A stretch of DNA of 64,000 nt from Eledone cirrhosa. Lineage: Eukaryota. Numbering within the stretch: position 1 is the first letter of the stretch; each line of letters begins with the position of its first letter. A model generated the notes under the pieces. It did not search any database. It worked only from the letters and a program-made list of their open reading frames with translations, and was not told the origin of the DNA. Made by a program: the position numbers and the translations under genes. Positions 1 through 64,000 of this stretch are shown here, piece by piece. The stretch lies in assembly GCA_964016885.1 (NCBI GenBank), contig OZ024748.1, positions 17,670,001-17,734,000 of the forward strand. The letters run 5' to 3'.

Positions 1-16
1 CATAAACCATATTAAA

Positions 17-210
17 ATAATTGTTTCTACTTTTGGCACAAGGCCGGCAATTATCCCAGTGTGCATTACTGATACTACATTTTATCGACCCCATAAGGAT
101 GAAAAGCAAAGTTAAACTCGGTGGGATTTGAACTCAGATCGCAAAGGGCCGTAACTCTATGCTGCAAAGCATGACGTCCGACCCTCTACCGATACTGTCA
201 ATCCACCGCC
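17..210 (-). mobile_element. tRNA-derived SINE, family A (Meta-domain-like)
   Basis: Minus strand: A-box-like TGACAGTATCGGTAG, B-box GAGTTCAAATCC, Meta-like core CTTTTCATCCTTATGGGGTCGATAAAATG, tail CTTGTGCCAAAAGTAGAAACAATT; many copies in the window. Confidence 0.8.
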
Positions 211-399
211 TGCGTGTTGAGGTTGACAGGAGTCCAACACGTGACCACTAGTTCCCTCGTCTAGTATGCTATCCAATGACCCACAAGTGAGTATCATAAT
301 GTTACACTCTGTTTAACTCTACACCTTGCTACTGACATGAACCTAGACATCGAGTGCTCACCTGGGTGAACCTACCTACAGTAACATCACGTTACACTC

Positions 400-600
400 C
401 CTGGATAAAGACGTTTTTTCCAATTCCAATTCCAACCCGCCCGACCCCTCAAACTATCTTATTTCTCATTTTTTTCTTCTGATGAAGGACTAGTGTCTGA
501 AACGTTAAGACCCTCTTCCTGCTATATCAAGCGTTAACCTAATGTGTCCCTTCCATATACTGTACCGATTGTGTTGTTATTTCTGTTTACCTTTTACATA
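400..600 (+). mobile_element. Short non-autonomous PLE-type repeat carrying a minimal hammerhead (family H1)
   Basis: Homologous to ~27390-27540(-), ~31910-32060(+) and ~61440-61615(+); ends at (AT)n. Confidence 0.65.
475..510 (+). ncRNA. Minimal type I hammerhead ribozyme
   Basis: TCTT-CTGATGA-A-GGAC(TAGT)GTCT-GAAACGTT-AAGA: stem I TCTT/AAGA, stem II 4 bp, palindromic AACGTT stem III. Confidence 0.75.
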
Positions 601-615
601 AATATATATATATAT

Positions 616-957
616 GGAGGCACATGGCTTAGTGGTTAGAGCATTGGCCTTGCAATCGAAAGGTTGTGAGTTCAATTCTCAGACCGGGTGATGTGTTGTT
701 TCCTTGAGCAAGACACTTTATTTCACATTGCTCCAGTTTACTCAGCTGTAGAAATGAGATGATAGGGACTGGGGTTCCTATCATTCCACTGCAAAGTGGT
801 CGTGGAGGTACCACGGCAAAAAAAGCACCCAGCACTCACTGTAAATGAGGTTGGTGTTAGGAAGGGCATCCAGCTGTAGAAATCAAGCCAGAATCAGTTC
901 CCGCCCCACCCTTGCAAGCAGGGAAAAGCGGACGTAAAATGAAATGAAATGATGATG
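616..957 (+). mobile_element. tRNA-derived SINE, family B (CORE-like body, RTE-like tail)
   Basis: A box TGGCTTAGTGG, B box GAGTTCAATTC, CORE-like TCCTTGAGCAAGACACTT, tail GGAAGGGCATCCAGCTGTAGAAA...GGACGTAAAA(TGA)n; near-identical copies at 2560-2903 and 35440-35803. Confidence 0.8.
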
Positions 958-1230
958 TACGTAAAAGCAGCAAGTCCACACTGTAAAGTGGTTCTTTTGG
1001 TGCCATGATAAAAAGCACTAAGTCCACACTGTAAATGTGGTTGGTGTTAGGAAAGGCATCCAGCTGTAGAAACCAAGCCAGAAACTGTTTTGTATGAGCA
1101 AGACATGGTCATCTGATCTGATTTATCTCACAATGGGACGACTCATCTAACCCATTCTAGTTTGGAATAATAGATGTTAAACAGTGATGATGATATATAT
1201 ACACAGACACACATATATACATATATATAT

Positions 1231-1424
1231 TATAAAGAGTTAGGACCCAACAGATGAGCTCTTGCCTTTTCAGCAATTAGTTCCAGTCTGGAACTAACTG
1301 TTGAAACACCAAGAGCTCAGCTGTGGGGTCCTGACACTTTATAATATAGTCATACTCTACTATCCCAAGTATTAAGCATTCTGTTGAGTAATGGTCTAAG
1401 CAGTTTCAAGCTGGTTCTATCTGG

Positions 1425-1430
<6 letters not shown>
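1231..1430 (+). mobile_element. Fold-back (palindrome plus tail) element between (TA)n tracts
   Basis: Imperfect palindrome ~1231-1342 centred on TAGTTCCAG-T-CTGGAACTA, then tail CTCTACTATCCCAAGTATTAAGCATTCT related to 1733-1765 and 60770-60805. Confidence 0.55.
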
Positions 1431-1475
<45 letters not shown>

Positions 1476-1558
1476 AAAATTGAACGGGAACAAAACAGAG
1501 AGGCAGTACAACAAATGTTTATTAATTTCATGCTCTTGAGAGTGGGGTGGTGGTGGGG

Positions 1559-1592
1559 AACGACGTTTCGGGCATAAGCCCTTCTTCAGGTG
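1559..1592 (-). ncRNA. Minimal hammerhead-like motif
   Basis: Reverse complement CAC-CTGAAGA-A-GGGC(TTAT)GCCC-GAAACGTC-GTT; core and stem II clean, stem I only 2 bp. Confidence 0.6.
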
Positions 1593-1904
1593 AAAAGTGT
1601 GTGGGAAGAGAGTTCAAAGGGTGTGTAGGGGAGTGGTGGAGAGACATATAGCAAAAAGGGGGTGAGAGGAAACGGTGCAAATGAAATATATATATACATA
1701 TATCAGGGATCCTGACTCTTTTCCTATTACCCACTCTACTACCCTAAGTATCAAGTACTCTGGTATGTCATGGTCCACCTGGTTCCTTACCACACTTTCA
1801 TTGTTATATATATATATATTGAAATAGAAAACATTTCAGAGATAACTTATTTGTGAAGACTATACTTACTTTTAGTAGGTCATATTCTTTCTTTTGTCTA
1901 TATA

Positions 1905-2501
1905 TCTCTATATATAAAGTTGTAGCTCCTGTCTGTTTGTTTGTTTGTTCACAAACTCCTCCTATGATTTTGGAGATAGACCCCCATAACCATATATATT
2001 CTGAAACTACATTGTCCAGGGTACTTGGATAAGTATATTTCATTTTAATCAAAGGGTTCCCCGGGGCACAAACCCCTGCTGAAAATGTTCTCCCTTCGAT
2101 TTATATGAAATTTAAACCATAGGTAAATGACTAGATATGATGCCTATTCACAAAATTTCAACAAATTTCAATAATATTAAGAAACCCAAATGGGGGTTAA
2201 ACCTCCTATAGTGAACATTTTGGAAGCCCAAATAAAATAATGCTTTACACAAAAATAAAATGATTAAGTTTTGAATTGATATTTTGAAAAAATTTATTTA
2301 CAAGAAACAAAATAAGAATAATGTAATTTTGATTTGATATATTACAAAAAATAATGTTTTCCAATTTTTCATGCATTACATTTTACATTGAGTAATATTG
2401 AAATGCAGAGTTTTTCTCCATAAATTATATCACTGATTTAAAATCAATCATTTTCTTACAAAAAAGATGTGTGAAACGCAAGGTGCAAGTAATTCAGCTA
2501 G
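1905..2501 (+). mobile_element. Non-autonomous Helitron-like element
   Basis: Starts TC(TCTATATATAAA), short (GTTT)n near the 5' end, ends CTAG, sits between A and T; subterminal hairpin weak. Confidence 0.5.
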
Positions 2502-2559
2502 TATGTATATACGTATATATATATATATATATATATAAATACACATAAACACACACATA

Positions 2560-2903
2560 TCATCATCATCATCATCATCATTTTACGTCCGCTTTTCTCT
2601 GCTTGCAAGGGTGAGACGGGAACTGATTCTGGCTTGATTTCTACAGCTGGATGCCCTTCCTAACACCAACCTCATTTACAGTGAGTGCTGGGTGCTTTTT
2701 TGCCGTGGCACCTCCACGACCATTTTGCAGGGGAATGATAGGGACCCCAGTCCCTATCATCTCATTTCTACAGCTGAGTAAACTGGAGCAAAGTGAAATA
2801 AAGTGTCTTGCTCAAGGAAACAACACATCACCCGGTCTGAGAATTGAACTCACAATCTTTCGATTGCAAAGCCAATGCTCTAACCACTAAGCCATGTGCC
2901 TCC
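2560..2903 (-). mobile_element. SINE family B, full length
   Basis: Reverse complement of 616-957. Confidence 0.8.
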
Positions 2904-3224
2904 ATATATATATATTGGGTTTTGTTCTTTCTTTAGCCTAATAGGAATGGCAGCTCATTGGTGTATCAACATATTAGAATTCTATCATATTATTCATCAA
3001 GACGTTTTAGGCCATAACCCCGCAAACAAATATAGTTCTTTCCTGTACATGATATATTGGTTTATATTCAACAATAACCGCAGACTAATTTGTGTCTTAA
3101 TATTCTGTTTCATATCGAGGCTAGAATGCCTATATTCTTTATATCTGGATTATTAATTCAGTTCTTTCTTATTTTGGGGGAAACCCTAAAAGGACAAGAC
3201 AATTACTATGAGAGGTGTCGAATA

Positions 3225-3666
3225 TACTGATATATATATATATATATATATATACATACATAAATATTTATATATATATATATAATATATATATATACAT
3301 ACATATATAAATATTTATATATATATAATATATATACATATATATATATATATACTGATATATATATATATATATATAATATGTATACATATATATACAT
3401 ATATAATATATAATATATACAATATATATATTTAATATATATATAGAATATATATATATATATAATATATAATATATATATATATATATATATGTATATA
3501 CAATATATATATATACACTATATATATACAATATATATATATACACTATATATATATATATATACACTATATATATATATTCAATATATATATATACAAT
3601 ATATACACTATATATATATATACAATATATACACTATATATATATATATTCAACATATATATATAT

Positions 3667-3713
<47 letters not shown>

Positions 3714-4083
3714 TATATATATATATTCAACATATATATATATATATAATATTGTATATATATATATATAATATATATATACAATATATATATATAATAT
3801 ATATAATATATATATACAATATATATATATAATATATATAATATATATATACAATATATATATATAATATATACATATATATAATATATATATACAATAA
3901 CCCATGCTAGCGTGGAGGAACGGACGTAAAACGGTGATGATGGTGATGATGAATATATATATATACAATATATATATATAATATATATATACAATATATA
4001 TATACAATATATATATACAATATATATATACAATATATATATACAATATATATATATAATATATATATATAATATATATATAT

Positions 4084-4140
<57 letters not shown>
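3225..4140. repeat. Degenerate (TA)n microsatellite with an embedded SINE/RTE tail remnant (~3898-3951)
   Basis: Direct reading. Confidence 0.9.
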
Positions 4141-4744
4141 ATGAACTGACAAGAAGTAAATCAAGATCCTCAAAAACATTCTTTACAATTGTGTTAAGCT
4201 CTAAGATAATCTCCTTTCTCTATCTCTACTTGAAAGATACATCTATCATTCCTTATGTTTTGTTCGATCTCCACCAATTCTGATCATGTGTTCTTGTTGT
4301 TTGACCACTGGTACTGTCTGGCTCATAAAATGTTTAAAAAATTAACATACAAGTGGCTGAGCATTCCACAAACACGTGGAACCGTCCTCATCAGAAGTAA
4401 TGGAAGTCCAGTACACATACATATACAAGAAGACACAATGGCCACTCTTGAAAATACTTTGATTATAAGACAGTTTGATCAGGACTAGTAAATATATGGA
4501 GTCATGTGGTTAGGGTGTTGGACTCAGGACCATGAAGTCGTCGATTGGATTCTTGGACCAGGTGACAAGATACTTCATTTCACACAGGTTAAATCACCCT
4601 AGAAACCTTCAATGAAACATCCAAAACATTTCATTTGGCAGAGCTTTCCATAATAGAACTGAGATTTTTATCATGAAAACACACTAGAAACCTATTTCTT
4701 CATTTATATATTGTTACTGAACATGTCTAACTTGAAGTAAAACA

Positions 4745-6455
4745 GCAGCAAAAAAAATAGTAACAAATACAGTAACCTCAAAAATAGTAAAATCAGCAAT
4801 AGCTTCAACAATAGTAATAACAACAGCAGTAGCAACAACAATAGTTACAACAAAAGCAATAGCAACAAAACAGCAAGAACAACAACAGTAACAAGAACAG
4901 TAATATCAAGAACAATAGCAATAGCAAGAACAACAGCAATAGCAACAGAACAGTAATAACAGCAACAACACCAATAATAGTAACAACAGCAATAGCAACA
5001 AACACAGTAACAGCAATAGCAACAAAAACAGTAACAACAACAATAGCAACAAAAACAGTAACAACAGCAATAGCAACAAACACAGTAACAACAGCAATAG
5101 CAACAAACACAGTAACAACAGCAATAGCAACAAACACAGGAACAACAGCAGTAGCAACAAACACAGTAACAACAACAACAATAGCAACAAACACAGTAAC
5201 AACAACAATAGCAACAAACACAGTAACAACAACAATAGCAACAAACACAGTAACAACAGCAATAGCAACAAACACAGTAACAACAAACACAGGAACAACA
5301 GCAATAGCAACAAACACAGTAACAACAGCAATAGCAACAAACACAGTAACAACAATAGCAACAACACAGTAACAACAACAATAGCAACAAACACAGTAAC
5401 AACAACAACAATAGCAACAAACACAGGAACAACAGCAATAGCAACAAACACAGTAACAACAACAATAGCAACAAACACAGTAACAACAATAGCAACAAAC
5501 ACAGTAACAACAATAGCAACAAACACAGTGACAACAACAATAGCAACAACACAGTAACAACAACAATAGCAACAAACACAGTAACAACAACAGCAATAGC
5601 AACAAACACAGTAACAACAACAATAGCAACAAACACAGTGACAACAACGATAGCAACAAACACAGTAACAACAACAATAGCAACAAACACAGTAACAACA
5701 GCAATAGCAACAAACACAGTAACAACAACAATAGCAACAAACACAGTAACAACAGCAATAGCAACAAACACAGTAACAACAATAGCAACAACACAGTAAC
5801 AACAACAATAGCAACAAACACAGTAACAACAACAGCAATAGCAACAAACACAGGAACAACAGCAATAGCAACAACACAGTAACAACAGCAATAGCAACAA
5901 ACACAGTAACAACAATAGCAACAACACAGTAACAACAACAATAGCAACAACACAGTAACAACAACAATAGCAACAAACACAGTAACAACAACAGCAATAG
6001 CAACAAACACAGTAACAACAGCAATAGCAACAAACACAGTAACAACAACAATAGCAACAACACAGTAACAACAACAATAGCAACAAACACAGTAACAACA
6101 ACAACAATAGCAACAAACACAGTAACAACAACAGCAATAGCAACAAACACAGGAACAACAGCAATAGCAACAACACAGTAACAACAGCAATAGCAACAAA
6201 CACAGTAACAACAATAGCAACAACACAGTAACAACAACAATAGCAACAAACACAGTAACAACAACAGCAATAGCAACAAACACAGTAACAACAGCAATAG
6301 CAACAAACACAGTAACAACAACAATAGCAACAAACACAGTAACAACAACAATAGCAACAAACACAGTAACAACAACAATAGCAACAACAATAGCAACAAA
6401 CACAGTGACAACAGCAATAGAAACAGTAACAAAAACAGCAACTGTAACAAAACCA
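4745..6455. repeat. (CAA)-rich minisatellite with variable ~23-30 bp unit AACAAC(A/AGC)ATAGCAACAAACACAGT
   Basis: Direct tandem repetition; accounts for the three low-complexity minus-strand ORFs. Confidence 0.9.
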
Positions 6456-6626
6456 GCATCGTTCATGTACCATATAGCAATATAGGGGGGGGGGGGTTCT
6501 ACTACATAGTCAGTGAATGAAAGTCGATATTTGAAGAAAGTATTATAACGTTAAGGCACTTATAACAACTTGATCTTTCCACTTAACATATATATATATA
6601 TATATATGGTATATGCTATATATATG

Positions 6627-6744
<118 letters not shown>

Positions 6745-6762
6745 CTTGTATGTATATATATG

Positions 6763-6808
<46 letters not shown>

Positions 6809-6817
6809 TATATATGT

Positions 6818-7097
6818 TGTTTACTCGAGAGAAGGCTACGTTGGTATGGACACGTGATGCGCATGAAAGTCGATAGCTGTATAACAAAGTGCAGGGCAAT
6901 AAAGATAGACGGTAGTCACGGAATAGGCAGACCTAGAAAAACCTGGGACGAGCTGATAAACTCCGACATCACACACTTACACCTCTCCAAGACAATGTCA
7001 CTGGACCGAGACCTTTGGCGGTACTCAGTAACAGAGAAGACCCGCCTTACCTAAATATATAGTAAAACCTACTCCAGCCAGTAGGCATCTCTAACAA
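6818..7097 (+). pseudogene. 5'-truncated RTE-clade LINE 3' end
   Basis: Translates [15 protein letters not shown]...GRPRKTW...DRDLWR...* (stop at 7054), the typical RTE ORF C-terminus. Confidence 0.8.
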
Positions 7098-8066
7098 AAT
7101 ATCTGCTTTATGTATTGTATACCTAATTAACATATACTAATTAACATATACTATTGAAATAAATATATAATTTTTAACTTAGTTAACATATAATTTATAT
7201 GCTACTACCGATGTAATACTTTATTTTATTTTTATTTGGGTTTCTTTTCCCTATTATTAACTTTAATTTAGTTATAATGTAATTAATAATCTACTACTGT
7301 TTGACTTCATAATTCTGCTTCAAATATTATAAACCTAACTAATTTACACCTTGGAAATCAATATGTTGACTATCTTTGGTTTAGTTGACATATGATTAAT
7401 GGTATACTTTTTTATTTTGTGATGCATAGATTTCGTATTTCCTAGCATTGAAAATATGTAAGAACATACATTGAATTAAGATATGGAAAATATTATAGGT
7501 TTCTTGAAACATATATTTACTTTGATCCCCTTCTCCAAACCCCCCCCTTTCCCCCATACTATTATCATCTGTTTTTGTAAGTGTATATGTATGAATTTGG
7601 GTAGATGGGTGTCTATATAGTTTTTTTTTTGGTATTTTTTTTTTTTTTTGGTATTTATTTCTAGATATAAAAATACATATATGAGCATGTAAATATGAAT
7701 GTAAGATTGAGTGTGTATATATGATTGTACATACATATGTATGTATATGTATGTATATATATGTATTATATATGTACGTGTATGTGAATGTGTGGTATAT
7801 ATATGTGTAGGTATATGTATATATGTGTGCGTATGTGTATGCTTATATATAGGAATATATATGTGTGTATATATGTATATATGTATATGCGTGTTTGCAT
7901 GTATGTGTATATGGGTTCTGTATATATTTGTATGTCTCTCTATTTATATGTTTATCTTCGTATCTATGTGATATATGTGTGTGTGTGTGCATGTATGCAT
8001 ATGTATGTGTTTATGTGTGTTTGTATGTGTGTGTGTGTATATATATGTATGTATTTGCGCACACTC

Positions 8067-8104
<38 letters not shown>

Positions 8105-8192
8105 GAGTGTGTATGTGTGTCTGTATGTGTGTGCGTGTGTATATATGTGTATATATATATATATGTGTATGTATGTGTATGTGTGTGTATAT

Positions 8193-8236
<44 letters not shown>

Positions 8237-8375
8237 ATATAGGTGTCTATGTGTGAATATATGTCTTTATTCGTATGTGTGTATTTATATATGTTTATAT
8301 TTAGGTGTATGTATGTATGTGTATGTATGTATGTATATGTATGTGTATGTATGTATATGTGTATATGTGTGTATA

Positions 8376-8412
<37 letters not shown>

Positions 8413-8504
8413 CTTTATTATTATTGTAATATAACTTATGTGTATATGTGTATAAGTGAGGTTGTGTATGTATATATACTATGTGTATATATAAGGGTAA
8501 TGAA

Positions 8505-8535
<31 letters not shown>

Positions 8536-8634
8536 CATGTCTGTATTTTATGTGCGTGTGTATATATATATATATATGTGTATGTGTGTATGTATGTATG
8601 TATGTATGCATATATGTGTACGTGTGTGTATGTT

Positions 8635-8682
<48 letters not shown>

Positions 8683-8793
8683 TGGATGTTTGTATGTGTT
8701 TTCATGGTGGTATGAGTGTGGGATATATATGTTTATGTATAAGTATATGTATGTGTATGTATATATATATGAGTCTATGTGTGTGTGTGTATA

Positions 8794-8842
<49 letters not shown>

Positions 8843-9964
8843 ATGTGTGTATGTGTTGCGCGTGTGTGTGTCCGTATTTTTATCTTTTTATCTTTTTATA
8901 TGTGTATGTGTATGTTCGTGTAAATGTATGTGTGTGTATGACAGTATAGGTATGTGTGTATGTATGTATGTGTAGATATCTCTATGTGCGCGTACATGTA
9001 CGTATGTGTATGTATATCTGTATGCGTATGTACATTATATTATATGTAATATATTTTATTGTTTTTATTTTTTTATTTTTCATAATTTATAGATACATTT
9101 ATATTAGGCTGTCTGTCTGACAACCTAATACTGACCCCTCCCCCCCCCTCCCACCTAATTTCTGTATCTTGATCTTGAAATGTGCGTACCAGTGTGTTTA
9201 TGTGAGTGACTTAATTTCTATTTGCTTATGATTTTATATCCACATATATAAATGTGAGTGGGGGGTGTGTGTGTGTTTGTGTGTTCGTGGTTATGTGTAT
9301 ATTTATATATATACGCACATGTATGTGTGATTATACTGATATGTGTGAGTATGAAAAAAATATATTTATATGCTTGACTACATAAGTATCATTGCGTTTC
9401 TTATCAGCGCATTAAGCTTACAGAGATATTAACCTTGACATTTTTTATTTGCATCCATCTTTTTAGTATGCACATACATATTATACACACATTATTGTAA
9501 AATGTGTGTAGGGTTTTACATGTATATACACACACCAAACTGCTTTTTAACCCTTTGTGTTTTCATTGGTCAATTTTGAACTGATATTTTGAATTGTTGT
9601 TATTATCAATAAATATACTTCATTATTTCTGAAGACGGCGTATATATGTGTTAGGTATGTATATTTAATCTTGATAATTTGTATAATTTTGTATAATTTT
9701 GTACATAGATCTGTTAAATATGCATACCAATTATAGCACATATATGCCCTAGAAACGATCGTTAAATAGTGAACTTTTTTTGTTTAATATAAGGAATTGT
9801 TTGTTCATTATTTGTTTAATATTTTATCTTGACTCTGTATACCGTTTATCTTTCACCGAAATTGGATTTTCATTACATCTCTTCTTTCCATGATATCCGG
9901 AATACATTGAGTTCTTCATACGGATTGGACACTACCGTAAACTCTTGGTAGATTTATCTACATA
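7098..9964 (+). repeat. 5' pseudo-LTR of the PLE
   Basis: AATATCTGCTTTATG...GGTAGATTTATCTACATA repeated at 13295-16152; offset drifts only from 6197 to 6188. Confidence 0.93.
9619..9773 (+). ncRNA. Type I hammerhead ribozyme with extended stem II (pLTR copy 1)
   Basis: Stem I TTCATTATTT/AAATAGTGAA (10 bp); CTGAAGA 9629-9635; stem II 9637-9668 pairs with 9714-9748; GAAAC-GATC-GTT 9752-9763. Confidence 0.75.
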
Positions 9965-10116
9965 ATTTTGCTCCTATTTTCACGGAAATATTCGTATTTT
10001 TGTACTGTATGTGTGTATTAATTTTATATTTATGTATATACATATATATATGTATGATTTTGTAAACCCATATACATTTAGTTGAGCTCTTTCAATTGTC
10101 CATCATCCATATCACA

Positions 10117-12558
10117 ATGGAAAAACAATATTTAGGAACCTCCTTAAAAAACATACCAATACCTTCTAAGGACGACTTCTTACTCCTTATGATTCAGAAA
10201 ACTAATAATTTTATCAGAAGGGTTAGATGGAGAGCCTACCACTTTGATAGAAAATCTAAACAAGCAGATCGGAAATATATGTATGATTTCAACACTTACA
10301 AGAATCCACCACACAACTTTTTACTTGAAGACTTCGAGAAAGACCTTTTTAATTTAATTAAACATCTCAAATTTAAAAAGTATAAATCCGTCTTTCAAAA
10401 GGACCTTGATTCTACCCTATTGGACCTAAAAAAGTCTAAAAAAATCCATGTCCACTCGGACAAAACTGGTAACTTGTATCATATGGATATTGAACATTAT
10501 AATGAGTTCATATATAAAGAACTCAGAAAAAGTTATAAAAAATCTAATAATGCGTCACTCACCAATATCAACAACAAAACACACAACATAGTAAAAAAAC
10601 TAAATATTGAAGATAGAACTGAACCTTTGGCATTGAGAAGTCCACACTTCAACCTGAAAGATCACAAATCTAACTTTAACTCTAATCCTTCTATTAGACT
10701 TATATGTCCCTCCAAATCAGATATTGGAATAATTAGCAAAAAAATTTTAGATAGAGTCATCCCACAAATAAGAAAATACGTTATTTTACCACTCTGGGAA
10801 AATACCTCCCAGGTAATTAATTGGTTTAAAAATATTAGGTGTAAATCTTCTGCTTCTTTCCTACAGTTTGATATAGATAACTATTATTCTTCTATATCAC
10901 CCATACTCCTGAACAAAGCATTAATATTTGCTAAAAATAGATCTAATTTAACTTCGGATGACATTAACATTATTACACATGCTAGACAAACACTTATTGA
11001 ATTTCAGAATGAATACTGGACCAGAAACACTTATAGTAATCTTTTTGATATTACTATGGGTTCAAGCGATTCTGCCCAAATTACTGATCTTGTGGGCCTC
11101 TTTCTCCTTTTCAACATAAATGCCTCTTTTCCCCACCTCAAAGGTGGTTTATATCGTGATGACTGTCTTCTTCTTTCTAACAACCTTAGCCTTTCAGAAA
11201 TCGAAAAAAACAAAAAGCATATTAGAACTTTCCTTAAGGACTATTATAATCTTAATATTACTTTTGAAAAAACAAGTAAAGTAGTAAATTTCCTAGATAT
11301 AACTTTAGATTTAGCTACGGGTATATACCAACCTTACCATAAACCTAACCAAAACTTACATTACATACACTCACAATCTAATCACCCTAAATCTATCCTT
11401 AAAAACCTTGCATATAATATATCACTTAGAATTTCTAACCTTTCTTCTAACCAAGATGTATTTGATAAAAATGCGACCTTTTATAATGAAGCTCTAGATA
11501 GAAGTGGCCACAAAAATAGATTAGAGTATATAACTTCTACTAAAAATACTGAAAACATACAGCATAATATTACCAACAAACACCAAATGAAAGGTACACA
11601 CCTAAATGCCACCCACAGTATACCCCAAAATACTAAATCTTCTAATATAAAGTATAGTAACCCTCAAAAAACTACTCATCATAAGACTATAATAAATATT
11701 AATAATAAAACTCCTAATAAAAAAGATAAAACACCTAAATCTACAAATATAACTAAAAATAGTTGTGGTGAGATCATTAACATTATTCCTCCTAGTAAAA
11801 ATCATGATACAACATATAAAAATAATAAAAATAATAAACAACATAGAAACCGTAATAGACGAGTTACTTGGTATAATGCTCCTTTTAATTTACAAGTTAA
11901 GGATAATATTGCTAAAAAATTTTTTTATATCCTTGAGAAAAACTTCCCGCCAAACCACAAATACCATCAAATCTTAAATAGGTCTACAGTTAAATTCTCA
12001 TATTCTACAACAAATAACATAAAACAAAATATAAGTGCATATAATGCATATAAATGTAAGAAAACTATAAGTATACCACCAGTACATCAAATTAACAATA
12101 ATATCTCCTCAAATACAGAATTAACGAAAGGATGTAACTGTAGAAACAAAACAAACTGCCCATTAAAAGGGAATTGTCTTGTTAACAACATAGTCTATAA
12201 ATGTAATGTTAAAACTAAAGATTCTATTTGCTCATATATAGGAGCTACCTCTAACAATTTTAAGACAAGGTATAATACCCACAAACATAGCTTTAAAAAT
12301 GCCGCACTGGCTAATACAACATCTCTAGCAGAAAAAATCAATAGTTATAAAAATAAAAATATAAAATATGATTTGACCTGGAGTGTGCTCAAAAGAGCCA
12401 CCCCTTATCAAAATAATAGAAAGGAATGTAGATTATGTTCCCAAGAACTATTTGAAATAATGAAGTCTAGGGATATCTTATTAAATAAAAGACAGGAATT
12501 AATTATATCGTGTAATCATAAACTAAAAAAAACATTTAAATATTATAAACCTAATTAA
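10117..12558 (+). CDS. PLE polyprotein: reverse transcriptase plus GIY-YIG endonuclease (813 aa from first ATG)
   Basis: SLKNIPIPSK N-terminus, SDKT, FDIDNYYSSI (motif A), TMGSSDSAQI (B), YRDD (C), FLDITL, YHKP..SNHP thumb, CNCRNKTNCPLKGNC linker, IVY...YIG..T...F..R...H, CRLC..E...LN.R.E; no stops or frameshifts. Confidence 0.95.
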   Translation: MEKQYLGTSLKNIPIPSKDDFLLLMIQKTNNFIRRVRWRAYHFDRKSKQADRKYMYDFNTYKNPPHNFLLEDFEKDLFNLIKHLKFKKYKSVFQKDLDSTLLDLKKSKKIHVHSDKTGNLYHMDIEHYNEFIYKELRKSYKKSNNASLTNINNKTHNIVKKLNIEDRTEPLALRSPHFNLKDHKSNFNSNPSIRLICPSKSDIGIISKKILDRVIPQIRKYVILPLWENTSQVINWFKNIRCKSSASFLQFDIDNYYSSISPILLNKALIFAKNRSNLTSDDINIITHARQTLIEFQNEYWTRNTYSNLFDITMGSSDSAQITDLVGLFLLFNINASFPHLKGGLYRDDCLLLSNNLSLSEIEKNKKHIRTFLKDYYNLNITFEKTSKVVNFLDITLDLATGIYQPYHKPNQNLHYIHSQSNHPKSILKNLAYNISLRISNLSSNQDVFDKNATFYNEALDRSGHKNRLEYITSTKNTENIQHNITNKHQMKGTHLNATHSIPQNTKSSNIKYSNPQKTTHHKTIININNKTPNKKDKTPKSTNITKNSCGEIINIIPPSKNHDTTYKNNKNNKQHRNRNRRVTWYNAPFNLQVKDNIAKKFFYILEKNFPPNHKYHQILNRSTVKFSYSTTNNIKQNISAYNAYKCKKTISIPPVHQINNNISSNTELTKGCNCRNKTNCPLKGNCLVNNIVYKCNVKTKDSICSYIGATSNNFKTRYNTHKHSFKNAALANTTSLAEKINSYKNKNIKYDLTWSVLKRATPYQNNRKECRLCSQELFEIMKSRDILLNKRQELIISCNHKLKKTFKYYKPN

Positions 12559-13294
12559 TAACATTATTCTAGAATTTAATTTAATTTAAATGTTAGTTAA
12601 CCTATAAATTTAATTTAATTAATATTTTATTACAGATGAGAAAATATTATGTAATCATTAATTTTGAAAAACCTTTAAATATTACTAATATATATTCAGT
12701 AATTTAATTTATAGATTAATTTTAACTTATTTTAACCTTTTATTATAATTTTTTAATTTAGTTTAACCTTTTATTATAAAATTTTTTTTATTATAATTCT
12801 TTTACAGATAAAATATAACAAAATAATATCATGTATCCTATGACGGAGAAAGAATTTTTAGTATTATTGACCTAATTAATATACATTTTGGAAATATATT
12901 TATTATTTGGTTTTAGCTTTAATCAACCTAAAACTTTAATTTTAATTTTAATTTGCTTAAAATTAGTATCCTTGTACAGACGAATTGCAGAATTTCATGT
13001 AATCATAGAATGGGATGTGTTTTTGGATATATACCTAGTTAATATATTCTGTGCAAATTTTTTGAAAAAGATATGTATATCTATATGTATATGTATATGT
13101 GTGTATTGTATGTGTATCTGTATGTATATTTATGTGACTATATATGTATGTATGTGTGTATATATATGTATATATATATATATATATGTGTATGTATATG
13201 TATATGTATGTGTATGTGTATGTATATGTATGTGTATGCGTATTAATTTTGATTTTTATTTGCATATAATTATATTATGCTATTGATGAAATAC

Positions 13295-14382
13295 AATATC
13301 TGCTTTATGTATTGTATACCTAATTAACATATACTAATTAACATATACTATTGAAATAAATATATAATTTTTAACTTAGTTAACATATAATTTATATGCT
13401 ACTACCGATGTAATACTTTATTTTATTTTTATTTGGGTTTCTTTTCCCTATTATTAACTTTAATTTAGTTATAATGTAATTAATAATCTACTACTGTTTG
13501 ACTTCATAATTCTGCTTCAAATATTATAAACCTAACTAATTTACACCTTGGAAATCAATATGTTGACTATCTTTGGTTTAGTTGACATATGATTAATGGT
13601 ATACTTTTTTATTTTGTGATGCATAGATTTCGTATTTCCTAGCATTGAAAATATGTAAGAACATACATTGAATTAAGATATGGAAAATATTATAGGTTTC
13701 TTGAAACATATATTTACTTTGATCCCCTTCTCCAAACCCCCCCCTTTCCCCCATACTATTATCATCTGTTTTTGTAAGTGTATATGTATGAATTTGGGTA
13801 GATGGGTGTCTATATAGTTTTTTTTTTGGTATTTTTTTTTTGGTATTTATTTCTAGATATAAAAATACATATATGAGCATGTAAATATGAATGTAAGATT
13901 GAGTGTGTATATATGATTGTACATACATATGTATGTATATGTATGTATATATATGTATTATATATGTACGTGTATGTGAATGTGTGGTATATATATGTGT
14001 AGGTATATGTATATATGTGTGCGTATGTGTATGCTTATATATAGGAATATATATGTGTGTATATATGTATATATGTATATGCGTGTTTGCATGTATGTGT
14101 ATATGGGTTCTGTATATATTTGTATGTCTCTCTATTTATATGTTTATCTTCGTATCTATGTGATATATGTGTGTGTGTGTGCATGTATGCATATGTATGT
14201 GTTTATGTGTGTTTGTATGTGTGTGTGTGTATATATATGTATGTATTTGCGCACACTCACATACATATATATATATATATATATATATGTATGTGAGTGT
14301 GTATGTGTGTCTGTATGTGTGTGCGTGTGTATATATGTGTATATATATATATATGTGTATGTATGTGTATGTGTGTGTATAT

Positions 14383-14426
<44 letters not shown>

Positions 14427-14565
14427 ATATAGGTGTCTATGTGTGAATATATGTCTTTATTCGTATGTGTGTATTTATATATGTTTATATTTAGGTGTAT
14501 GTATGTATGTGTATGTATGTATGTATATGTATGTGTATGTATGTATATGTGTATATGTGTGTATA

Positions 14566-14602
<37 letters not shown>

Positions 14603-14694
14603 CTTTATTATTATTGTAATATAACTTATGTGTATATGTGTATAAGTGAGGTTGTGTATGTATATATACTATGTGTATATATAAGGGTAATGAA

Positions 14695-14725
<31 letters not shown>

Positions 14726-14824
14726 CATGTCTGTATTTTATGTGCGTGTGTATATATATATATATATGTGTATGTGTGTATGTATGTATGTATGTATGCA
14801 TATATGTGTACGTGTGTGTATGTT

Positions 14825-14866
<42 letters not shown>

Positions 14867-14981
14867 CATCTGGATGTTTGTATGTGTTTTCATGGTGGTA
14901 TGAGTGTGGGATATATATGTTTATGTATAAGTATATGTATGTGTATGTATATATATATGAGTCTATGTGTGTGTGTGTATA

Positions 14982-15030
<49 letters not shown>

Positions 15031-16146
15031 ATGTGTGTATGTGTTGCGCGTGTGTGTGTCCGTATTTTTATCTTTTTATCTTTTTATATGTGTATGTGTA
15101 TGTTCGTGTAAATGTATGTGTGTGTATGACAGTATAGGTATGTGTGTATGTATGTATGTGTAGATATCTCTATGTGCGCGTACATGTACGTATGTGTATG
15201 TATATCTGTATGCGTATGTACATTATATTATATGTAATATATTTTATTGTTTTTATTTTTTTATTTTTCATAATTTATAGATACATTTATATTAGGCTGT
15301 CTGTCTGACAACCTAATACTGACCCCTCCCCCCCCCTCCCACCTAATTTCTGTATCTTGATCTTGAAATGTGCGTACCAGTGTGTTTATGTGAGTGACTT
15401 AATTTCTATTTGCTTATGATTTTATATCCACATATATAAATGTGAGTGGGGGGTGTGTGTGTGTTTGTGTGTTCGTGGTTATGTGTATATTTATATATAT
15501 ACGCACATGTATGTGTGATTATACTGATATGTGTGAGTATGAAAAAAATATATTTATATGCTTGACTACATAAGTATCATTGCGTTTCTTATCAGCGCAT
15601 TAAGCTTACAGAGATATTAACCTTGACATTTTTTATTTGCATCCATCTTTTTAGTATGCACATACATATTATACACACATTATTGTAAAATGTGTGTAGG
15701 GTTTTACATGTATATACACACACCAAACTGCTTTTTAACCCTTTGTGTTTTCATTGGTCAATTTTGAACTGATATTTTGAATTGTTGTTATTATCAATAA
15801 ATATACTTCATTATTTCTGAAGACGGCGTATATATGTGTTAGGTATGTATATTTAATCTTGATAATTTGTATAATTTTGTATAATTTTGTACATAGATCT
15901 GTTAAATATGCATACCAATTATAGCACATATATGCCCTAGAAACGATCGTTAAATAGTGAACTTTTTTTGTTTAATATAAGGAATTGTTTGTTCATTATT
16001 TGTTTAATATTTTATCTTGACTCTGTATACCGTTTATCTTTCACCGAAATTGGATTTTCATTACATCTCTTCTTTCCATGATATCCGGAATACATTGAGT
16101 TCTTCATACGGATTGGACACTACCGTAAACTCTTGGTAGATTTATC

Positions 16147-16152
<6 letters not shown>
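13295..16152 (+). repeat. 3' pseudo-LTR of the PLE
   Basis: Direct repeat of 7098-9964, followed immediately by (TA)n. Confidence 0.93.
15807..15961 (+). ncRNA. Type I hammerhead ribozyme with extended stem II (pLTR copy 2)
   Basis: Same sequence as 9619-9773 at offset 6188. Confidence 0.75.
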
Positions 16153-17180
<1,028 letters not shown>

Positions 17181-17184
17181 TCTC

Positions 17185-17737
17185 ATGGTCGGGTCGTTGG
17201 CGACTAAACTGGCAACCCCACCAAGGTTTCTTGGTGAGGAGGGTGACTTTGGACATCCTGCAGGACTAAAAACAAAACCTGTCAAAGGGCAAAGGAGCTC
17301 TTAAGAGTTAATGGCCATCCAAAATCACCGGGAGAGATGACCCCTTAGCCTTTGTCAAGGCAGAATTCTAGGAGAAGGAAAACTCTGATATAACACCTGC
17401 AACCCTGATGGTATCCAATGATGTTGACTTGTTCTTCTTTTTGGTAAATATCATCTTGGTTAAGAGAGTGGGACTGGCTTTGTGCAGTGCCTTTGCTCAC
17501 TATAAAAGCTTCACGGCACAGGCATTGCTTTGTATCTGGAGATCTCTCTGCACTTGTCGTCACATGGTACCATGGGCCCAACACTATGTGTCAATGGTTG
17601 TCACAAGTGTAGTCTTTGTACCAGAGTTTTCAAGTCGCTGGCTGGACTAAAAAGTCACTCGTTCAGCGCATCAGTAGGGGTTCTCCTACATGGATATAAA
17701 GTAGTGGCCGTACTCGAAAACGAGTTGGCAGCCACCA
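17185..17737 (+). mobile_element. Internally deleted RTE-like LINE derivative
   Basis: 3' part encodes [17 protein letters not shown], resembling the RTE/BovB-type C-terminal zinc finger; 5' part non-coding; embedded in (TA)n. Confidence 0.55.
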
Positions 17738-17751
17738 TATATATATATATG

Positions 17752-17800
<49 letters not shown>

Positions 17801-17801
17801 G

Positions 17802-17848
<47 letters not shown>

Positions 17849-17946
17849 GTCTATATATATGTATATATATATGTATATATATATGTATATATATATGTAT
17901 ATATATATATATATATGTATATATATGTATATATATATATATATGT

Positions 17947-17981
<35 letters not shown>

Positions 17982-18059
17982 GTATATATATATATGTTAT
18001 ATATATATGTATATATATATGTATATATATGTATATATATGTATATATATATATATATG

Positions 18060-18164
<105 letters not shown>

Positions 18165-18166
18165 GT

Positions 18167-18233
<67 letters not shown>

Positions 18234-18235
18234 GT

Positions 18236-18289
<54 letters not shown>

Positions 18290-18475
18290 ATATATATATA
18301 TATGTTATATGTGTGTGTTATGAAGACAAAAGAATGAAAGAATTAGGCATAAACCTACGGCAAGAATTTAACAGAAGATCGATTTAGAATTTGTTCAATA
18401 AAATTGTAAAATTGTTTCTTATTATTAATTTTACTGAGAGCTACTTCATTCCATTTATTGCATGAATTTATGTAC

Positions 18476-18522
<47 letters not shown>

Positions 18523-18629
18523 TTATATATAACATATATATATCATATATATATATATACATACACATTATGTATAACATATATATATACATACACATTA
18601 TGTATAACATATATATACCATATATATAT

Positions 18630-18666
<37 letters not shown>

Positions 18667-18797
18667 ATATATATATATATATGATATATGCATATAACAT
18701 ATATGCATATTACATATATATAATATATATATATATATATAAAATATGTATATATATATAATATGTATATGTATATATCTGTGTGTATACATTTATA

Positions 18798-18834
<37 letters not shown>

Positions 18835-18842
18835 GTATGTAT

Positions 18843-18909
<67 letters not shown>

Positions 18910-18990
18910 TTATAATATGTATATATCTATATGTATACGTAGATTTATGCATACACAGATATATACTAAAATTATTCACAAATGACATAG

Positions 18991-19039
<49 letters not shown>

Positions 19040-19769
19040 CACACAAGTGTGTGTATGCATGTGTGTGTGTGTGTACATCCAATATATTACTCTTCCAAAT
19101 CTAAAACTGTTGGCAGCTAAGACTGCCTCCAGCAATATGTCTGCTTCATTTTAACAAAATGTTTAAGTTTTAATATTTCTATTTTATATCTATTTCCATA
19201 GTCAATATTCAGCTAGATAATATATCTTTATATTCTTTCATTGTTTTACTAGTTTCTCCAGTCATTAAACTTCACTATGGCCATGCTGGGGCATATATGA
19301 TCATTACTGTTTAGCAGCCATTTTTCCATGCTTACATGGGTTAAACCGGTGGTCCATGCAAGGAGGCAAGTCTGGCCAGAGTTGACCACACCATACCTTA
19401 CTCTGATGAGGACTGTATTCTCAGAAAAGTCCAGAAACATCAATTTGATTGGCCTAACTGTTTTATTATTTGTGAGGGGAAAGAATTTGATTCATACTTA
19501 GTCTCTCCTTAGTGAAGCTGACTTTGGCAGGATTTGAACTGAGAATGTAAGGGACATAACTAAATGCTGCAAAGGATTTTACTCAATGCTTTAATGATTC
19601 TACCTATCTACTGCCTTGTTTCAACATGGCCATCGATTTTGGAGGAGAAGAAAGTCGATTAAATTAACCCAAGTCTATTACTGGTACTTTATTCTATCAA
19701 CCCCGTAAGGATGAAAGACAAAGCTAACCTCGGTGGGATTTGAACTCAAAACGTAAAGGATCAAAACTA

Positions 19770-19940
19770 CACCTGATGTACCCCTTCCATACACATGCAC
19801 ACATGTGTATATCATGACTCATGCACTGTTCATTTTCCTGACGTTTGTACATAACCCTATGTACTATACATACACTTTTTGATGAGTTGTAGTGCACCTG
19901 AGCACTGTACACAATATTTTCATTATTATCATTATTATTA
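19770..19940 (+). mobile_element. CR1-like LINE 3' UTR remnant
   Basis: Matches the reverse complement of ~30981-31135 (GAGTTGTAGTGCACCTGAGCAC...(ATT)n). Confidence 0.65.
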
Positions 19941-19969
19941 TAACTCTATGCTGCTAGATGGTTAGTACA

Positions 19970-20150
19970 CTTTAATTTGGCACAAGGTCAGCAATTACCA
20001 CAGTGCATTACTGGTACTTTATTTTATCAACCCTGTAAGGATGAAAGGCAAAGCTACCTCGGCAGTATTTGAACTCAGAATGTAAAGAGTCATAACTCTA
20101 TGTCACACAGTATGATGTTTGACACTCTACCAATACTGTCAATCCACTGC
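19970..20150 (-). mobile_element. SINE family A, diverged copy (further fragments at ~19510-19760)
   Basis: Similarity to 17-210. Confidence 0.7.
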
Positions 20151-20304
20151 ATTTTCAACACCATTTCAGTAATGAGAAATTTACCATATATAAACGAATA
20201 TAAGCTGACCCAACCCCCACTATTTTATGTCCGAGAAATATTCAACCATCCAACCCCTTTTATAACCCAAGGCAGCTAATCAACACATTTTTGAGATGTC
20301 ATAT

Positions 20305-20520
20305 CCCTTTAGCATTTACATTACTCTATATTTACTATTGTATTTTTGTGGTAAAGGCTTTATTTTACATAATTTTTTCACTTAGTATCGAATCTATGAG
20401 ATTTTAAGGTTATTTATTTTGAGAGCAATACCTTAACAAAAGTATGAGTGGCTGGTTGCAGCTAGTTTGAACAGAAAGAGATGAAAGAATTCTGGCTGGA
20501 TATGGCCAGTTTAAATAAGC
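20305..20520. mobile_element. piggyBac-type MITE, diverged copy
   Basis: Homologous to 36180-36400, starting CCCTTTAGCATTTACATT. Confidence 0.6.
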
Positions 20521-21055
20521 CAATGCCCCTACATTTTACAATCAACTTCTGGGTCAAATATCCTTCAGCTTATATTTGAGTATATACTAAATCCCACTAA
20601 ATTCTTGATCATTTCTAAATGATTTTAAACCATTGATATTGTATTTAATTAGCAATATCAATATCATCAGGAAATTCTTAACTGTTAGAATAGAGAAATT
20701 TAATCAAAGAAAAAGAAATAATACTAATTTATATATATATACATGTATGTGTGTGAGTGTGTATAATATATATATATATATATATATATAATATAAAGTA
20801 TATATCCCTACACGCAAAAAGCGTCTAGGGACACATGTATTGTCCAAACCATTTGCTAAACCTTGATTATATATATATGTAGGTGCCCACGGCAAAAAAG
20901 CACCCAGCACTCACTGTAAATGAGGTTGGTGTTAGGAAGGGCATCCAGCTGTAGAAATCAAGCCAGAATCAGTTTCCTGTCCCACCCTTGCAAGCAGGGA
21001 AAAGCGGACGTAAAATGATGATGATGATGATGATGAATATACATATATATTATAC

Positions 21056-21086
<31 letters not shown>

Positions 21087-21423
21087 TATATTATATATAT
21101 ATATATAGATATATTTATATATATATCATATATCATATATTATATATATATATATATATATAAATATATTTATAGATGTATATATATCATATATATATAT
21201 CATATATATGTATATATATATATATCATATGTATATACATGTATTTATATCATATATATATATATATATGATATATATATATCATATATATGTATATATA
21301 TATATATCATATGTATATACATGTATATATATATATATATATCATATATATATATATATCATATATATATATATATATATACATACATATATATCATATA
21401 TATGTGTATATATATATATATAT

Positions 21424-21474
<51 letters not shown>

Positions 21475-21598
21475 CATGTATATATATATATTATATATAT
21501 ATATATATATACATATATACCATATATATATATACATAGTCCAGAAATAGCCGTCGAAATGGCTAGAGCTCTGCCGTCGGGGTCATACTTTCTTCTCT

Positions 21599-21629
<31 letters not shown>

Positions 21630-21849
21630 CATCATCATCATCACCGCTTTACGTCCGTTCTTCCACGCTAGCACGGGTTAGACGGGTTGTCCTATTATGA
21701 GCAGTGTCTGGTCGGCTGACCATGCCTTGCTCATACAGGAACTGATTTGGCTTGATTTCTACAGCTGGATGCCCTTCCTAACACCAACCTCATTTACAGT
21801 GAGTGCTGGGTGTAAATGAGGTTATATATTTATATATATATATATATCA

Positions 21850-23080
21850 ATTAAAATAACAGATTAAAGTTTAAGCAAAGAATCGCTGCTTTCACCCTTA
21901 ACGGGATCTTCTGAAACTAACAAAGTCAATCTGTAAACTAACAAAGTCAATCTGTAAACATTATACCCTAACGGATAGTACGATCTATACGTGGATTTTT
22001 TACGTCTTGATGTGGTAGCTAAGTACATGTTTTGTTTATACCATTACTTATTTGCATAGGTAAGTATATATTACCTGTATGTTTTGTGAATGTACGTATA
22101 CTTTCTCATACATATATTTGATTGATTATGTTATGGCGTATACATTTTTTATATTTTCTGGTACATATGGTTTGGTTATGTGTATACGGGAGTTTTGCGT
22201 CTGCATGTGTATGCAGGTTCGTACGTATGTAGGGTGTGTGTATATGTGTACTTCATGTTTTGGATGACTTACGTCTCCGAACATTTGTGTATTTACATGT
22301 AGGTATGTGTGTGCGCTTGTTATATACGTATTTATTTATTTATATACGTTTATTTAATTATTTATTTGTATACACGCACACACACACACACACGCATATT
22401 TATATGTGCGTGGTTTTGTATACCTATGGCGAGTGTTTTGCGTATGCTTGTGTATGTACGTATTTGAATGTGTGTATGCATTTATTTAATTTCTATTACC
22501 CCTGTATTGTATTTATTTACTTTATTCTTAACTCTGAAGCGGAGATTCATTCGGTTTCCTAGTTAGAATTTAGTCTATGACTTCAGCTATACCATTTACG
22601 TGGTTTTGTCTTTGCGTACAATTGTTCTCCACGCTCCACATATGACGTATTATCTTCGTTTTTTCCGTTCATTGCCAGAGAAGGTCTCTATGAACCACCT
22701 AAGAGAACATTAGTCTACGACTTCTTTTATACCATAAACGTGGTTCTGTCTTTGCACGTAATTGTTTTACACCGCTCCTATTAATGACGTATTATATTCG
22801 TTTTTTCCCGTTCTTTACCAGGGAACGTTTCCACGAACCAAAGTATCGTCTTCCTGTCTTCCTCCGGTTGCAACGTTCTTTGAAATATCCACTTTTGCGT
22901 TTACAGATTGACTTTGTTAGTTTCAGAAGATCCCGGTAAGGGTGAAAGCTGCGATTCTTTGCTTAAACTTTAATCTGTTATTTTAATAAAAATTTGCTCT
23001 ACGGTTCTTATATATTTGATATATATTTATCCTTATCGAACCCTCTTTGGATTTTAGTCTTCAAATTTATTATTATTACT
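21850..23080 (+). mobile_element. Non-autonomous PLE-like element with inverted partial pLTR and variant hammerheads
   Basis: 21850-21938 is the inverted copy of 22899-22987; ~90-bp tail then TA-rich tract; (TA)n also on the 5' side. Confidence 0.7.
22920..22968 (+). ncRNA. Variant hammerhead (CAGAAGA core); antisense twin at ~21869-21917
   Basis: GTTT-CAGAAGA-T-CCC(GGTAA)GGG-T-GAA-AGC..GCT-T-AAAC; all three stems formable. Confidence 0.55.
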
Positions 23081-23088
23081 ATACATAC

Positions 23089-23119
<31 letters not shown>

Positions 23120-23386
23120 CAGAGAAATAGTTGATTAGTAAGTGGAAGGCATTCGAGGGTGACAAATTTAGATTTGAGACCGAATAAGAATACTGTACAT
23201 GTCTTTGATGAAATGGAAGTGACATTTTGATGTAATGTTTTAGCAACTTAATCAAATAAAAGAGAAATTTTTGGTCTTTCTTTTTCACTACAACTTCACA
23301 AACGAATCTCATTGATAGCCATCTCTCTTCAGAGATGATTGATATATGTAAATATATATAGATATATGTGTGTGTATGTGTGTGTG

Positions 23387-23425
<39 letters not shown>

Positions 23426-23611
23426 CTATTTACATATATACACACAAACATACATGTGTATATATATATATTTATATATACATTATATATATATATATTA
23501 TATATATTATATATATATATATATACATATATGTAAATATATATATAGATATGTGTGTGTATATATATATATATAAACCTATTTATATATATATATATAG
23601 AGAGAGAGATA

Positions 23612-23642
<31 letters not shown>

Positions 23643-23720
23643 CACATAATATATATGTGTGTGCGTATATATATACACATGTACATATATATTTATATCT
23701 ATCTATCTATTTACATATAT

Positions 23721-23867
<147 letters not shown>

Positions 23868-24249
23868 CATATTCAACACCCTGTTTCATTTATGTAATCA
23901 AATTTATCATTGTTTGAAGGTTTGACATTCTCACTTCAGAAATTGTTAGTATGTCGTCCATTTTACCTGTCATTTCATTCAGGTAGTAGTTAAAGGTAAC
24001 ACTCTCACACGCATACAAACACACACACGTACACACACATGTACACACACACATACACACACTCATATAGAAACGTACATATCCACTCTCACACTCATGT
24101 GTGTACAAAGCTATACTCTCACACAAATATTCACACTCACACATAAACACAAATAAACTCCAAATAAATATATCTCTATACCTATATGTAGATATAGAGA
24201 TTGTAGGTTTCATTTTGTGTGTGTATACACACAGACATACGCACACACC

Positions 24250-24282
<33 letters not shown>

Positions 24283-24429
24283 TTTATTTATATATATATA
24301 TATGTATATGTGTATATATATATATATATATAATAACTAGGAATTGATCAACATATATATAAATAAATATAAACATGAAAAATCACAGGAGATAATTTTT
24401 ATATATATGTATATGTGTATATATATATA

Positions 24430-24498
<69 letters not shown>

Positions 24499-24538
24499 AT
24501 ATATATATATGTATATGTGTATATATATATGTATTTAA

Positions 24539-24575
<37 letters not shown>

Positions 24576-24646
24576 ATCTTCATATATATATATATATATA
24601 TATACATCTATATATTTATATATTTATATATACGTCTATAAATGTG

Positions 24647-24688
<42 letters not shown>

Positions 24689-25077
24689 TTCAAAAATCTG
24701 TGCCAGCCTTAGAAGATTGATTTTAAAAAATACTAATCATAGCTGCAACTTTTACTCACTATTACTATTATTCATATATATGTATATATTTTGGTGATTA
24801 TATATATATATATATATATATAGTTATGTAATAAACAACATAAGATTATTATTTAATTTACCAGTGGTTTCTTGAAAGCAAACAAAATTTGCTTTCAGTC
24901 ATCAGAATGAAAAAATTGTGGTGTATTTATTGACAGTGGATTTTAAAAACAAAAATATAATCTATATGAAAGTGAGGCTGGAAAAGGAAGAAGGAAAGGA
25001 AAAAGAATAAATATAAAAGTAGATAAACATAAATGCACACACACACATACATGCACACACACATATGCATACACACT

Positions 25078-25108
<31 letters not shown>

Positions 25109-25172
25109 TAAGGTAATGAATTCTTTTACAATGGAATCAGCTCGAAGGAGGAAAAATACCCCCTGAGCAGTG

Positions 25173-25356
25173 TATAAATTAATATGTATGTGATGAAACA
25201 CAGATACCAACACATCTGTATATATATTGCAAAAGAAAAATTTAGCCAGATTGAAGTATACTAATTATTATACTTCAATCTGGCTAAATTTTTCTTTTGC
25301 AATATATATACAGATGTGTTGGTATCTGTGTTTCATCACATACATATTAATTTATA
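25173..25356. repeat. Palindrome with 88-bp arms and 8-nt spacer
   Basis: 25173-25260 is the reverse complement of 25269-25356; no mismatch seen by eye. Confidence 0.9.
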
Positions 25357-25387
25357 TATATATATATAGATACATACACACATATAT

Positions 25388-25430
<43 letters not shown>

Positions 25431-25517
25431 CATATATATACATATATATACACATATATATACATATATATACACATATATATACACATATATATACACA
25501 TACACATAAATACACAA

Positions 25518-25568
<51 letters not shown>

Positions 25569-25906
25569 TACTCATACATATATACACACGTACATATACA
25601 CACATATATACACACATACATACGCACACACATATATAGATATATGTACACACACCTACATACGCACACACACAATTAATTATAAGAAAAAATAAAAATA
25701 ATAAACAATGAACAACCATATAATGCAATAGGCCGTCACATAAAAATTAAAAATATACGACTTAAGAAAATAGAAATTATAATAAAGTTGACAGTGATAC
25801 AGGAAAGGACACAAATAAATAAACAAACACACGTGGTAAGCAATACACATACATACATATAAATATATACATACACACACACACACATACACACACATAC
25901 ACACAC

Positions 25907-25939
<33 letters not shown>

Positions 25940-26324
25940 CACACATATATATATATATATATAAAGGTGGAAGGGGTAAATAAATAGATAAAGGTATAAA
26001 TGTTTATAGCTGATTTAGAGCACTCAACAAGTTCCTGGAGCAAATAATCAATAAAAATAAACATTAAATCACTCTGTATGTAATTATGCATATACATACA
26101 CACACACACACACACACACAACCATACAAATACACACATATATATATATATATATAGGAAAAAGTATGACCCCGACGGCAGAGCTCAAGCCGTTTCGACG
26201 GCTATTATATATATATATATAAAAATAGACATATCCACTCACACACACACACACTAATATACGCACACACATATATACAAAAAGTTACGTCACCACCTTA
26301 ATAAAAATACACACACACGTATAA

Positions 26325-26391
<67 letters not shown>

Positions 26392-26595
26392 CATATACAT
26401 ACAGATATATATATATATAATAAGCTCTGTTACCTACATAGAACACTCTTTTTTCCTGAACCTTTCCGACGGAATTACTTCATATATATATATATATATA
26501 TATATATGTAGAAGTTATATTTAATTTGTTGGTATACAACAAGCAAATATTTTTATAACTGATATAAAGCACTCAACAAAATTTTTGGAGTAAAA

Positions 26596-27149
26596 ATACA
26601 ATATATTAACAAATGGAAACTATATTTATAAAACCATATTTATTTCATTATACATATTTCAAGGACACCAAAGCAAATTATGGTGCGCTTTCATCAGATA
26701 AAATATAATTGTTTCTACTTTAGGCACAAGGCCAGCAATTATCCAGTGCATTACTGGTACTTTATTTTATCGACGCTGTAAGGATGAAAGGCAAAGTAAA
26801 CCTCGGCGGGATTTGAACTCAGACCGTAAAGGGACATAACTATGCTGGAAAGCATGGCGTCTGATTCTCTACCGATACTGCCAATCCACCGCCCATCAGA
26901 TAAAATATAATATAGATCAGTTTTATAAACAAATATTGACATACCCTTAAAGAATGTGACCATGTCATGAGCTTCCAACCGACATGGTCGCATTCTTTAA
27001 GGGTATGTCAATATTTGTTTATAAAACTGATCTATATTATATTTTATCTGATGAAAGCGCACCATAATTTGCTTTGGTGTCCTTGAAATATGTATAATGA
27101 AATAAATATGGTTTTATAAATATAGTTTCCATTTGTTAATATATTGTAT
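26596..27149. mobile_element. Fold-back element with hammerhead-like motif in both arms; left arm interrupted by a SINE
   Basis: Arms meet at spacer 26967-26980; CTGATGA-AAGCGCACCA...TGGTGTCCTT-GAAA at 27048-27088. Confidence 0.75.
26710..26893 (-). mobile_element. SINE family A with 18-bp target-site duplication
   Basis: TSD CATCAGATAAAATATAAT at 26692-26709 and 26894-26911. Confidence 0.9.
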
Positions 27150-27444
27150 ATATATATATATATATGAATTAGTAGATCATTACTAATAGTGATTTCTTGA
27201 CTGTATTAAAAACCAAATCATTCTTCGGACAATATAAGGCAGGTGACTTTTCATGAAGCATCAGGGTGAGGGTGAGAGAGAAACAGGTGGGGAATTATTG
27301 TATCATATTATACCTGAAGATACTGGAATATTGTTGAAATATAATATGAGTTGTGACCAGTAAATAGTGTCAGCAATGGAAATTCTGATTGGTCTGATTT
27401 GTCGATTTCTATCCATGTTAATGCTTGAAATAGCAGGAAGAGTG

Positions 27445-27480
27445 TCTTAACGTTTGGGACACTAGTCCTTCATCAGAAGA
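27445..27480 (-). ncRNA. Family H1 hammerhead, probably inactive (GAAA mutated to CAAA)
   Basis: Reverse complement TCTT-CTGATGA-AGGACTAGTGTCC-CAAACGTT-AAGA. Confidence 0.6.
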
Positions 27481-27894
27481 AAGAATGTGAAATAAGATAG
27501 ATTGAGGGGACGGGCGGGGTGGAATTGGACAAAATGTCTTTAGATAAAAATAACAGGTCCATTCATGTTGACATCTCTTGGAAAACTGTTGATGCTGGCG
27601 TTTTGTGTATGATTTATTTTTTTAGACAAGTGGATTATGGTGCACATCTACCTGAAATGGAGAAAAAGACGTTTTGTAAAAAGAGCTATACTTGTGCACG
27701 TGCGTATGCATGTGTGTCTATATATAGTAATTTACCAATTATAAATAAACATACATACATCCAGGATAAAAGTGCAGTTGTATGGCCTAAATGTTAGAGT
27801 TGGGTTCATAACCATATGGTAGTGAGTTCAATATCTGGATCAGTTGGCAAGTTGTGATCTTGAGCAAGCCATGTTATTTCATGTTGTTTTCTTC

Positions 27895-28935
27895 GTGATA
27901 GGACTAGGGGCCCTATCATAAAAACTTCGGGGAACCCTCTTATGAAATGCCACCTTGTAGAAGGCCAACTAAGCCTGTATATGTGTGACCTATAACAACA
28001 ATGTGATAAGACTGGGAGCTCCTAACATTAAAACAATCGAGAAACCTCCTATGAGATGCAGCTTTGTAAGAGGCCAACTAAAGCCATGTAAGTGTGAGTT
28101 GTATGAAAACCATAATAGTACTGGAGACTTCTATCATTAAAACACCTGGCAAACCTCCTGTGAGATGCAACCTCATAATAGGCCAGCTAAATCCACATAG
28201 GTTTCAGCTGTAAAAACAACTTCATATAACTGAGGTCCCAAGAAAACTCCTATGAAATGTAAATTCAAAGGAAGCTAACTAAACCTGCATAGGTATGACC
28301 TGTGACAATATGATAGGATTGAGGTCCCATATCATTAAAACACCTGGGAAACCTCCTATGAGATGCAAACTTGTAGGAGATTAACTAAACCTTCATAGGT
28401 GTGATCTCTAATGACAATATGATATGACTGAGGGTTCCTAACATTAAACACACAAGAAACTTCCAATGAGATGCAATCTCATAGGAGACTAGCTAAACCT
28501 TCATAGGTGTGATCTGTAACGACAATATGATATGACTGAGGGCTCCTAACATTAAACACTCAAGAAACCTCCCATGAGATGCAATCTCATAGGAGACTAG
28601 CTAAACCTTCATAGGTGTGATCTCTAATGACAATATGATATGACTGAGGGCTCCTAACATTAAACACTCAAGAAACCTCCCATGAGATGCAATCTCATAG
28701 GAGATTAACTAAACCTTCATAGGTGTGATCTGTAACGACAATATGATATGACTGAGGGCTCCTAACATTAAACACTCAAGAAACCTCCCATGAGATGCAA
28801 TCTCATAGGAGATTAACTAAACCTTCATAGGTGTGATCTGTAACGACAATATGATATGACTGAGGGCTCCTAACATTAAACACTCAAGAAACCTCCCATG
28901 AGATGCTAACTAAACCTGCATAGGTGTGATCTGTA
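27895..28935 (+). repeat. 108-bp tandem array (~9-10 units) directly behind a degenerate SINE head (~27775-27890)
   Basis: TAAACCTTCATAGGTGTGATC recurs at 28386, 28494, 28602, 28710, 28818; earlier units diverged. Confidence 0.9.
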
Positions 28936-29758
28936 AATTTCATCTCCTTTTTTTTTTTCGTTTCATTTTTCATAAAGTGCAAACTACTTTATAAATCAGA
29001 TATAAACGTCTCAAGAAATAAAATAAAATACAAAATACAAAATATATACATAAACATAAACATGTGACTTAACTAATCTTCTTCTTCTTCTCTGTCTCCA
29101 GACACCAGATATTATCTACACTTATTTATCAAAAATCATGCTTCATTGAACACTAAATAATCCTAACCCACAGACATTACAGAAAAAGATTTTGACCAAA
29201 AATTAAAAAAAATTTAAATTAACAACTAAAAAAATGGCTGGGTTTTTCCTGGGGGATTTTTTTTTGTGTTTTTTGGGGGGAATTTTTTATGATTTTTTTT
29301 TTTAGCTTTTTTGTGTTATTTTGGGGAGTTTTTTTTTAAAAGGAAAGCAAAACAATAATATAATTAACTATGCATTAAATATCAACCATGGACGCACACA
29401 TTGAAACAAACACAAAACCAAATCAAAAGCAATGTAGTTTTAATGTATTTTTATCTGAAGATATATTTTGTCAGATAATATTCATTTTAATATTAGTTGC
29501 TACATTTTGGTAAGTTGTCTGGTCTGGAAATAGCAACCAAAGACAATGATGACCAAGAATGGTACTATTCTACACACCACCGGATATTATTAGTAGTACT
29601 AATACTATTAGTATTACTGGAATGTCTGCTGCTGCTGCTGCCATTTCCAAGTGGTTAATAGCTTTTCTATTCATTTTTGTTGGGAAAAAGAAACTTCAAA
29701 TTTTTATAATTTTATATAAAAAAAAAAAATACATTGTTTTGCTATCTCATTTCATTTT

Positions 29759-29825
<67 letters not shown>

Positions 29826-30198
29826 ATCTATATATGTAGTATATATATATATATATATGTGTATAATATGTATATAGATATATAATATATATATGTATAT
29901 TTATATATATATATACATGTATAATATGTATATATGTAGTATATATATGTATAATATATATATGTATATGTATAATATGTATGTATATACTACATATATA
30001 TATATATATATATATACTACATATATATATATATGTAGTATATATATATATATATACACACCACACAGAAAGATAACAAACATTTACACACATATACACA
30101 GACAAATGCACATGTATATCTATTATTTATGTATGTATATATATATATATATAGAGAGATGTGTGTGTGTGTGTTTATAGATATGTATTTATATACAT

Positions 30199-30251
<53 letters not shown>

Positions 30252-30344
30252 GTATACTAGCTTGCAGATAATTTATATAGTATAAATAATATATACATGT
30301 GTGAGTATATATATATATCTATTTCTGTCTGTCGATGTGTGTGA

Positions 30345-30408
<64 letters not shown>

Positions 30409-30573
30409 ATATATATGTTTATATATATATGTGTGTGCATATATAGATATATATGTGTATATAAAGTATGTTTAGATTTTTGTACATTTTTCTGTGCAGC
30501 AATTAAAAAAAATAATAATTCTTGTTATGAGATTTAATTGTGTTGTCAGACAATCTTGAGATCCATTAATTAT

Positions 30574-30629
<56 letters not shown>

Positions 30630-30980
30630 CTGTGTCTGTATGTGTCTGTATGTGTTTACGTATTTGTGTCTGTCTTTGAATGTGTATCTGTGTGTATGTG
30701 CATGTCTATGTATGTATATATGAGTATGTGTGTGTATGTGTCTGTGTATGTATATATGTGTGTGTGTTGCTGTGTATGTATCTGTGTATGTGTGTGTTTG
30801 TGTGTATCTGTATGTATGTGAGTGCGCGTGTGTGTGTGTTCATGTATGTCTGTGTGTATGCATGCGTTTATTTGTGTGTGTCTGTGTGCATGTTTGAGTA
30901 TATGTGTATATGTATGTGTTTGTATATCTGTGTTGGCGTGTATGTATGTGTTTGTATATCTGTGTTGGTGTGTATGTATA

Positions 30981-31395
30981 ATAATAATGAAATTATTGTG
31001 TAAAGTGCTCAGGTGCACTACAACTCGTCAAAGGTGCATGTATAGTACATAGAATAATACACAAATGTCAGGGAAGTGAACGGTGTACGAGTCATGATAT
31101 ACATGTGTGTATGTGTATGGAGGGGGAACATTAGCTGTAGTGTTGGCGAATCTCGGGAAGCATGGAGGCCTTAAAGGATGCAGTGTCTCGACAGCTAACA
31201 ACTGATACAGGTAGTTTGTTCCATGCTTCAGCAACTCTGAGCGTGAAATAATGTTTCCGAAAGTCATGGGAACTGTACTGTTTTCTGACTTTGTGGGCAT
31301 GTCCACGTGTGTTAGACACATGGAAATCAAAAAGGTACTGAGGGTTGTTGTTAGCAAGATGGTTAACAATTTTGTGGGTGTTTACCAAGTCAGTT
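30981..31395 (-). pseudogene. CR1-clade LINE 3' end
   Basis: ...NTRGHAHKVRKQ...RKHYFTLRVAEAWNKLPVSVV...FK...* then 3' UTR and (ATT)n. Confidence 0.85.
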
Positions 31396-31651
31396 TGTGT
31401 TTGTATATCTGTGAATGTAAGTGTGACTGTATGTGTGCATGTGTGTGAATGTGTGTGAGTGTATGTGTGCATGTGTGTGTGTGTGTGTGAGTGTATGTGT
31501 GTGTACAATTGAAGTTAGCTACAGTTAATGACATGTGATGAAAGCATGTGTAGTGTCGTCTGTAGTGAAAACAAAACTAATCTCTATCTTATTTACTATG
31601 AGTTGTAAAAATATGGAAAAGACAATACTTAGTTGTTATATTTCAGCATAA

Positions 31652-31876
31652 CCCTTTAGCATTTACATTCCTTCCTCTATATATACTATTGTATTTTCAC
31701 AGTAAAGGCTTTATCTCTCATAATTATCTCACATAATATCGAATCTATAAGATTTTGATGTTCTTTATTTTGAGAACAATACCTTAACATCAGTATGAGT
31801 GGCCAGTTACAGCCAGTTTGATCAGAATGAGGTGAGAGGATTCTGGCCGGATACAACTGGTTTAAATGCTCAAAAG
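31652..31876. mobile_element. piggyBac-type MITE copy
   Basis: Homologous to 36180-36400; right end followed by TTAA. Confidence 0.65.
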
Positions 31877-31984
31877 TTAAGCTTCAAGGGATGGCAACGT
31901 GAATGGACCTGTTTTTTCTTCCAGAATTTCTTTTACTGCCCACTCTCCTCTATCTTTTTATTTTTTCTTTGATTTCTCATTCTA

Positions 31985-32020
31985 TTTTCTGATGAAGGAC
32001 TACCATCCGAAACGTTAAGG
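31985..32020 (+). ncRNA. Family H1 minimal hammerhead
   Basis: TTTT-CTGATGA-A-GGA(CTACCA)TCC-GAAACGTT-AAGG. Confidence 0.65.
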
Positions 32021-32224
32021 CTCTTTTCCTACTATATCAAGCATAAAACTAAATTCCAAGTACTTATCATCATCATCATTTAATGTCTATTTTTCACACT
32101 TGCATGGGATAGATGGGTTGTCACATTATGAGACTAGTCAAGTCCAGGGACCATATCATGCTCACACAGATCCGTATTTGGCTTGGTTTCTGCAGCTGGA
32201 TGCTCTTCCTAATACCAATATGTT

Positions 32225-34035
32225 ATAGTGTGGACTGGATGCTATTTACCATGGCACTGAAACAGCCACTTAGCTGGGTGAACTAGGTGCCTTTTTTGTG
32301 TCATCAGCACAACCACCTTACAGGGTGGGCTGGGTGCTTTTTGTTGTGTCATCAGCACAACCACCTTACAGAGTTGACTAGATGCTTTTTGTCATGCCAC
32401 CAGTACGACACCTTACATGGTGAACTGGGTGCTTTTTTTGTTGTTTCACCAGCACAACCAGCTTACAGGGTGGACTGGATGCTTTTTATCATGTCACCAG
32501 CATGTCCCCTTTACAAAACGAACTGGGTGCTTTTTTGTCATGTCACCAGCCTGACCACTAACATGGTGAACAGGGTGCTTTTTTGTCATGTCACGAGGAC
32601 AACCACCTTAACATGGTGAACTGGGTGACTTTTGTTATGTCACCAGCACAACCACCTTAACATGGTGGACTGGGTGACTTTTGTTATGTCACCAGCACAA
32701 CCACCTTAACATGGTGAACTGGGTGACTTTTGTCATGTCACGAGGACAACCACCTTAACATGGTGAACTGGGTGACTTTTGTTATGTCACCAGCACAACC
32801 ACCTTAACATGGTGGACTGGGTGACTTTTGTTATGTCACCAGCACAACCACCTTAACATGGTGGACTGGGTGACTTTTGTTATGTCATCAGCACAACCAC
32901 CTTAACATGGTGAACAGGGTGCTTTTTTGTCATGTCACGAGGACAACCACCTTAACATGGTGAACTGGGTGACTTTTGTTATGTCACCAGCACAACCACC
33001 TTAACATGGTGGACTGGGTGACTTTTGTTATGTCACCAGCACAACCACCTTAACATGGTGAACTGGGTGACTTTTGTTATGTCACCAGCACAACCACCTT
33101 AACATGGTGAACTGGGTGACTTTTGTTATGTCACCAGCACAACCACCTTAACATGGTGAACTGGGTGACTTTTGTCATGTCACGAGGACAACCACCTTAA
33201 CATGGTGGACTGGGTGACTTTTGTTATGTCACCAGCACAACCACCTTAACATGGTGGACTGGGTGACTTTTGTTATGTCACCAGCACAACCACCTTAACA
33301 TGGTGAACTGGGTGACTTTTGTCATGTCACGAGGACAACCACCTTAACATGGTGGACTGGGTGACTTTTGTTATGTCACCAGCACAACCACCTTAACATG
33401 GTGGACTGGGTGACTTTTGTTATGTCACCAGCACAACCACCTTAACATGGTGAACTGGGTGACTTTTGTCATGTCACGAGGACAACCACCTTAACATGGT
33501 GAACTGGGTGACTTTTGTTATGTCACCAGCACAACCACCTTAACATGGTGGACTGGGTGACTTTTGTTATGTCACCAGCACAACCACCTTAACATGGTGA
33601 ACTGGGTGACTTTTGTTATGTCACCAGCACAACCACCTTAACATGGTGAACTGGGTGACTTTTGTTATGTCACCAGCACAACCACCTTAACATGGTGGAC
33701 TGGGTGACTTTTGTTATGTCACCAGCACAACCACCTTAACATGGTGAACTGGGTGACTTTTGTCATGTCACGAGGACAACCACCTTAACATGGTGAACTG
33801 GGTGACTTTTGTTATGTCACCAGCACAACCACCTTAACATGGTGGACTGGGTGACTTTTGTTATGTCACCAGCACAACCACCTTAACATGGTGAACTGGG
33901 TGACTTTTGTCATGTCACGAGGACAACCACCTTAACATGGTGAACTGGGTGACTTTTGTTATGTCACCAAGCACAACCACCTTAACATGGTGGACTGGGT
34001 GCTTTTTGTTGTGACCCTAGCACGACCACCTTACT
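32225..34035. repeat. 49-bp minisatellite expanded from the body of a SINE-B-related element
   Basis: Unit GACTTTTGTTATGTCACCAGCACAACCACCTTAACATGGTGGACTGGGT; homogeneous ~32570-34010; SINE tail at ~32065-32225. Confidence 0.92.
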
Positions 34036-34670
34036 CTGTATGAAAATTCCTATACGCATGCTATTAGAAGTCAATTGTTCTTTTAAGTGTAATAATTCCT
34101 CTCTTTTGAGTGTTATAATCAATGTATGACAAACTAGAAGGAGAGTAATTCTGGAGGCAAGAGGTGGAAAGTTCTTAATAATGAAAAGGTTTGAAACTTC
34201 TGGGTTGGCCTTTTGGCACAGATATCAATCATTAGTATTAACATTCTCAGGAATTAATGAAACTGTTTAAATTGTTCACCCTCATAAATATTTATTGTTC
34301 CCTGTGGATTAATAATATAATTAGGGAAAATGGAGATGATTAATTAATTATGACTAATTGGTTACTAGTTTGTTGTCTAAATTTGGCAGAACCTTGTAGA
34401 ATGTCTGTGGATATAATGGCGTCCTCGCCAGTCTTCTCTACTATGTTCCAATTATTAGGGGGAGGTAATTGTTATAAATGTTCCAAGTAGATTATGTTGC
34501 TATATTGGATTGTTTCCCTTATGAAGAAGATTATTTACTGTTTCTGTAACAATTAAAACAAACTTGGTTCTAATGAAAGACCAGAGTTATCAGGTGTAGC
34601 CTACTTTATTTAGGTAAATTGACTGAAACTATAATTGATTCTGATTTATATTTTAGCAAAGGGAGATAAT

Positions 34671-34852
34671 TGTTTCTACTTTAGGCACAAGGCCAGCAAT
34701 TACCCAGTGCATTACTGGTACTTTATTTTATTGACCCCGTAAGGATGAAAGGCAAAGTCAACCTCGGCGGGATTTGAACTCAGATCGTAAAGGGACGTAA
34801 CTATGCTGGAAAGCATGGCGTCCGACCCTCTACCGATACTGCCAATCCACCA
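34671..34852 (-). mobile_element. SINE family A with 14-bp TSD
   Basis: TSD CAAAGGGAGATAAT at 34657-34670 and 34853-34866. Confidence 0.9.
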
Positions 34853-34932
34853 CAAAGGGAGATAATAATAAGCAACAAGCTTACAACTCCCCCATGGACA
34901 TAGTGTCTCTGTTTTAATTCTGAGGTTAATTA

Positions 34933-35136
34933 CAAGGGCCGGCTGAACAGTTCATTGGCTGATTACGGAGGAGTGATGCTATAGCTGTGAAATCTTGCAA
35001 GCCATTAATTTCAACTCTGCTTTTTAATAATAACTGCATAGTTTCTTTTGAGGGACTGTGTTAAAAAAATAAACCTCATTTGGTCATTTCTTGAGAGTAT
35101 CTTGGTTCGCCTATAAACTTTTTCAGTCGACCCTTG
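34933..35136. mobile_element. Tc1/mariner-type MITE
   Basis: TA then CAAGGGCCGGCTGAACAGTT ... AACTTTTTCAGTCGACCCTTG imperfect TIRs. Confidence 0.6.
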
Positions 35137-35439
35137 TCATCATCATCATCGTTTAACATCCATCTTCCACACTAGCATGGGTTAGACGGTTTTGTTCTAT
35201 TTGATGCAGGAATGGTCGGGAGACCGAGTCTCGCTCATACGGAAGTGTCTCTGGCAGGTTGTTTTACAGCTGGATTCCCTTCCTAACACCTTTACAATGT
35301 GGATTGGGAGCCTTTTTACCGTGTCTCCAACATGGCCACCTTACAGTGTGGACTGGGTGCTTTTTGTTGTGTCTCCGACACAGTGGACAGAATCGAAAAG
35401 GGGGGATGGGGTAGGGTAAGGTGTACATTGTGCATACAT

Positions 35440-35803
35440 TCATCATCATCATCATCATCATTTCATTTTTTTTTTTTTTTTTTTACGCCCGCTTTTTCCC
35501 TGCTTGCGAGGGTGGGATGGGAATTGATGCTGGCTTGATTTCTACAGCTGGATGCCCTTCCTAACACCAACCTCATTTACAGTGAGTGCTGGGTGCTTTT
35601 TTGCCGTGGCACCTCCACGACCACTTTGCAGTGGAATGATAGGGACCCCAGTCCTATCATCTCATTTCTACAGCTGAGTAAACTGGAGCAATGTGAAATA
35701 AAGTGTCTTGCTCAAGGGAACAACACATCACCCGGTCTGAGAATTGAACTCACAACCTTTCGATTGCAAGGCCAATGCTCCAACCACTAAGCCATGTGCC
35801 TCC
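35440..35803 (-). mobile_element. SINE family B, full length
   Basis: Reverse complement of 616-957. Confidence 0.8.
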
Positions 35804-35826
35804 ACATTGTATACATATATATATAT

Positions 35827-36135
35827 CTTCTTCTTCACCCACTTATTCCTGAGATGATTGTGGAGGTAGAGTCCTCAAAAACTCCATCCAGCAGGTCCTG
35901 TTAGAAGCAACCAACTTCAACTGATCTGGCTGGATCTCCAAGCATGACGAGCCAAGCTTGTGGTTTCCTGGTGGAAACCCTGGGATCTCTTGCCAGTTGG
36001 TTTTGCCCGTAAAATGTGTCCAGCGATTCTTTCTTGAGATGTTTTAACCACATATCTATAGTACTGGTATTGTGATCTCTCAATTCGGTGAAGTAACAGT
36101 TCTACCTGGAGTGACTCACTGATCTCTGAGCTACA
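35827..36135 (-). pseudogene. Decayed RTE-clade LINE 3' end
   Basis: LLLHRIERSQ...SQERIAGHILRAKPTGKR with frameshifts; (GAA)n-like end. Confidence 0.6.
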
Positions 36136-36179
36136 CGCTTTATCGAGTAACACTACACGAAAGACACCTTTTACTTTAA

Positions 36180-36400
36180 CCCATTAGCATTTAAATCGGC
36201 AATATTCGGTCAGAATTCTCTCACCTCTTTCTGTTTAAACCAGTTATAACCAGCCACTCATATTAATGTTAAGGAATTCTTCTCAAAATAAATAACATCA
36301 AAATCTCATAGATTCAATATTATGTTAGATAATTATGTAAGATAAAGCCTTTACCACAAAAATACAATAGTAAATATAGAGTAATGTAAATGCTAAAGGG
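36180..36400. mobile_element. piggyBac-type MITE
   Basis: TTAA on both sides (36176-36179, 36401-36404); TIRs CCCATTAGCATTTA / TAAATGCTAAAGGG. Confidence 0.8.
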
Positions 36401-36829
36401 TTAAATCAGTTTCCCCACGAAATTCTTACTAAAATTACACCCTTCTCATACAGTTATCGGGGAGGTAATATCAATCTAAAAGGGAGGAGGGTGTTTTTAT
36501 TTAAAGAATATATAACCAATAGCGTGTGCATATATTATGTTTTTAGCATAGTACTTCAAAATTTCAACATAGTTTGTGGGACCCTCAGGTACCCCTTTTG
36601 TGAAACCACTCCCCCATGTAGGGAATTACTAGTTGAGACAGTAAGTAGGGAGACAACAATCACAATAGAACATGTTTTCTCCCAGCAGATCTCAGCTTCT
36701 TTTGCTTTGAATAAAATATATAAATATGAACACAGCCAGTATTTCTCAGAATTTACAGAAAACATTGTATCATGGCTCCCATAGGTTCTAGAGATTTCTC
36801 TTACCGATACTCTTGTATATTTTCATTAC

Positions 36830-37637
36830 TGTTGTTAATGTTGTTGTTGTTGCTTGATATTATTGTTGTCAGTGTTGTTGTTGTTGTTGTTGTTGTTGTT
36901 GCTTGATATTATTGTTGTCAGTGTTGTTGTTGTTGTTGTTGTTGTTGTTGCTTGATATTATTGTTGTCAGTGTTGTTGTTGTTGTTGTTGTCAGTGTTGT
37001 TGTTAATGTTGTTATTGTTGTCAGTGTTGTTGTTATTGTTGTTGCTATCATTGTTGTTATTGTTGTCAGTGTTTTTGTTGTTGTTACTGTTGTTGTTGTT
37101 GTTGCTATCATTGTTGTTATTGTTGTCAGTGTTGTTGTTATTGTTGTTGTTGTTGTTGCTATCAGTGTTGTTGTTGTTGTTGTTGTTGCTATCATTGTTG
37201 TTGTTGGCAGTGTTGTTGTTGTTATTGTTGTCAGTGTTGTTGTTATTGTTGTTGTTGTTGCTATCATTGTTGTTGTTGGCAGTGTTGTTGTTGTTGTTAT
37301 TGTTGTCAGTGTTGTTGCTGTTGTTGCTGCTGTTGTTGCTATGATTGTTGTTGCTGTTGCTATCGTTGTTGTTGGCAGTGTTGTTGTTATTGTTGTTGCT
37401 AGTGTTGTTATTGTTATTATTGTTGCTAGTGTTGTTGGTGTTGTTATTGTTGTGGCCCTTATTGTGTTGCTGTTGTGTGTTATTGTTATGTATTGTTATT
37501 GTTGTTGTTACTGTTATTCAGGCTGTTAATGTTGTTGTTGTTGCTGCTGCAGTGGTTGCTATAGTTGTTATTGTTGTTCTAGTGGTTGTTGTATTTGCTA
37601 TTGTTATCCCTACTATTTTTACTATTGATATTATTAC

Positions 37638-37733
<96 letters not shown>

Positions 37734-38005
37734 GGTTACTATTGGTATTATTGTTGTTGCTGCTGCTGTGGTTGATATTATCATTGTTGTTATTGTTGTT
37801 GTTGTTATTGTTGTTGCTGTGATTGTTATTGTCGTTGTTGTTGTTGCTGTGGTTGTTATTGGCATTGTTGTTGTTGTTGCTGTGGTTGCTATTGGCACAG
37901 TTGTTGTTGTTGTTGTTGCTGTGATTATTATTGTCATTGTTGTTGTTGTTGCTGTGGTTGCTATTGGCACTGTTGTTGTTGTTGTTGCTGTGATTATTAT
38001 TGTCG

Positions 38006-38037
<32 letters not shown>

Positions 38038-38205
38038 GCTGTCATTGTTGTTGTTGTTGTTATTAATATTGTTGTTGTTGTTGTTTTTACTGTGGTTACT
38101 ATTGATATTATTATTAAAATAAAGTACCAGTAATACACTGTGATAATTGCTGGCCTTTTGACAAAAGTAGAAACAATTATTGTTGTTGTTGTTGTTGTTG
38201 CCATT
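36830..38205. repeat. Compound (GTT)n/(GCT)n trinucleotide tract
   Basis: Direct reading. Confidence 0.95.
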
Positions 38206-38211
38206 GTCATC

Positions 38212-38424
38212 GGTGTGGAGTGGAAGTATCGGTAGAGGGTCGGAGGCCATGCTTTGCAGCATAGAGTTACGTCCCTTTACAATCTGAGTTCAAATCCTGC
38301 CGAGGTTAACTTTGCCTTTCATCCTTACAGAGTCGATAAAATAAAGTACCAGTAATACACTGGGTAATTGCTGGCCTTGTCCCAAAAGTAGAAACAATTA
38401 TTATTATTATTATTATTATTATTA
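38212..38424 (+). mobile_element. SINE family A
   Basis: A/B boxes, Meta-like core, (ATT)n tail. Confidence 0.8.
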
Positions 38425-38868
38425 TCTCTTCGGCCAATCCCTCATCAACTTCTTTAAGTTTCATCTGGAAAGGAAGGTGAGAGTGGAGAGAGAAGTCCCC
38501 CCCCCCCAGTACATTTGCCAAAAGGTGGATGAATGTGGCGAGAATGGCCCATGTGAATGGGCCTACTCTGACCATGCACCTATAGTCTAGCTAACTTGAG
38601 GAGAGGGGTGCTCTCCCTGGGTGCCCTAGAAGCGCAGGGTGGTTCAGGATTGGTGGGGTACCTGAGTCACCCCTGGGTTGTCCAGCCCCTATAGGGGAAT
38701 TTATTTTGTTATATTTATGCATAGTTTATTTTATATTTTTATATCTTAATTGTTAAATTAGTCTTGCCATTGTGCACTTTTACTCGTCCTTATTGTAAAC
38801 CCCCACTGTCCCTGTCTTTGTATTGTCCCCTACATGTCGGCCCTTGTGGCTAATAAATGAAATCATTA

Positions 38869-39062
38869 TTGGCAGTATCGGTAGAGGGTTGGACGCCATG
38901 CTTTCTAGCATAGTTACATCCCTTTACAGTCTGAGTTCAAATCCCGCCGAGGTTAACTGTGCCTTTCATCCTTACGGAGTCAGTAAAATAAAGTACCAGT
39001 AATGCACTGAGATAATTGCTGGCCTTGTGCCTAAAGTAGAAACAATTATTATTATTATTATC
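38869..39062 (+). mobile_element. SINE family A (slightly 5'-truncated)
   Basis: Same A/B boxes, core and tail as 38212-38424. Confidence 0.8.
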
Positions 39063-39350
39063 ATCATCATTATTGTTGCTGTGGTAGCTATTGTCATTGT
39101 TGTTGTTGTTGTTGTTATTGTTGTTGTTATTGTTATGCAGAATTCAATTGATGCTGTTATTGGAAGCAAGAATTTTCAAGCAAAATATTTCGCAGTGTGG
39201 GTAATATTATAGATTTTGCTGAATAATGGAGACGTTGGAAGGAGATAATATGTCAATATGTTATGATGATGGTGTGTATAATACACAGCGCTGTATGTGT
39301 GTATGTGTGGGTAGGTGTGTGTAAGTAATTGGCGTAGTTGGTTTGCTGAA

Positions 39351-39390
<40 letters not shown>

Positions 39391-39439
39391 ATATAAAGCA
39401 TATTGTACATATATATATATAAATACATATGTTTATATT

Positions 39440-39472
<33 letters not shown>

Positions 39473-39797
39473 GTTTATACATACATACATATATGTTTAT
39501 ATATACACATATATGTCTATACATACACACACACACACATACATATATGTATGTATATATACATATATAAACACACATATATATGTGTGTATGTATGTAT
39601 ATGTATAAATATATATATATATATATATTTCTATATGTATATATATATATATTTATACATATACATACACACATATATATATGTGTGTTTATATATGTAT
39701 ATATACATATATGTATGTGTGTGTGTATGTATAGACATATATGTGTATATATAAACATATATATATGTATGTATGTACAAACACATATATGTGTGTG

Positions 39798-39828
<31 letters not shown>

Positions 39829-39907
39829 GTATAGACATATAAGTGTATATATAAACATATATATATGTATGTATAAACACATATATGTGTGTGTATATAT
39901 ATATATA

Positions 39908-39950
<43 letters not shown>

Positions 39951-40056
39951 TTGTGTGTGTGTGTGTGTTATTAAACTTCAAAGAAAAACAAATTGAAAGG
40001 AAGAAGGGAAATATAAGTTGATATCTACCTATCTATGTGTGTATCTATTTATTCAT

Positions 40057-40091
<35 letters not shown>

Positions 40092-40218
40092 CACACACAT
40101 ATATATATATATATATACATATATACAAACATACACATAACTACATACTTTATGTATGTCTTTGCCAATATGTAAATATACATGATGATGATGATGATGA
40201 TGATGATGATATATGTGT

Positions 40219-40251
<33 letters not shown>

Positions 40252-40258
40252 CACACAC

Positions 40259-40296
<38 letters not shown>

Positions 40297-40371
40297 ATAT
40301 GTATGTATATATACACACATATATGTGTATATATATGTATATATATATATATATGTATGTATATATATATG

Positions 40372-40442
<71 letters not shown>

Positions 40443-40471
40443 GTATATATATATGTATGTATATATATATG

Positions 40472-40516
<45 letters not shown>

Positions 40517-40794
40517 ATATATATGTGCATAGAATCAAATGTTATAGTAGTTGTAATATATACATAAAAATATATATGCTTATATACATATATATATATA
40601 TGTGTGTGTGTATGTGTGTATGTATGTATATACATATATGTGAGTATGTGTGTATGTGTGTGTGTATGTATATACATATATGTGAGTATGTGTGTATGTG
40701 TGTGCGGGTGTGTTAGTATTACTATGTGTTCATCTGATACCCGAATTCATCTCATCTTTTATCTACTTTGTCTCTTAAATCAATCTATTCTTCT

Positions 40795-41092
40795 GTCATC
40801 ATCATCATCGTCATCATCATCACCAACACCACTATCATCATCACCACCATCATCACTATCATCATCATCATCATCATCACAATCACTATCATCACCACCA
40901 TCATCACTATCATCATCATCGCCATCACAACCATCATCGTCATCATCATCGCCATCACCAACACCACCACCATCATCATCATCATCACCACCATCACCAC
41001 CATCATCATCATCCCCATCATCACCATCATCACCGTCACCACCATCATCATCATCACCATCAGCATCACTATCATCATCATCATCATCATCT
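40795..41092. repeat. (CAT/CAC)n trinucleotide tract
   Basis: Direct reading. Confidence 0.95.
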
Positions 41093-41270
41093 ACTGTTAT
41101 GTAAGTAACTCCTATATAGTTAGTTCAGCAAGCTCTCCCACGTAGCTTGTTCATGATAGTTCTGAAAATAAATAAACAAACATATATATACATACATATA
41201 TATATATATATATACACAAACACACACACACACACATATACATTCATACATACATACATACATATATACA

Positions 41271-41315
<45 letters not shown>

Positions 41316-41350
41316 TTACATATACATATATTATATATATATGTATATAC

Positions 41351-41385
<35 letters not shown>

Positions 41386-41533
41386 CACCCATATGCACAT
41401 TTGTATATTTCTCAATGTGTATGTAAGCATTTGTTTGTGTATATGTGTTTGTTTATGCTTGTGTATGTGTCTGTATATATGTGTGTGTGTTTATGCATGT
41501 GTGTGTGTTTGTGCATCTGTGTGTCAGTATATA

Positions 41534-41615
<82 letters not shown>

Positions 41616-41959
41616 GAGTGTTTGTGCATGTATGTGTATACAGTTACACAACCAAAACTATTTGTTACATAACCTATGTGAGAAAACAAACAGAATAAAA
41701 TATTTAATAACTTCAAAATATTAGTCATGCAACATGAATGTATATATATGTGTGTGTGTGTATATATATATATATTATAAAGTGATGATAACATATATAT
41801 ACTTATATATAGATATATAATTTTAGCCTTTTCTCACCCAAAAATGGTTCTCCTTTTAATAGTAGGTCATTTAAATAATATGATTGAATTTGGTAATAAA
41901 TTTCAGTGTGTCACCAAAGACAGACATCTATAAAGTATGCTCCGCCATTGACAAAATAA

Positions 41960-42185
41960 TTTCACATCACGCATAACACAACTACCAAGTGAAAGACCTG
42001 CTAATCAAGTCCTGTATTGGTACCTTCATGGAAAAGGCTGTAGAGGAGGGTCGAAGATGATCTGGTGGTGACAGACAATCAACACTCCTGAAACCCATCA
42101 ACAAGAGCTGGAATGATGTATTGATAGATGCAACTGACCTTGGTCATTGGAGCACTTTGGCTGCCTCGTGTGTCTCAAGACATGG
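41960..42185 (+). pseudogene. Decayed RTE LINE C-terminus, progenitor of the 71-bp satellite
   Basis: ITQLPSERPANQVLYWYLHGKGCRGGSKMIW, frameshift, then LLKPINKSWNDVLIDATDLGHWSTLAASCVSRHG. Confidence 0.7.
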
Positions 42186-45100
42186 GATGTATTGATAGAT
42201 GCAACTGACCTTGGTCATTGGAGCACTTTGGCTGGCTCGTGTGTCTCAAGACATGGGATGTATTGATAGATGCAACTGACCTTGGTCATTGTAGCACTTT
42301 GGCTGCCTCATGTGTCTCAAGATGTTGGATGTATTGATAGATGCAACTGACCTTGGTCATTGGAGCACTGTGGCTGGCTCATGTGTCTCAAGACATGGGA
42401 TGTATTGATAGATGCAATTGACCTTGGTCATTGTAGCACTTTGGCTGCCTCATGTGTCTCAAGACGTGGGATGTATTGATAGATGTAACTGACCGTGGTC
42501 ATTGTAGCACTTTGGCTGCCTCATATGTCTCAAGACATGGGATGTATTGATAGATGTAACTGACCGTGGTCATTGTAGCACTGTGGCTGCCTCATATGTC
42601 TCAAGACATGGGATGTATTGATAGATGTAACTGACCGTGGTCATTGTAGCACTGTGGCTGGCTCATGTGTCTCAAGACATGGGATGTATTGATAGATGCA
42701 ATTGACCTTGGTCATTGTAGCACTGTGGCTGCCTCATATGTCTCAAGACATGGGATGTATTGATAGATGCAATTGACCTTGGTCATTGGAGCACTGTGGC
42801 TGGCTCATGTGTCTCAAGACATGGGATGTATTGATAGATGCAATTGACCTTGGTCATTGGAGCACTGTGGCTGGCTCATGTGTCTCAAGATGTTGGATGT
42901 ATTGATAGATGCAACTGACCTTGGTCATTGTAGCACTTTGGCTGCCTCATCTGTCTCAAGACATGGGATGTATTGATAGATGCAACTGACCTTGGTCATT
43001 GTAGCACTTTGGCTGCCTCATGTGTCTCAAGACATGGGATGTATTGATAGATGCAACTGACCTTGGTCATTGTAGCACTTTGGCTGCCTCATGTGTCTCA
43101 AGACATGGGATGTATTGATAGATATAACTGACCTTGGTCATTGTAGCACTTTGGCTGCCTCATGTGTCTCAAGACATGGGATGTATTGATAGATGCAACT
43201 GACCGTGGTCATTGGAGCACTTTGGCTGCCTCATATGTCTCAAGACATGGGATGTATTGATAGATGCAATTGACCTTGGTCATTGTAGCACTTTGGCTGC
43301 CTCATGTGTCTCAAGACATGGGATGTATTGATAGATGCAACTGACCTTGGTCATTGTAGCACTGTGGCTGGCTCATGTGTCTCAAGATGTTGGATGTATT
43401 GATAGATGCAACTGACCTTGGTCATTGTAGCACTTAGGCTGCCTCATATGTCTCAAGACATGGGATGTATTGATAGATGCAACTGACCTTGGTCATTGGA
43501 GCACTTTGGCTGCCTCATGTGTCTCAAGACATGGGATGTATTGATAGATGCAACTGACCTTGGTCATTGTAGCACTTTGGCTGCCTCATGTGTCTCAAGA
43601 CATGGGATGTATTGATAGATGCAACTGACCTTGGTCATTGTAGCACTTTGGCTGCCTCATGTGTCTCAAGACATGGGATGTATTGATAGATGCAACTGAC
43701 CTTGGTCATTGTAGCACTGTGGCTGGCTCATGTGTCTCAAGACATGGGATGTATTGATAGATGCAACTGACCTTGGTCATTGTAGCACTTTGGCTGCCTC
43801 ATGTGTCTCAAGACATGGGATGTATTGATAGATGCAACTGACCTTGGTCATTGTAGCACTTTGGCTGCCTCATGTGTCTCAAGACATGGGATGTATTGAT
43901 AGATGCAACTGACCTTGGTCATTGTAGCACTTTGGCTGCCTCATGTGTCTCAAGACATGGGATGTATTGATAGATGTAACTGACCTTGGTCATTGTAGCA
44001 CTTTGGCTGCCTCATGTGTCTCAAGACATGGGATGTATTGATAGATGCAACTGACCTTGGTCATTGTAGCACTTTGGCTGCCTCATGTGTCTCAAGACAT
44101 GGGATGTATTGATAGATGCAACTGACCTTGGTCATTGTAGCACTGTGGCTGCCTCATGTGTCTCAAGATGTTGGATGTATTGATAGATGCAACTGACCTT
44201 GGTCATTGTAGCACTTTGGCTGCCTCATGTGTCTCAAGACATGGGATGTATTGATAGATGTAACTGACCTTGGTCATTGTAGCACTTTGGCTGCCTCATG
44301 TGTCTCAAGACATGGGATGTATTGATAGATGTAACTGACCTTGGTCATTGTAGCACTTTGGCTGCCTCATGTGTCTCAAGACATGGGATGTATTGATAGA
44401 TGCAACTGACCTTGGTCATTGTAGCACTGTGGCTGCCTCATGTGTCTCAAGATGTTGGATGTATTGATAGATGCAACTGACCTTGGTCAATGTAGCACTT
44501 TGGCTGCCTCATGTGTCTCAAGACATGGGATGTATTGATAGATGTAACTGACCTTGGTCATTGTAGCACTTTGGCTGCCTCATGTGTCTCAAGACATGGG
44601 ATGTATTGATAGATGCAACTGACCTTGGTCATTGTAGCACTTTGGCTGCCTCATGTATCTCAAGACATGGGATGTATTGATAGATGTAACTGACCTTGGT
44701 CATTGTAGCACTTTGGCTGCCTCATGTGTCTCAAGACATGGGATGTATTGATAGATGCAACTGACCTTGGTCATTGTAGCACTTTGGCTCCCTCATGTGT
44801 CTCAAGACATGGGATGTATTGATAGATGCAACTGACCTTGGTCATTGTAGCACTGTGGCTGGCTCATGTGTCTCAAGATGTTGGATGTATTGATAGATGC
44901 AACTGACCTTGGTCATTGTAGCACTTTGGCTCCCTCATGTGTCTCAAGACATGGGATGTATTGATAGATGCAACTGACCTTGGTCATTGGAGCACTTTGG
45001 CTGCCTCATGTGTCTCAAGACATGGGATGTATTGATAGATGCAACTGACCTTGGTCATTGTAGCACTGTGGCTGCCTCATGTGTCTCAAGATGTTGGATG

Positions 45101-48100
45101 TATTGATAGATGCAACTGACCTTGGTCATTGTAGCACTTTGGCTCCCTCATGTGTCTCAAGACATGGGATGTATTGATAGATGCAATTGACCTTGCTCAT
45201 TGTAGCACTTTGGCTCCCTCATGTGTCTCAAGACATGGGATGTATTGATAGATGCAATTGACCTTGGTCATTGTAGCACTGTGGCTCCCTCATGTGTCTC
45301 AAGATGTTGGATGTATTGATAGATGCAATTGACCTTGGTCATTGTAGCACTTTGGCTGCCTCATGTGTCTCAAGATGTTGGATGTATTGATAGATGCAAT
45401 TGACCTTGGTCATTGTAGCACTGTGGCTGGCTCGTGTGTCTCAAGACATGGGATGTATTGATAGATGCAACTGACCTTGGTCATTGTAGCACTGTGGCTG
45501 CCTCATATGTCTCAAGATGTTGGATGTATTGATAGATGCAATTGACCTTGGTCATTGTAGCACTTTGGCTGCCTCATGTGTCTCAAGACATGGGATGTAT
45601 TGATAGATGCAATTGACCTTGGTCATTGTAGCACTTTGGCTCCCTCATGTGTCTCAAGATGTTGGATGTATTGATAGATGCAACTGACCTTGGTCATTGT
45701 AGCACTTTGGCTGCCTCATGTGTCTCAAGACATGGGATGTATTGATAGATGCAACTGACCTTGGTCATTGTAGCACTTTGGCTGCCTCATGTGTCTCAAG
45801 ACATGGGATGTATTGATAGATGCAATTGACCTTGGTCATTGTAGCACTTTGGCTGCCTCATGTGTCTCAAGACATGGGATGTATTGATAGATGCAACTGA
45901 CCTTGGTCATTGTAGCACTGTGGCTGCCTCATGTGTCTCAAGACATGGGATGTATTGATAGATGCAACTGACCTTGGTCATTGTAGCACTGTGGCTGCCT
46001 CATGTGTCTCAAGATGTTGGATGTATTGATAGATGCAACTGACCTTGGTCATTGTAGCACTGTGGCTGGCTCATGTGTCTCAAGACATGGGATGTATTGA
46101 TAGATGCAACTGACCGTGGTCATTGTAGCACTGTGGCTGGCTCATGTGTCTCAAGACATGGGATGTATTGATAGATGTAACTGACCGTGGTCATTGTAGC
46201 ACTTTGGCTGCCTCATATGTCTCAAGACATGGGATGTATTGATAGATGTAACTGACCGTGGTCATTGTAGCACTTTGGCTGCCTCATGTGTCTCAAGACA
46301 TGGGATGTATTGATAGATGCAACTGACCTTGGTCATTGTAGCACTGTGGCTGGCTCATGTGTCTCAAGATGTTGGATGTATTGATAGATGCAACTGACCT
46401 TGGTCATTGTAGCACTTTGGCTCCCTCATGTGTCTCAAGACATGGGATGTATTGATAGATGCAACTGACCTTGGTCATTGGAGCACTTTGGCTGCCTCAT
46501 GTGTCTCAAGACATGGGATGTATTGATAGATGCAACTGACCTTGGTCATTGTAGCACTGTGGCTGCCTCATGTGTCTCAAGATGTTGGATGTATTGATAG
46601 ATGCAACTGACCTTGGTCATTGTAGCACTTTGGCTCCCTCATGTGTCTCAAGACATGGGATGTATTGATAGATGCAATTGACCTTGGTCATTGTAGCACT
46701 TTGGCTCCCTCATGTGTCTCAAGACATGGGATGTATTGATAGATGCAATTGACCTTGGTCATTGTAGCACTGTGGCTCCCTCATGTGTCTCAAGATGTTG
46801 GATGTATTGATAGATGCAATTGACCTTGGTCATTGTAGCACTTTGGCTGCCTCATGTGTCTCAAGATGTTGGATGTATTGATAGATGCAATTGACCTTGG
46901 TCATTGTAGCACTGTGGCTGGCTCGTGTGTCTCAAGACATGGGATGTATTGATAGATGCAACTGACCTTGGTCATTGTAGCACTGTGGCTGCCTCATATG
47001 TCTCAAGATGTTGGATGTATTGATAGATGCAATTGACCTTGGTCATTGTAGCACTTTGGCTGCCTCATGTGTCTCAAGACATGGGATGTATTGATAGATG
47101 CAACTGACCTTGGTCATTGTAGCACTTTGGCTGCCTCATGTGTCTCAAGACATGGGATGTATTGATAGATGCAACTGACCTTGGTCATTGTAGCACTTTG
47201 GCTGCCTCATGTGTCTCAAGACATGGGATGTATTGATAGATGCAATTGACCTTGGTCATTGTAGCACTTTGGCTCCCTCATGTGTCTCAAGATGTTGGAT
47301 GTATTGATAGATGCAACTGACCTTGGTCATTGTAGCACTTTGGCTGCCTCATGTGTCTCAAGACATGGGATGTATTGATAGATGCAACTGACCTTGGTCA
47401 TTGTAGCACTTTGGCTGCCTCATGTGTCTCAAGACATGGGATGTATTGATAGATGCAATTGACCTTGGTCATTGTAGCACTTTGGCTGCCTCATGTGTCT
47501 CAAGACATGGGATGTATTGATAGATGCAAATGACCTTGGTCATTGTAGCACTGTGGCTGCCTCATGTGTCTCAAGACATGGGATGTATTGATAGATGCAA
47601 CTGACCTTGGTCATTGTAGCACTGTGGCTGCCTCATGTGTCTCAAGATGTTGGATGTATTGATAGATGCAACTGACCTTGGTCATTGTAGCACTGTGGCT
47701 GGCTCATGTGTCTCAAGACATGGGATGTATTGATAGATGCAACTGACCGTGGTCATTGTAGCACTGTGGCTGGCTCATGTGTCTCAAGACATGGGATGTA
47801 TTGATAGATGTAACTGACCGTGGTCATTGTAGCACTTTGGCTGCCTCATATGTCTCAAGACATGGGATGTATTGATAGATGTAACTGACCGTGGTCATTG
47901 TAGCACTTTGGCTGCCTCATGTGTCTCAAGACATGGGATGTATTGATAGATATAACTGACCTTGGTCATTGTAGCACTTTGGCTGCCTCATATGTCTCAA
48001 GACATGGGATGTATTGATAGATGTAACTGACCGTGGTCATTGGAGCACTTTGGCTGCCTCATGTGTCTCAAGACATGGGATGTATTGATAGATGCAACTG

Positions 48101-51100
48101 ACCTTGGTCATTGTAGCACTTTGGCTGCCTCATGTGTCTCAAGACATGGGATGTATTGATAGATGCAACTGACCTTGGTCATTGTAGCACTGTGGCTGGC
48201 TCATGTGTCTCAAGATGTTGGATGTATTGATAGATGCAACTGACCTTGGTCATTGTAGCACTTTGGCTGCCTCATGTGTCTCAAGATGTTGGATGTATTG
48301 ATAGATGCAATTGACCTTGGTCATTGTAGCACTGTGGCTGCCTCATGTGTCTCAAGATGTTGGATGTATTGATAGATGCAACTGACCGTGGTCATTGTAG
48401 CACTGTGGCTCCCTCATGTGTCTCAAGACATGGGATGTATTGATAGATGCAACTGACCTTGGTCATTGTAGCACTTTGGCTCCCTCATGTGTCTCAAGAC
48501 ATGGGATGTATTGATAGATGCAACTGACCTTGGTCATTGTAGCACTTTGGCTGCCTCATGTGTCTCAAGACATGGGATGTATTGATAGATGCAACTGACC
48601 TTGGTCATTGTAGCACTTTGGCTGCCTCATGTGTCTCAAGACATGGGATGTATTGATAGATGCAATTGACCTTGGTCATTGTAGCACTTTGGCTGCCTCA
48701 TGTGTCTCAAGATGTTGGATGTATTGATAGATGCAATTGACCTTGGTCATTGTAGCACTGTGGCTGCCTCATGTGTCTCAAGATGTTGGATGTATTGATA
48801 GATGCAACTGACCTTGGTCATTGTAGCACTGTGGCTGCCTCATGTGTCTCAAGATGTTGGATGTATTGATAGATGCAACTGACCTTGGTCATTGTAGCAC
48901 TGTGGCTGCCTCATGTGTCTCAAGATGTTGGATGTATTGATAGATGCAACTGACCTTGGTCATTGTAGCACTGTGGCTGGCTCATGTGTCTCAAGATGTT
49001 GGATGTATTGATAGATGCAACTGACCTTGGTCATTGTAGCACTGTGGCTGGCTCATGTGTCTCAAGATGTTGGATGTATTGATAGATGCAACTGACCGTG
49101 GTCATTGTAGCACTTTGGCTGCCTCATGTGTCTCAAGACATGGGATGTATTGATAGATGCAACTGACCTTGGTCATTGTAGCACTTTGGCTGCCTCATGT
49201 GTCTCAAGACATGGGATGTATTGATAGATGCAACTGACCGTGGTCATTGTAGCACTTTGGCTCCCTCATGTGTCTCAAGACATGGGATGTATTGATAGAT
49301 GCAATTGACCTTGGTCATTGTAGCACTGTGGCTCCCTCATGTGTCTCAAGATGTTGGATGTATTGATAGATGCAATTGACCTTGGTCATTGTAGCACTGT
49401 GGCTGCCTCATGTGTCTCAAGATGTTGGATGTATTGATAGATGCAACTGACCTTGGTCATTGTAGCACTGTGGCTGGCTCATGTGTCTCAAGATGTTGGA
49501 TGTATTGATAGATGCAACTGACCTTGGTCATTGTAGCACTTTGGCTCCCTCATGTGTCTCAAGACATGGGATGTATTGATAGATGCAACTGACCTTGGTC
49601 ATTGTAGCACTTTGGCTGCCTCATGTGTCTCAAGACATGGGATGTATTGATAGATGCAATTGACCTTGGTCATTGTAGCACTTTGGCTGCCTCATGTGTC
49701 TCAAGATGTTGGATGTATTGATAGATGCAATTGACCTTGGTCATTGTAGCACTTAGGCTGCCTCATGTGTCTCAAGATGTTGGATGTATTGATAGATGCA
49801 ACTGACCTTGGTCATTGTAGCACTGTGGCTGCCTCATGTGTCTCAAGATGTTGGATGTATTGATAGATGCAACTGACCTTGGTCATTGTAGCACTTTGGC
49901 TGCCTCATGTGTCTCAAGATGTTGGATGTATTGATAGATGCAACTGACCTTGGTCATTGTAGCACTGTGGCTGCCTCATGTGTCTCAAGATGTTGGATGT
50001 ATTGATAGATGCAACTGACCTTGGTCATTGTAGCACTGTGGCTGCCTCATGTGTCTAAAGATGTTGGATGTATTGATAGATGCAACTGACCTTGGTCATT
50101 GTAGCACTGTGGCTGCCTCATGTGTCTCAAGATGTTGGATGTATTGATAGATGCAACTGACCTTGGTCATTGTAGCACTGTGGCTGCCTCATGTGTCTAA
50201 AGATGTTGGATGTATTGATAGATGCAACTGACCTTGGTCATTGTAGCACTTTGGCTGCCTCATGTGTCTCAAGATGTTGGATGTATTGATAGATGCAACT
50301 GACCTTGGTCATTGTAGCACTTTGGCTCCCTCATGTGTCTCAAGACATGGGATGTATTGATAGATGCAACTGACCTTGGTCATTGTAGCACTTTGGCTGC
50401 CTCATGTGTCTCAAGACATGGGATGTATTGATAGATGCAATTGACCTTGGTCATTGTAGCACTTTGGCTGCCTCATGTGTCTCAAGATGTTGGATGTATT
50501 GATAGATGCAATTGACCTTGGTCATTGTAGCACTGTGGCTGCCTCATGTGTCTCAAGATGTTGGATGTATTGATAGATGCAACTGACCTTGGTCATTGTA
50601 GCACTGTGGCTGCCTCATGTGTCTCAAGATGTTGGATGTATTGATAGATGCAACTGACCTTGGTCATTGTAGCACTGTGGCTGGCTCATGTGTCTCAAGA
50701 TGTTGGATGTATTGATAGATGCAACTGACCGTGGTCATTGTAGCACTTTGGCTGCCTCATGTGTCTCAAGACATGGGATGTATTGATAGATGCAACTGAC
50801 CTTGGTCATTGTAGCACTTTGGCTGCCTCATGTGTCTCAAGACATGGGATGTATTGATAGATGCAACTGACCGTGGTCATTGTAGCACTTTGGCTCCCTC
50901 ATGTGTCTCAAGACATGGGATGTATTGATAGATGCAATTGACCTTGGTCATTGTAGCACTGTGGCTCCCTCATGTGTCTCAAGATGTTGGATGTATTGAT
51001 AGATGCAATTGACCTTGGTCATTGTAGCACTGTGGCTGCCTCATGTGTCTCAAGATGTTGGATGTATTGATAGATGCAACTGACCTTGGTCATTGTAGCA

Positions 51101-54100
51101 CTGTGGCTGGCTCATGTGTCTCAAGATGTTGGATGTATTGATAGATGCAACTGACCTTGGTCATTGTAGCACTTTGGCTCCCTCATGTGTCTCAAGACAT
51201 GGGATGTATTGATAGATGCAACTGACCTTGGTCATTGTAGCACTTTGGCTGCCTCATGTGTCTCAAGACATGGGTTGTATTGATAGATGCAATTGACCTT
51301 GGTCATTGTAGCACTTTGGCTGCCTCATGTGTCTCAAGATGTTGGATGTATTGATAGATGCAATTGACCTTGGTCATTGTAGCACTTAGGCTGCCTCATG
51401 TGTCTCAAGATGTTGGATGTATTGATAGATGCAACTGACCTTGGTCATTGTAGCACTGTGGCTGCCTCATGTGTCTCAAGATGTTGGATGTATTGATAGA
51501 TGCAACTGACCTTGGTCATTGTAGCACTTTGGCTGCCTCATGTGTCTCAAGATGTTGGATGTATTGATAGATGCAACTGACCTTGGTCATTGTAGCACTG
51601 TGGCTGCCTCATGTGTCTCAAGATGTTGGATGTATTGATAGATGCAACTGACCTTGGTCATTGTAGCACTGTGGCTGCCTCATGTGTCTAAAGATGTTGG
51701 ATGTATTGATAGATGCAACTGACCTTGGTCATTGTAGCACTGTGGCTGCCTCATGTGTCTCAAGATGTTGGATGTATTGATAGATGCAACTGACCTTGGT
51801 CATTGTAGCACTGTGGCTGCCTCATGTGTCTAAAGATGTTGGATGTATTGATAGATGCAACTGACCTTGGTCATTGTAGCACTGTGGCTGCCTCATGTGT
51901 CTCAAGATGTTGGATGTATTGATAGATGCAACTGACCTTGGTCATTGTAGCACTTTGGCTCCCTCATGTGTCTCAAGACATGGGATGTATTGATAGATGC
52001 AACTGACCTTGGTCATTGTAGCACTTTGGCTGCCTCATGTGTCTCAAGACATGGGATGTATTGATAGATGCAGTTGACCTTGGTCATTGTAGCACTTTGG
52101 CTGCCTCATGTGTCTCAAGATGTTGGATGTATTGATAGATGCAATTGACCTTGGTCATTGTAGCACTGTGGCTGCCTCATGTGTCTCAAGATGTTGGATG
52201 TATTGATAGATGTAACTGACCTTGGTCATTGTAGCACTGTGGCTGCCTCATGTGTCTCAAGATGTTGGATGTATTGATAGATGCAACTGACCTTGGTCAT
52301 TGTAGCACTGTGGCTGGCTCATGTGTCTCAAGATGTTGGATGTATTGATAGATGCAACTGACCTTGGTCATTGTAGCACTTTGGCTCCCTCATGTGTCTC
52401 AAGACATGGGATGTATTGATAGATGCAACTGACCTTGGTCATTGTAGCACTTTGGCTGCCTCATGTGTCTCAAGACATGGGATGTATTGATAGATGCAAC
52501 TGACCTTGGTCATTGTAGCACTTTGGCTGCCTCATGTGTCTCAAGACATGGGATGTATTGAAAGATGCAATTGACCTTGGTCATTGTAGCACTTTGGCTC
52601 CCTCATGTGTCTCAAGACATGGGATGTATTGATAGATGCAATTGACCTTGGTCATTGTAGCACTGTGGCTCCCTCATGTGTCTCAAGATGTTGGATGTAT
52701 TGATAGATGCAATTGACCTTGGTCATTGTAGCACTGTGGCTGCCTCATGTGTCTCAAGATGTTGGATGTATTGATAGATGCAATTGACCTTGGTCATTGT
52801 AGCACTGTGGCTGCCTCATGTGTCTCAAGATGTTGGATGTATTGATAGATGCAACTGACCTTGGTCATTGTAGCACTTTGGCTCCCTCATGTGTCTCAAG
52901 ACATGGGATGTATTGATAGATGCAACTGACCTTGGTCATTGTAGCACTTTGGCTGCCTCATGTGTCTCAAGACATGGGATGTATTGATAGATGCAATTGA
53001 CCTTGGTCATTGTAGCACTTTGGCTCCCTCATGTGTCTCAAGATGTTGGATGTATTGATAGATGCAACTGACCTTGGTCATTGTAGCACTGTGGCTGCCT
53101 CATGTGTCTCAAGATGTTGGATGTATTGATAGATGCAACTGACCTTGGTCATTGTAGCACTTTGGCTGCCTCATGTGTCTCAAGACATGGGATGTATTGA
53201 TAGATGCAACTGACCTTGGTCATTGTAGCAATTTGGCTCCCTCATGTGTCTCAAGACATGGGATGTATTGATAGATGCAACTGACCTTGGTCATTGTAGC
53301 ACTGTGGCTGGCTCATGTGTCTCAAGATGTTGGATGTATTGATAGATGCAACTGACCTTGGTCATTGTAGCACTTTGGCTGCCTCATATGGCTCAAGACA
53401 TGGGATGTATTGATAGATGCAACTGAGCTTGGTCATTGGAGCACTTTGGCTGCCTCATGTGTCTCAAGACATGGGATGTATTGATAGATGCAACTGACCT
53501 TGGTCATTGGAGCACTTTGGCTGTCTCATGTGTCTCAAGACATGGGATGTATTGATAGATGCAACTGACCTTGGTCATTGGAGCACTTTGGCTGCCTCAT
53601 GTGTCTCAAGACATGGGATGTATTGATAGATGCAACTGACCTTGGTCATTGTAGCACTTTGGCTGCCTCATGTGTCTCAAGACATGGGATGTATTGATAG
53701 ATGCAACTGACCTTGGTCATTGTAGCAATGTGGCTGCCTCATGTGTCTCAAGACATGGGATGTATTGATAGATGCAACTGACCTTGGTCATTGTAGCACT
53801 GTGGCTGCCTCATGTGTCTCAAGACATGGGATGTATTGATAGATGCAACTGACCTTGGTCATTGGAGCACTTTGGCTCCCTCATGTGTCTCAAGACATGG
53901 GATGTATTGATAGATGCAACTGACCTTGGTCATTGGAGCACTTTGGCTGCCTCATGTGTCTCAAGACATGGGATGTATTGATAGATATAACTGACCTTGG
54001 TCATTGTAGCACTTTGGCTGCCTCATATGTCTTAAGACATGGGATGTATTGATAGATGTAACTGACCGTGGTCATTGGAGCACTTTGGCTGCCTCATGTG

Positions 54101-57092
54101 TCTCAAGACATGGGATGTATTGATAGATGCAACTGACCTTGGTCATTGGAGCACTTTGGCTGCCTCATGTGTCTCAAGACATGGGATGTATTGATAGATG
54201 CAACTGACCTTGGTCATTGTAGCACTTTGGCTGCCTCATGTGTCTCAAGACATGGGATGTATTGATAGATGCAACTGACCTTGGTCATTGTAGCAATTTG
54301 GCTCCCTCATGTGTCTCAAGACATGGGATGTATTGATAGATGCAACTGACCTTGGTCATTGTAGCACTGTGGCTGGCTCATGTGTCTCAAGATGTTGGAT
54401 GTATTGATAGATGCAACTGACCTTGGTCATTGTAGCACTTTGGCTGCCTCATATGTCTCAAGACATGGGATGTATTGATAGATGCAACTGACCTTGGTCA
54501 TTGGAGCACTTTGGCTGCCTCATGTGTCTCAAGACATGGGATGTATTGATAGATGCAACTGACCTTGGTCATTGGAGCACTTTGGCTGTCTCATGTGTCT
54601 CAAGACATGGGATGTATTGATAGATGCAACTGACCTTGGTCATTGGAGCACTTTGGCTGCCTCATGTGTCTCAAGACATGGGATGTATTGATAGATGCAA
54701 CTGACCTTGGTCATTGTAGCACTTTGGCTGCCTCATGTGTCTCAAGACATGGGATGTATTGATAGATGCAACTGACCTTGGTCATTGTAGCAATGTGGCT
54801 GCCTCATGTGTCTCAAGACATGGGATGTATTGATAGATGCAACTGACCTTGGTCATTGGAGCACTTTGGCTGCCTCATGTGTCTCAAGACATGGGATGTA
54901 TTGATAGATGCAACTGACCTTGGTCATTGGAGCACTTTGGCTCCCTCATGTGTCTCAAGACATGGGATGTATTGATAGATGCAACTGACCTTGGTCATTG
55001 GAGCACTTTGGCTGCCTCATGTGTCTCAAGACATGGGATGTATTGATAGATATAACTGACCTTGGTCATTGTAGCACTTTGGCTGCCTCATATGTCTTAA
55101 GACATGGGATGTATTGATAGATGTAACTGACCGTGGTCATTGGAGCACTTTGGCTGCCTCATGTGTCTCAAGACATGGGATGTATTGATAGATGCAACTG
55201 ACCTTGGTCATTGGAGCACTTTGGCTGCCTCATGTGTCTCAAGACATGGGATGTATTGATAGATGCAACTGACCTTGGTCATTGTAGCACTTTGGCTGCC
55301 TCATGTGTCTCAAGACATGGGATGTATTGATAGATGCAACTGACCTTGGTCATTGTAGCAATTTGGCTCCCTCATGTGTCTCAAGACATGGGATGTATTG
55401 ATAGATGCAACTGACCTTGGTCATTGTAGCACTGTGGCTGGCTCATGTGTCTCAAGATGTTGGATGTATTGATAGATGCAACTGACCTTGGTCATTGTAG
55501 CACTTTGGCTGCCTCATATGTCTCAAGACATGGGATGTATTGATAGATGCAACTGACCTTGGTCATTGGAGCACTTTGGCTGCCTCATGTGTCTCAAGAC
55601 ATGGGATGTATTGATAGATGCAACTGACCTTGGTCATTGGAGCACTTTGGCTGTCTCATGTGTCTCAAGACATGGGATGTATTGATAGATGCAACTGACC
55701 TTGGTCATTGGAGCACTTTGGCTGCCTCATGTGTCTCAAGACATGGGATGTATTGATAGATGCAACTGACCTTGGTCATTGTAGCACTTTGGCTGCCTCA
55801 TGTGTCTCAAGACATGGGATGTATTGATAGATGCAACTGACCTTGGTCATTGTAGCAATGTGGCTGCCTCATGTGTCTCAAGACATGGGATGTATTGATA
55901 GATGCAACTGACCTTGGTCATTGTAGCACTGTGGCTGCCTCATGTGTCTCAAGACATGGGATGTATTGATAGATGCAACTGACCTTGGTCATTGGAGCAC
56001 TTTGGCTCCCTCATGTGTCTCAAGACATGGGATGTATTGATAGATGCAACTGACCTTGGTCATTGGAGCACTTTGGCTGCCTCATGTGTCTCAAGACATG
56101 GGATGTATTGATAGATATAACTGACCTTGGTCATTGTAGCACTTTGGCTGCCTCATATGTCTTAAGACATGGGATGTATTGATAGATGTAACTGACCGTG
56201 GTCATTGGAGCACTTTGGCTGCCTCATGTGTCTCAAGACATGGGATGTATTGATAGATGCAACTGACCTTGGTCATTGGAGCACTTTGGCTGCCTCATGT
56301 GTCTCAAGACATGGGATGTATTGATAGATGCAATTGACCTTGGTCATTGGAGCACTTTGGCTGCCTCATGTGTCTCAAGACATGGGATGTATTGATAGAT
56401 GCAACTGACCTTGGTCATTGGAGCACTTTGGCTGCCTCATATGTCTCAAGACATGGGATGTATTGATAGATGCAATTGACCTTGGTCATTGGAGCACTTT
56501 GGCTGCCTCATGTGTCTCAAGACATGGGATGTATTGATAGATGCAACTGACCTTGGTCATTGGAGCACTTTGGCTGCCTCATGTGTCTCAAGACATGGGA
56601 TGTATTGATAGATGCAATTGACCTTGGTCATTGGAGCACTTTGGCTGCCTCATGTGTCTCAAGACATGGGATGTATTGATAGATGCAACTGACCTTGGTC
56701 ATTGGAGCACTTTGGCTGCCTCATATGTCTCAAGACATGGGATGTATTGATAGATGCAATTGACCTTGGTCATTGGAGCACTTTGGCTGCCTCATGTGTC
56801 TCAAGACATGGGATGTATTGATAGATGCAACTGACCTTGGTCATTGGAGCACTTTGGCTGCCTCATGTGTCTCAAGACATGGGATGTATTGATAGATGCA
56901 ACTGACCTTGGTCATTGTAGCACTGTGGCTGGCTCATGTGTCTCAAGATGTTGGATGTATTGACAGATGCAACTGACCTTGGTCATTGTAGCACTGTGGC
57001 TGGCTCATGTGTCTCAAGATGTTGGATGTATTGATAGATGCAACTGACCGTGGTCATTGTAGCACTGTGGCTGGCTCATCTGTCTCAAGATG
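42115..57092 (+). repeat. 71-bp satellite, 211 units, with higher-order repeats
   Basis: Unit GATGTATTGATAGATGCAACTGACCTTGGTCATTGTAGCACTTTGGCTGCCTCATGTGTCTCAAGACATGG; first unit starts 42115, last starts 57025 (difference = 210 x 71). Confidence 0.98.
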
Positions 57093-57654
57093 CAAGAGCT
57101 TCTAAATCTAAGTATCTCAGATATCCAAGTATCCAATGTTTGTATATCCCTAACACAAATCAACCATCACTTTCTTGCTAATGGTAAGAAATCACTTGTG
57201 TTCTGACTTAGAGGGAGAGAGGGATGAACTCCACCACATGAACTCACCAAATGAGTGTAAAAGTCATCAATATATGAACAAAAGAAAATTTTTCATAGAA
57301 ATATTTAAAGAATTTTGAAGTCTATTTTTATTATTTCAAAACAAATTTTACTTCAAAAACTTTCATAGGATGCTGTTTTAAAATTCATTATATTCATTCT
57401 CTCTTTCTATATATCTATCTATCATATAAAGATATCTATCATATGTAGATGTGTATATATTTTTATACCCTGTTCTGGGATCGATAAAATTGACTAAAAT
57501 CCTTTTATAATTCTTTTGAATATATATAAATGTATGTATATGTGTATGTATGCATTTGTGTATGAATGTGTATATATTTTTATAGCCTGCACTGGGGTCG
57601 ATATGATTGAGTAAAATCCCTTTCTAATTTTATGTTATTGATATATAAATGTAT

Positions 57655-58307
57655 AAGAGAGTATTGAAGTTTGCTTGAAGCATTGTGGAATAATAAGGTA
57701 AATTTCTTTAAGTTGTTTGGAAGCCTCAACAATGCAGATGGGTAAATCTCCGGGTAACAAGATCTGGTGGTGGAGAGAGAGAGATGTAAGTGGGTGTACG
57801 TTGAGATGCGTGGCGTGTAGAAGACTGTAGTGTGTAGAAGAATGTGGGGAAGAGCGTAAAGGATAAAAATAAAAATAACAACACGAGAAAGAGTTACCTT
57901 GGGAGAGATTTAATTGCCCCTATATATTTCGGATTCACATTTCGGCTGCTGACCTCTGCTTGACCGACCCCATTTCACGCGCACGTGCACTCTGCTGAAT
58001 ACCTCAGATATTCAAAACAATGAACAGCGGAGGACACGTTTCGTACCTTTCCGACAGACAACCTCCCCCCCCCCCCCGGAAAAATCCCCAGTTGATGGTA
58101 GTAGGGACAATTAAATCTCTCCCAAGGTAACTCTATCTCGTGTTGTTATTTTTATTTTTATCATTTACGCTCTTCCCACATTCTTCTACATGCCACGCAT
58201 CTCAACGTACACCCACTTACATCTCTCTCTCCACCACCGGATCTTGTTACCCGGAGATTTACCCATCTGCATTGTCAAGGCTTCCAAACGACTTAAAGAA
58301 ATTTACC
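57655..58307 (-). mobile_element. Long inverted-repeat element with short tail and 12-bp flanking duplication
   Basis: Arms 57697-57922 and 58102-58307; ATATAAATGTAT at 57643-57654 and 58308-58319. Confidence 0.75.
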
Positions 58308-58728
58308 ATATAAATGTATGTATATGTGTATGCATTTGCATATATTTTTATATTTTTATATTTTTATAGCCTGTTCTGGGCCCAATATGATCGACTAAAA
58401 TCCATTTGAGTCATTGCCCCAGTCTAACGACTAAAACCTGTAAAACATTAAAATAATAAAAAAAATGAGAACATGAACAAAAGCACTCCTAACTTATATA
58501 TACATATATATATAGTAATATTTATATCTATATTTATATATGTTTGATATAACTATAAATATGTAGGGTAGTACTACGTTCTAGCTGGTTACCGGTATGA
58601 CAAAAGGCTCCGATGATTCCAGACTTCCCTCTGGAAGAAACAATTGTCAGCTAATAAATGTTCTAAACCAAAATTTGATCGTTTTAACACTTTGTATATA
58701 TATATATATATATAAATGAAAGGTATAG

Positions 58729-58765
<37 letters not shown>

Positions 58766-58855
58766 CTATCTTGTAATTTCTTTCTTTCACTCTCTGAAGC
58801 TACCTATTTTTCTCTCTTTCATCTTCACTTTATAACTGTCCTTCTCTTTGGCATT

Positions 58856-58884
<29 letters not shown>

Positions 58885-58888
<4 letters not shown>

Positions 58889-59225
58889 CTTTGGGAGGGT
58901 CATTCTGCCAATTAAAACACATGTACCCATTGGTTTTCACTTCAATTTATTATAAATTTCCAGTTGGTTACTTTAATAATCGAATGGTTGTTTATTTGTT
59001 TATTGTCAAAGCTCTTTCATCACACATTCTGTGACCTCCTCAGTGACTCATCTGTTATTTTGTGTCTCTCCTTTGTTCTTTCCTACACCATCTTGTTTTT
59101 GAAGTAAAAACCAACAGGTGCATGTGTTTTTACAGACAGCATGACTCTCCCAAAGTATAACAATATCTGTTTCAACACACGTTTTCATATAAGAAATCTT
59201 GCAAAAGAAATACAAAAACGAAGTT
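58885..59225. mobile_element. Inverted-repeat element enclosing a minimal hammerhead
   Basis: Imperfect ~60-bp arms 58885-58945 and 59099-59159; (TA)n on the left. Confidence 0.65.
59005..59047 (-). ncRNA. Minimal type I hammerhead
   Basis: Reverse complement GTCA-CTGAGGA-G-GTCACA(GAATG)TGTGAT-GAAA-GAGC-TT-TGAC. Confidence 0.65.
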
Positions 59226-59311
59226 TATATCTATATATCTATATATCTATCCCGGGTTCAACCACAGTAAGGAAGGTACTCAATACATAGCAAAGTATAA
59301 ATATTTAATAT

Positions 59312-59420
59312 AGAAATGGCTTCTGCAGGACTAGAACTGTTTCATTCAGTAGAAATTATCAGGGCTTTCCTCATGATTTCTACTGAATGAAACAGTCCTA
59401 GTCCTGTAGAAGCCATTTCT
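59312..59420. repeat. ~109-bp imperfect palindrome with adjacent tail (59250-59311)
   Basis: AGAAATGGCTTCTGCAGGACTAG...CTAGTCCTGTAGAAGCCATTTCT. Confidence 0.8.
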
Positions 59421-59432
59421 CTCTCTCGCTCT

Positions 59433-59555
<123 letters not shown>

Positions 59556-59557
59556 GT

Positions 59558-59672
59558 GAAGGCACGTGGCTGAGTGGTTAAATAATTGGATTCATAATCG
59601 TGAGGTTGTGAGTTCGATTACTGGACCGGGTGATGCGTTATGTCCTTGAGCAAGACACTTTATTTCACATTG
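59558..59672 (+). mobile_element. SINE family B head and CORE-like region
   Basis: TGGCTGAGTGG A box, GAGTTCGATT B box, TCCTTGAGCAAGACACTT. Confidence 0.7.
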
Positions 59673-59788
59673 TTCCTTCTACCTGGAGTTGTGACCGATA
59701 GATAGTATTAGCAATTGGAAAGAGCAATGCAAACATTGTTTCCTCAGTCCGATTTGACGAAAGTTGATCAAATGTCGATATATATATA

Positions 59789-59866
59789 CGGAGTGTCCCA
59801 AAAATGTATACACACTACAATAGCATTCTCATAAAAGTGTGTATACATTTTGGGGGGGACACCCTG
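59789..59866. mobile_element. 78-bp Tc1/mariner-type MITE
   Basis: TA-flanked; CGGAGTGTCCCAAAAATGTATACACACT / AGTGTGTATACATTTTGGGGGGACACCCTG. Confidence 0.75.
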
Positions 59867-60278
59867 TATATACATATATATTGCTGTCATGTAATATTTA
59901 CTCTCTATCTCTCATTCAAACACTCACCCACTCTCTCTTATACTCTGTGTACTCTCTCATTGATTGTCATGGAAACTATTGGGGGTGGGGTCTCTTTGCA
60001 CATTCTGAGATAACTTTTAGAAATTTTTTATCCAGATATTTATTTTTTATTTAAATTTTTATTTTTTGTTGTTTTATTTTATTTTTCGTTTTTTTATTTC
60101 TTATTCTTTCTTTTTATTTTTATATTTATTTTTCATTTATTAAATTTTTTATTTTTTGTAGTTAATTATGTTTTTGGTTTTTATTTCTCATTTTTTTTAA
60201 TTTTTGTTTTCATATTTATTTTAGGGGTTTAATGTCATTCATTTATTTTTTTATGTTTGTTGTTTATTTGTTTATTTT

Positions 60279-60361
<83 letters not shown>

Positions 60362-61493
60362 TTTGTTTGTTTGTTTAATTATTCTTGTAATCACCCATGA
60401 CATGCTGACGGAAGTGGCATTGCGAAATGTCAGAATGGATATGGTTTCAGATAAAACGACTGACACGTAGAAATGTGAACACATTTCTCCCCATAAACAG
60501 GCACAGTATGGCTGTGTGGTTAAGGGGTGTGCTGTAAAACCATATGGTATCAAGTTCAATCCCACTTCTTAGCTGCATCTTTGGCAAGAGGAGGAGTCTT
60601 TTACTTTTACTGCATGTCTACCAATGTCTTGTGAGTAGTGGAATTTTGTACATGGAAACAACAGAAGTCTGTTATACATAAATAAGTAAATACATGAATA
60701 TATTTACATAGAATTAGTGCTCAAAACAGCAAGGCTCATCTGTCGGGCCCCCCAACTCTTTCTAATATAGTCACACTCATCTATCCTAAGTATCGAGTAT
60801 TCTATTGAATAATAGTCTAACTAATTTAATATTGGTTTAATCCTGATACATATATACATCATCATCATCATCACTGTTTAGCATCCATTTGTCCATGCTT
60901 GCATGGGTCAGACGGGTCATCCACATAAGGGTCAAGTCTGGCCAGAATTGGCCATGCCATACCTTGCTCCGACAGGATAGTAAATTTGGCCAGGTATTTC
61001 ACAGCTGGATGCCCTTCCTAACATCAACCACATATGTATAAAGAGAAAAGGTGAAATTGGAAATAGCATGGAAAATATATCTAAGGATCTGTTTTTCTTT
61101 TTTTTTTTCTTCTTTGATTCATCAAAGTGACATTATTGAAAAAATGAGAGCAACAATTCTTTTAAAAAAGAGTTTCATAATGTATATAAAATATATAAAT
61201 TATAACCGGTTTTGATGTATCAGTGAAATCAATCTTATCAAATGTTGAGTATTACAATTAAAAAGAATTAAAAATTAAAGATTTAAAATTAAGTGTTTTA
61301 AGGCAAGTTTGTCCATCTTTCTTGTTGAGAAGAAGACTGGATCTAAAATGGAATCTTGTATATATAGAGAGAGGTAGTCATGGTAGTAGTAATGTGTGTA
61401 TATATATATATGGCTGACTGAATACATATGCTTTTTTTCAAAGAATTTTTTTCCCTTCCTCTTCTCACTCTTTATCTTGTATTTCTCATTCTA

Positions 61494-61529
61494 TCTTCTG
61501 ATGAAGGACTAGTGTCTGAAACGTAAAGA
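61494..61529 (+). ncRNA. Family H1 minimal hammerhead (GUA site)
   Basis: TCTT-CTGATGA-A-GGAC(TAGT)GTCT-GAAACGTA-AAGA. Confidence 0.75.
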
Positions 61530-62137
61530 CGCTTTTCCTACTATATCAAGTGTTAAACTAATATATTTTTTCATTGTACTGTGTTGTTTGCTTTGTTGTT
61601 TCTGTTTACATTTTGCACACACACACACATACATATATATAGCTAAGCACCTGAAGACTAGATCACAACTTTGACCCCTCTTACAATCTGGAGACATGGT
61701 CGATATCCAAACAAGGCAAGTATGGAAAAACAGACGTAAAAATGATGATGATGACGATTATCATATGCCCTTGAAACCTCAGGTAGTGCTTTTATTCTGT
61801 ATATGATCATAAATAATATATATATATAAGTAAAATGATAGAAAAAAAAGGGGTTGAAAAGCGCACCTAGTATATATATTAAGAGTCTTTATAACATGTA
61901 CAAAAACTGATGTTAGCAAAGCCTGCTTTCTCCACTTTGTATTATCAAAACATTTATTATTAGGTTGAATTTTAAAAAAAATACTCCTGCTTGTTGATTC
62001 TCGAGAATAACAAATGTTTTGATAATCCAAAATACAGAAAGCATGCTTTGCTAACATTTTTGTTCATATTCTAAGGATAATTTATATATACATACCACTT
62101 GCGCTTTTCAAAACCCTTTTTATTCATTATTTTCCTT

Positions 62138-62990
62138 AGCCGTACAATATAATTGAATAAACAAGAGAGATGAACACTAATATAAACATACATGTGTTCG
62201 AATCGTAAGGACCAAATTTGCTAGGGTGAAAAAATACTAACTACAGCAATATGGTTTGTTATCCTTAACATTAAATATTAAATTAAGAAAAATTAAGAAA
62301 AATAACAGACCTATATTGGGCAAATTTGGTCCTTACGATTCGAACACATGTATGTTTATATTAGTGTTCATCTCTCTTGTTTATTCAATTATATTGTACG
62401 GCTCGGAAAAGCTTTTTTCTTAGAGCTATTTAATTGTAAGGGACTACTCTGAGTTCTTAACTCAATATATATTTGTCGGCTCCATCGTGTAGAGCTAATT
62501 TTTAATGTCCTGTCAGCCAGGCTGCTATTTTTAGCGGCAGGGAATTTCAAGGCAAACTGGGTTCCGAATGACACGTGTGATAATTCATAGCGCACACAAT
62601 TCATTCTCTAATATTTTTAGAAGTGAAAGGATCACTAATTTCTCAACAACTACTGAGGAGCAGAGAAACGTGAGAACTTCACTTAATAAGATGTTGCGAA
62701 ACAGTCTCCAATACTGTCTAGTTGTTACCAGGCATTTTGCCCAATATAGGTCTGTTATTTTTTTTATTTTTCTTAATTTAATATTTAAAGTTAAGGATAA
62801 CAAACCATATTGCTGTAGTTAGTATTTTTTCACCCTAGCAAATTTGGTCCTTACGATTCGAACACATGTATGTTTATATTAGTGTTCATCTCTCTTGTTT
62901 ATTCAATTATATTGTACGGCTCGGAAAAGCTTTTTTCTTAGAGCTATTTAATTGTAAGAGACTACTCTGAGTTCTTAACTCAATATATAT
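62138..62990 (+). mobile_element. Non-autonomous PLE/retrozyme-like element: inverted partial + tandem partial + full unit
   Basis: 62138-62324 inverted copy of ~62736-62921; 62320-62472 direct copy of 62838-62990; ends in (TA)n; hammerhead inside. Confidence 0.8.
62645..62726 (+). ncRNA. Canonical type I hammerhead ribozyme
   Basis: Stem I AACAACTA/TAGTTGTT, CTGAGGA, stem II GCAG..TTGC, GAA, stem III ACAGT/ACTGT, GUC site (C62718). Confidence 0.88.
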
Positions 62991-63000
62991 ATATATACAT

Positions 63001-63117
63001 ATAATTGTTTCTACTTTTGGCACAAGGCCAGCAATTAACCAGTACATTACTGGTACTTTATTTTATCAACCTGGTAAGGATGAAAGGCAAAGTTAACCTG
63101 GACGGGATTTGAACTCT
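63001..63117 (-). mobile_element. SINE family A, 5'-truncated
   Basis: Tail, Meta-like core and B box only. Confidence 0.7.
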
Positions 63118-63759
63118 ATATACATATAATGATTTCTCAACAGTCAACAATGGTATTAATATTCCTTATATTATATTCAATGATTCCAAACGCAGTATTT
63201 TATCATTTGGGTCCCCCCTCCCCCCAGTTTACTTTGTGTTCATTTCTCATTCAGTTTGTTTATTGTCTTTAGAATATGTGAGTGTGAGTATGAGTATGTA
63301 AGAGTGTGTGTGGCTCTATGGCTGTTTATGTGTGTTTGTGTGCATATATATTTTCCTCTGTGTACTTGTGTATGTGTACTGTGTACTTGTGTATGTATAT
63401 GTGTGTGTGTGTGTGTGTTTATATGTGTAAGTGTGTATATGTGTTTATATATGTATGTGTTTATATGTGTGTGTGTATGTGTTTATATATGTATGTGTTT
63501 AAATGTGTGTGTGTATGTGTTTTACACTGTGTTTATGTATGCGTTTATATGTGTATGCGTTTATATATGTATGAGTTTATATATGTATGTGTTTATATAT
63601 GTATGTGTGTATGTATGTGTTTATATATGTATGTGTTTATATATGTATGTGTGTATGTATGTGTTTATATATGTGTTTGTCCTCTGTATTTGTATGTCAG
63701 TCTGTGTCTTTGTTGACTTTCATTTCTTATGCATTTTATTATTATTATCATTGTCATCA

Positions 63760-64000
63760 ATAATAGTGGTGGTCGTGGTAGTAGTAATAGTAGTAGTAGC
63801 AGCAGTAGTAGTAGCAGCAGCAGCAGTAGTAGCAGCAGCAGCAGCAGTAGTAGTAGTAGCAGCAGCAGTAGTAGTAGCAGCAGTAGTAGTAGTAGTAGTA
63901 GCAGCAGCTGTAGTAGCAGCAGCAGTAGTAGTAGCAGTAGTAGTAGTAGTAGTAGCAGCAGCTGTAGTAGCAGCAGCAGTAGTAGTAGTAGTAGTAGTAG
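63760..64000. repeat. (AGT)n/(AGC)n compound microsatellite
   Basis: Direct reading. Confidence 0.95.

Follow-up and report, generated by a model that had tools for sequence, protein, structure and literature searches.

A young Hydra-type Penelope-like element of Eledone cirrhosa with two paired 3' ends and a probably circular RNA template for its long copies

Introduction

For the regeneration of pseudo-LTRs (pLTRs) and inverted arms in Penelope-like elements (PLEs), Schostak et al. 2008 saw no obvious mechanism (PMC2377424), and a circular-template route, put forward tentatively (PMC4209133), has hitherto been only proposed for PLEs, not demonstrated. The RNAs of related retrozymes are closed into circles by RtcB (PMC7229834). 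The Hydra clade of Craig et al. 2021 comprises C-terminal EN+ PLEs that are generally under 3 kb, including Hydra-1_Obim at 2507 bp (PMC8557442). In the anole, a PLE that is predicted to be dimeric uses two internal start sites, which bound a tail, to extend both strands; in vitro, its hammerhead is not needed and uncut RNA is the main template (PMC11167929).

Here we analyze a PLE insertion in Eledone cirrhosa within a 64,000-nt stretch of DNA (the window; assembly GCA_964016885.1, contig OZ024748.1, positions 17,670,001 to 17,734,000, forward strand). The element shares with the Hydra clade (PMC8557442) the motifs DKT and RW[K/R], a CxCx5C linker, CxxC and CxH around E and N, a C-terminal GIY-YIG endonuclease, (TA)n targets and a hammerhead near the 3' end, its likeness to named Hydra-clade proteins being at motif level and judged by eye. 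It departs from that clade in its unit of 6.2-6.9 kb instead of under 3 kb, a microsatellite-rich UTR of 3.6-4.3 kb, a hammerhead stem II of 113 nt against the short hairpins of the published table, RWR for RWK, and thousands of insertions. As in Penelope of Drosophila virilis (PMC2377424) and the Adineta Penelopes (PMC3846280), there is a partial tandem whose upstream copy is truncated to a variable extent, an inverted arm, a tail on one inverted end, and a start in the pLTR with an intron a short distance behind it (46 bp there, a putative 33 bp here). However, the tail is 137 nt (96 nt in a second family) rather than 30-40 nt; the pairing of ends has here been counted and is nearly strict, whereas start and intron are inferred from sequence. 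With Poseidon of Anolis, PAc (PMC11167929), the element has in common two internal RT starts that bound the tail, extension of both target strands and an AT-rich target. The PAc starts, though, are both inside the ORF and separated by a few tens of nt, while ours lie upstream of it. For PAc, the in vitro work detected no pairing of strands with sites, where we find one site per end. Non-LTR retrozymes (PMC7229834; Li et al. 2026 preprint) likewise have a type I hammerhead, tandem copies and the circle-based spread that we propose here, but they are non-coding, 170-400 nt long and have demonstrated circles, whereas the present element is autonomous, 6.2 kb long and has a predicted circle. Since its family is young, numerous, well assembled and equipped with built-in barcodes, template identity, pairing and break points can be counted.

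Results

Architecture and classification of the insertion

The copy at 7098-16152 is an intact, very recent Penelope-like insertion (Table 1). Alignment and ORF reading confirmed an earlier sequence-only reading, which had described an 813-aa ORF between direct repeats of 2867 and 2858 bp. The repeats align in four blocks (offsets 6197, 6192, 6190 and 6188) and differ, as that reading had also stated, only by small run-length changes: 0 substitutions and three slippage indels (5 T, AT and TA). Each contains 1358 bp of purine/pyrimidine-alternating TA/TG sequence, against the ~1.3 kb first estimated. The copy is very young, as that reading had suggested, and belongs to a large recent family, in which units span 6188-6908 bp. 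The pLTR, which had been taken for intrinsically giant, ranges from 140 to 5180 bp across 29 arms; its length is the point at which the second lap of the 6188-bp unit broke off and is no property of the element.

Table 1. Features of the insertion and its flanks (window positions)
Feature	Position	Strand	Basis or remark
Left part of compound (TA)n target array	6588-6813	.	TRF; 20-mer common with right flank
Internal 287-bp piece of very young, presumably RTE-type LINE, without natural ends	6814-7100	+	sequence identity to other copies
Upstream pLTR, truncated second lap (unit positions 3331-6188)	7098-9964	+	
Type I hammerhead motif, predicted cut between 9763 and 9764	9619-9773	+	read from sequence
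Initiator-like site; inferred transcription start about 9622 (unit 5846)	9620-9626	+	arm break points
Candidate 5' UTR intron, donor 9655, acceptor AG 10081 or 10086	9655-10086	+	conserved donor
Full unit, first lap, 6188 bp	9965-16152	+	start and end recur in other insertions
813-aa ORF: RT, N/K/T-rich linker, CxCx5C, C-terminal GIY-YIG endonuclease	10117-12558	+	ORF unbroken
3594-bp 3' UTR, 43% TA/TG simple sequence	12559-16152	+	sequence composition
Downstream pLTR, last 2858 bp of unit	13295-16152	+	pLTR alignment
Main compound TA/TG microsatellite block	13902-15270	+	second copy about 7710-9082
Second hammerhead copy, predicted cut between 15951 and 15952	15807-15961	+	identical to 9619-9773
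137-nt tail between proximal (16015, unit 6051) and distal (16152, unit 6188) 3' ends	16016-16152	+	
Right part of (TA)n target array	16153-17179	.	TRF

With a single ORF for RT and C-terminal GIY-YIG, partial tandems forming pLTRs, in many insertions accompanied by an inverted truncated arm and a tail on one end, and a hammerhead motif in the pLTR, the element is an EN+ PLE. Its ORF carries DKT (residue 115), YRDD, CNCRNKTNC (the CxCx5C linker, residues 673-681) and VYK...YIG, as well as CRLC (771) and CNH (799), which are the CxxC and CxH around the conserved E and N; the RWK column of the Hydra clade is occupied by the conservative variant RWR. DK[TS] was found in 93 of 96 long homologues, YRDD and YIG are kept in homologues, and copies of the ORF show no stop and a pN/pS of 0.18. 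A Pfam scan of the 813-aa protein itself returned 0 families; its RT profile match was weak (E 0.002), and GIY-YIG look-alikes were found at 0.96-0.97. By motifs, the Hydra-clade assignment made earlier from DKT, the linker and (TA)n insertion held on all three counts. Naiad and Chlamys were rejected, as they have an N-terminal endonuclease, DKA and no canonical hammerhead, whereas the endonuclease here is C-terminal, the motif DKT and a hammerhead present; so were Neptune, Nematis and Penelope-Poseidon, which have DKG with a CX2-5CxxC linker or none, features that the element lacks. As to the CCHH motif, which other PLE endonucleases carry and the Hydra clade lacks, comparison by eye with Neptune rows revealed no conserved CxxC in the homologue alignment between the pair of GIY-YIG strands.

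TA tracts lie beside 51 of the 56 ends sampled, and genome-wide we counted 5939 and 1945 end-plus-TA junctions (controls 0), so that the wider family has at least 5939 insertions. Within 1.28 Mb of fetched DNA, the 20-mer common to both flanks of the window's copy has no occurrence other than those at 6744 and 16189. The (TA)n targeting claimed from the letters thus stands for the 3' end (16152) and for the family, but not for the 5' side, which adjoins the LINE piece; from its translation, we take this piece to be of RTE type. It is 100% identical to copies in two other loci (L134 and L009), which continue at both sides, overlaps the PLE by 3 nt at 7098-7100, and was likely captured by a template switch during insertion. 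The RTE-PLE junction was unseen in four other sequencing runs, which is uninformative either way. Lengthening of the target tract was rejected, since the flanks, when summed (median 244 bp, 23 loci), are no longer than length-weighted host tracts would lead one to expect (P 0.58).

Two fixed 3' ends and one haplotype per insertion

The window's copy uses the distal 3' end. All 52 two-armed insertions sampled (52/52) carry one distal and one proximal end, and in the second family this pairing was found in 4/4. Along the first 80.8 Mb of C1, an outward distal end accompanies 19 of 27 proximal ends, while 0 of 100 distal ends are paired with another distal. Against strict pairing, a targeted search did recover one true proximal-proximal insertion (L159).

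The arms of one insertion carry one haplotype. When pairs with at least 500 non-repetitive bases were compared, in 43 of 46 within-insertion pairs the arms diverged less from one another (mostly 0-0.2%) than from any other sampled insertion, the between-insertion divergence having a median of about 1.2%; private substitutions number 12 in the pLTR, 8 in the main copy and 9 in the inverted arm, an even spread. Local gene conversion or assembly polishing could increase this likeness. Matching laps of the two arms had no variant in common in three multi-lap arrays. In the array L114-117, 3 substitutions and 4 indels are common to the laps of one arm and not the other, and in L105-107, 1 substitution and 1 indel are common to laps in one arm only, an indication that some arrays had separate templates or recombined later.

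Of 114 arms, 24 stop at unit 5835-5857. Among first-lap arms reaching unit 5857, 24/59 stop in this interval, a rate inflated by the omission of insertions wider than 10 kb from the first-lap sample, compared to 0/25 later-lap passes (Fisher p 4e-5). These stops suggest a transcription start near 9622, within the pLTR. Because many first-lap arms stop at this likely start and later-lap arms do not, the template of long copies appears to be end-less and probably circular. Consistent with this, 21 of 29 pLTRs exceed the 343 bp allowed by a start-to-end linear transcript. Multi-unit loci make up about 15% of the ORF loci listed and are common enough to act as linear donors; many haplotypes have internally uniform long tandems.

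A conserved hammerhead motif and a candidate intron

In the hammerhead, stem I pairs 9619-9628 with 9764-9773, the core CUGAAGA occupies 9629-9635, stem II spans 113 nt (9637-9749), GAAA lies at 9752-9755, and stem III consists of 2 bp with a palindromic loop. The fold has a z of -5.3, and core and stems are conserved: 96% of cells are paired in 18 variants, and five pairs show double changes in 16 variants. No Rfam hammerhead family matched, the motif scoring below thresholds with its non-canonical stem II, and the Hydra-1_Obim hammerhead pattern had 0 matches in the genome. Unit positions 5972-5991 are unchanged in 140 segments, in which no scar was found at the cut site, and arms stop at the predicted cut in two loci (5988 and 5989). 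The conserved structure, the unchanged positions and the arms ending at the predicted cut count in favor of the circular template discussed below.

The candidate intron would contain both RT start sites as well as the greater part of the hammerhead. Its donor-like GGTATGT is invariant in 16/16 family-1 variants and 20/20 distinct family-2 sequences, and its removal would drop 8 of 9 upstream ATGs. In an expression search, no RNA run was listed as holding the element.

Microsatellite cargo of the 3' UTR

The real oddity of the element is its 3.6-kb 3' UTR, not its pLTR. In older relatives, which are far shorter than 6188-6908 bp, the 3' UTR is about 1.1 kb and almost without TA/TG; they and the sister family lack the microsatellite block, which, by this comparison of sequences, arose late in the lineage. 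The expectation that the block travels with other copies was upheld for long ones, 24 of 71 arms carrying over 300 bp of it, and it is present in only 2 of 17 sampled insertions. We estimate the cargo at about 2.5 Mb (bootstrap 0.15-6.1 Mb), or about 0.08% of the genome, whereas simple sequence makes up 16-24% of flanking host DNA. It is therefore not the source of the host's simple-repeat load that the sequence-only reading had suggested, and by our estimate supplies at most a few percent; the scarcity and late origin of the block, and target tracts that were not lengthened, also speak against that idea.

ADAR editing was rejected as the cause of the TG bias. Element TA runs favor A>G over T>C (14 to 0 and 25 to 3 sites), and six A>G-type changes are private to some arms; host tracts without an RNA stage show the same local polarity (537 to 32 in TG context, and 305 to 29 the opposite way in CA context), and slippage suffices. 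Assembly of the UTR from captured host repeats was likewise rejected, as unique parts of the UTR had no match beyond the family in the 1.28 Mb of fetched DNA. A 108-bp part of the UTR (7489-7596) matches an abundant repeat in reads.

Discussion

Starting from what we observe, namely the unit, ORF, UTR, two ends, one-of-each pairing, shared arm haplotype and break points, we consider it somewhat probable that in this Hydra-type PLE with a 6.2-kb unit, the two DNA ends left by a cut in (TA)n use a single RNA as template, starting from fixed sites 137 nt apart, and that long copies probably derive from circular unit-length RNA. Transcription would begin within the pLTR, near 9622; protein would be made from a spliced form, while an unspliced one would retain the hammerhead and both start sites. 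Two hammerhead cuts would then free a unit-length RNA to be ligated into a circle. After the endonuclease has cut (TA)n, one DNA end would prime the distal site and the other the proximal, each cDNA being of variable extent and often exceeding one lap, with the unfinished lap forming the pLTR. The two cDNA ends would meet head to head via 1-8 nt of microhomology or, alternatively, one would join the target directly, here via the captured RTE piece. Uncut linear transcripts primed near their 5' end would give only short two-armed copies, and the microsatellites would be passive cargo, grown by slippage in the UTR of the youngest subfamilies. A fuller version, two-ended rolling-circle reverse transcription, in which a dimer primes both target ends at two sites of a hammerhead circle and splicing of the intron decides between mRNA and template, is one we hold only tentatively. 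By analogy, the anole PLE may argue against both circle and hammerhead, the latter being dispensable there in vitro.

The same analogy favors a rival in which both DNA ends copy one long linear read-through RNA from multi-unit or long-pLTR donors, the hammerhead being incidental and the circle unneeded. Such an RNA accounts for the paired ends and the common haplotype of arms, the anole PLE copied mainly uncut RNA in vitro (PMC11167929), and multi-unit arrays exist; yet of later-lap arms none (0/25) ends at the likely transcription start, the two arms have no variant in common in their matching laps, and truncation can only shorten arrays, while many haplotypes have uniform long tandems. We regard it as unlikely. 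Somewhat less credible still is a hammerhead-cut linear monomer as template, with the RT, once at its 5' end, jumping to the 3' end of that monomer or of a sister, which in function would come close to a circle: the two loci with arms stopping at the cut are as it predicts, and the RT does switch templates (RTE capture, fill-in at junctions), but the 140 segments show no scar at the cut site and 0/46 pairs have arms from clearly different donors.

Two further explanations concern the repeats themselves. An intrinsically giant pLTR that is the main source of host microsatellites, as first read, could draw on the block accompanying long copies and on the sheer size of the family, but is very improbable given the variable pLTR, the small cargo, the block's absence from older relatives and sister family, and target tracts of ordinary length. 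The identity of the repeats apart from slippage sites would suit an assembly artefact or a later segmental duplication. An artefact is unlikely, however, because there are three microsatellite length differences, the pLTRs at 7098 and 13295 have distinct outer junctions, and the identical architecture recurs with other, unique break points at dozens of other loci; with ends fixed genome-wide, the chance that either process made the duplication is close to negligible. Raw reads of an independent RAD run show TA following the end at 9964 (656 loose ends).

Novel here are a hammerhead whose stem II measures 113 nt and a pair of fixed 3' ends separated by 137 nt. Template identity, end pairing and break points give exact RNA predictions for start, cut, circle junction and intron, and if two-ended rolling-circle copying is true, thousands of barcoded insertions would settle pLTR regeneration and intron retention. 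The element is also a case of a Hydra-type PLE doubled in length by microsatellite growth in its UTR and still mobile, and the notion that its cargo explains the host's simple-repeat load is removed. The hammerhead, the two fixed 3' ends with their pairing, and the 5' RTE piece had all escaped the sequence-only reading.

A long variant of the Hydra clade

The protein carries DKT, RWR, YRDD and CxCx5C motifs, with CxxC and CxH flanking E and N; its DKT, RW motif, CxCx5C and CxxC/CxH match the Hydra clade features listed in PMC8557442, and by eye it resembles the named Hydra proteins of that paper's supplement. A homologue search returned 117 unnamed homologues among 7999 scored candidates, and in a quick tree of these, built with no named anchor, the protein grouped with a second Hydra-type family of the same genome (family 2). 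We are highly confident of this identity: the element (family 1) is an unusually long, new variant of a known clade. Within its animal host genome (3.0 Gb, presumably octopus-like), 111 of 111 scored RT matches had identities of 98% or more and the full open frame was kept in most, while the ORF among sampled copies showed a pN/pS of 0.18 and no stop. Exact-motif counts were 283 for the ORF 5' motif and 399 for the subfamily hammerhead.

Between the RT thumb and the linker lies an N/K/T-rich insertion of ~100 aa that most homologues lack; for Adineta Penelopes, inserts rich in asparagine have been reported (PMC3846280). Family 2 (loci L121-L140, e.g., L121:2945-6668) has many intact copies (737-742 aa, with 46% identity across the RT half), a unit of ~3.7-4.0 kb and a 96-nt tail. 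Flanking DNA holds fragments of at least one further Hydra-like family (L133, about 9200-9500; L080:5298-5440).

Features of the element and its surroundings (window positions)
Feature	Position	Remark
RTE-type LINE piece (presumed)	6814-7100	at 5' junction
Upstream repeat (pLTR)	7098-9964	
Full unit	9965-16152	6188 bp
ORF	10117-12558	813 aa
N/K/T-rich insertion	11560-11870	
Downstream repeat (pLTR)	13295-16152	
UTR part shared with another repeat	7489-7596; 13681-13788	
Hammerheads, type I	9619-9773; 15807-15961	
Predicted hammerhead cut	after 9763	
Stem II stretch omitted in a few reads	9649-9738	85-87 nt
Hammerhead/tail region, deep	9554-10061	
Proximal 3' end	16015	unit 6051
Distal 3' end	16152	unit 6188
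Satellite, 71-bp unit	42115-57090	15 kb
Smaller array, 49 bp	32277-34033	
Smaller array, 108 bp	28239-28906	

Growth of the 3' UTR and its simple-sequence cargo

The sample comprised 30 of the 111 RT loci, taken as 20-kb stretches, 40 hammerhead loci drawn in list order from the first 100 such places (insertions >10 kb or already sampled were skipped) and 6 multi-unit arrays; other subfamilies (one RT locus, four arrays) were excluded from counts of arms. Unit boundaries were constant. The sequence-only reading had taken giant pLTRs to be a property of the element, but the upstream repeat proved to be a second lap of the unit, broken off anywhere (140-5180 bp in 29 arms, with further repeats of 18-45 bp in 4 more), and arrays reach three laps. 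The unusual trait is the 3594-bp 3' UTR, not the pLTR. This UTR spans 3.6-4.3 kb in young subfamilies, of which 1.5-2.3 kb is simple sequence. In three older relatives (protein identity 76-85%), ORF-to-end length is ~1.2-1.75 kb including a SINE, with 32-248 bp of simple sequence; family 2 has a 1.45-kb UTR and simple sequence in 4% of its unit; and published Hydra elements are generally <3 kb (PMC8557442), against our 6188-bp unit. The microsatellite block thus grew within this element's lineage. Very deep reads whose flanks differ match one stretch of the UTR, which is common to another abundant repeat.

List order was also followed for 17 distal-end loci, two already known being passed over; 2 of the 17 carried the block, and mean simple sequence was 418 bp. 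Over 5939 insertions, the cargo comes to ~2.5 Mb (bootstrap 0.15-6.1 Mb), or 0.08% of the genome, whereas simple sequence makes up 16-24% of host flanks, a figure biased to insertion neighbourhoods. The earlier suggestion that the element feeds the host's simple-repeat load is thus not sustained; the family is a passenger of host slippage, not its source. Target TA tracts were no longer than length-weighted host tracts. TA arrays with a regular short interruption adjoin element ends at L141:9480-9760 and in the upstream flanks of L068 and L007-L008; the overall length of arrays beside element ends was not above expectation.

Two paired 3' ends

Every arm ended at the distal or the proximal 3' end, with TA beyond; exact counts of end plus TA were 5939 distal and 1945 proximal (controls 0). 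One end of each kind was present in 52/52 two-armed insertions (19, 31 and 2), while loci with a single end seen comprised 16 distal and 4 proximal. In pattern lists, 19/27 proximal ends in the first 80.8 Mb of C1 were matched, within 30 kb, by an outward distal end, and distal-distal pairing occurred in 0/100 distal ends; of two apparent proximal pairs checked among 100 proximal ends listed, L159 was real and the other was two neighbours. Family 2 ends, 96 nt apart, were paired in 4/4, and short motifs at both ends are common to family 1. Earlier work had described a tail at one of the two inverted ends (PMC3846280; PMC8557442, Fig. 2 legend), and an anole study links it to two RT start sites (PMC11167929); our searches, which covered open-access papers, gave no count of strict end pairing.

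When the arms of one insertion were compared over at least 500 non-repetitive bases, they were nearer to each other than to any other sampled insertion in 43 of 46 cases; private substitutions were evenly spread (pLTR 12, main copy 8, inverted arm 9), and arm junctions were mostly head to head, overlapping by 1-8 nt. In three arrays, no variants were common to matching laps of the two arms, and a few were common along a single arm, which does not fit neatly with a single template. We consider it probable that the two ends lie on one template.

In two older copies, a tRNA-like SINE occupies the inferred transcription start site, and in a third it lies at the proximal end (L155:200-1500, L156:200-1450, L149:200-1500, minus strand); since it occurs in both arms of L155, it was carried by the element.

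Hammerhead, candidate intron and template classes

Each repeat holds a hammerhead with a 10-bp stem I, CUGAAGA, a 113-nt stem II, GAAA and a 2-bp stem III with a palindromic loop (region fold z = -5.3); it was not recognised in an Rfam search. Pairing was kept in 96% of cells across 18 variants, with two pairs double-changed (related sequences, weak statistics); with older relatives added, five pairs change on both sides, one of them in stem I. Published Hydra hammerheads, unlike this one, carry short stem II hairpins (PMC8557442), as does family 2, whose junction layout is identical. A few DNA reads omit part of the long stem II, possibly representing short-stem-II relatives. In contigs of run X1, depth over the hammerhead/tail region was ~70x that at the ORF start, which agrees with short copies of the element's end alone being very numerous.

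The motif GGTATGT, 33 nt past the inferred start, is invariant in 16/16 family-1 variants and in 20/20 distinct family-2 sequences, the latter with variable flanks; in family 1 it also takes part in stem II pairing, and GTTGAGC before the ATG is kept in both families. Splicing of a candidate intron there would take out 8 of the 9 upstream ATGs along with most of the hammerhead and the two RT start sites, so that only unspliced RNA would be copyable. The Penelope intron begins 46 bp after its start (PMC2377424).

Of 114 arms, 24 began at unit 5835-5857, most often at 5846, which is the A of an initiator-like site; every one of them was the first-lap arm of a short insertion, and an older subfamily was among those represented. 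Of first-lap arms reaching this point, 24/59 stopped there, versus 0/25 later-lap passes (p 4e-5, hammerhead-selected sample); skipping long insertions inflates the first-lap rate, but at 24/85 the chance of 0/25 is still ~3e-4. A pause bound to sequence would act on each lap, whereas a physical RNA 5' end would be met only on linear transcripts. Because the stops are confined to the first lap, long copies probably derive from a template without the transcript 5' end. Twelve later-lap arms stopped within about 260 nt past a completed lap, two at exactly one unit; two arms ended at the predicted cut, around which no changes were seen in 140 segments. A ligated circle is the best fit for this template, a reading to which we lean only modestly. 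A circular template was tentatively proposed in 2014 (PMC4209133), and RNA circles are shown for small retrozymes (PMC7229834; 2026 preprint). Schostak et al. saw no obvious mechanism for pLTR regeneration (PMC2377424); in this family, the still unanswered question of how PLE tandems form can be put to the test.

Age and surroundings of the window copy

The direct repeats, first noted as near-identical, are indeed so: four ungapped blocks aligned with 0 substitutions and three slippage indels, each repeat holding ~1.36 kb of alternating TA/TG sequence. Zero substitutions set an age ceiling of roughly 0.15 My, with the calibration borrowed from elsewhere (JC 0.09 = 25 My; PMC13282606). The copy is single-armed. 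Its 5' end shares a 3-nt overlap with an internal LINE piece that we take, from its translation, to be RTE-type; the piece is 100% identical to other copies and lacks either natural end. One compound TA array supplies both outer flanks, and together these features likely reflect a template switch during insertion. The RTE-type family is very young, with copies at distant loci (L134:8233-8519, L009:431-715) identical over 287 bp. Elsewhere in the window, the 71-bp satellite comprises 211 copies, 96% alike, and two smaller arrays are present.

Follow-up and report, generated by a model that had tools for sequence, protein, structure and literature searches.

The pseudo-LTR of an Eledone cirrhosa Penelope-like element carries a type I hammerhead motif with a stem II of 116 nt

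A first-pass annotation of 64,000 nt of Eledone cirrhosa DNA (the window, within which positions are numbered below) described a hammerhead ribozyme (HHR) in the pseudo-LTR (pLTR) of a Penelope-like element (PLE), with a palindromic stem III and an exceptionally long stem II. The locus raises the question of whether such an architecture is a genuine type I HHR motif, whether its long arm is maintained as RNA structure, and which part it might play in the propagation of the element.

The hammerhead motif and its host element

Analysis of the plus strand confirmed that 9619–9773 is a type I HHR motif in a PLE pLTR, and the letters reported for the 10-bp stem I, the CUGAAGA and GAAAC cores, the palindrome, and the GUU site were all found in place. 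Stem I is formed by 9619–9628 and 9764–9773, which pair over 10 bp with one U-G; its 5' strand has 10 nt, of which 7 would remain in an RNA starting at 9622. The catalytic core C3–A9 (CUGAAGA, 9629–9635) leads into the extended stem II insert at 9636–9751, for which about 110 nt had been claimed and 116 nt with 44 bp, including 6 G-U pairs, were measured. The following segment, 9752–9763, holds the GAA core, a 2-bp stem III with a GAUC loop, and the GUU triplet; the palindrome AACGAUCGUU (9754–9763) supplies stem III, and GAAAC lies at 9752–9756. From the sequence, the cut is predicted after U9763, at the end of GUU.

The core pattern CUGANGA...GAAA...UH is present around a three-way junction, and stems I, II, and III form with covariation, stem III having only 2 bp in a monomer. 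The tertiary C3–G8 pair is conserved or covaries, being U3–A8 in a related family (F5, see below). The consensus pair G10.1–C11.1 is absent from the window hammerhead, which has C.A instead; this pair is a consensus with known exceptions, since natural U.U (accessible parts of File S2 of PMC8557442 and of PMC3088659) and C.A (L456) examples exist. The window hammerhead has no loop near the core that could provide a loop I/loop II tertiary contact; a conserved C.C, which might or might not take its place, occurs at the fourth pair of stem II in 11 of 24 representatives. Apart from G10.1–C11.1, the motif has the sequence and structure of a type I HHR, and self-cleavage is predicted.

Folding of the hammerhead region gave −48.7 kcal/mol (z = −6.06), and 0 of 200 shuffles were as good. 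The insert alone reached −44.0 kcal/mol on the plus strand versus −24.6 kcal/mol on the reverse strand, an advantage of 19 kcal/mol. An Rfam scan of the window returned no match at the gathering score and no hammerhead even at E ≤ 10. Standard models thus do miss this hammerhead, as the annotation had foreseen for length-limited searches and as is expected given the 100-nt insert.

The upstream pLTR is a 5'-truncated partial tandem copy (7096–9963, plus strand) that stops at the usual 3' end of the family, 9963. One full unit of 6188 nt follows (9964–16151, plus strand); its 3' region is long, rich in microsatellites, and terminates in (TA)n. The proposed pLTR setting holds. A second, identical hammerhead lies in the downstream pLTR at 15807–15961 (plus strand), 6188 nt away and matching over 301 of 301 columns, with the PLE open reading frame (ORF) between the two; it represents a potential dimer partner. 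The intact ORF (10117–12558, plus strand) encodes 813 aa from its ATG, a reverse transcriptase (RT) followed by a GIY-YIG-type nuclease, and includes the RT motif YRDD (11152) and the nuclease motifs VYK (12193) and YIG (12235). It was without a Pfam family match.

The element probably belongs to the Hydra clade, an assignment made by motifs rather than by a tree. The ORF motifs RWR (10225), DKT (10459), CxCx5C (12133), CxxC (12427), and CxH (12511), all on the plus strand, match the Hydra-clade definition in section 11 of PMC8557442, with RWR in place of RWK, and the partial tandem/inverted pLTR structure and the (TA)n insertion are likewise those of the clade. At 6.2 kb, the unit departs from the statement in that section that Hydra elements are generally shorter than 3 kb, a tendency and not a strict criterion. 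The Naiad clade was considered and rejected, the nuclease being C-terminal. Distant Hydra-type families (L275, L193, L266) have in common a TTGAGC motif located some 35 nt ahead of the ORF (10082–10090).

All 150 scored ORF matches were 98–100% identical, most with an open 830-aa frame, and the family is young. Genome-wide (3.0 Gb), the core pattern had 12,132 matches versus 674 for the control (downstream anchor, 9736), and the family copy number is about 10,000. Four head-to-tail ORF-bearing units spaced about 6.7 kb apart were observed at each of two loci, G000:C1:183737167-183757790 and G000:C6:49530661-49551217.

Pairing in stems II and III

Non-canonical junctions, with an extra C after the core and CUA before GAAA, had also been described for this hammerhead. 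Such a slipped pairing requires G9746, which only 4 of the family's 56 distinct inserts possess, and these odd junctions were therefore ascribed to a register error. In the register without the slip, stem II directly abuts the core, its first positions being C.A (10.1/11.1), G-U, G-C, the conserved C.C (10.4/11.4), G-C, and U-G, and it then proceeds as a continuous helix. This register lies 2.3 kcal/mol above the minimum free energy in the window copy, yet it is the one that covaries, and its junctions are near canonical for Hydra-clade HHRs, in which a 10.1/11.1 mismatch is common. The GC-rich sister family F2 retains it through compensatory changes, and stem I of a sister family carries compensatory changes from A-U to G-C and from U-A to C-G.

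In an alignment of 12 family representatives, pairing holds in 96.2% of 312 cells, compared with 26–48% in slid registers, and the covariation score was 0.311 versus 0.175, with 0 of 500 shuffles attaining the observed score; these tallies count sequences of related families, not independent events. Weaker measures on the same alignment were matched more often (both-side-changed pairs by 33 of 500 shuffles, pair types by 197 of 500), so that of five measures in all, two did not stand out clearly from the shuffles. An alignment-free examination of 24 representatives, in which two F5 members were scored at a coincidental CTGATGA inside stem II and counted as misses, gave 142 of 192 paired at the base of stem II versus 24–60% when shifted, and 125 of 168 paired versus 81.5 ± 7.9 in cross-family shuffles. 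Folding was weak in some families, with z near 0 in 4 of the 24. Among 96 haplotypes, 11 variable pairs toggle via G-U on the plus strand and 1 fits the minus strand only; four positions also show broken variants. This bias, together with the strand difference in fold energy of the insert, agrees with the earlier reading of the wobble deviations as plus-strand RNA structure. Loss of conservation among paralogous pLTRs would have refuted the annotation, and this computational check came out in favour of it: pairing is kept among them. The covariation shows that the 116-nt stem II is maintained under RNA-level pairing selection.

Within the insert, the apical internal loop GAU-N4-UGUA / UACA-UAG-AUC (plus strand) is conserved. 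A candidate 5'-splice-site-like AG/GUAUGU at 9653–9660 (plus strand) is paired inside stem II; no spliced copies were found for one candidate acceptor near 10085 paired with this donor, and the donor-like sequence was not seen in families F3, F4, and F7.

Two further features bear on the active and dimeric folds. The 3–8 pair is formed solely in the active hammerhead fold. In family F5, whose core reads UUGACAA, U3–A8 replaces C3–G8 in 13 of 17 copies by hand count, a single evolutionary event. The F5 variant was not imposed by the search, because the pattern had matched a chance CTGATGA inside the F5 arm; F5 shares the C.A and C.C mismatches with the window family, and its ORF is 60–78% identical. 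Natural PLE HHRs with U3–A8 are described in the accessible text of PMC4209133, and the 3–8 pair is also treated as an active-fold feature in that of PMC11167929.

In stem III, self-complementarity of the two free loop letters was seen in 84 of 91 copies, with four different palindromes (AT in 64, GC in 10, TA in 8, and CG in 2). Because adjacent letters can pair in trans only, this self-complementarity fits the dimer model, in line with the proposal that the palindrome is of the kind found in dimer-acting PLE HHRs. The palindrome self-duplex was calculated at −11.8 kcal/mol, and the 8-mer has no monomer fold; families with 60-nt inserts mostly carry an added GCGC. A ViennaRNA cofold of two full copies returned arm-swapped stem II pairing and not the catalytic dimer.

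Long-armed families and their known relatives

A genome search with relaxed stem II length, as the first-pass annotation had recommended, yielded 2273 matches for the pattern with a 76–106-nt insert versus 46 for the reversed pattern, and 1749 versus 38 with a 44–74-nt insert. Matches were examined (30 plus about 60 of the former pattern, 30 of the latter) and grouped by reading into seven families with 90–116-nt inserts and two with 60–61 nt. The arm sequences of the seven long-arm families are unrelated, and the F3 arm is branched. Same-strand PLE ORF matches were linked to F1, F2, F4, and F5, the F2 fragments being mostly 68–75% identical and the F4 match only 39%; none was found in the examined flanks of F3, F6, F7, or the 60-nt families. 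The long arm thus recurs in many families of this genome and is not a single oddity.

As a control, 77 related Hydra-type PLE loci from metagenomes were examined, of which 59 had a hammerhead match and 18 had none. The top insert measured 10–25 nt in 58 of the 59; the remaining top match, with 90 nt, lies inside an ORF, and its locus also has a 17-nt HHR. Since the credible HHRs of these loci have 10–25-nt inserts, the long arm is lineage-restricted as far as sampled.

Several other hammerhead-like repeats were observed. A second Hydra-type family of 713 aa in the same genome (L191–L220) has, as read by eye, an apparently short-armed hammerhead in its pLTR, whose core is the atypical CAGAAGA, whose stem II has 3 bp, and whose stem III is longer; in L193, for example, about 210 nt separate it from the downstream ORF match. 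F3 (L303, G000:C1:76543590-76546070; L319) has its branched stem II in repeats about 700–770 nt apart with no ORF nearby, a retrozyme-like arrangement, and the internal loop of its second hairpin resembles the F1 apical loop in flipped orientation. In the window, short-stem-II hammerhead-like cores of other repeats, some decayed, occur at 479, 31989, 61498, and 19403 (plus strand) and at 27476 and 1589 (minus strand), with an inverted pair at 27048 (plus) and 26697 (minus). A 71-nt unit is repeated about 211 times, at 92–97% identity, in a tandem array at about 42000–57000.

The closest known systems, as described in the portions of the sources available, share part of the features of the motif. 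The Hydra-clade PLE HHRs of Craig et al. 2021 (PMC8557442) are likewise of type I, in sense orientation in the pLTR, with palindromic stem III and frequent 10.1/11.1 mismatch, and their ORF motifs and (TA)n targets match; their listed stems II have 3–7 bp with loops of about 3–10 nt, compared with 116 nt and 44 bp here. The metazoan PLE min-HHRs of Cervera and de la Pena 2014 (PMC4209133) have the same weak palindromic stem III with a dimer model, the U3–A8 variant, a tandem pLTR context, and a circle model for tandems, but their "larger than usual" helix II has 7–8 bp, and no 40-bp arm is described in the text available. Similarly, the "long helix II" of PMC13725137 refers to 6–8 bp in the part available. 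Spike-moss PLE-X1 elements have non-canonical HHRs, marked as deviating in File S2 of PMC8557442, with an enlarged stem II region of about 50 nt; this is half the length found in the window, mostly loop, and confined to single families of endonuclease-less plant elements. The literature searched, some of it available only in part, contained no PLE hammerhead with a 40-bp stem II; Lunse et al. 2017, which deals with dimeric variants of PLE HHRs, and the supplements of PMC8557442 and of bioRxiv could bear on novelty. Judged from sequence, the window hammerhead appears to be a real, selected, and new architectural variant of a known ribozyme–retroelement pairing, with catalysis predicted.

Copy boundaries and proposed mechanism

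Among 97 copies sampled by the downstream anchor, 34 begin 4–8 nt upstream of CUGA, and 17 of these have A9622 as their first base. Another 41 continue upstream, 13 have their start past the core, and 9 begin elsewhere. The copies starting at −4 to −8 are short, and not one of these 34 reaches the ORF. The hot spot of 5' insertion junctions, TTC/ATT at 9622 on the plus strand (7 nt upstream of CUGA), is a probable transcription start. A non-native base directly precedes 9622 in 3105 genome matches, many copies form back-to-back inverted pairs, F2 has the same hot spot, and F4, F5, and F7 have some junctions there. Three public runs, composed of contigs of unknown kind and hence not evidence on expression, all showed a depth step at bin 9620 and contained no splice-like joint; a run from a second organism had the same palindromic junction. 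Base counts next to the −7 junction did not support a cap-derived G (10 of 39 at −8 versus 8 of 39 at −10).

The predicted cut site left few such traces. The native G three bases before it is missing in 109 of 8547 copies, and 10 of 30 inspected were point mutants, which leaves about 0.9% of copies starting at the cut site; these starts exceed background truncation slightly at most. Among 30 copies next to an ORF, 23 span the hammerhead and extend into upstream sequence; the other 7 begin downstream, one of them at the cut site. None of the 23 that reach −7 stops there (Fisher p = 7e-5, overstated because the 30 include members of the same tandem arrays and the window's own copy). The boundaries show that RNA cut only at the U9763 site is rarely retrotransposed.

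A four-gamete scan for recombination at the cut site was confounded by misaligned, truncated 3' flanks, and cleavage at NUC/A9622 by an alternative fold was rejected on inspection, there being no complementary stem I or III. In fold-back junctions (L344, L346, L361, L366), a copy ending at −7 continues past the cut site via stem I complementarity. A tRNA-like SINE with an ATT tail, which may resemble cephalopod SINEs, is joined repeatedly at ATTATT (L165, L169–L173, L245, L197, L212) and exactly at the −7 site in 6 cases.

We consider that these data are probably best explained as a whole by a type I HHR with a selected 116-nt stem II, situated at the likely 5' end of the transcript, and cleaving slowly and only as a dimer. 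Transcription would start at about A9622 in the pLTR, in keeping with PLE start sites reported there (available text of PMC2377424 and PMC6765202), and would place the hammerhead at the very 5' end of the RNA. The cut after U9763 is predicted to be slow and to require that two copies associate via their palindromic stem III. Uncut RNA may be reverse-transcribed from an internal site near 9963 back to 9622, which would produce short hammerhead-only insertions of up to about 340 nt, often as inverted pairs; internal initiation has been reported for an Anolis PLE (PMC11167929, in the part available). Less firmly, the ORF-bearing partial tandems may derive from a template without an end at 9622. 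The simplest such template would be a unit-length circle, formed by end joining after the two pLTR hammerheads within a single RNA have cleaved as a dimer, as in the circle model of PMC4209133 (accessible text). A circle after dimeric cleavage fits the ORF-bearing tandems and would leave no junction, and read-through RNA or template jumping explains them equally well. The long arm, with its conserved C.C and apical internal loop, is most likely a binding or folding platform rather than part of catalysis.

The rarity of cut-site junctions means that single cuts are rare or unproductive; it agrees with slow dimer-dependent cleavage and also with little cleavage at all. The latter leads to a less likely account, in which the hammerhead shape is kept but hardly cuts, serving as a structured 5' leader bound by an element protein or host factors for stability, packaging, or RT positioning, with tandems arising via read-through or template jumps. 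The share of copies starting at the cut site, about 0.9%, suits this account. The C.A at 10.1/11.1, the 2-bp stem III, and the lack of a loop II contact near stem I are features that lower hammerhead activity, and they predict low activity here. Low PLE HHR activity was also reported in PMC4209133, and in Anolis Poseidon mutating the HHR left in vitro insertion unaffected, with no RNA reads terminating at the cut site (PMC11167929; available parts of both). Against a mere leader, the 3–8 pair and the loop III palindrome matter in active or dimeric folds only, and both covary.

It is more doubtful that the RNA end at 9622 is instead the downstream product of poly(A)-type 3'-end cleavage, protected by the hammerhead fold, which would leave the hammerhead reading unchanged. 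AATAAA ends 8 nt upstream of A9622 in the window family and in F2, the break falls at a CA, and the cap-derived G is without excess. An 8-nt spacing from signal to cut is short for a poly(A) site, F4 has junctions at about −7/−8 without AATAAA and with TATAAAA about 32 nt upstream, and the element's 3' ends lie at 9963, beyond AATAAA. The reported position of PLE starts within the pLTR (PMC2377424 and PMC6765202, as available) also speaks against it. A very improbable and largely refuted explanation is that the arm, AT-rich with short internal repeats in elements that produce many inverted junctions, is a neutral fold-back or hairpin insertion from RT error, with the hammerhead perhaps a relic: unrelated arms of similar length recur in seven families (one branched), compensatory changes and plus-strand G-U bias are present, and the internal mismatch and apical loop are conserved.

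The short copies of the window family also recall the non-LTR retrozymes (PMC7229834; bioRxiv 10.64898/2026.07.22.740005; both as available), which are short, non-coding repeats with a type I HHR for which an origin from PLE pLTRs has been proposed. Retrozymes form tandem arrays with a canonical 4-bp stem II, whereas the copies described here are single or in inverted pairs and start at the HHR 5' strand and not at the cut site.

Taken jointly, the observations may tentatively be read as a radiation of long-armed HHRs (arms of 60–116 nt, linear or branched, in at least nine families with more than 14,000 pattern matches) invisible to current descriptors. The copy boundaries could then record two templates, uncut RNA from inside stem I giving short copies and dimer-cut, circularised unit RNA giving ORF tandems, with the arm acting as a protein- or splicing-controlled switch. 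If the two-template reading is true, the circle model of Penelope retrotransposition would gain direct support from genomic data.

The finding indicates that Rfam and length-limited motif searches overlook whole families of eukaryotic hammerheads, so that PLEs reported as "lacking" an HHR may need rechecking with free stem II length. The boundary data render the role of the hammerhead in PLEs testable: they predict that RNA starts at 9622, that RNA cut only once is seldom used, and that circles are formed. The young, high-copy family provides an intact test element together with natural variants, namely U3–A8, four loop III palindromes, and arms of 60–116 nt.

Follow-up and report, generated by a model that had tools for sequence, protein, structure and literature searches.

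Copy ends of a hammerhead-bearing Penelope-type retrotransposon in Eledone cirrhosa point to long copies templated by an RNA without a capped end

Penelope-like elements are the closest relatives of telomerase. The locus described here bears on two questions, namely how these elements restore their tandem repeats and which function their hammerhead ribozymes have. The window, that is the whole stretch of 64,000 nucleotides that was analysed (contig OZ024748.1, positions 17,670,001 to 17,734,000), contains an intact copy of a young and abundant Penelope-type retrotransposon which by its motifs belongs to the Hydra clade. The full insertion comprises 9055 nt or 1.46 units and has the following parts (window coordinates; positions with a plus or minus sign are counted from the predicted cut):

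7098..9964, plus strand: upstream pseudo-LTR (pLTR), second pass truncated at its 5′ end, 2.87 kb, mostly microsatellite-rich 3′ UTR
9619..9773, plus strand: type I hammerhead 1, stem I 9619–9628/9764–9773, predicted cut after 9763 (GUU)
Parts of hammerhead 1, plus strand: CUGAAGA 9629–9635; long stem II 9636–9751; GAAA 9752–9755; palindrome 9754–9763
9620..9624, plus strand: likely transcription start (A 9622 in TCATT), where 5′ ends of copies pile up with an extra G
9764..15951, plus strand: predicted unit-length monomer of 6188 nt, deduced from the hammerhead cut sites
9827 (+64; equivalent 16015), plus strand: fixed end of the inverted arm, where 42 of 47 inverted arms begin
9961..9964 (+198 to +201; equivalent 16149–16152), plus strand: fixed end of the direct arm, continuing into (TA)n in 4126 exact matches
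10117..12558, plus strand: 813-aa ORF, Penelope-type reverse transcriptase with CxCx5C linker and C-terminal GIY-YIG-type endonuclease
13295..16152, plus strand: downstream pseudo-LTR, from the repeat alignment with the upstream pseudo-LTR
15807..15961, plus strand: type I hammerhead 2, identical to hammerhead 1, predicted cut after 15951
16153..16189, no strand: (TA)n target receiving the 3′ end of the element

The two pseudo-LTRs differ by three slippage indels and by no substitution. The ORF has 117 homologues (best E value 1e-163), with which the reverse transcriptase motifs and the SYIG...FKTRY stretch align, as is characteristic of single-ORF EN+ Penelope-like elements (PLE EN+). A Pfam search with the ORF gave no significant family and a PDB search only a weak match to a retron reverse transcriptase. 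The element shares with the Hydra clade (PMC8557442) the motifs RWR/RWK and DKT, the CxCx5C linker, CxxC and CxH, the absence of CCHH, the (TA)n target and the hammerhead in the repeat; the clade assignment rests on these motifs as judged against the published description, this element having RWR where the description gives RWK. In contrast to the published members, which are generally short (<~3 kb), the unit measures 6.2 kb including a 3.4-kb microsatellite-rich 3′ region, and many intact tandem copies are present. The period of 6188 nt is particular to the window copy, its relatives ranging from ~6.05 to 7.4 kb. The family also displays the partial tandem pLTRs, the inverted 5′ copy and the tail known from PLE EN+; the inverted arm is absent from the window copy and detectable in 46 of 90 sampled copies. 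A parent of the window copy was sought as well, but the sole other locus with its rare base differs at ~60 positions and is therefore not the parent.

A scan of the window recovered the type I motif (10-bp stem I, CUGAAGA, a 116-nt stem II region and GAAAC-GAUC-GUU) at 9629 and 15817, with predicted cuts exactly 6188 nt apart; five further, weaker motifs were also let through by this loose scan. The first-pass annotation of the window had proposed twin hammerheads which cut after 9763 and 15951 and flank the ORF, the first cut lying ~350 nt upstream of the ATG. Both statements hold, as the two motifs are identical and the distance to the ATG is 353 nt. The core positions C3–A9, G12–A14, A15.1–U16.1 and H17 as well as stems I–III agree with a type I hammerhead, whereas the base of stem II is C.A instead of the G10.1–C11.1 pair. 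By our hand count the published Hydra table has U.U at this place in 14 of 26 rows and C.A in PLE-X1_cBra, and cuts after U also have a precedent in the published hammerhead table (PMC8557442). An Rfam search at the gathering score gave no matches. Folding of 9615–9775 yields the hammerhead shape at −48.7 kcal/mol (z −6.0), a value matched by none of 200 shuffles. Across subfamilies the core is constant and one stem II pair occurs as G-C, G-U and A-U. Among 77 distant relatives 14 carry hammerheads, all on the sense strand and none in shuffles, with a stem II region of 10–25 nt compared to 116 nt here. A dimer of the two motifs is predicted to fold at −111.0 kcal/mol, two monomers at −96.2.

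How the unit is copied was tested on the DNA copies of the family across the genome (4126 exact 3′ ends). The fixed end of the direct arms, +198 to +201, is likely the main start of reverse transcription and +64 likely the second. At the other end of the copies, among the arms that reach −130 in the first pass of copying, 23 of 60 direct and 30 of 41 inverted ones stop within −155 to −130. Of 100 listed junctions, 34 have an additional G in front of 9622, compared to 5 that have it in front of the preceding base (hand count); counting by script gave 8 of 27 against 1 of 27. Such a G is a recognised cap signature (PMC11702581). Transcription hence likely starts at 9622, which lies in the first strand of stem I, 142 nt before the cut. 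The stops with their cap-like G imply that a capped, uncut RNA exists, and this RNA likely served as template for the commonest short copies. The suggestion that any read-through transcript would be processed independently of a promoter was therefore too broad, the element having a likely capped start of its own that had been missed. In these counts inverted arms shorter than ~60 nt are under-represented, and three ends at −382, probably alignment drop-offs, were kept in the background. The possibility that the short copies form a separate SINE-like lineage was rejected, as 22 short arms stand no further from the multi-unit copies than 37 long ones do (P=0.7).

The second pass is different. 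None of 84 arms stops at the cap site at 9622, compared to the 23 of 60 in the first pass (Fisher P=9e-11; P=4e-7 when restricted to 44 independent loci). Therefore, the long copies need a template without a capped end. Just inside the cut, at +1 to +14, 7 of 100 second-pass arms end where 0.5 would be expected, and the rate is similar in the first pass (4 of 73); these ends may reflect stalling at the stem I base or joining within the U run. The other second-pass arms continue and reach up to three junctions, the 100 listed of 289 internal junctions including 11 arrays with at least two and 3 arrays with three (hand count). Since both copying starts lie within the monomer, 64 and 201 nt downstream of the cut, a linear monomer alone would yield only 64–201 nt, and longer copies call for a circle or a jump.

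The repeats within one copy are identical in 50 of 60 pairs and share private changes; in one insertion each of the three repeats carries two changes which occur only three times genome-wide. In two arrays one repeat deviates at shared polymorphisms, so that templates are sometimes mixed; one pair was left out of this comparison as its repeats are not homologous beyond −23. A test for recombination among 61 haplotypes did not locate the joint at the cut: neither the cut nor the start site is spanned by an excess of incompatibility, and one weak mosaic turned up. Of 11 private shared changes 4 are A>G, too small a number to serve as a tracer of RNA editing.

We suggest that the short copies derive from capped, uncut RNA and, as the somewhat more probable reading, that the long copies derive from a unit-length RNA circle which was cut by the ribozymes and re-joined. 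Transcription would start at 9622 within stem I, and an RNA with a single hammerhead is predicted to remain uncut because its stem III has only two base pairs. Copying of this RNA from +201 and +64 would run off the cap and give arms of 342 and 205 nt. When transcription reads through into the second repeat, the two palindromic stem III segments could pair and both sites would be cut; a host ligase would then close the monomer. With +201 and +64 as starting sites, the enzyme would prime at both flanks of a break in (TA)n and roll round the circle until a random stop, producing 1.x- to 3-mers such as the 1.46-mer of the window. By rolling past the junction it would thereby regenerate two repeats. 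The support for the circle comes entirely from DNA copies. The first-pass annotation had a linear or circular monomer copied past the junction: the copying finds indirect support, as the long copies behave as if made from a twice-read template without a capped 5′ end, while the linear form would not suffice by itself.

The ligated 6.2-kb circle appears to be the simplest template. Next to it stands a monomer that is excised but stays linear, the enzyme jumping within one molecule, from its cut 5′ end to its 3′ end, and in this way rolling although no covalent circle is formed. Such a jump explains the missing cap stop, the stops inside the cut and the matched repeats equally well. End-to-end jumps, however, usually add or lose bases, whereas all 83 of 83 second-pass read-through arms cross the cut without an indel and about nine in ten arms pass it; we regard this route as unlikely. 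It is very unlikely that the ribozyme is unused and that a capped, terminally redundant RNA is copied with a jump from the cap to the matching 3′ repeat, as in retroviral strand transfer. Here too one template would be copied twice, the only mosaic breaks between −145 and −86 (with three sites only) and haplotypes are common to short and long copies; but failure at the cap would have to drop from 23/60 to 0/84 between the passes, and the cap-G scars to be expected are seen in 0 of 121 read-through arms, all 121 of which are free of indels at the copying start site.

Finally, the tandems might arise by read-through of existing arrays or from host promoters, by repeated insertion into the element's own end or by duplication at the DNA level, the ribozyme serving only to remove the cap or to aid translation, or being a passenger. 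Tandem insertion has been the view in the earlier literature (PMC2377424), uncut RNA was the main substrate in vitro for the anole element (PMC11167929), self-cleavage can promote cap-independent translation (PMC13725137), and assembly polishing could inflate the identity of repeats. Nevertheless, ~87% of the multi-unit loci have one internal junction (hand count), and transcripts of these loci would impose a cap stop that is never seen; the repeats are matched even across subfamilies ~10% apart, and inverted arms are joined to random 5′ ends, which indicates single insertion events. We therefore consider this group of explanations quite unlikely.

Excision and circularisation have been put forward before: in 2014 Cervera and de la Pena hypothesised self-cleavage, ligation to circles and more-than-unit copying for pLTR hammerheads, which resemble the present ones in their type I fold, their short palindromic stem III and the predicted dimer (PMC4209133). 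No in vivo evidence accompanied that model. In the present family it is tested on the genomic copies, which add a second class of templates, the capped ones. Poseidon of Anolis carolinensis, PAc (PMC11167929), likewise starts reverse transcription at two internal sites downstream of the ribozyme cut, which delimit a tail; its targets are AT-rich and both strands are primed, but its tail measures 30–40 nt instead of 137 nt and its starts lie in the ORF instead of the 5′ leader. Results from related elements weigh against the circle. In PAc, ribozyme mutants left in vitro insertion unaffected, no RNA-seq reads ended at the cut, and Frangieh et al. 2024 proposed a multi-copy linear mRNA (PMC11167929). 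Naiads form tandems without canonical hammerheads (PMC8557442). The animal non-LTR retrozymes also consist of tandem units with a type I hammerhead; for them circles have been shown, and RtcB ligates far better than the ribozyme (PMC7229834; bioRxiv 10.64898/2026.07.22.740005). These are non-coding circles of 170–400 nt (PMC7229834), in contrast to the 6188-nt unit with its 813-aa ORF, for which we propose an autonomous coding circle ~20x larger.

For this family the genome thus provides large-sample evidence that long copies stem from a template without a capped end, together with exact coordinates for the start (9622), the cut (9763/9764) and the starts of copying (+64 and +201). Whether this is an autonomous animal retrotransposon with a protein-coding RNA circle of 6–7 kb as replicative intermediate, its ribozyme acting as a two-copy sensor, seems to us evenly balanced. 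Capped RNA with a single ribozyme would stay uncut and give stubs only, whereas read-through RNA of a complete two-repeat locus would be cut, circularised and copied from both sides of the break. If true, a coding circle with such a sensor would explain how Penelope elements regenerate their repeats.

The summed contig depth of four runs of unknown kind from one study rises at 9614–9720 and falls after 9964; as these runs may be the source sample, the profile was left out of the evidence. It also counts against the circle that, of 8811 arms genome-wide, only 250 deviate at the position 11 nt ahead of the cut, with an about 2-fold excess at the cut itself (hand count).

The two hammerheads lie in a Penelope-like retrotransposon with the following parts.

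7098–16152: insertion of 9055 nt, made up of one unit (6188 nt) and a direct repeat (2.87 kb), terminating in (TA)n
10117–12558: open reading frame of 813 aa

The first-pass annotation had recognized hammerheads one element period apart on both sides of the ORF, and this arrangement was confirmed. The direct repeats (pLTRs, 7098–9964 and 13295–16152) differ by 0 substitutions and three slippage indels. In each lies a hammerhead of type I whose core is intact; its stem I has 10 bp, its stem II region spans 116 nt, and its stem III consists of two pairs within the palindrome 9754–9763, the predicted cut following GUU at 9763 and 15951. The fold has a z value of −6.0, and two copies co-folded via the palindrome reach −111.0 kcal/mol compared with −96.2 apart. 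At the base of stem II, C.A replaces G-C. By hand count of a published table (PMC8557442), 14 of the 26 Hydra rows have U.U at this position and one other PLE has C.A; 10 of the 26 Hydra rows cut after U. Of 77 distant relatives, 14 also have hammerheads, always on the sense strand, and shuffles gave none. Self-cleavage in the window is a predicted activity.

Out of 7992 candidates scored, 117 were homologues of the ORF. The alignment contains RWR, DKT, the CxCx5C linker, CxxC and CxH and is devoid of CCHH, a combination published as marking the Hydra clade of Penelope-like elements (PMC8557442). By these motifs the element is placed in the Hydra clade, in which the lengths of its unit, its stem II and its tail (137 nt) are unusual. 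The leader following the cut (9764–10116) has five upstream ATGs with frames of 3–18 codons and folds with a z value of −3.6. On the 5′ side (6900–7097) the apparent 3′ end of another retroelement adjoins the element, and neither an inverted arm nor (TA)n is present there.

Circularization is a known hypothesis and not new with this element. Cervera and de la Pena proposed that the pLTR hammerheads cut a precursor whose ends are possibly ligated to circles templating the more-than-unit copies, a model put forward without in vivo evidence (PMC4209133). We therefore took the genomic copies of the family as evidence of which RNAs had served as templates. Among the papers listed from the openly accessible literature on Penelope elements, hammerheads and tandem copies, we found no test of the circle model on copy ends. 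Frangieh et al. described two internal starts of copying, and reported that ribozyme mutants left insertion unaffected and that no reads ended at the cut (PMC11167929).

In the following, positions are counted from the predicted cut (+1 = 9764), the direct and inverted arms are the oppositely oriented parts of one insertion, and passes are copying trips round the unit. Exact 3′ ends at +198/201 running into (TA)n were found 4126 times (control 0). Among the first 90 of these copies an inverted arm is detectable in 46, and 42 of 47 inverted arms begin at +64. Both starts are inside the monomer, and thus a linear monomer would yield at most 201 nt.

On the first pass, 60 of 90 direct arms reach −130 and 23 of these stop within −155 to −130, mostly at −141 to −139, as do 30 of 41 inverted arms within the same interval. 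Position −141 is A 9622 in TCATT, which we take to be an initiator-like motif, and this exact base is the end of at least 1001 arms in the genome. By hand count a G precedes −141 in 34 of 100 listed arms, compared with 5 of 100 one base earlier; about 10 of the 34 are explained by the partner arm and 3 by duplication. A script gave 8/27 versus 1/27 (90 loci). Such an extra G is described as a cap mark in L1 insertions (PMC11702581). As first-pass arms pile up at −141 with the extra G, capped RNA with an uncut ribozyme appears to be a major template. The G located 11 nt before the cut is kept in 8561 arms and not in 250 genome-wide; 36 of 100 listed deviating arms have their end at most two bases from the cut, about twice the expectation, 6 of them by stem I joins. 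The short arms were also considered as a separate lineage, which was rejected.

Genome-wide, 289 places continue past +201 into the ORF. We mapped 100 listed places, 80 with 10 kb and 20 with 1 kb, and the downstream ribozyme is visible in 71 of the 80. Second-pass arms reach −130 in 84 cases and none stops there (Fisher 9e-11 versus the first pass; 7e-9 for 61 verified arms and 4e-7 for 44 independent loci). Indels are absent at the cut site in 83/83 second-pass arms and at the start site in 121/121 read-through arms. Seven second-pass ends fall at +1, 2, 3, 7, 8, 13 and 14 (expected 0.5), two from one locus and six with a verified downstream ribozyme. These ends are only suggestive, because stem I stalling or U-run joining could mimic them and the first-pass rate is similar (4/73). 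By hand count among the junctions listed, 11 arrays have at least two internal junctions and three have three. In one insertion (L380 and L381, G000:C3:197975865-197976257) both arms exceed unit length, and they join head to head, one at +1 and the other at +13.

The two repeats of a copy are identical over ∼450 nt in 31 of 42 pairs (pair L196 dropped), the median other element being ∼29 changes away. In a larger set 50 of 60 pairs are identical over ∼310 nt, with a mean of 0.9 changes and 1.6 to the nearest other element; assembly polishing could inflate these identities. At 10 of 44 loci both repeats have changes absent from every other sampled element. The 3-Gb assembly contains the two changes of one such locus at three places, which all belong to a single insertion, namely both repeats of one arm and the opposite arm. 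The matching points to a single template copied twice. Counter to this, in the arrays L229/L230 and L205/L206 one repeat differs at family-polymorphic positions, which suggests occasional template mixing or conversion.

To sum up what the copies show, copying starts at two fixed sites, the stop at 9622 is confined to the first pass, multimers occur, and the repeats match and are scar-free. We suggest that transcription starts at 9622 and that RNA with one ribozyme would remain capped and uncut, giving stubs; speculatively, AATAAA at 15796 could terminate such messages ahead of the second ribozyme. Read-through RNA with two ribozymes would cleave as a dimer and be closed by a host ligase, by analogy with RtcB, reported to close retrozymes (PMC7229834). 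The enzyme would then start to roll at +201 and +64, on either side of a (TA)n break.

Long copies are probably templated by such a ribozyme-made circle. A jump of the enzyme at the cut, in place of a covalent circle, is unlikely. Read-through or DNA-level routes appear somewhat less probable again; plain read-through fails, since most loci with several units are 1.x-mers, and copying of a linear RNA transcribed from one of these has to end at the RNA's own cap in the second pass. A jump at the cap is the least probable. The copy data themselves fit a covalent circle and an efficient jump, at either the cut or the cap, equally well; in a recombination test among 61 haplotypes, incompatible sites were not enriched over the cut or the start site, and one weak mosaic was seen. 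The proposal of the first-pass annotation that read-through RNA could be processed into a linear or circular 6188-nt monomer (9764–15951) is thus partly supported, and strengthened by the independent evidence of the genomic copies, with the qualification that capped uncut RNA coexists.

Further hammerhead-like motifs occur in the window. At 26650–27110 an identical short motif (CUGAUGA, stem I of 8 bp, cut after A) lies on both strands head to head and probably represents the stub of a different Penelope family. Three looser motifs (19398–19515, 61645–61791 and 62645–62726) may be due to chance or mark the ends of other PLEs; the one at 61651 likewise has a long stem II region. Long trinucleotide-based repeats at 4805–6473 and 37518–38262 yield open low-complexity frames which are probably not genes. 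At approximately 42044–56900, ∼210 copies of a 71-bp unit (92–97% identity, 45% GC) form a homogeneous tandem array.
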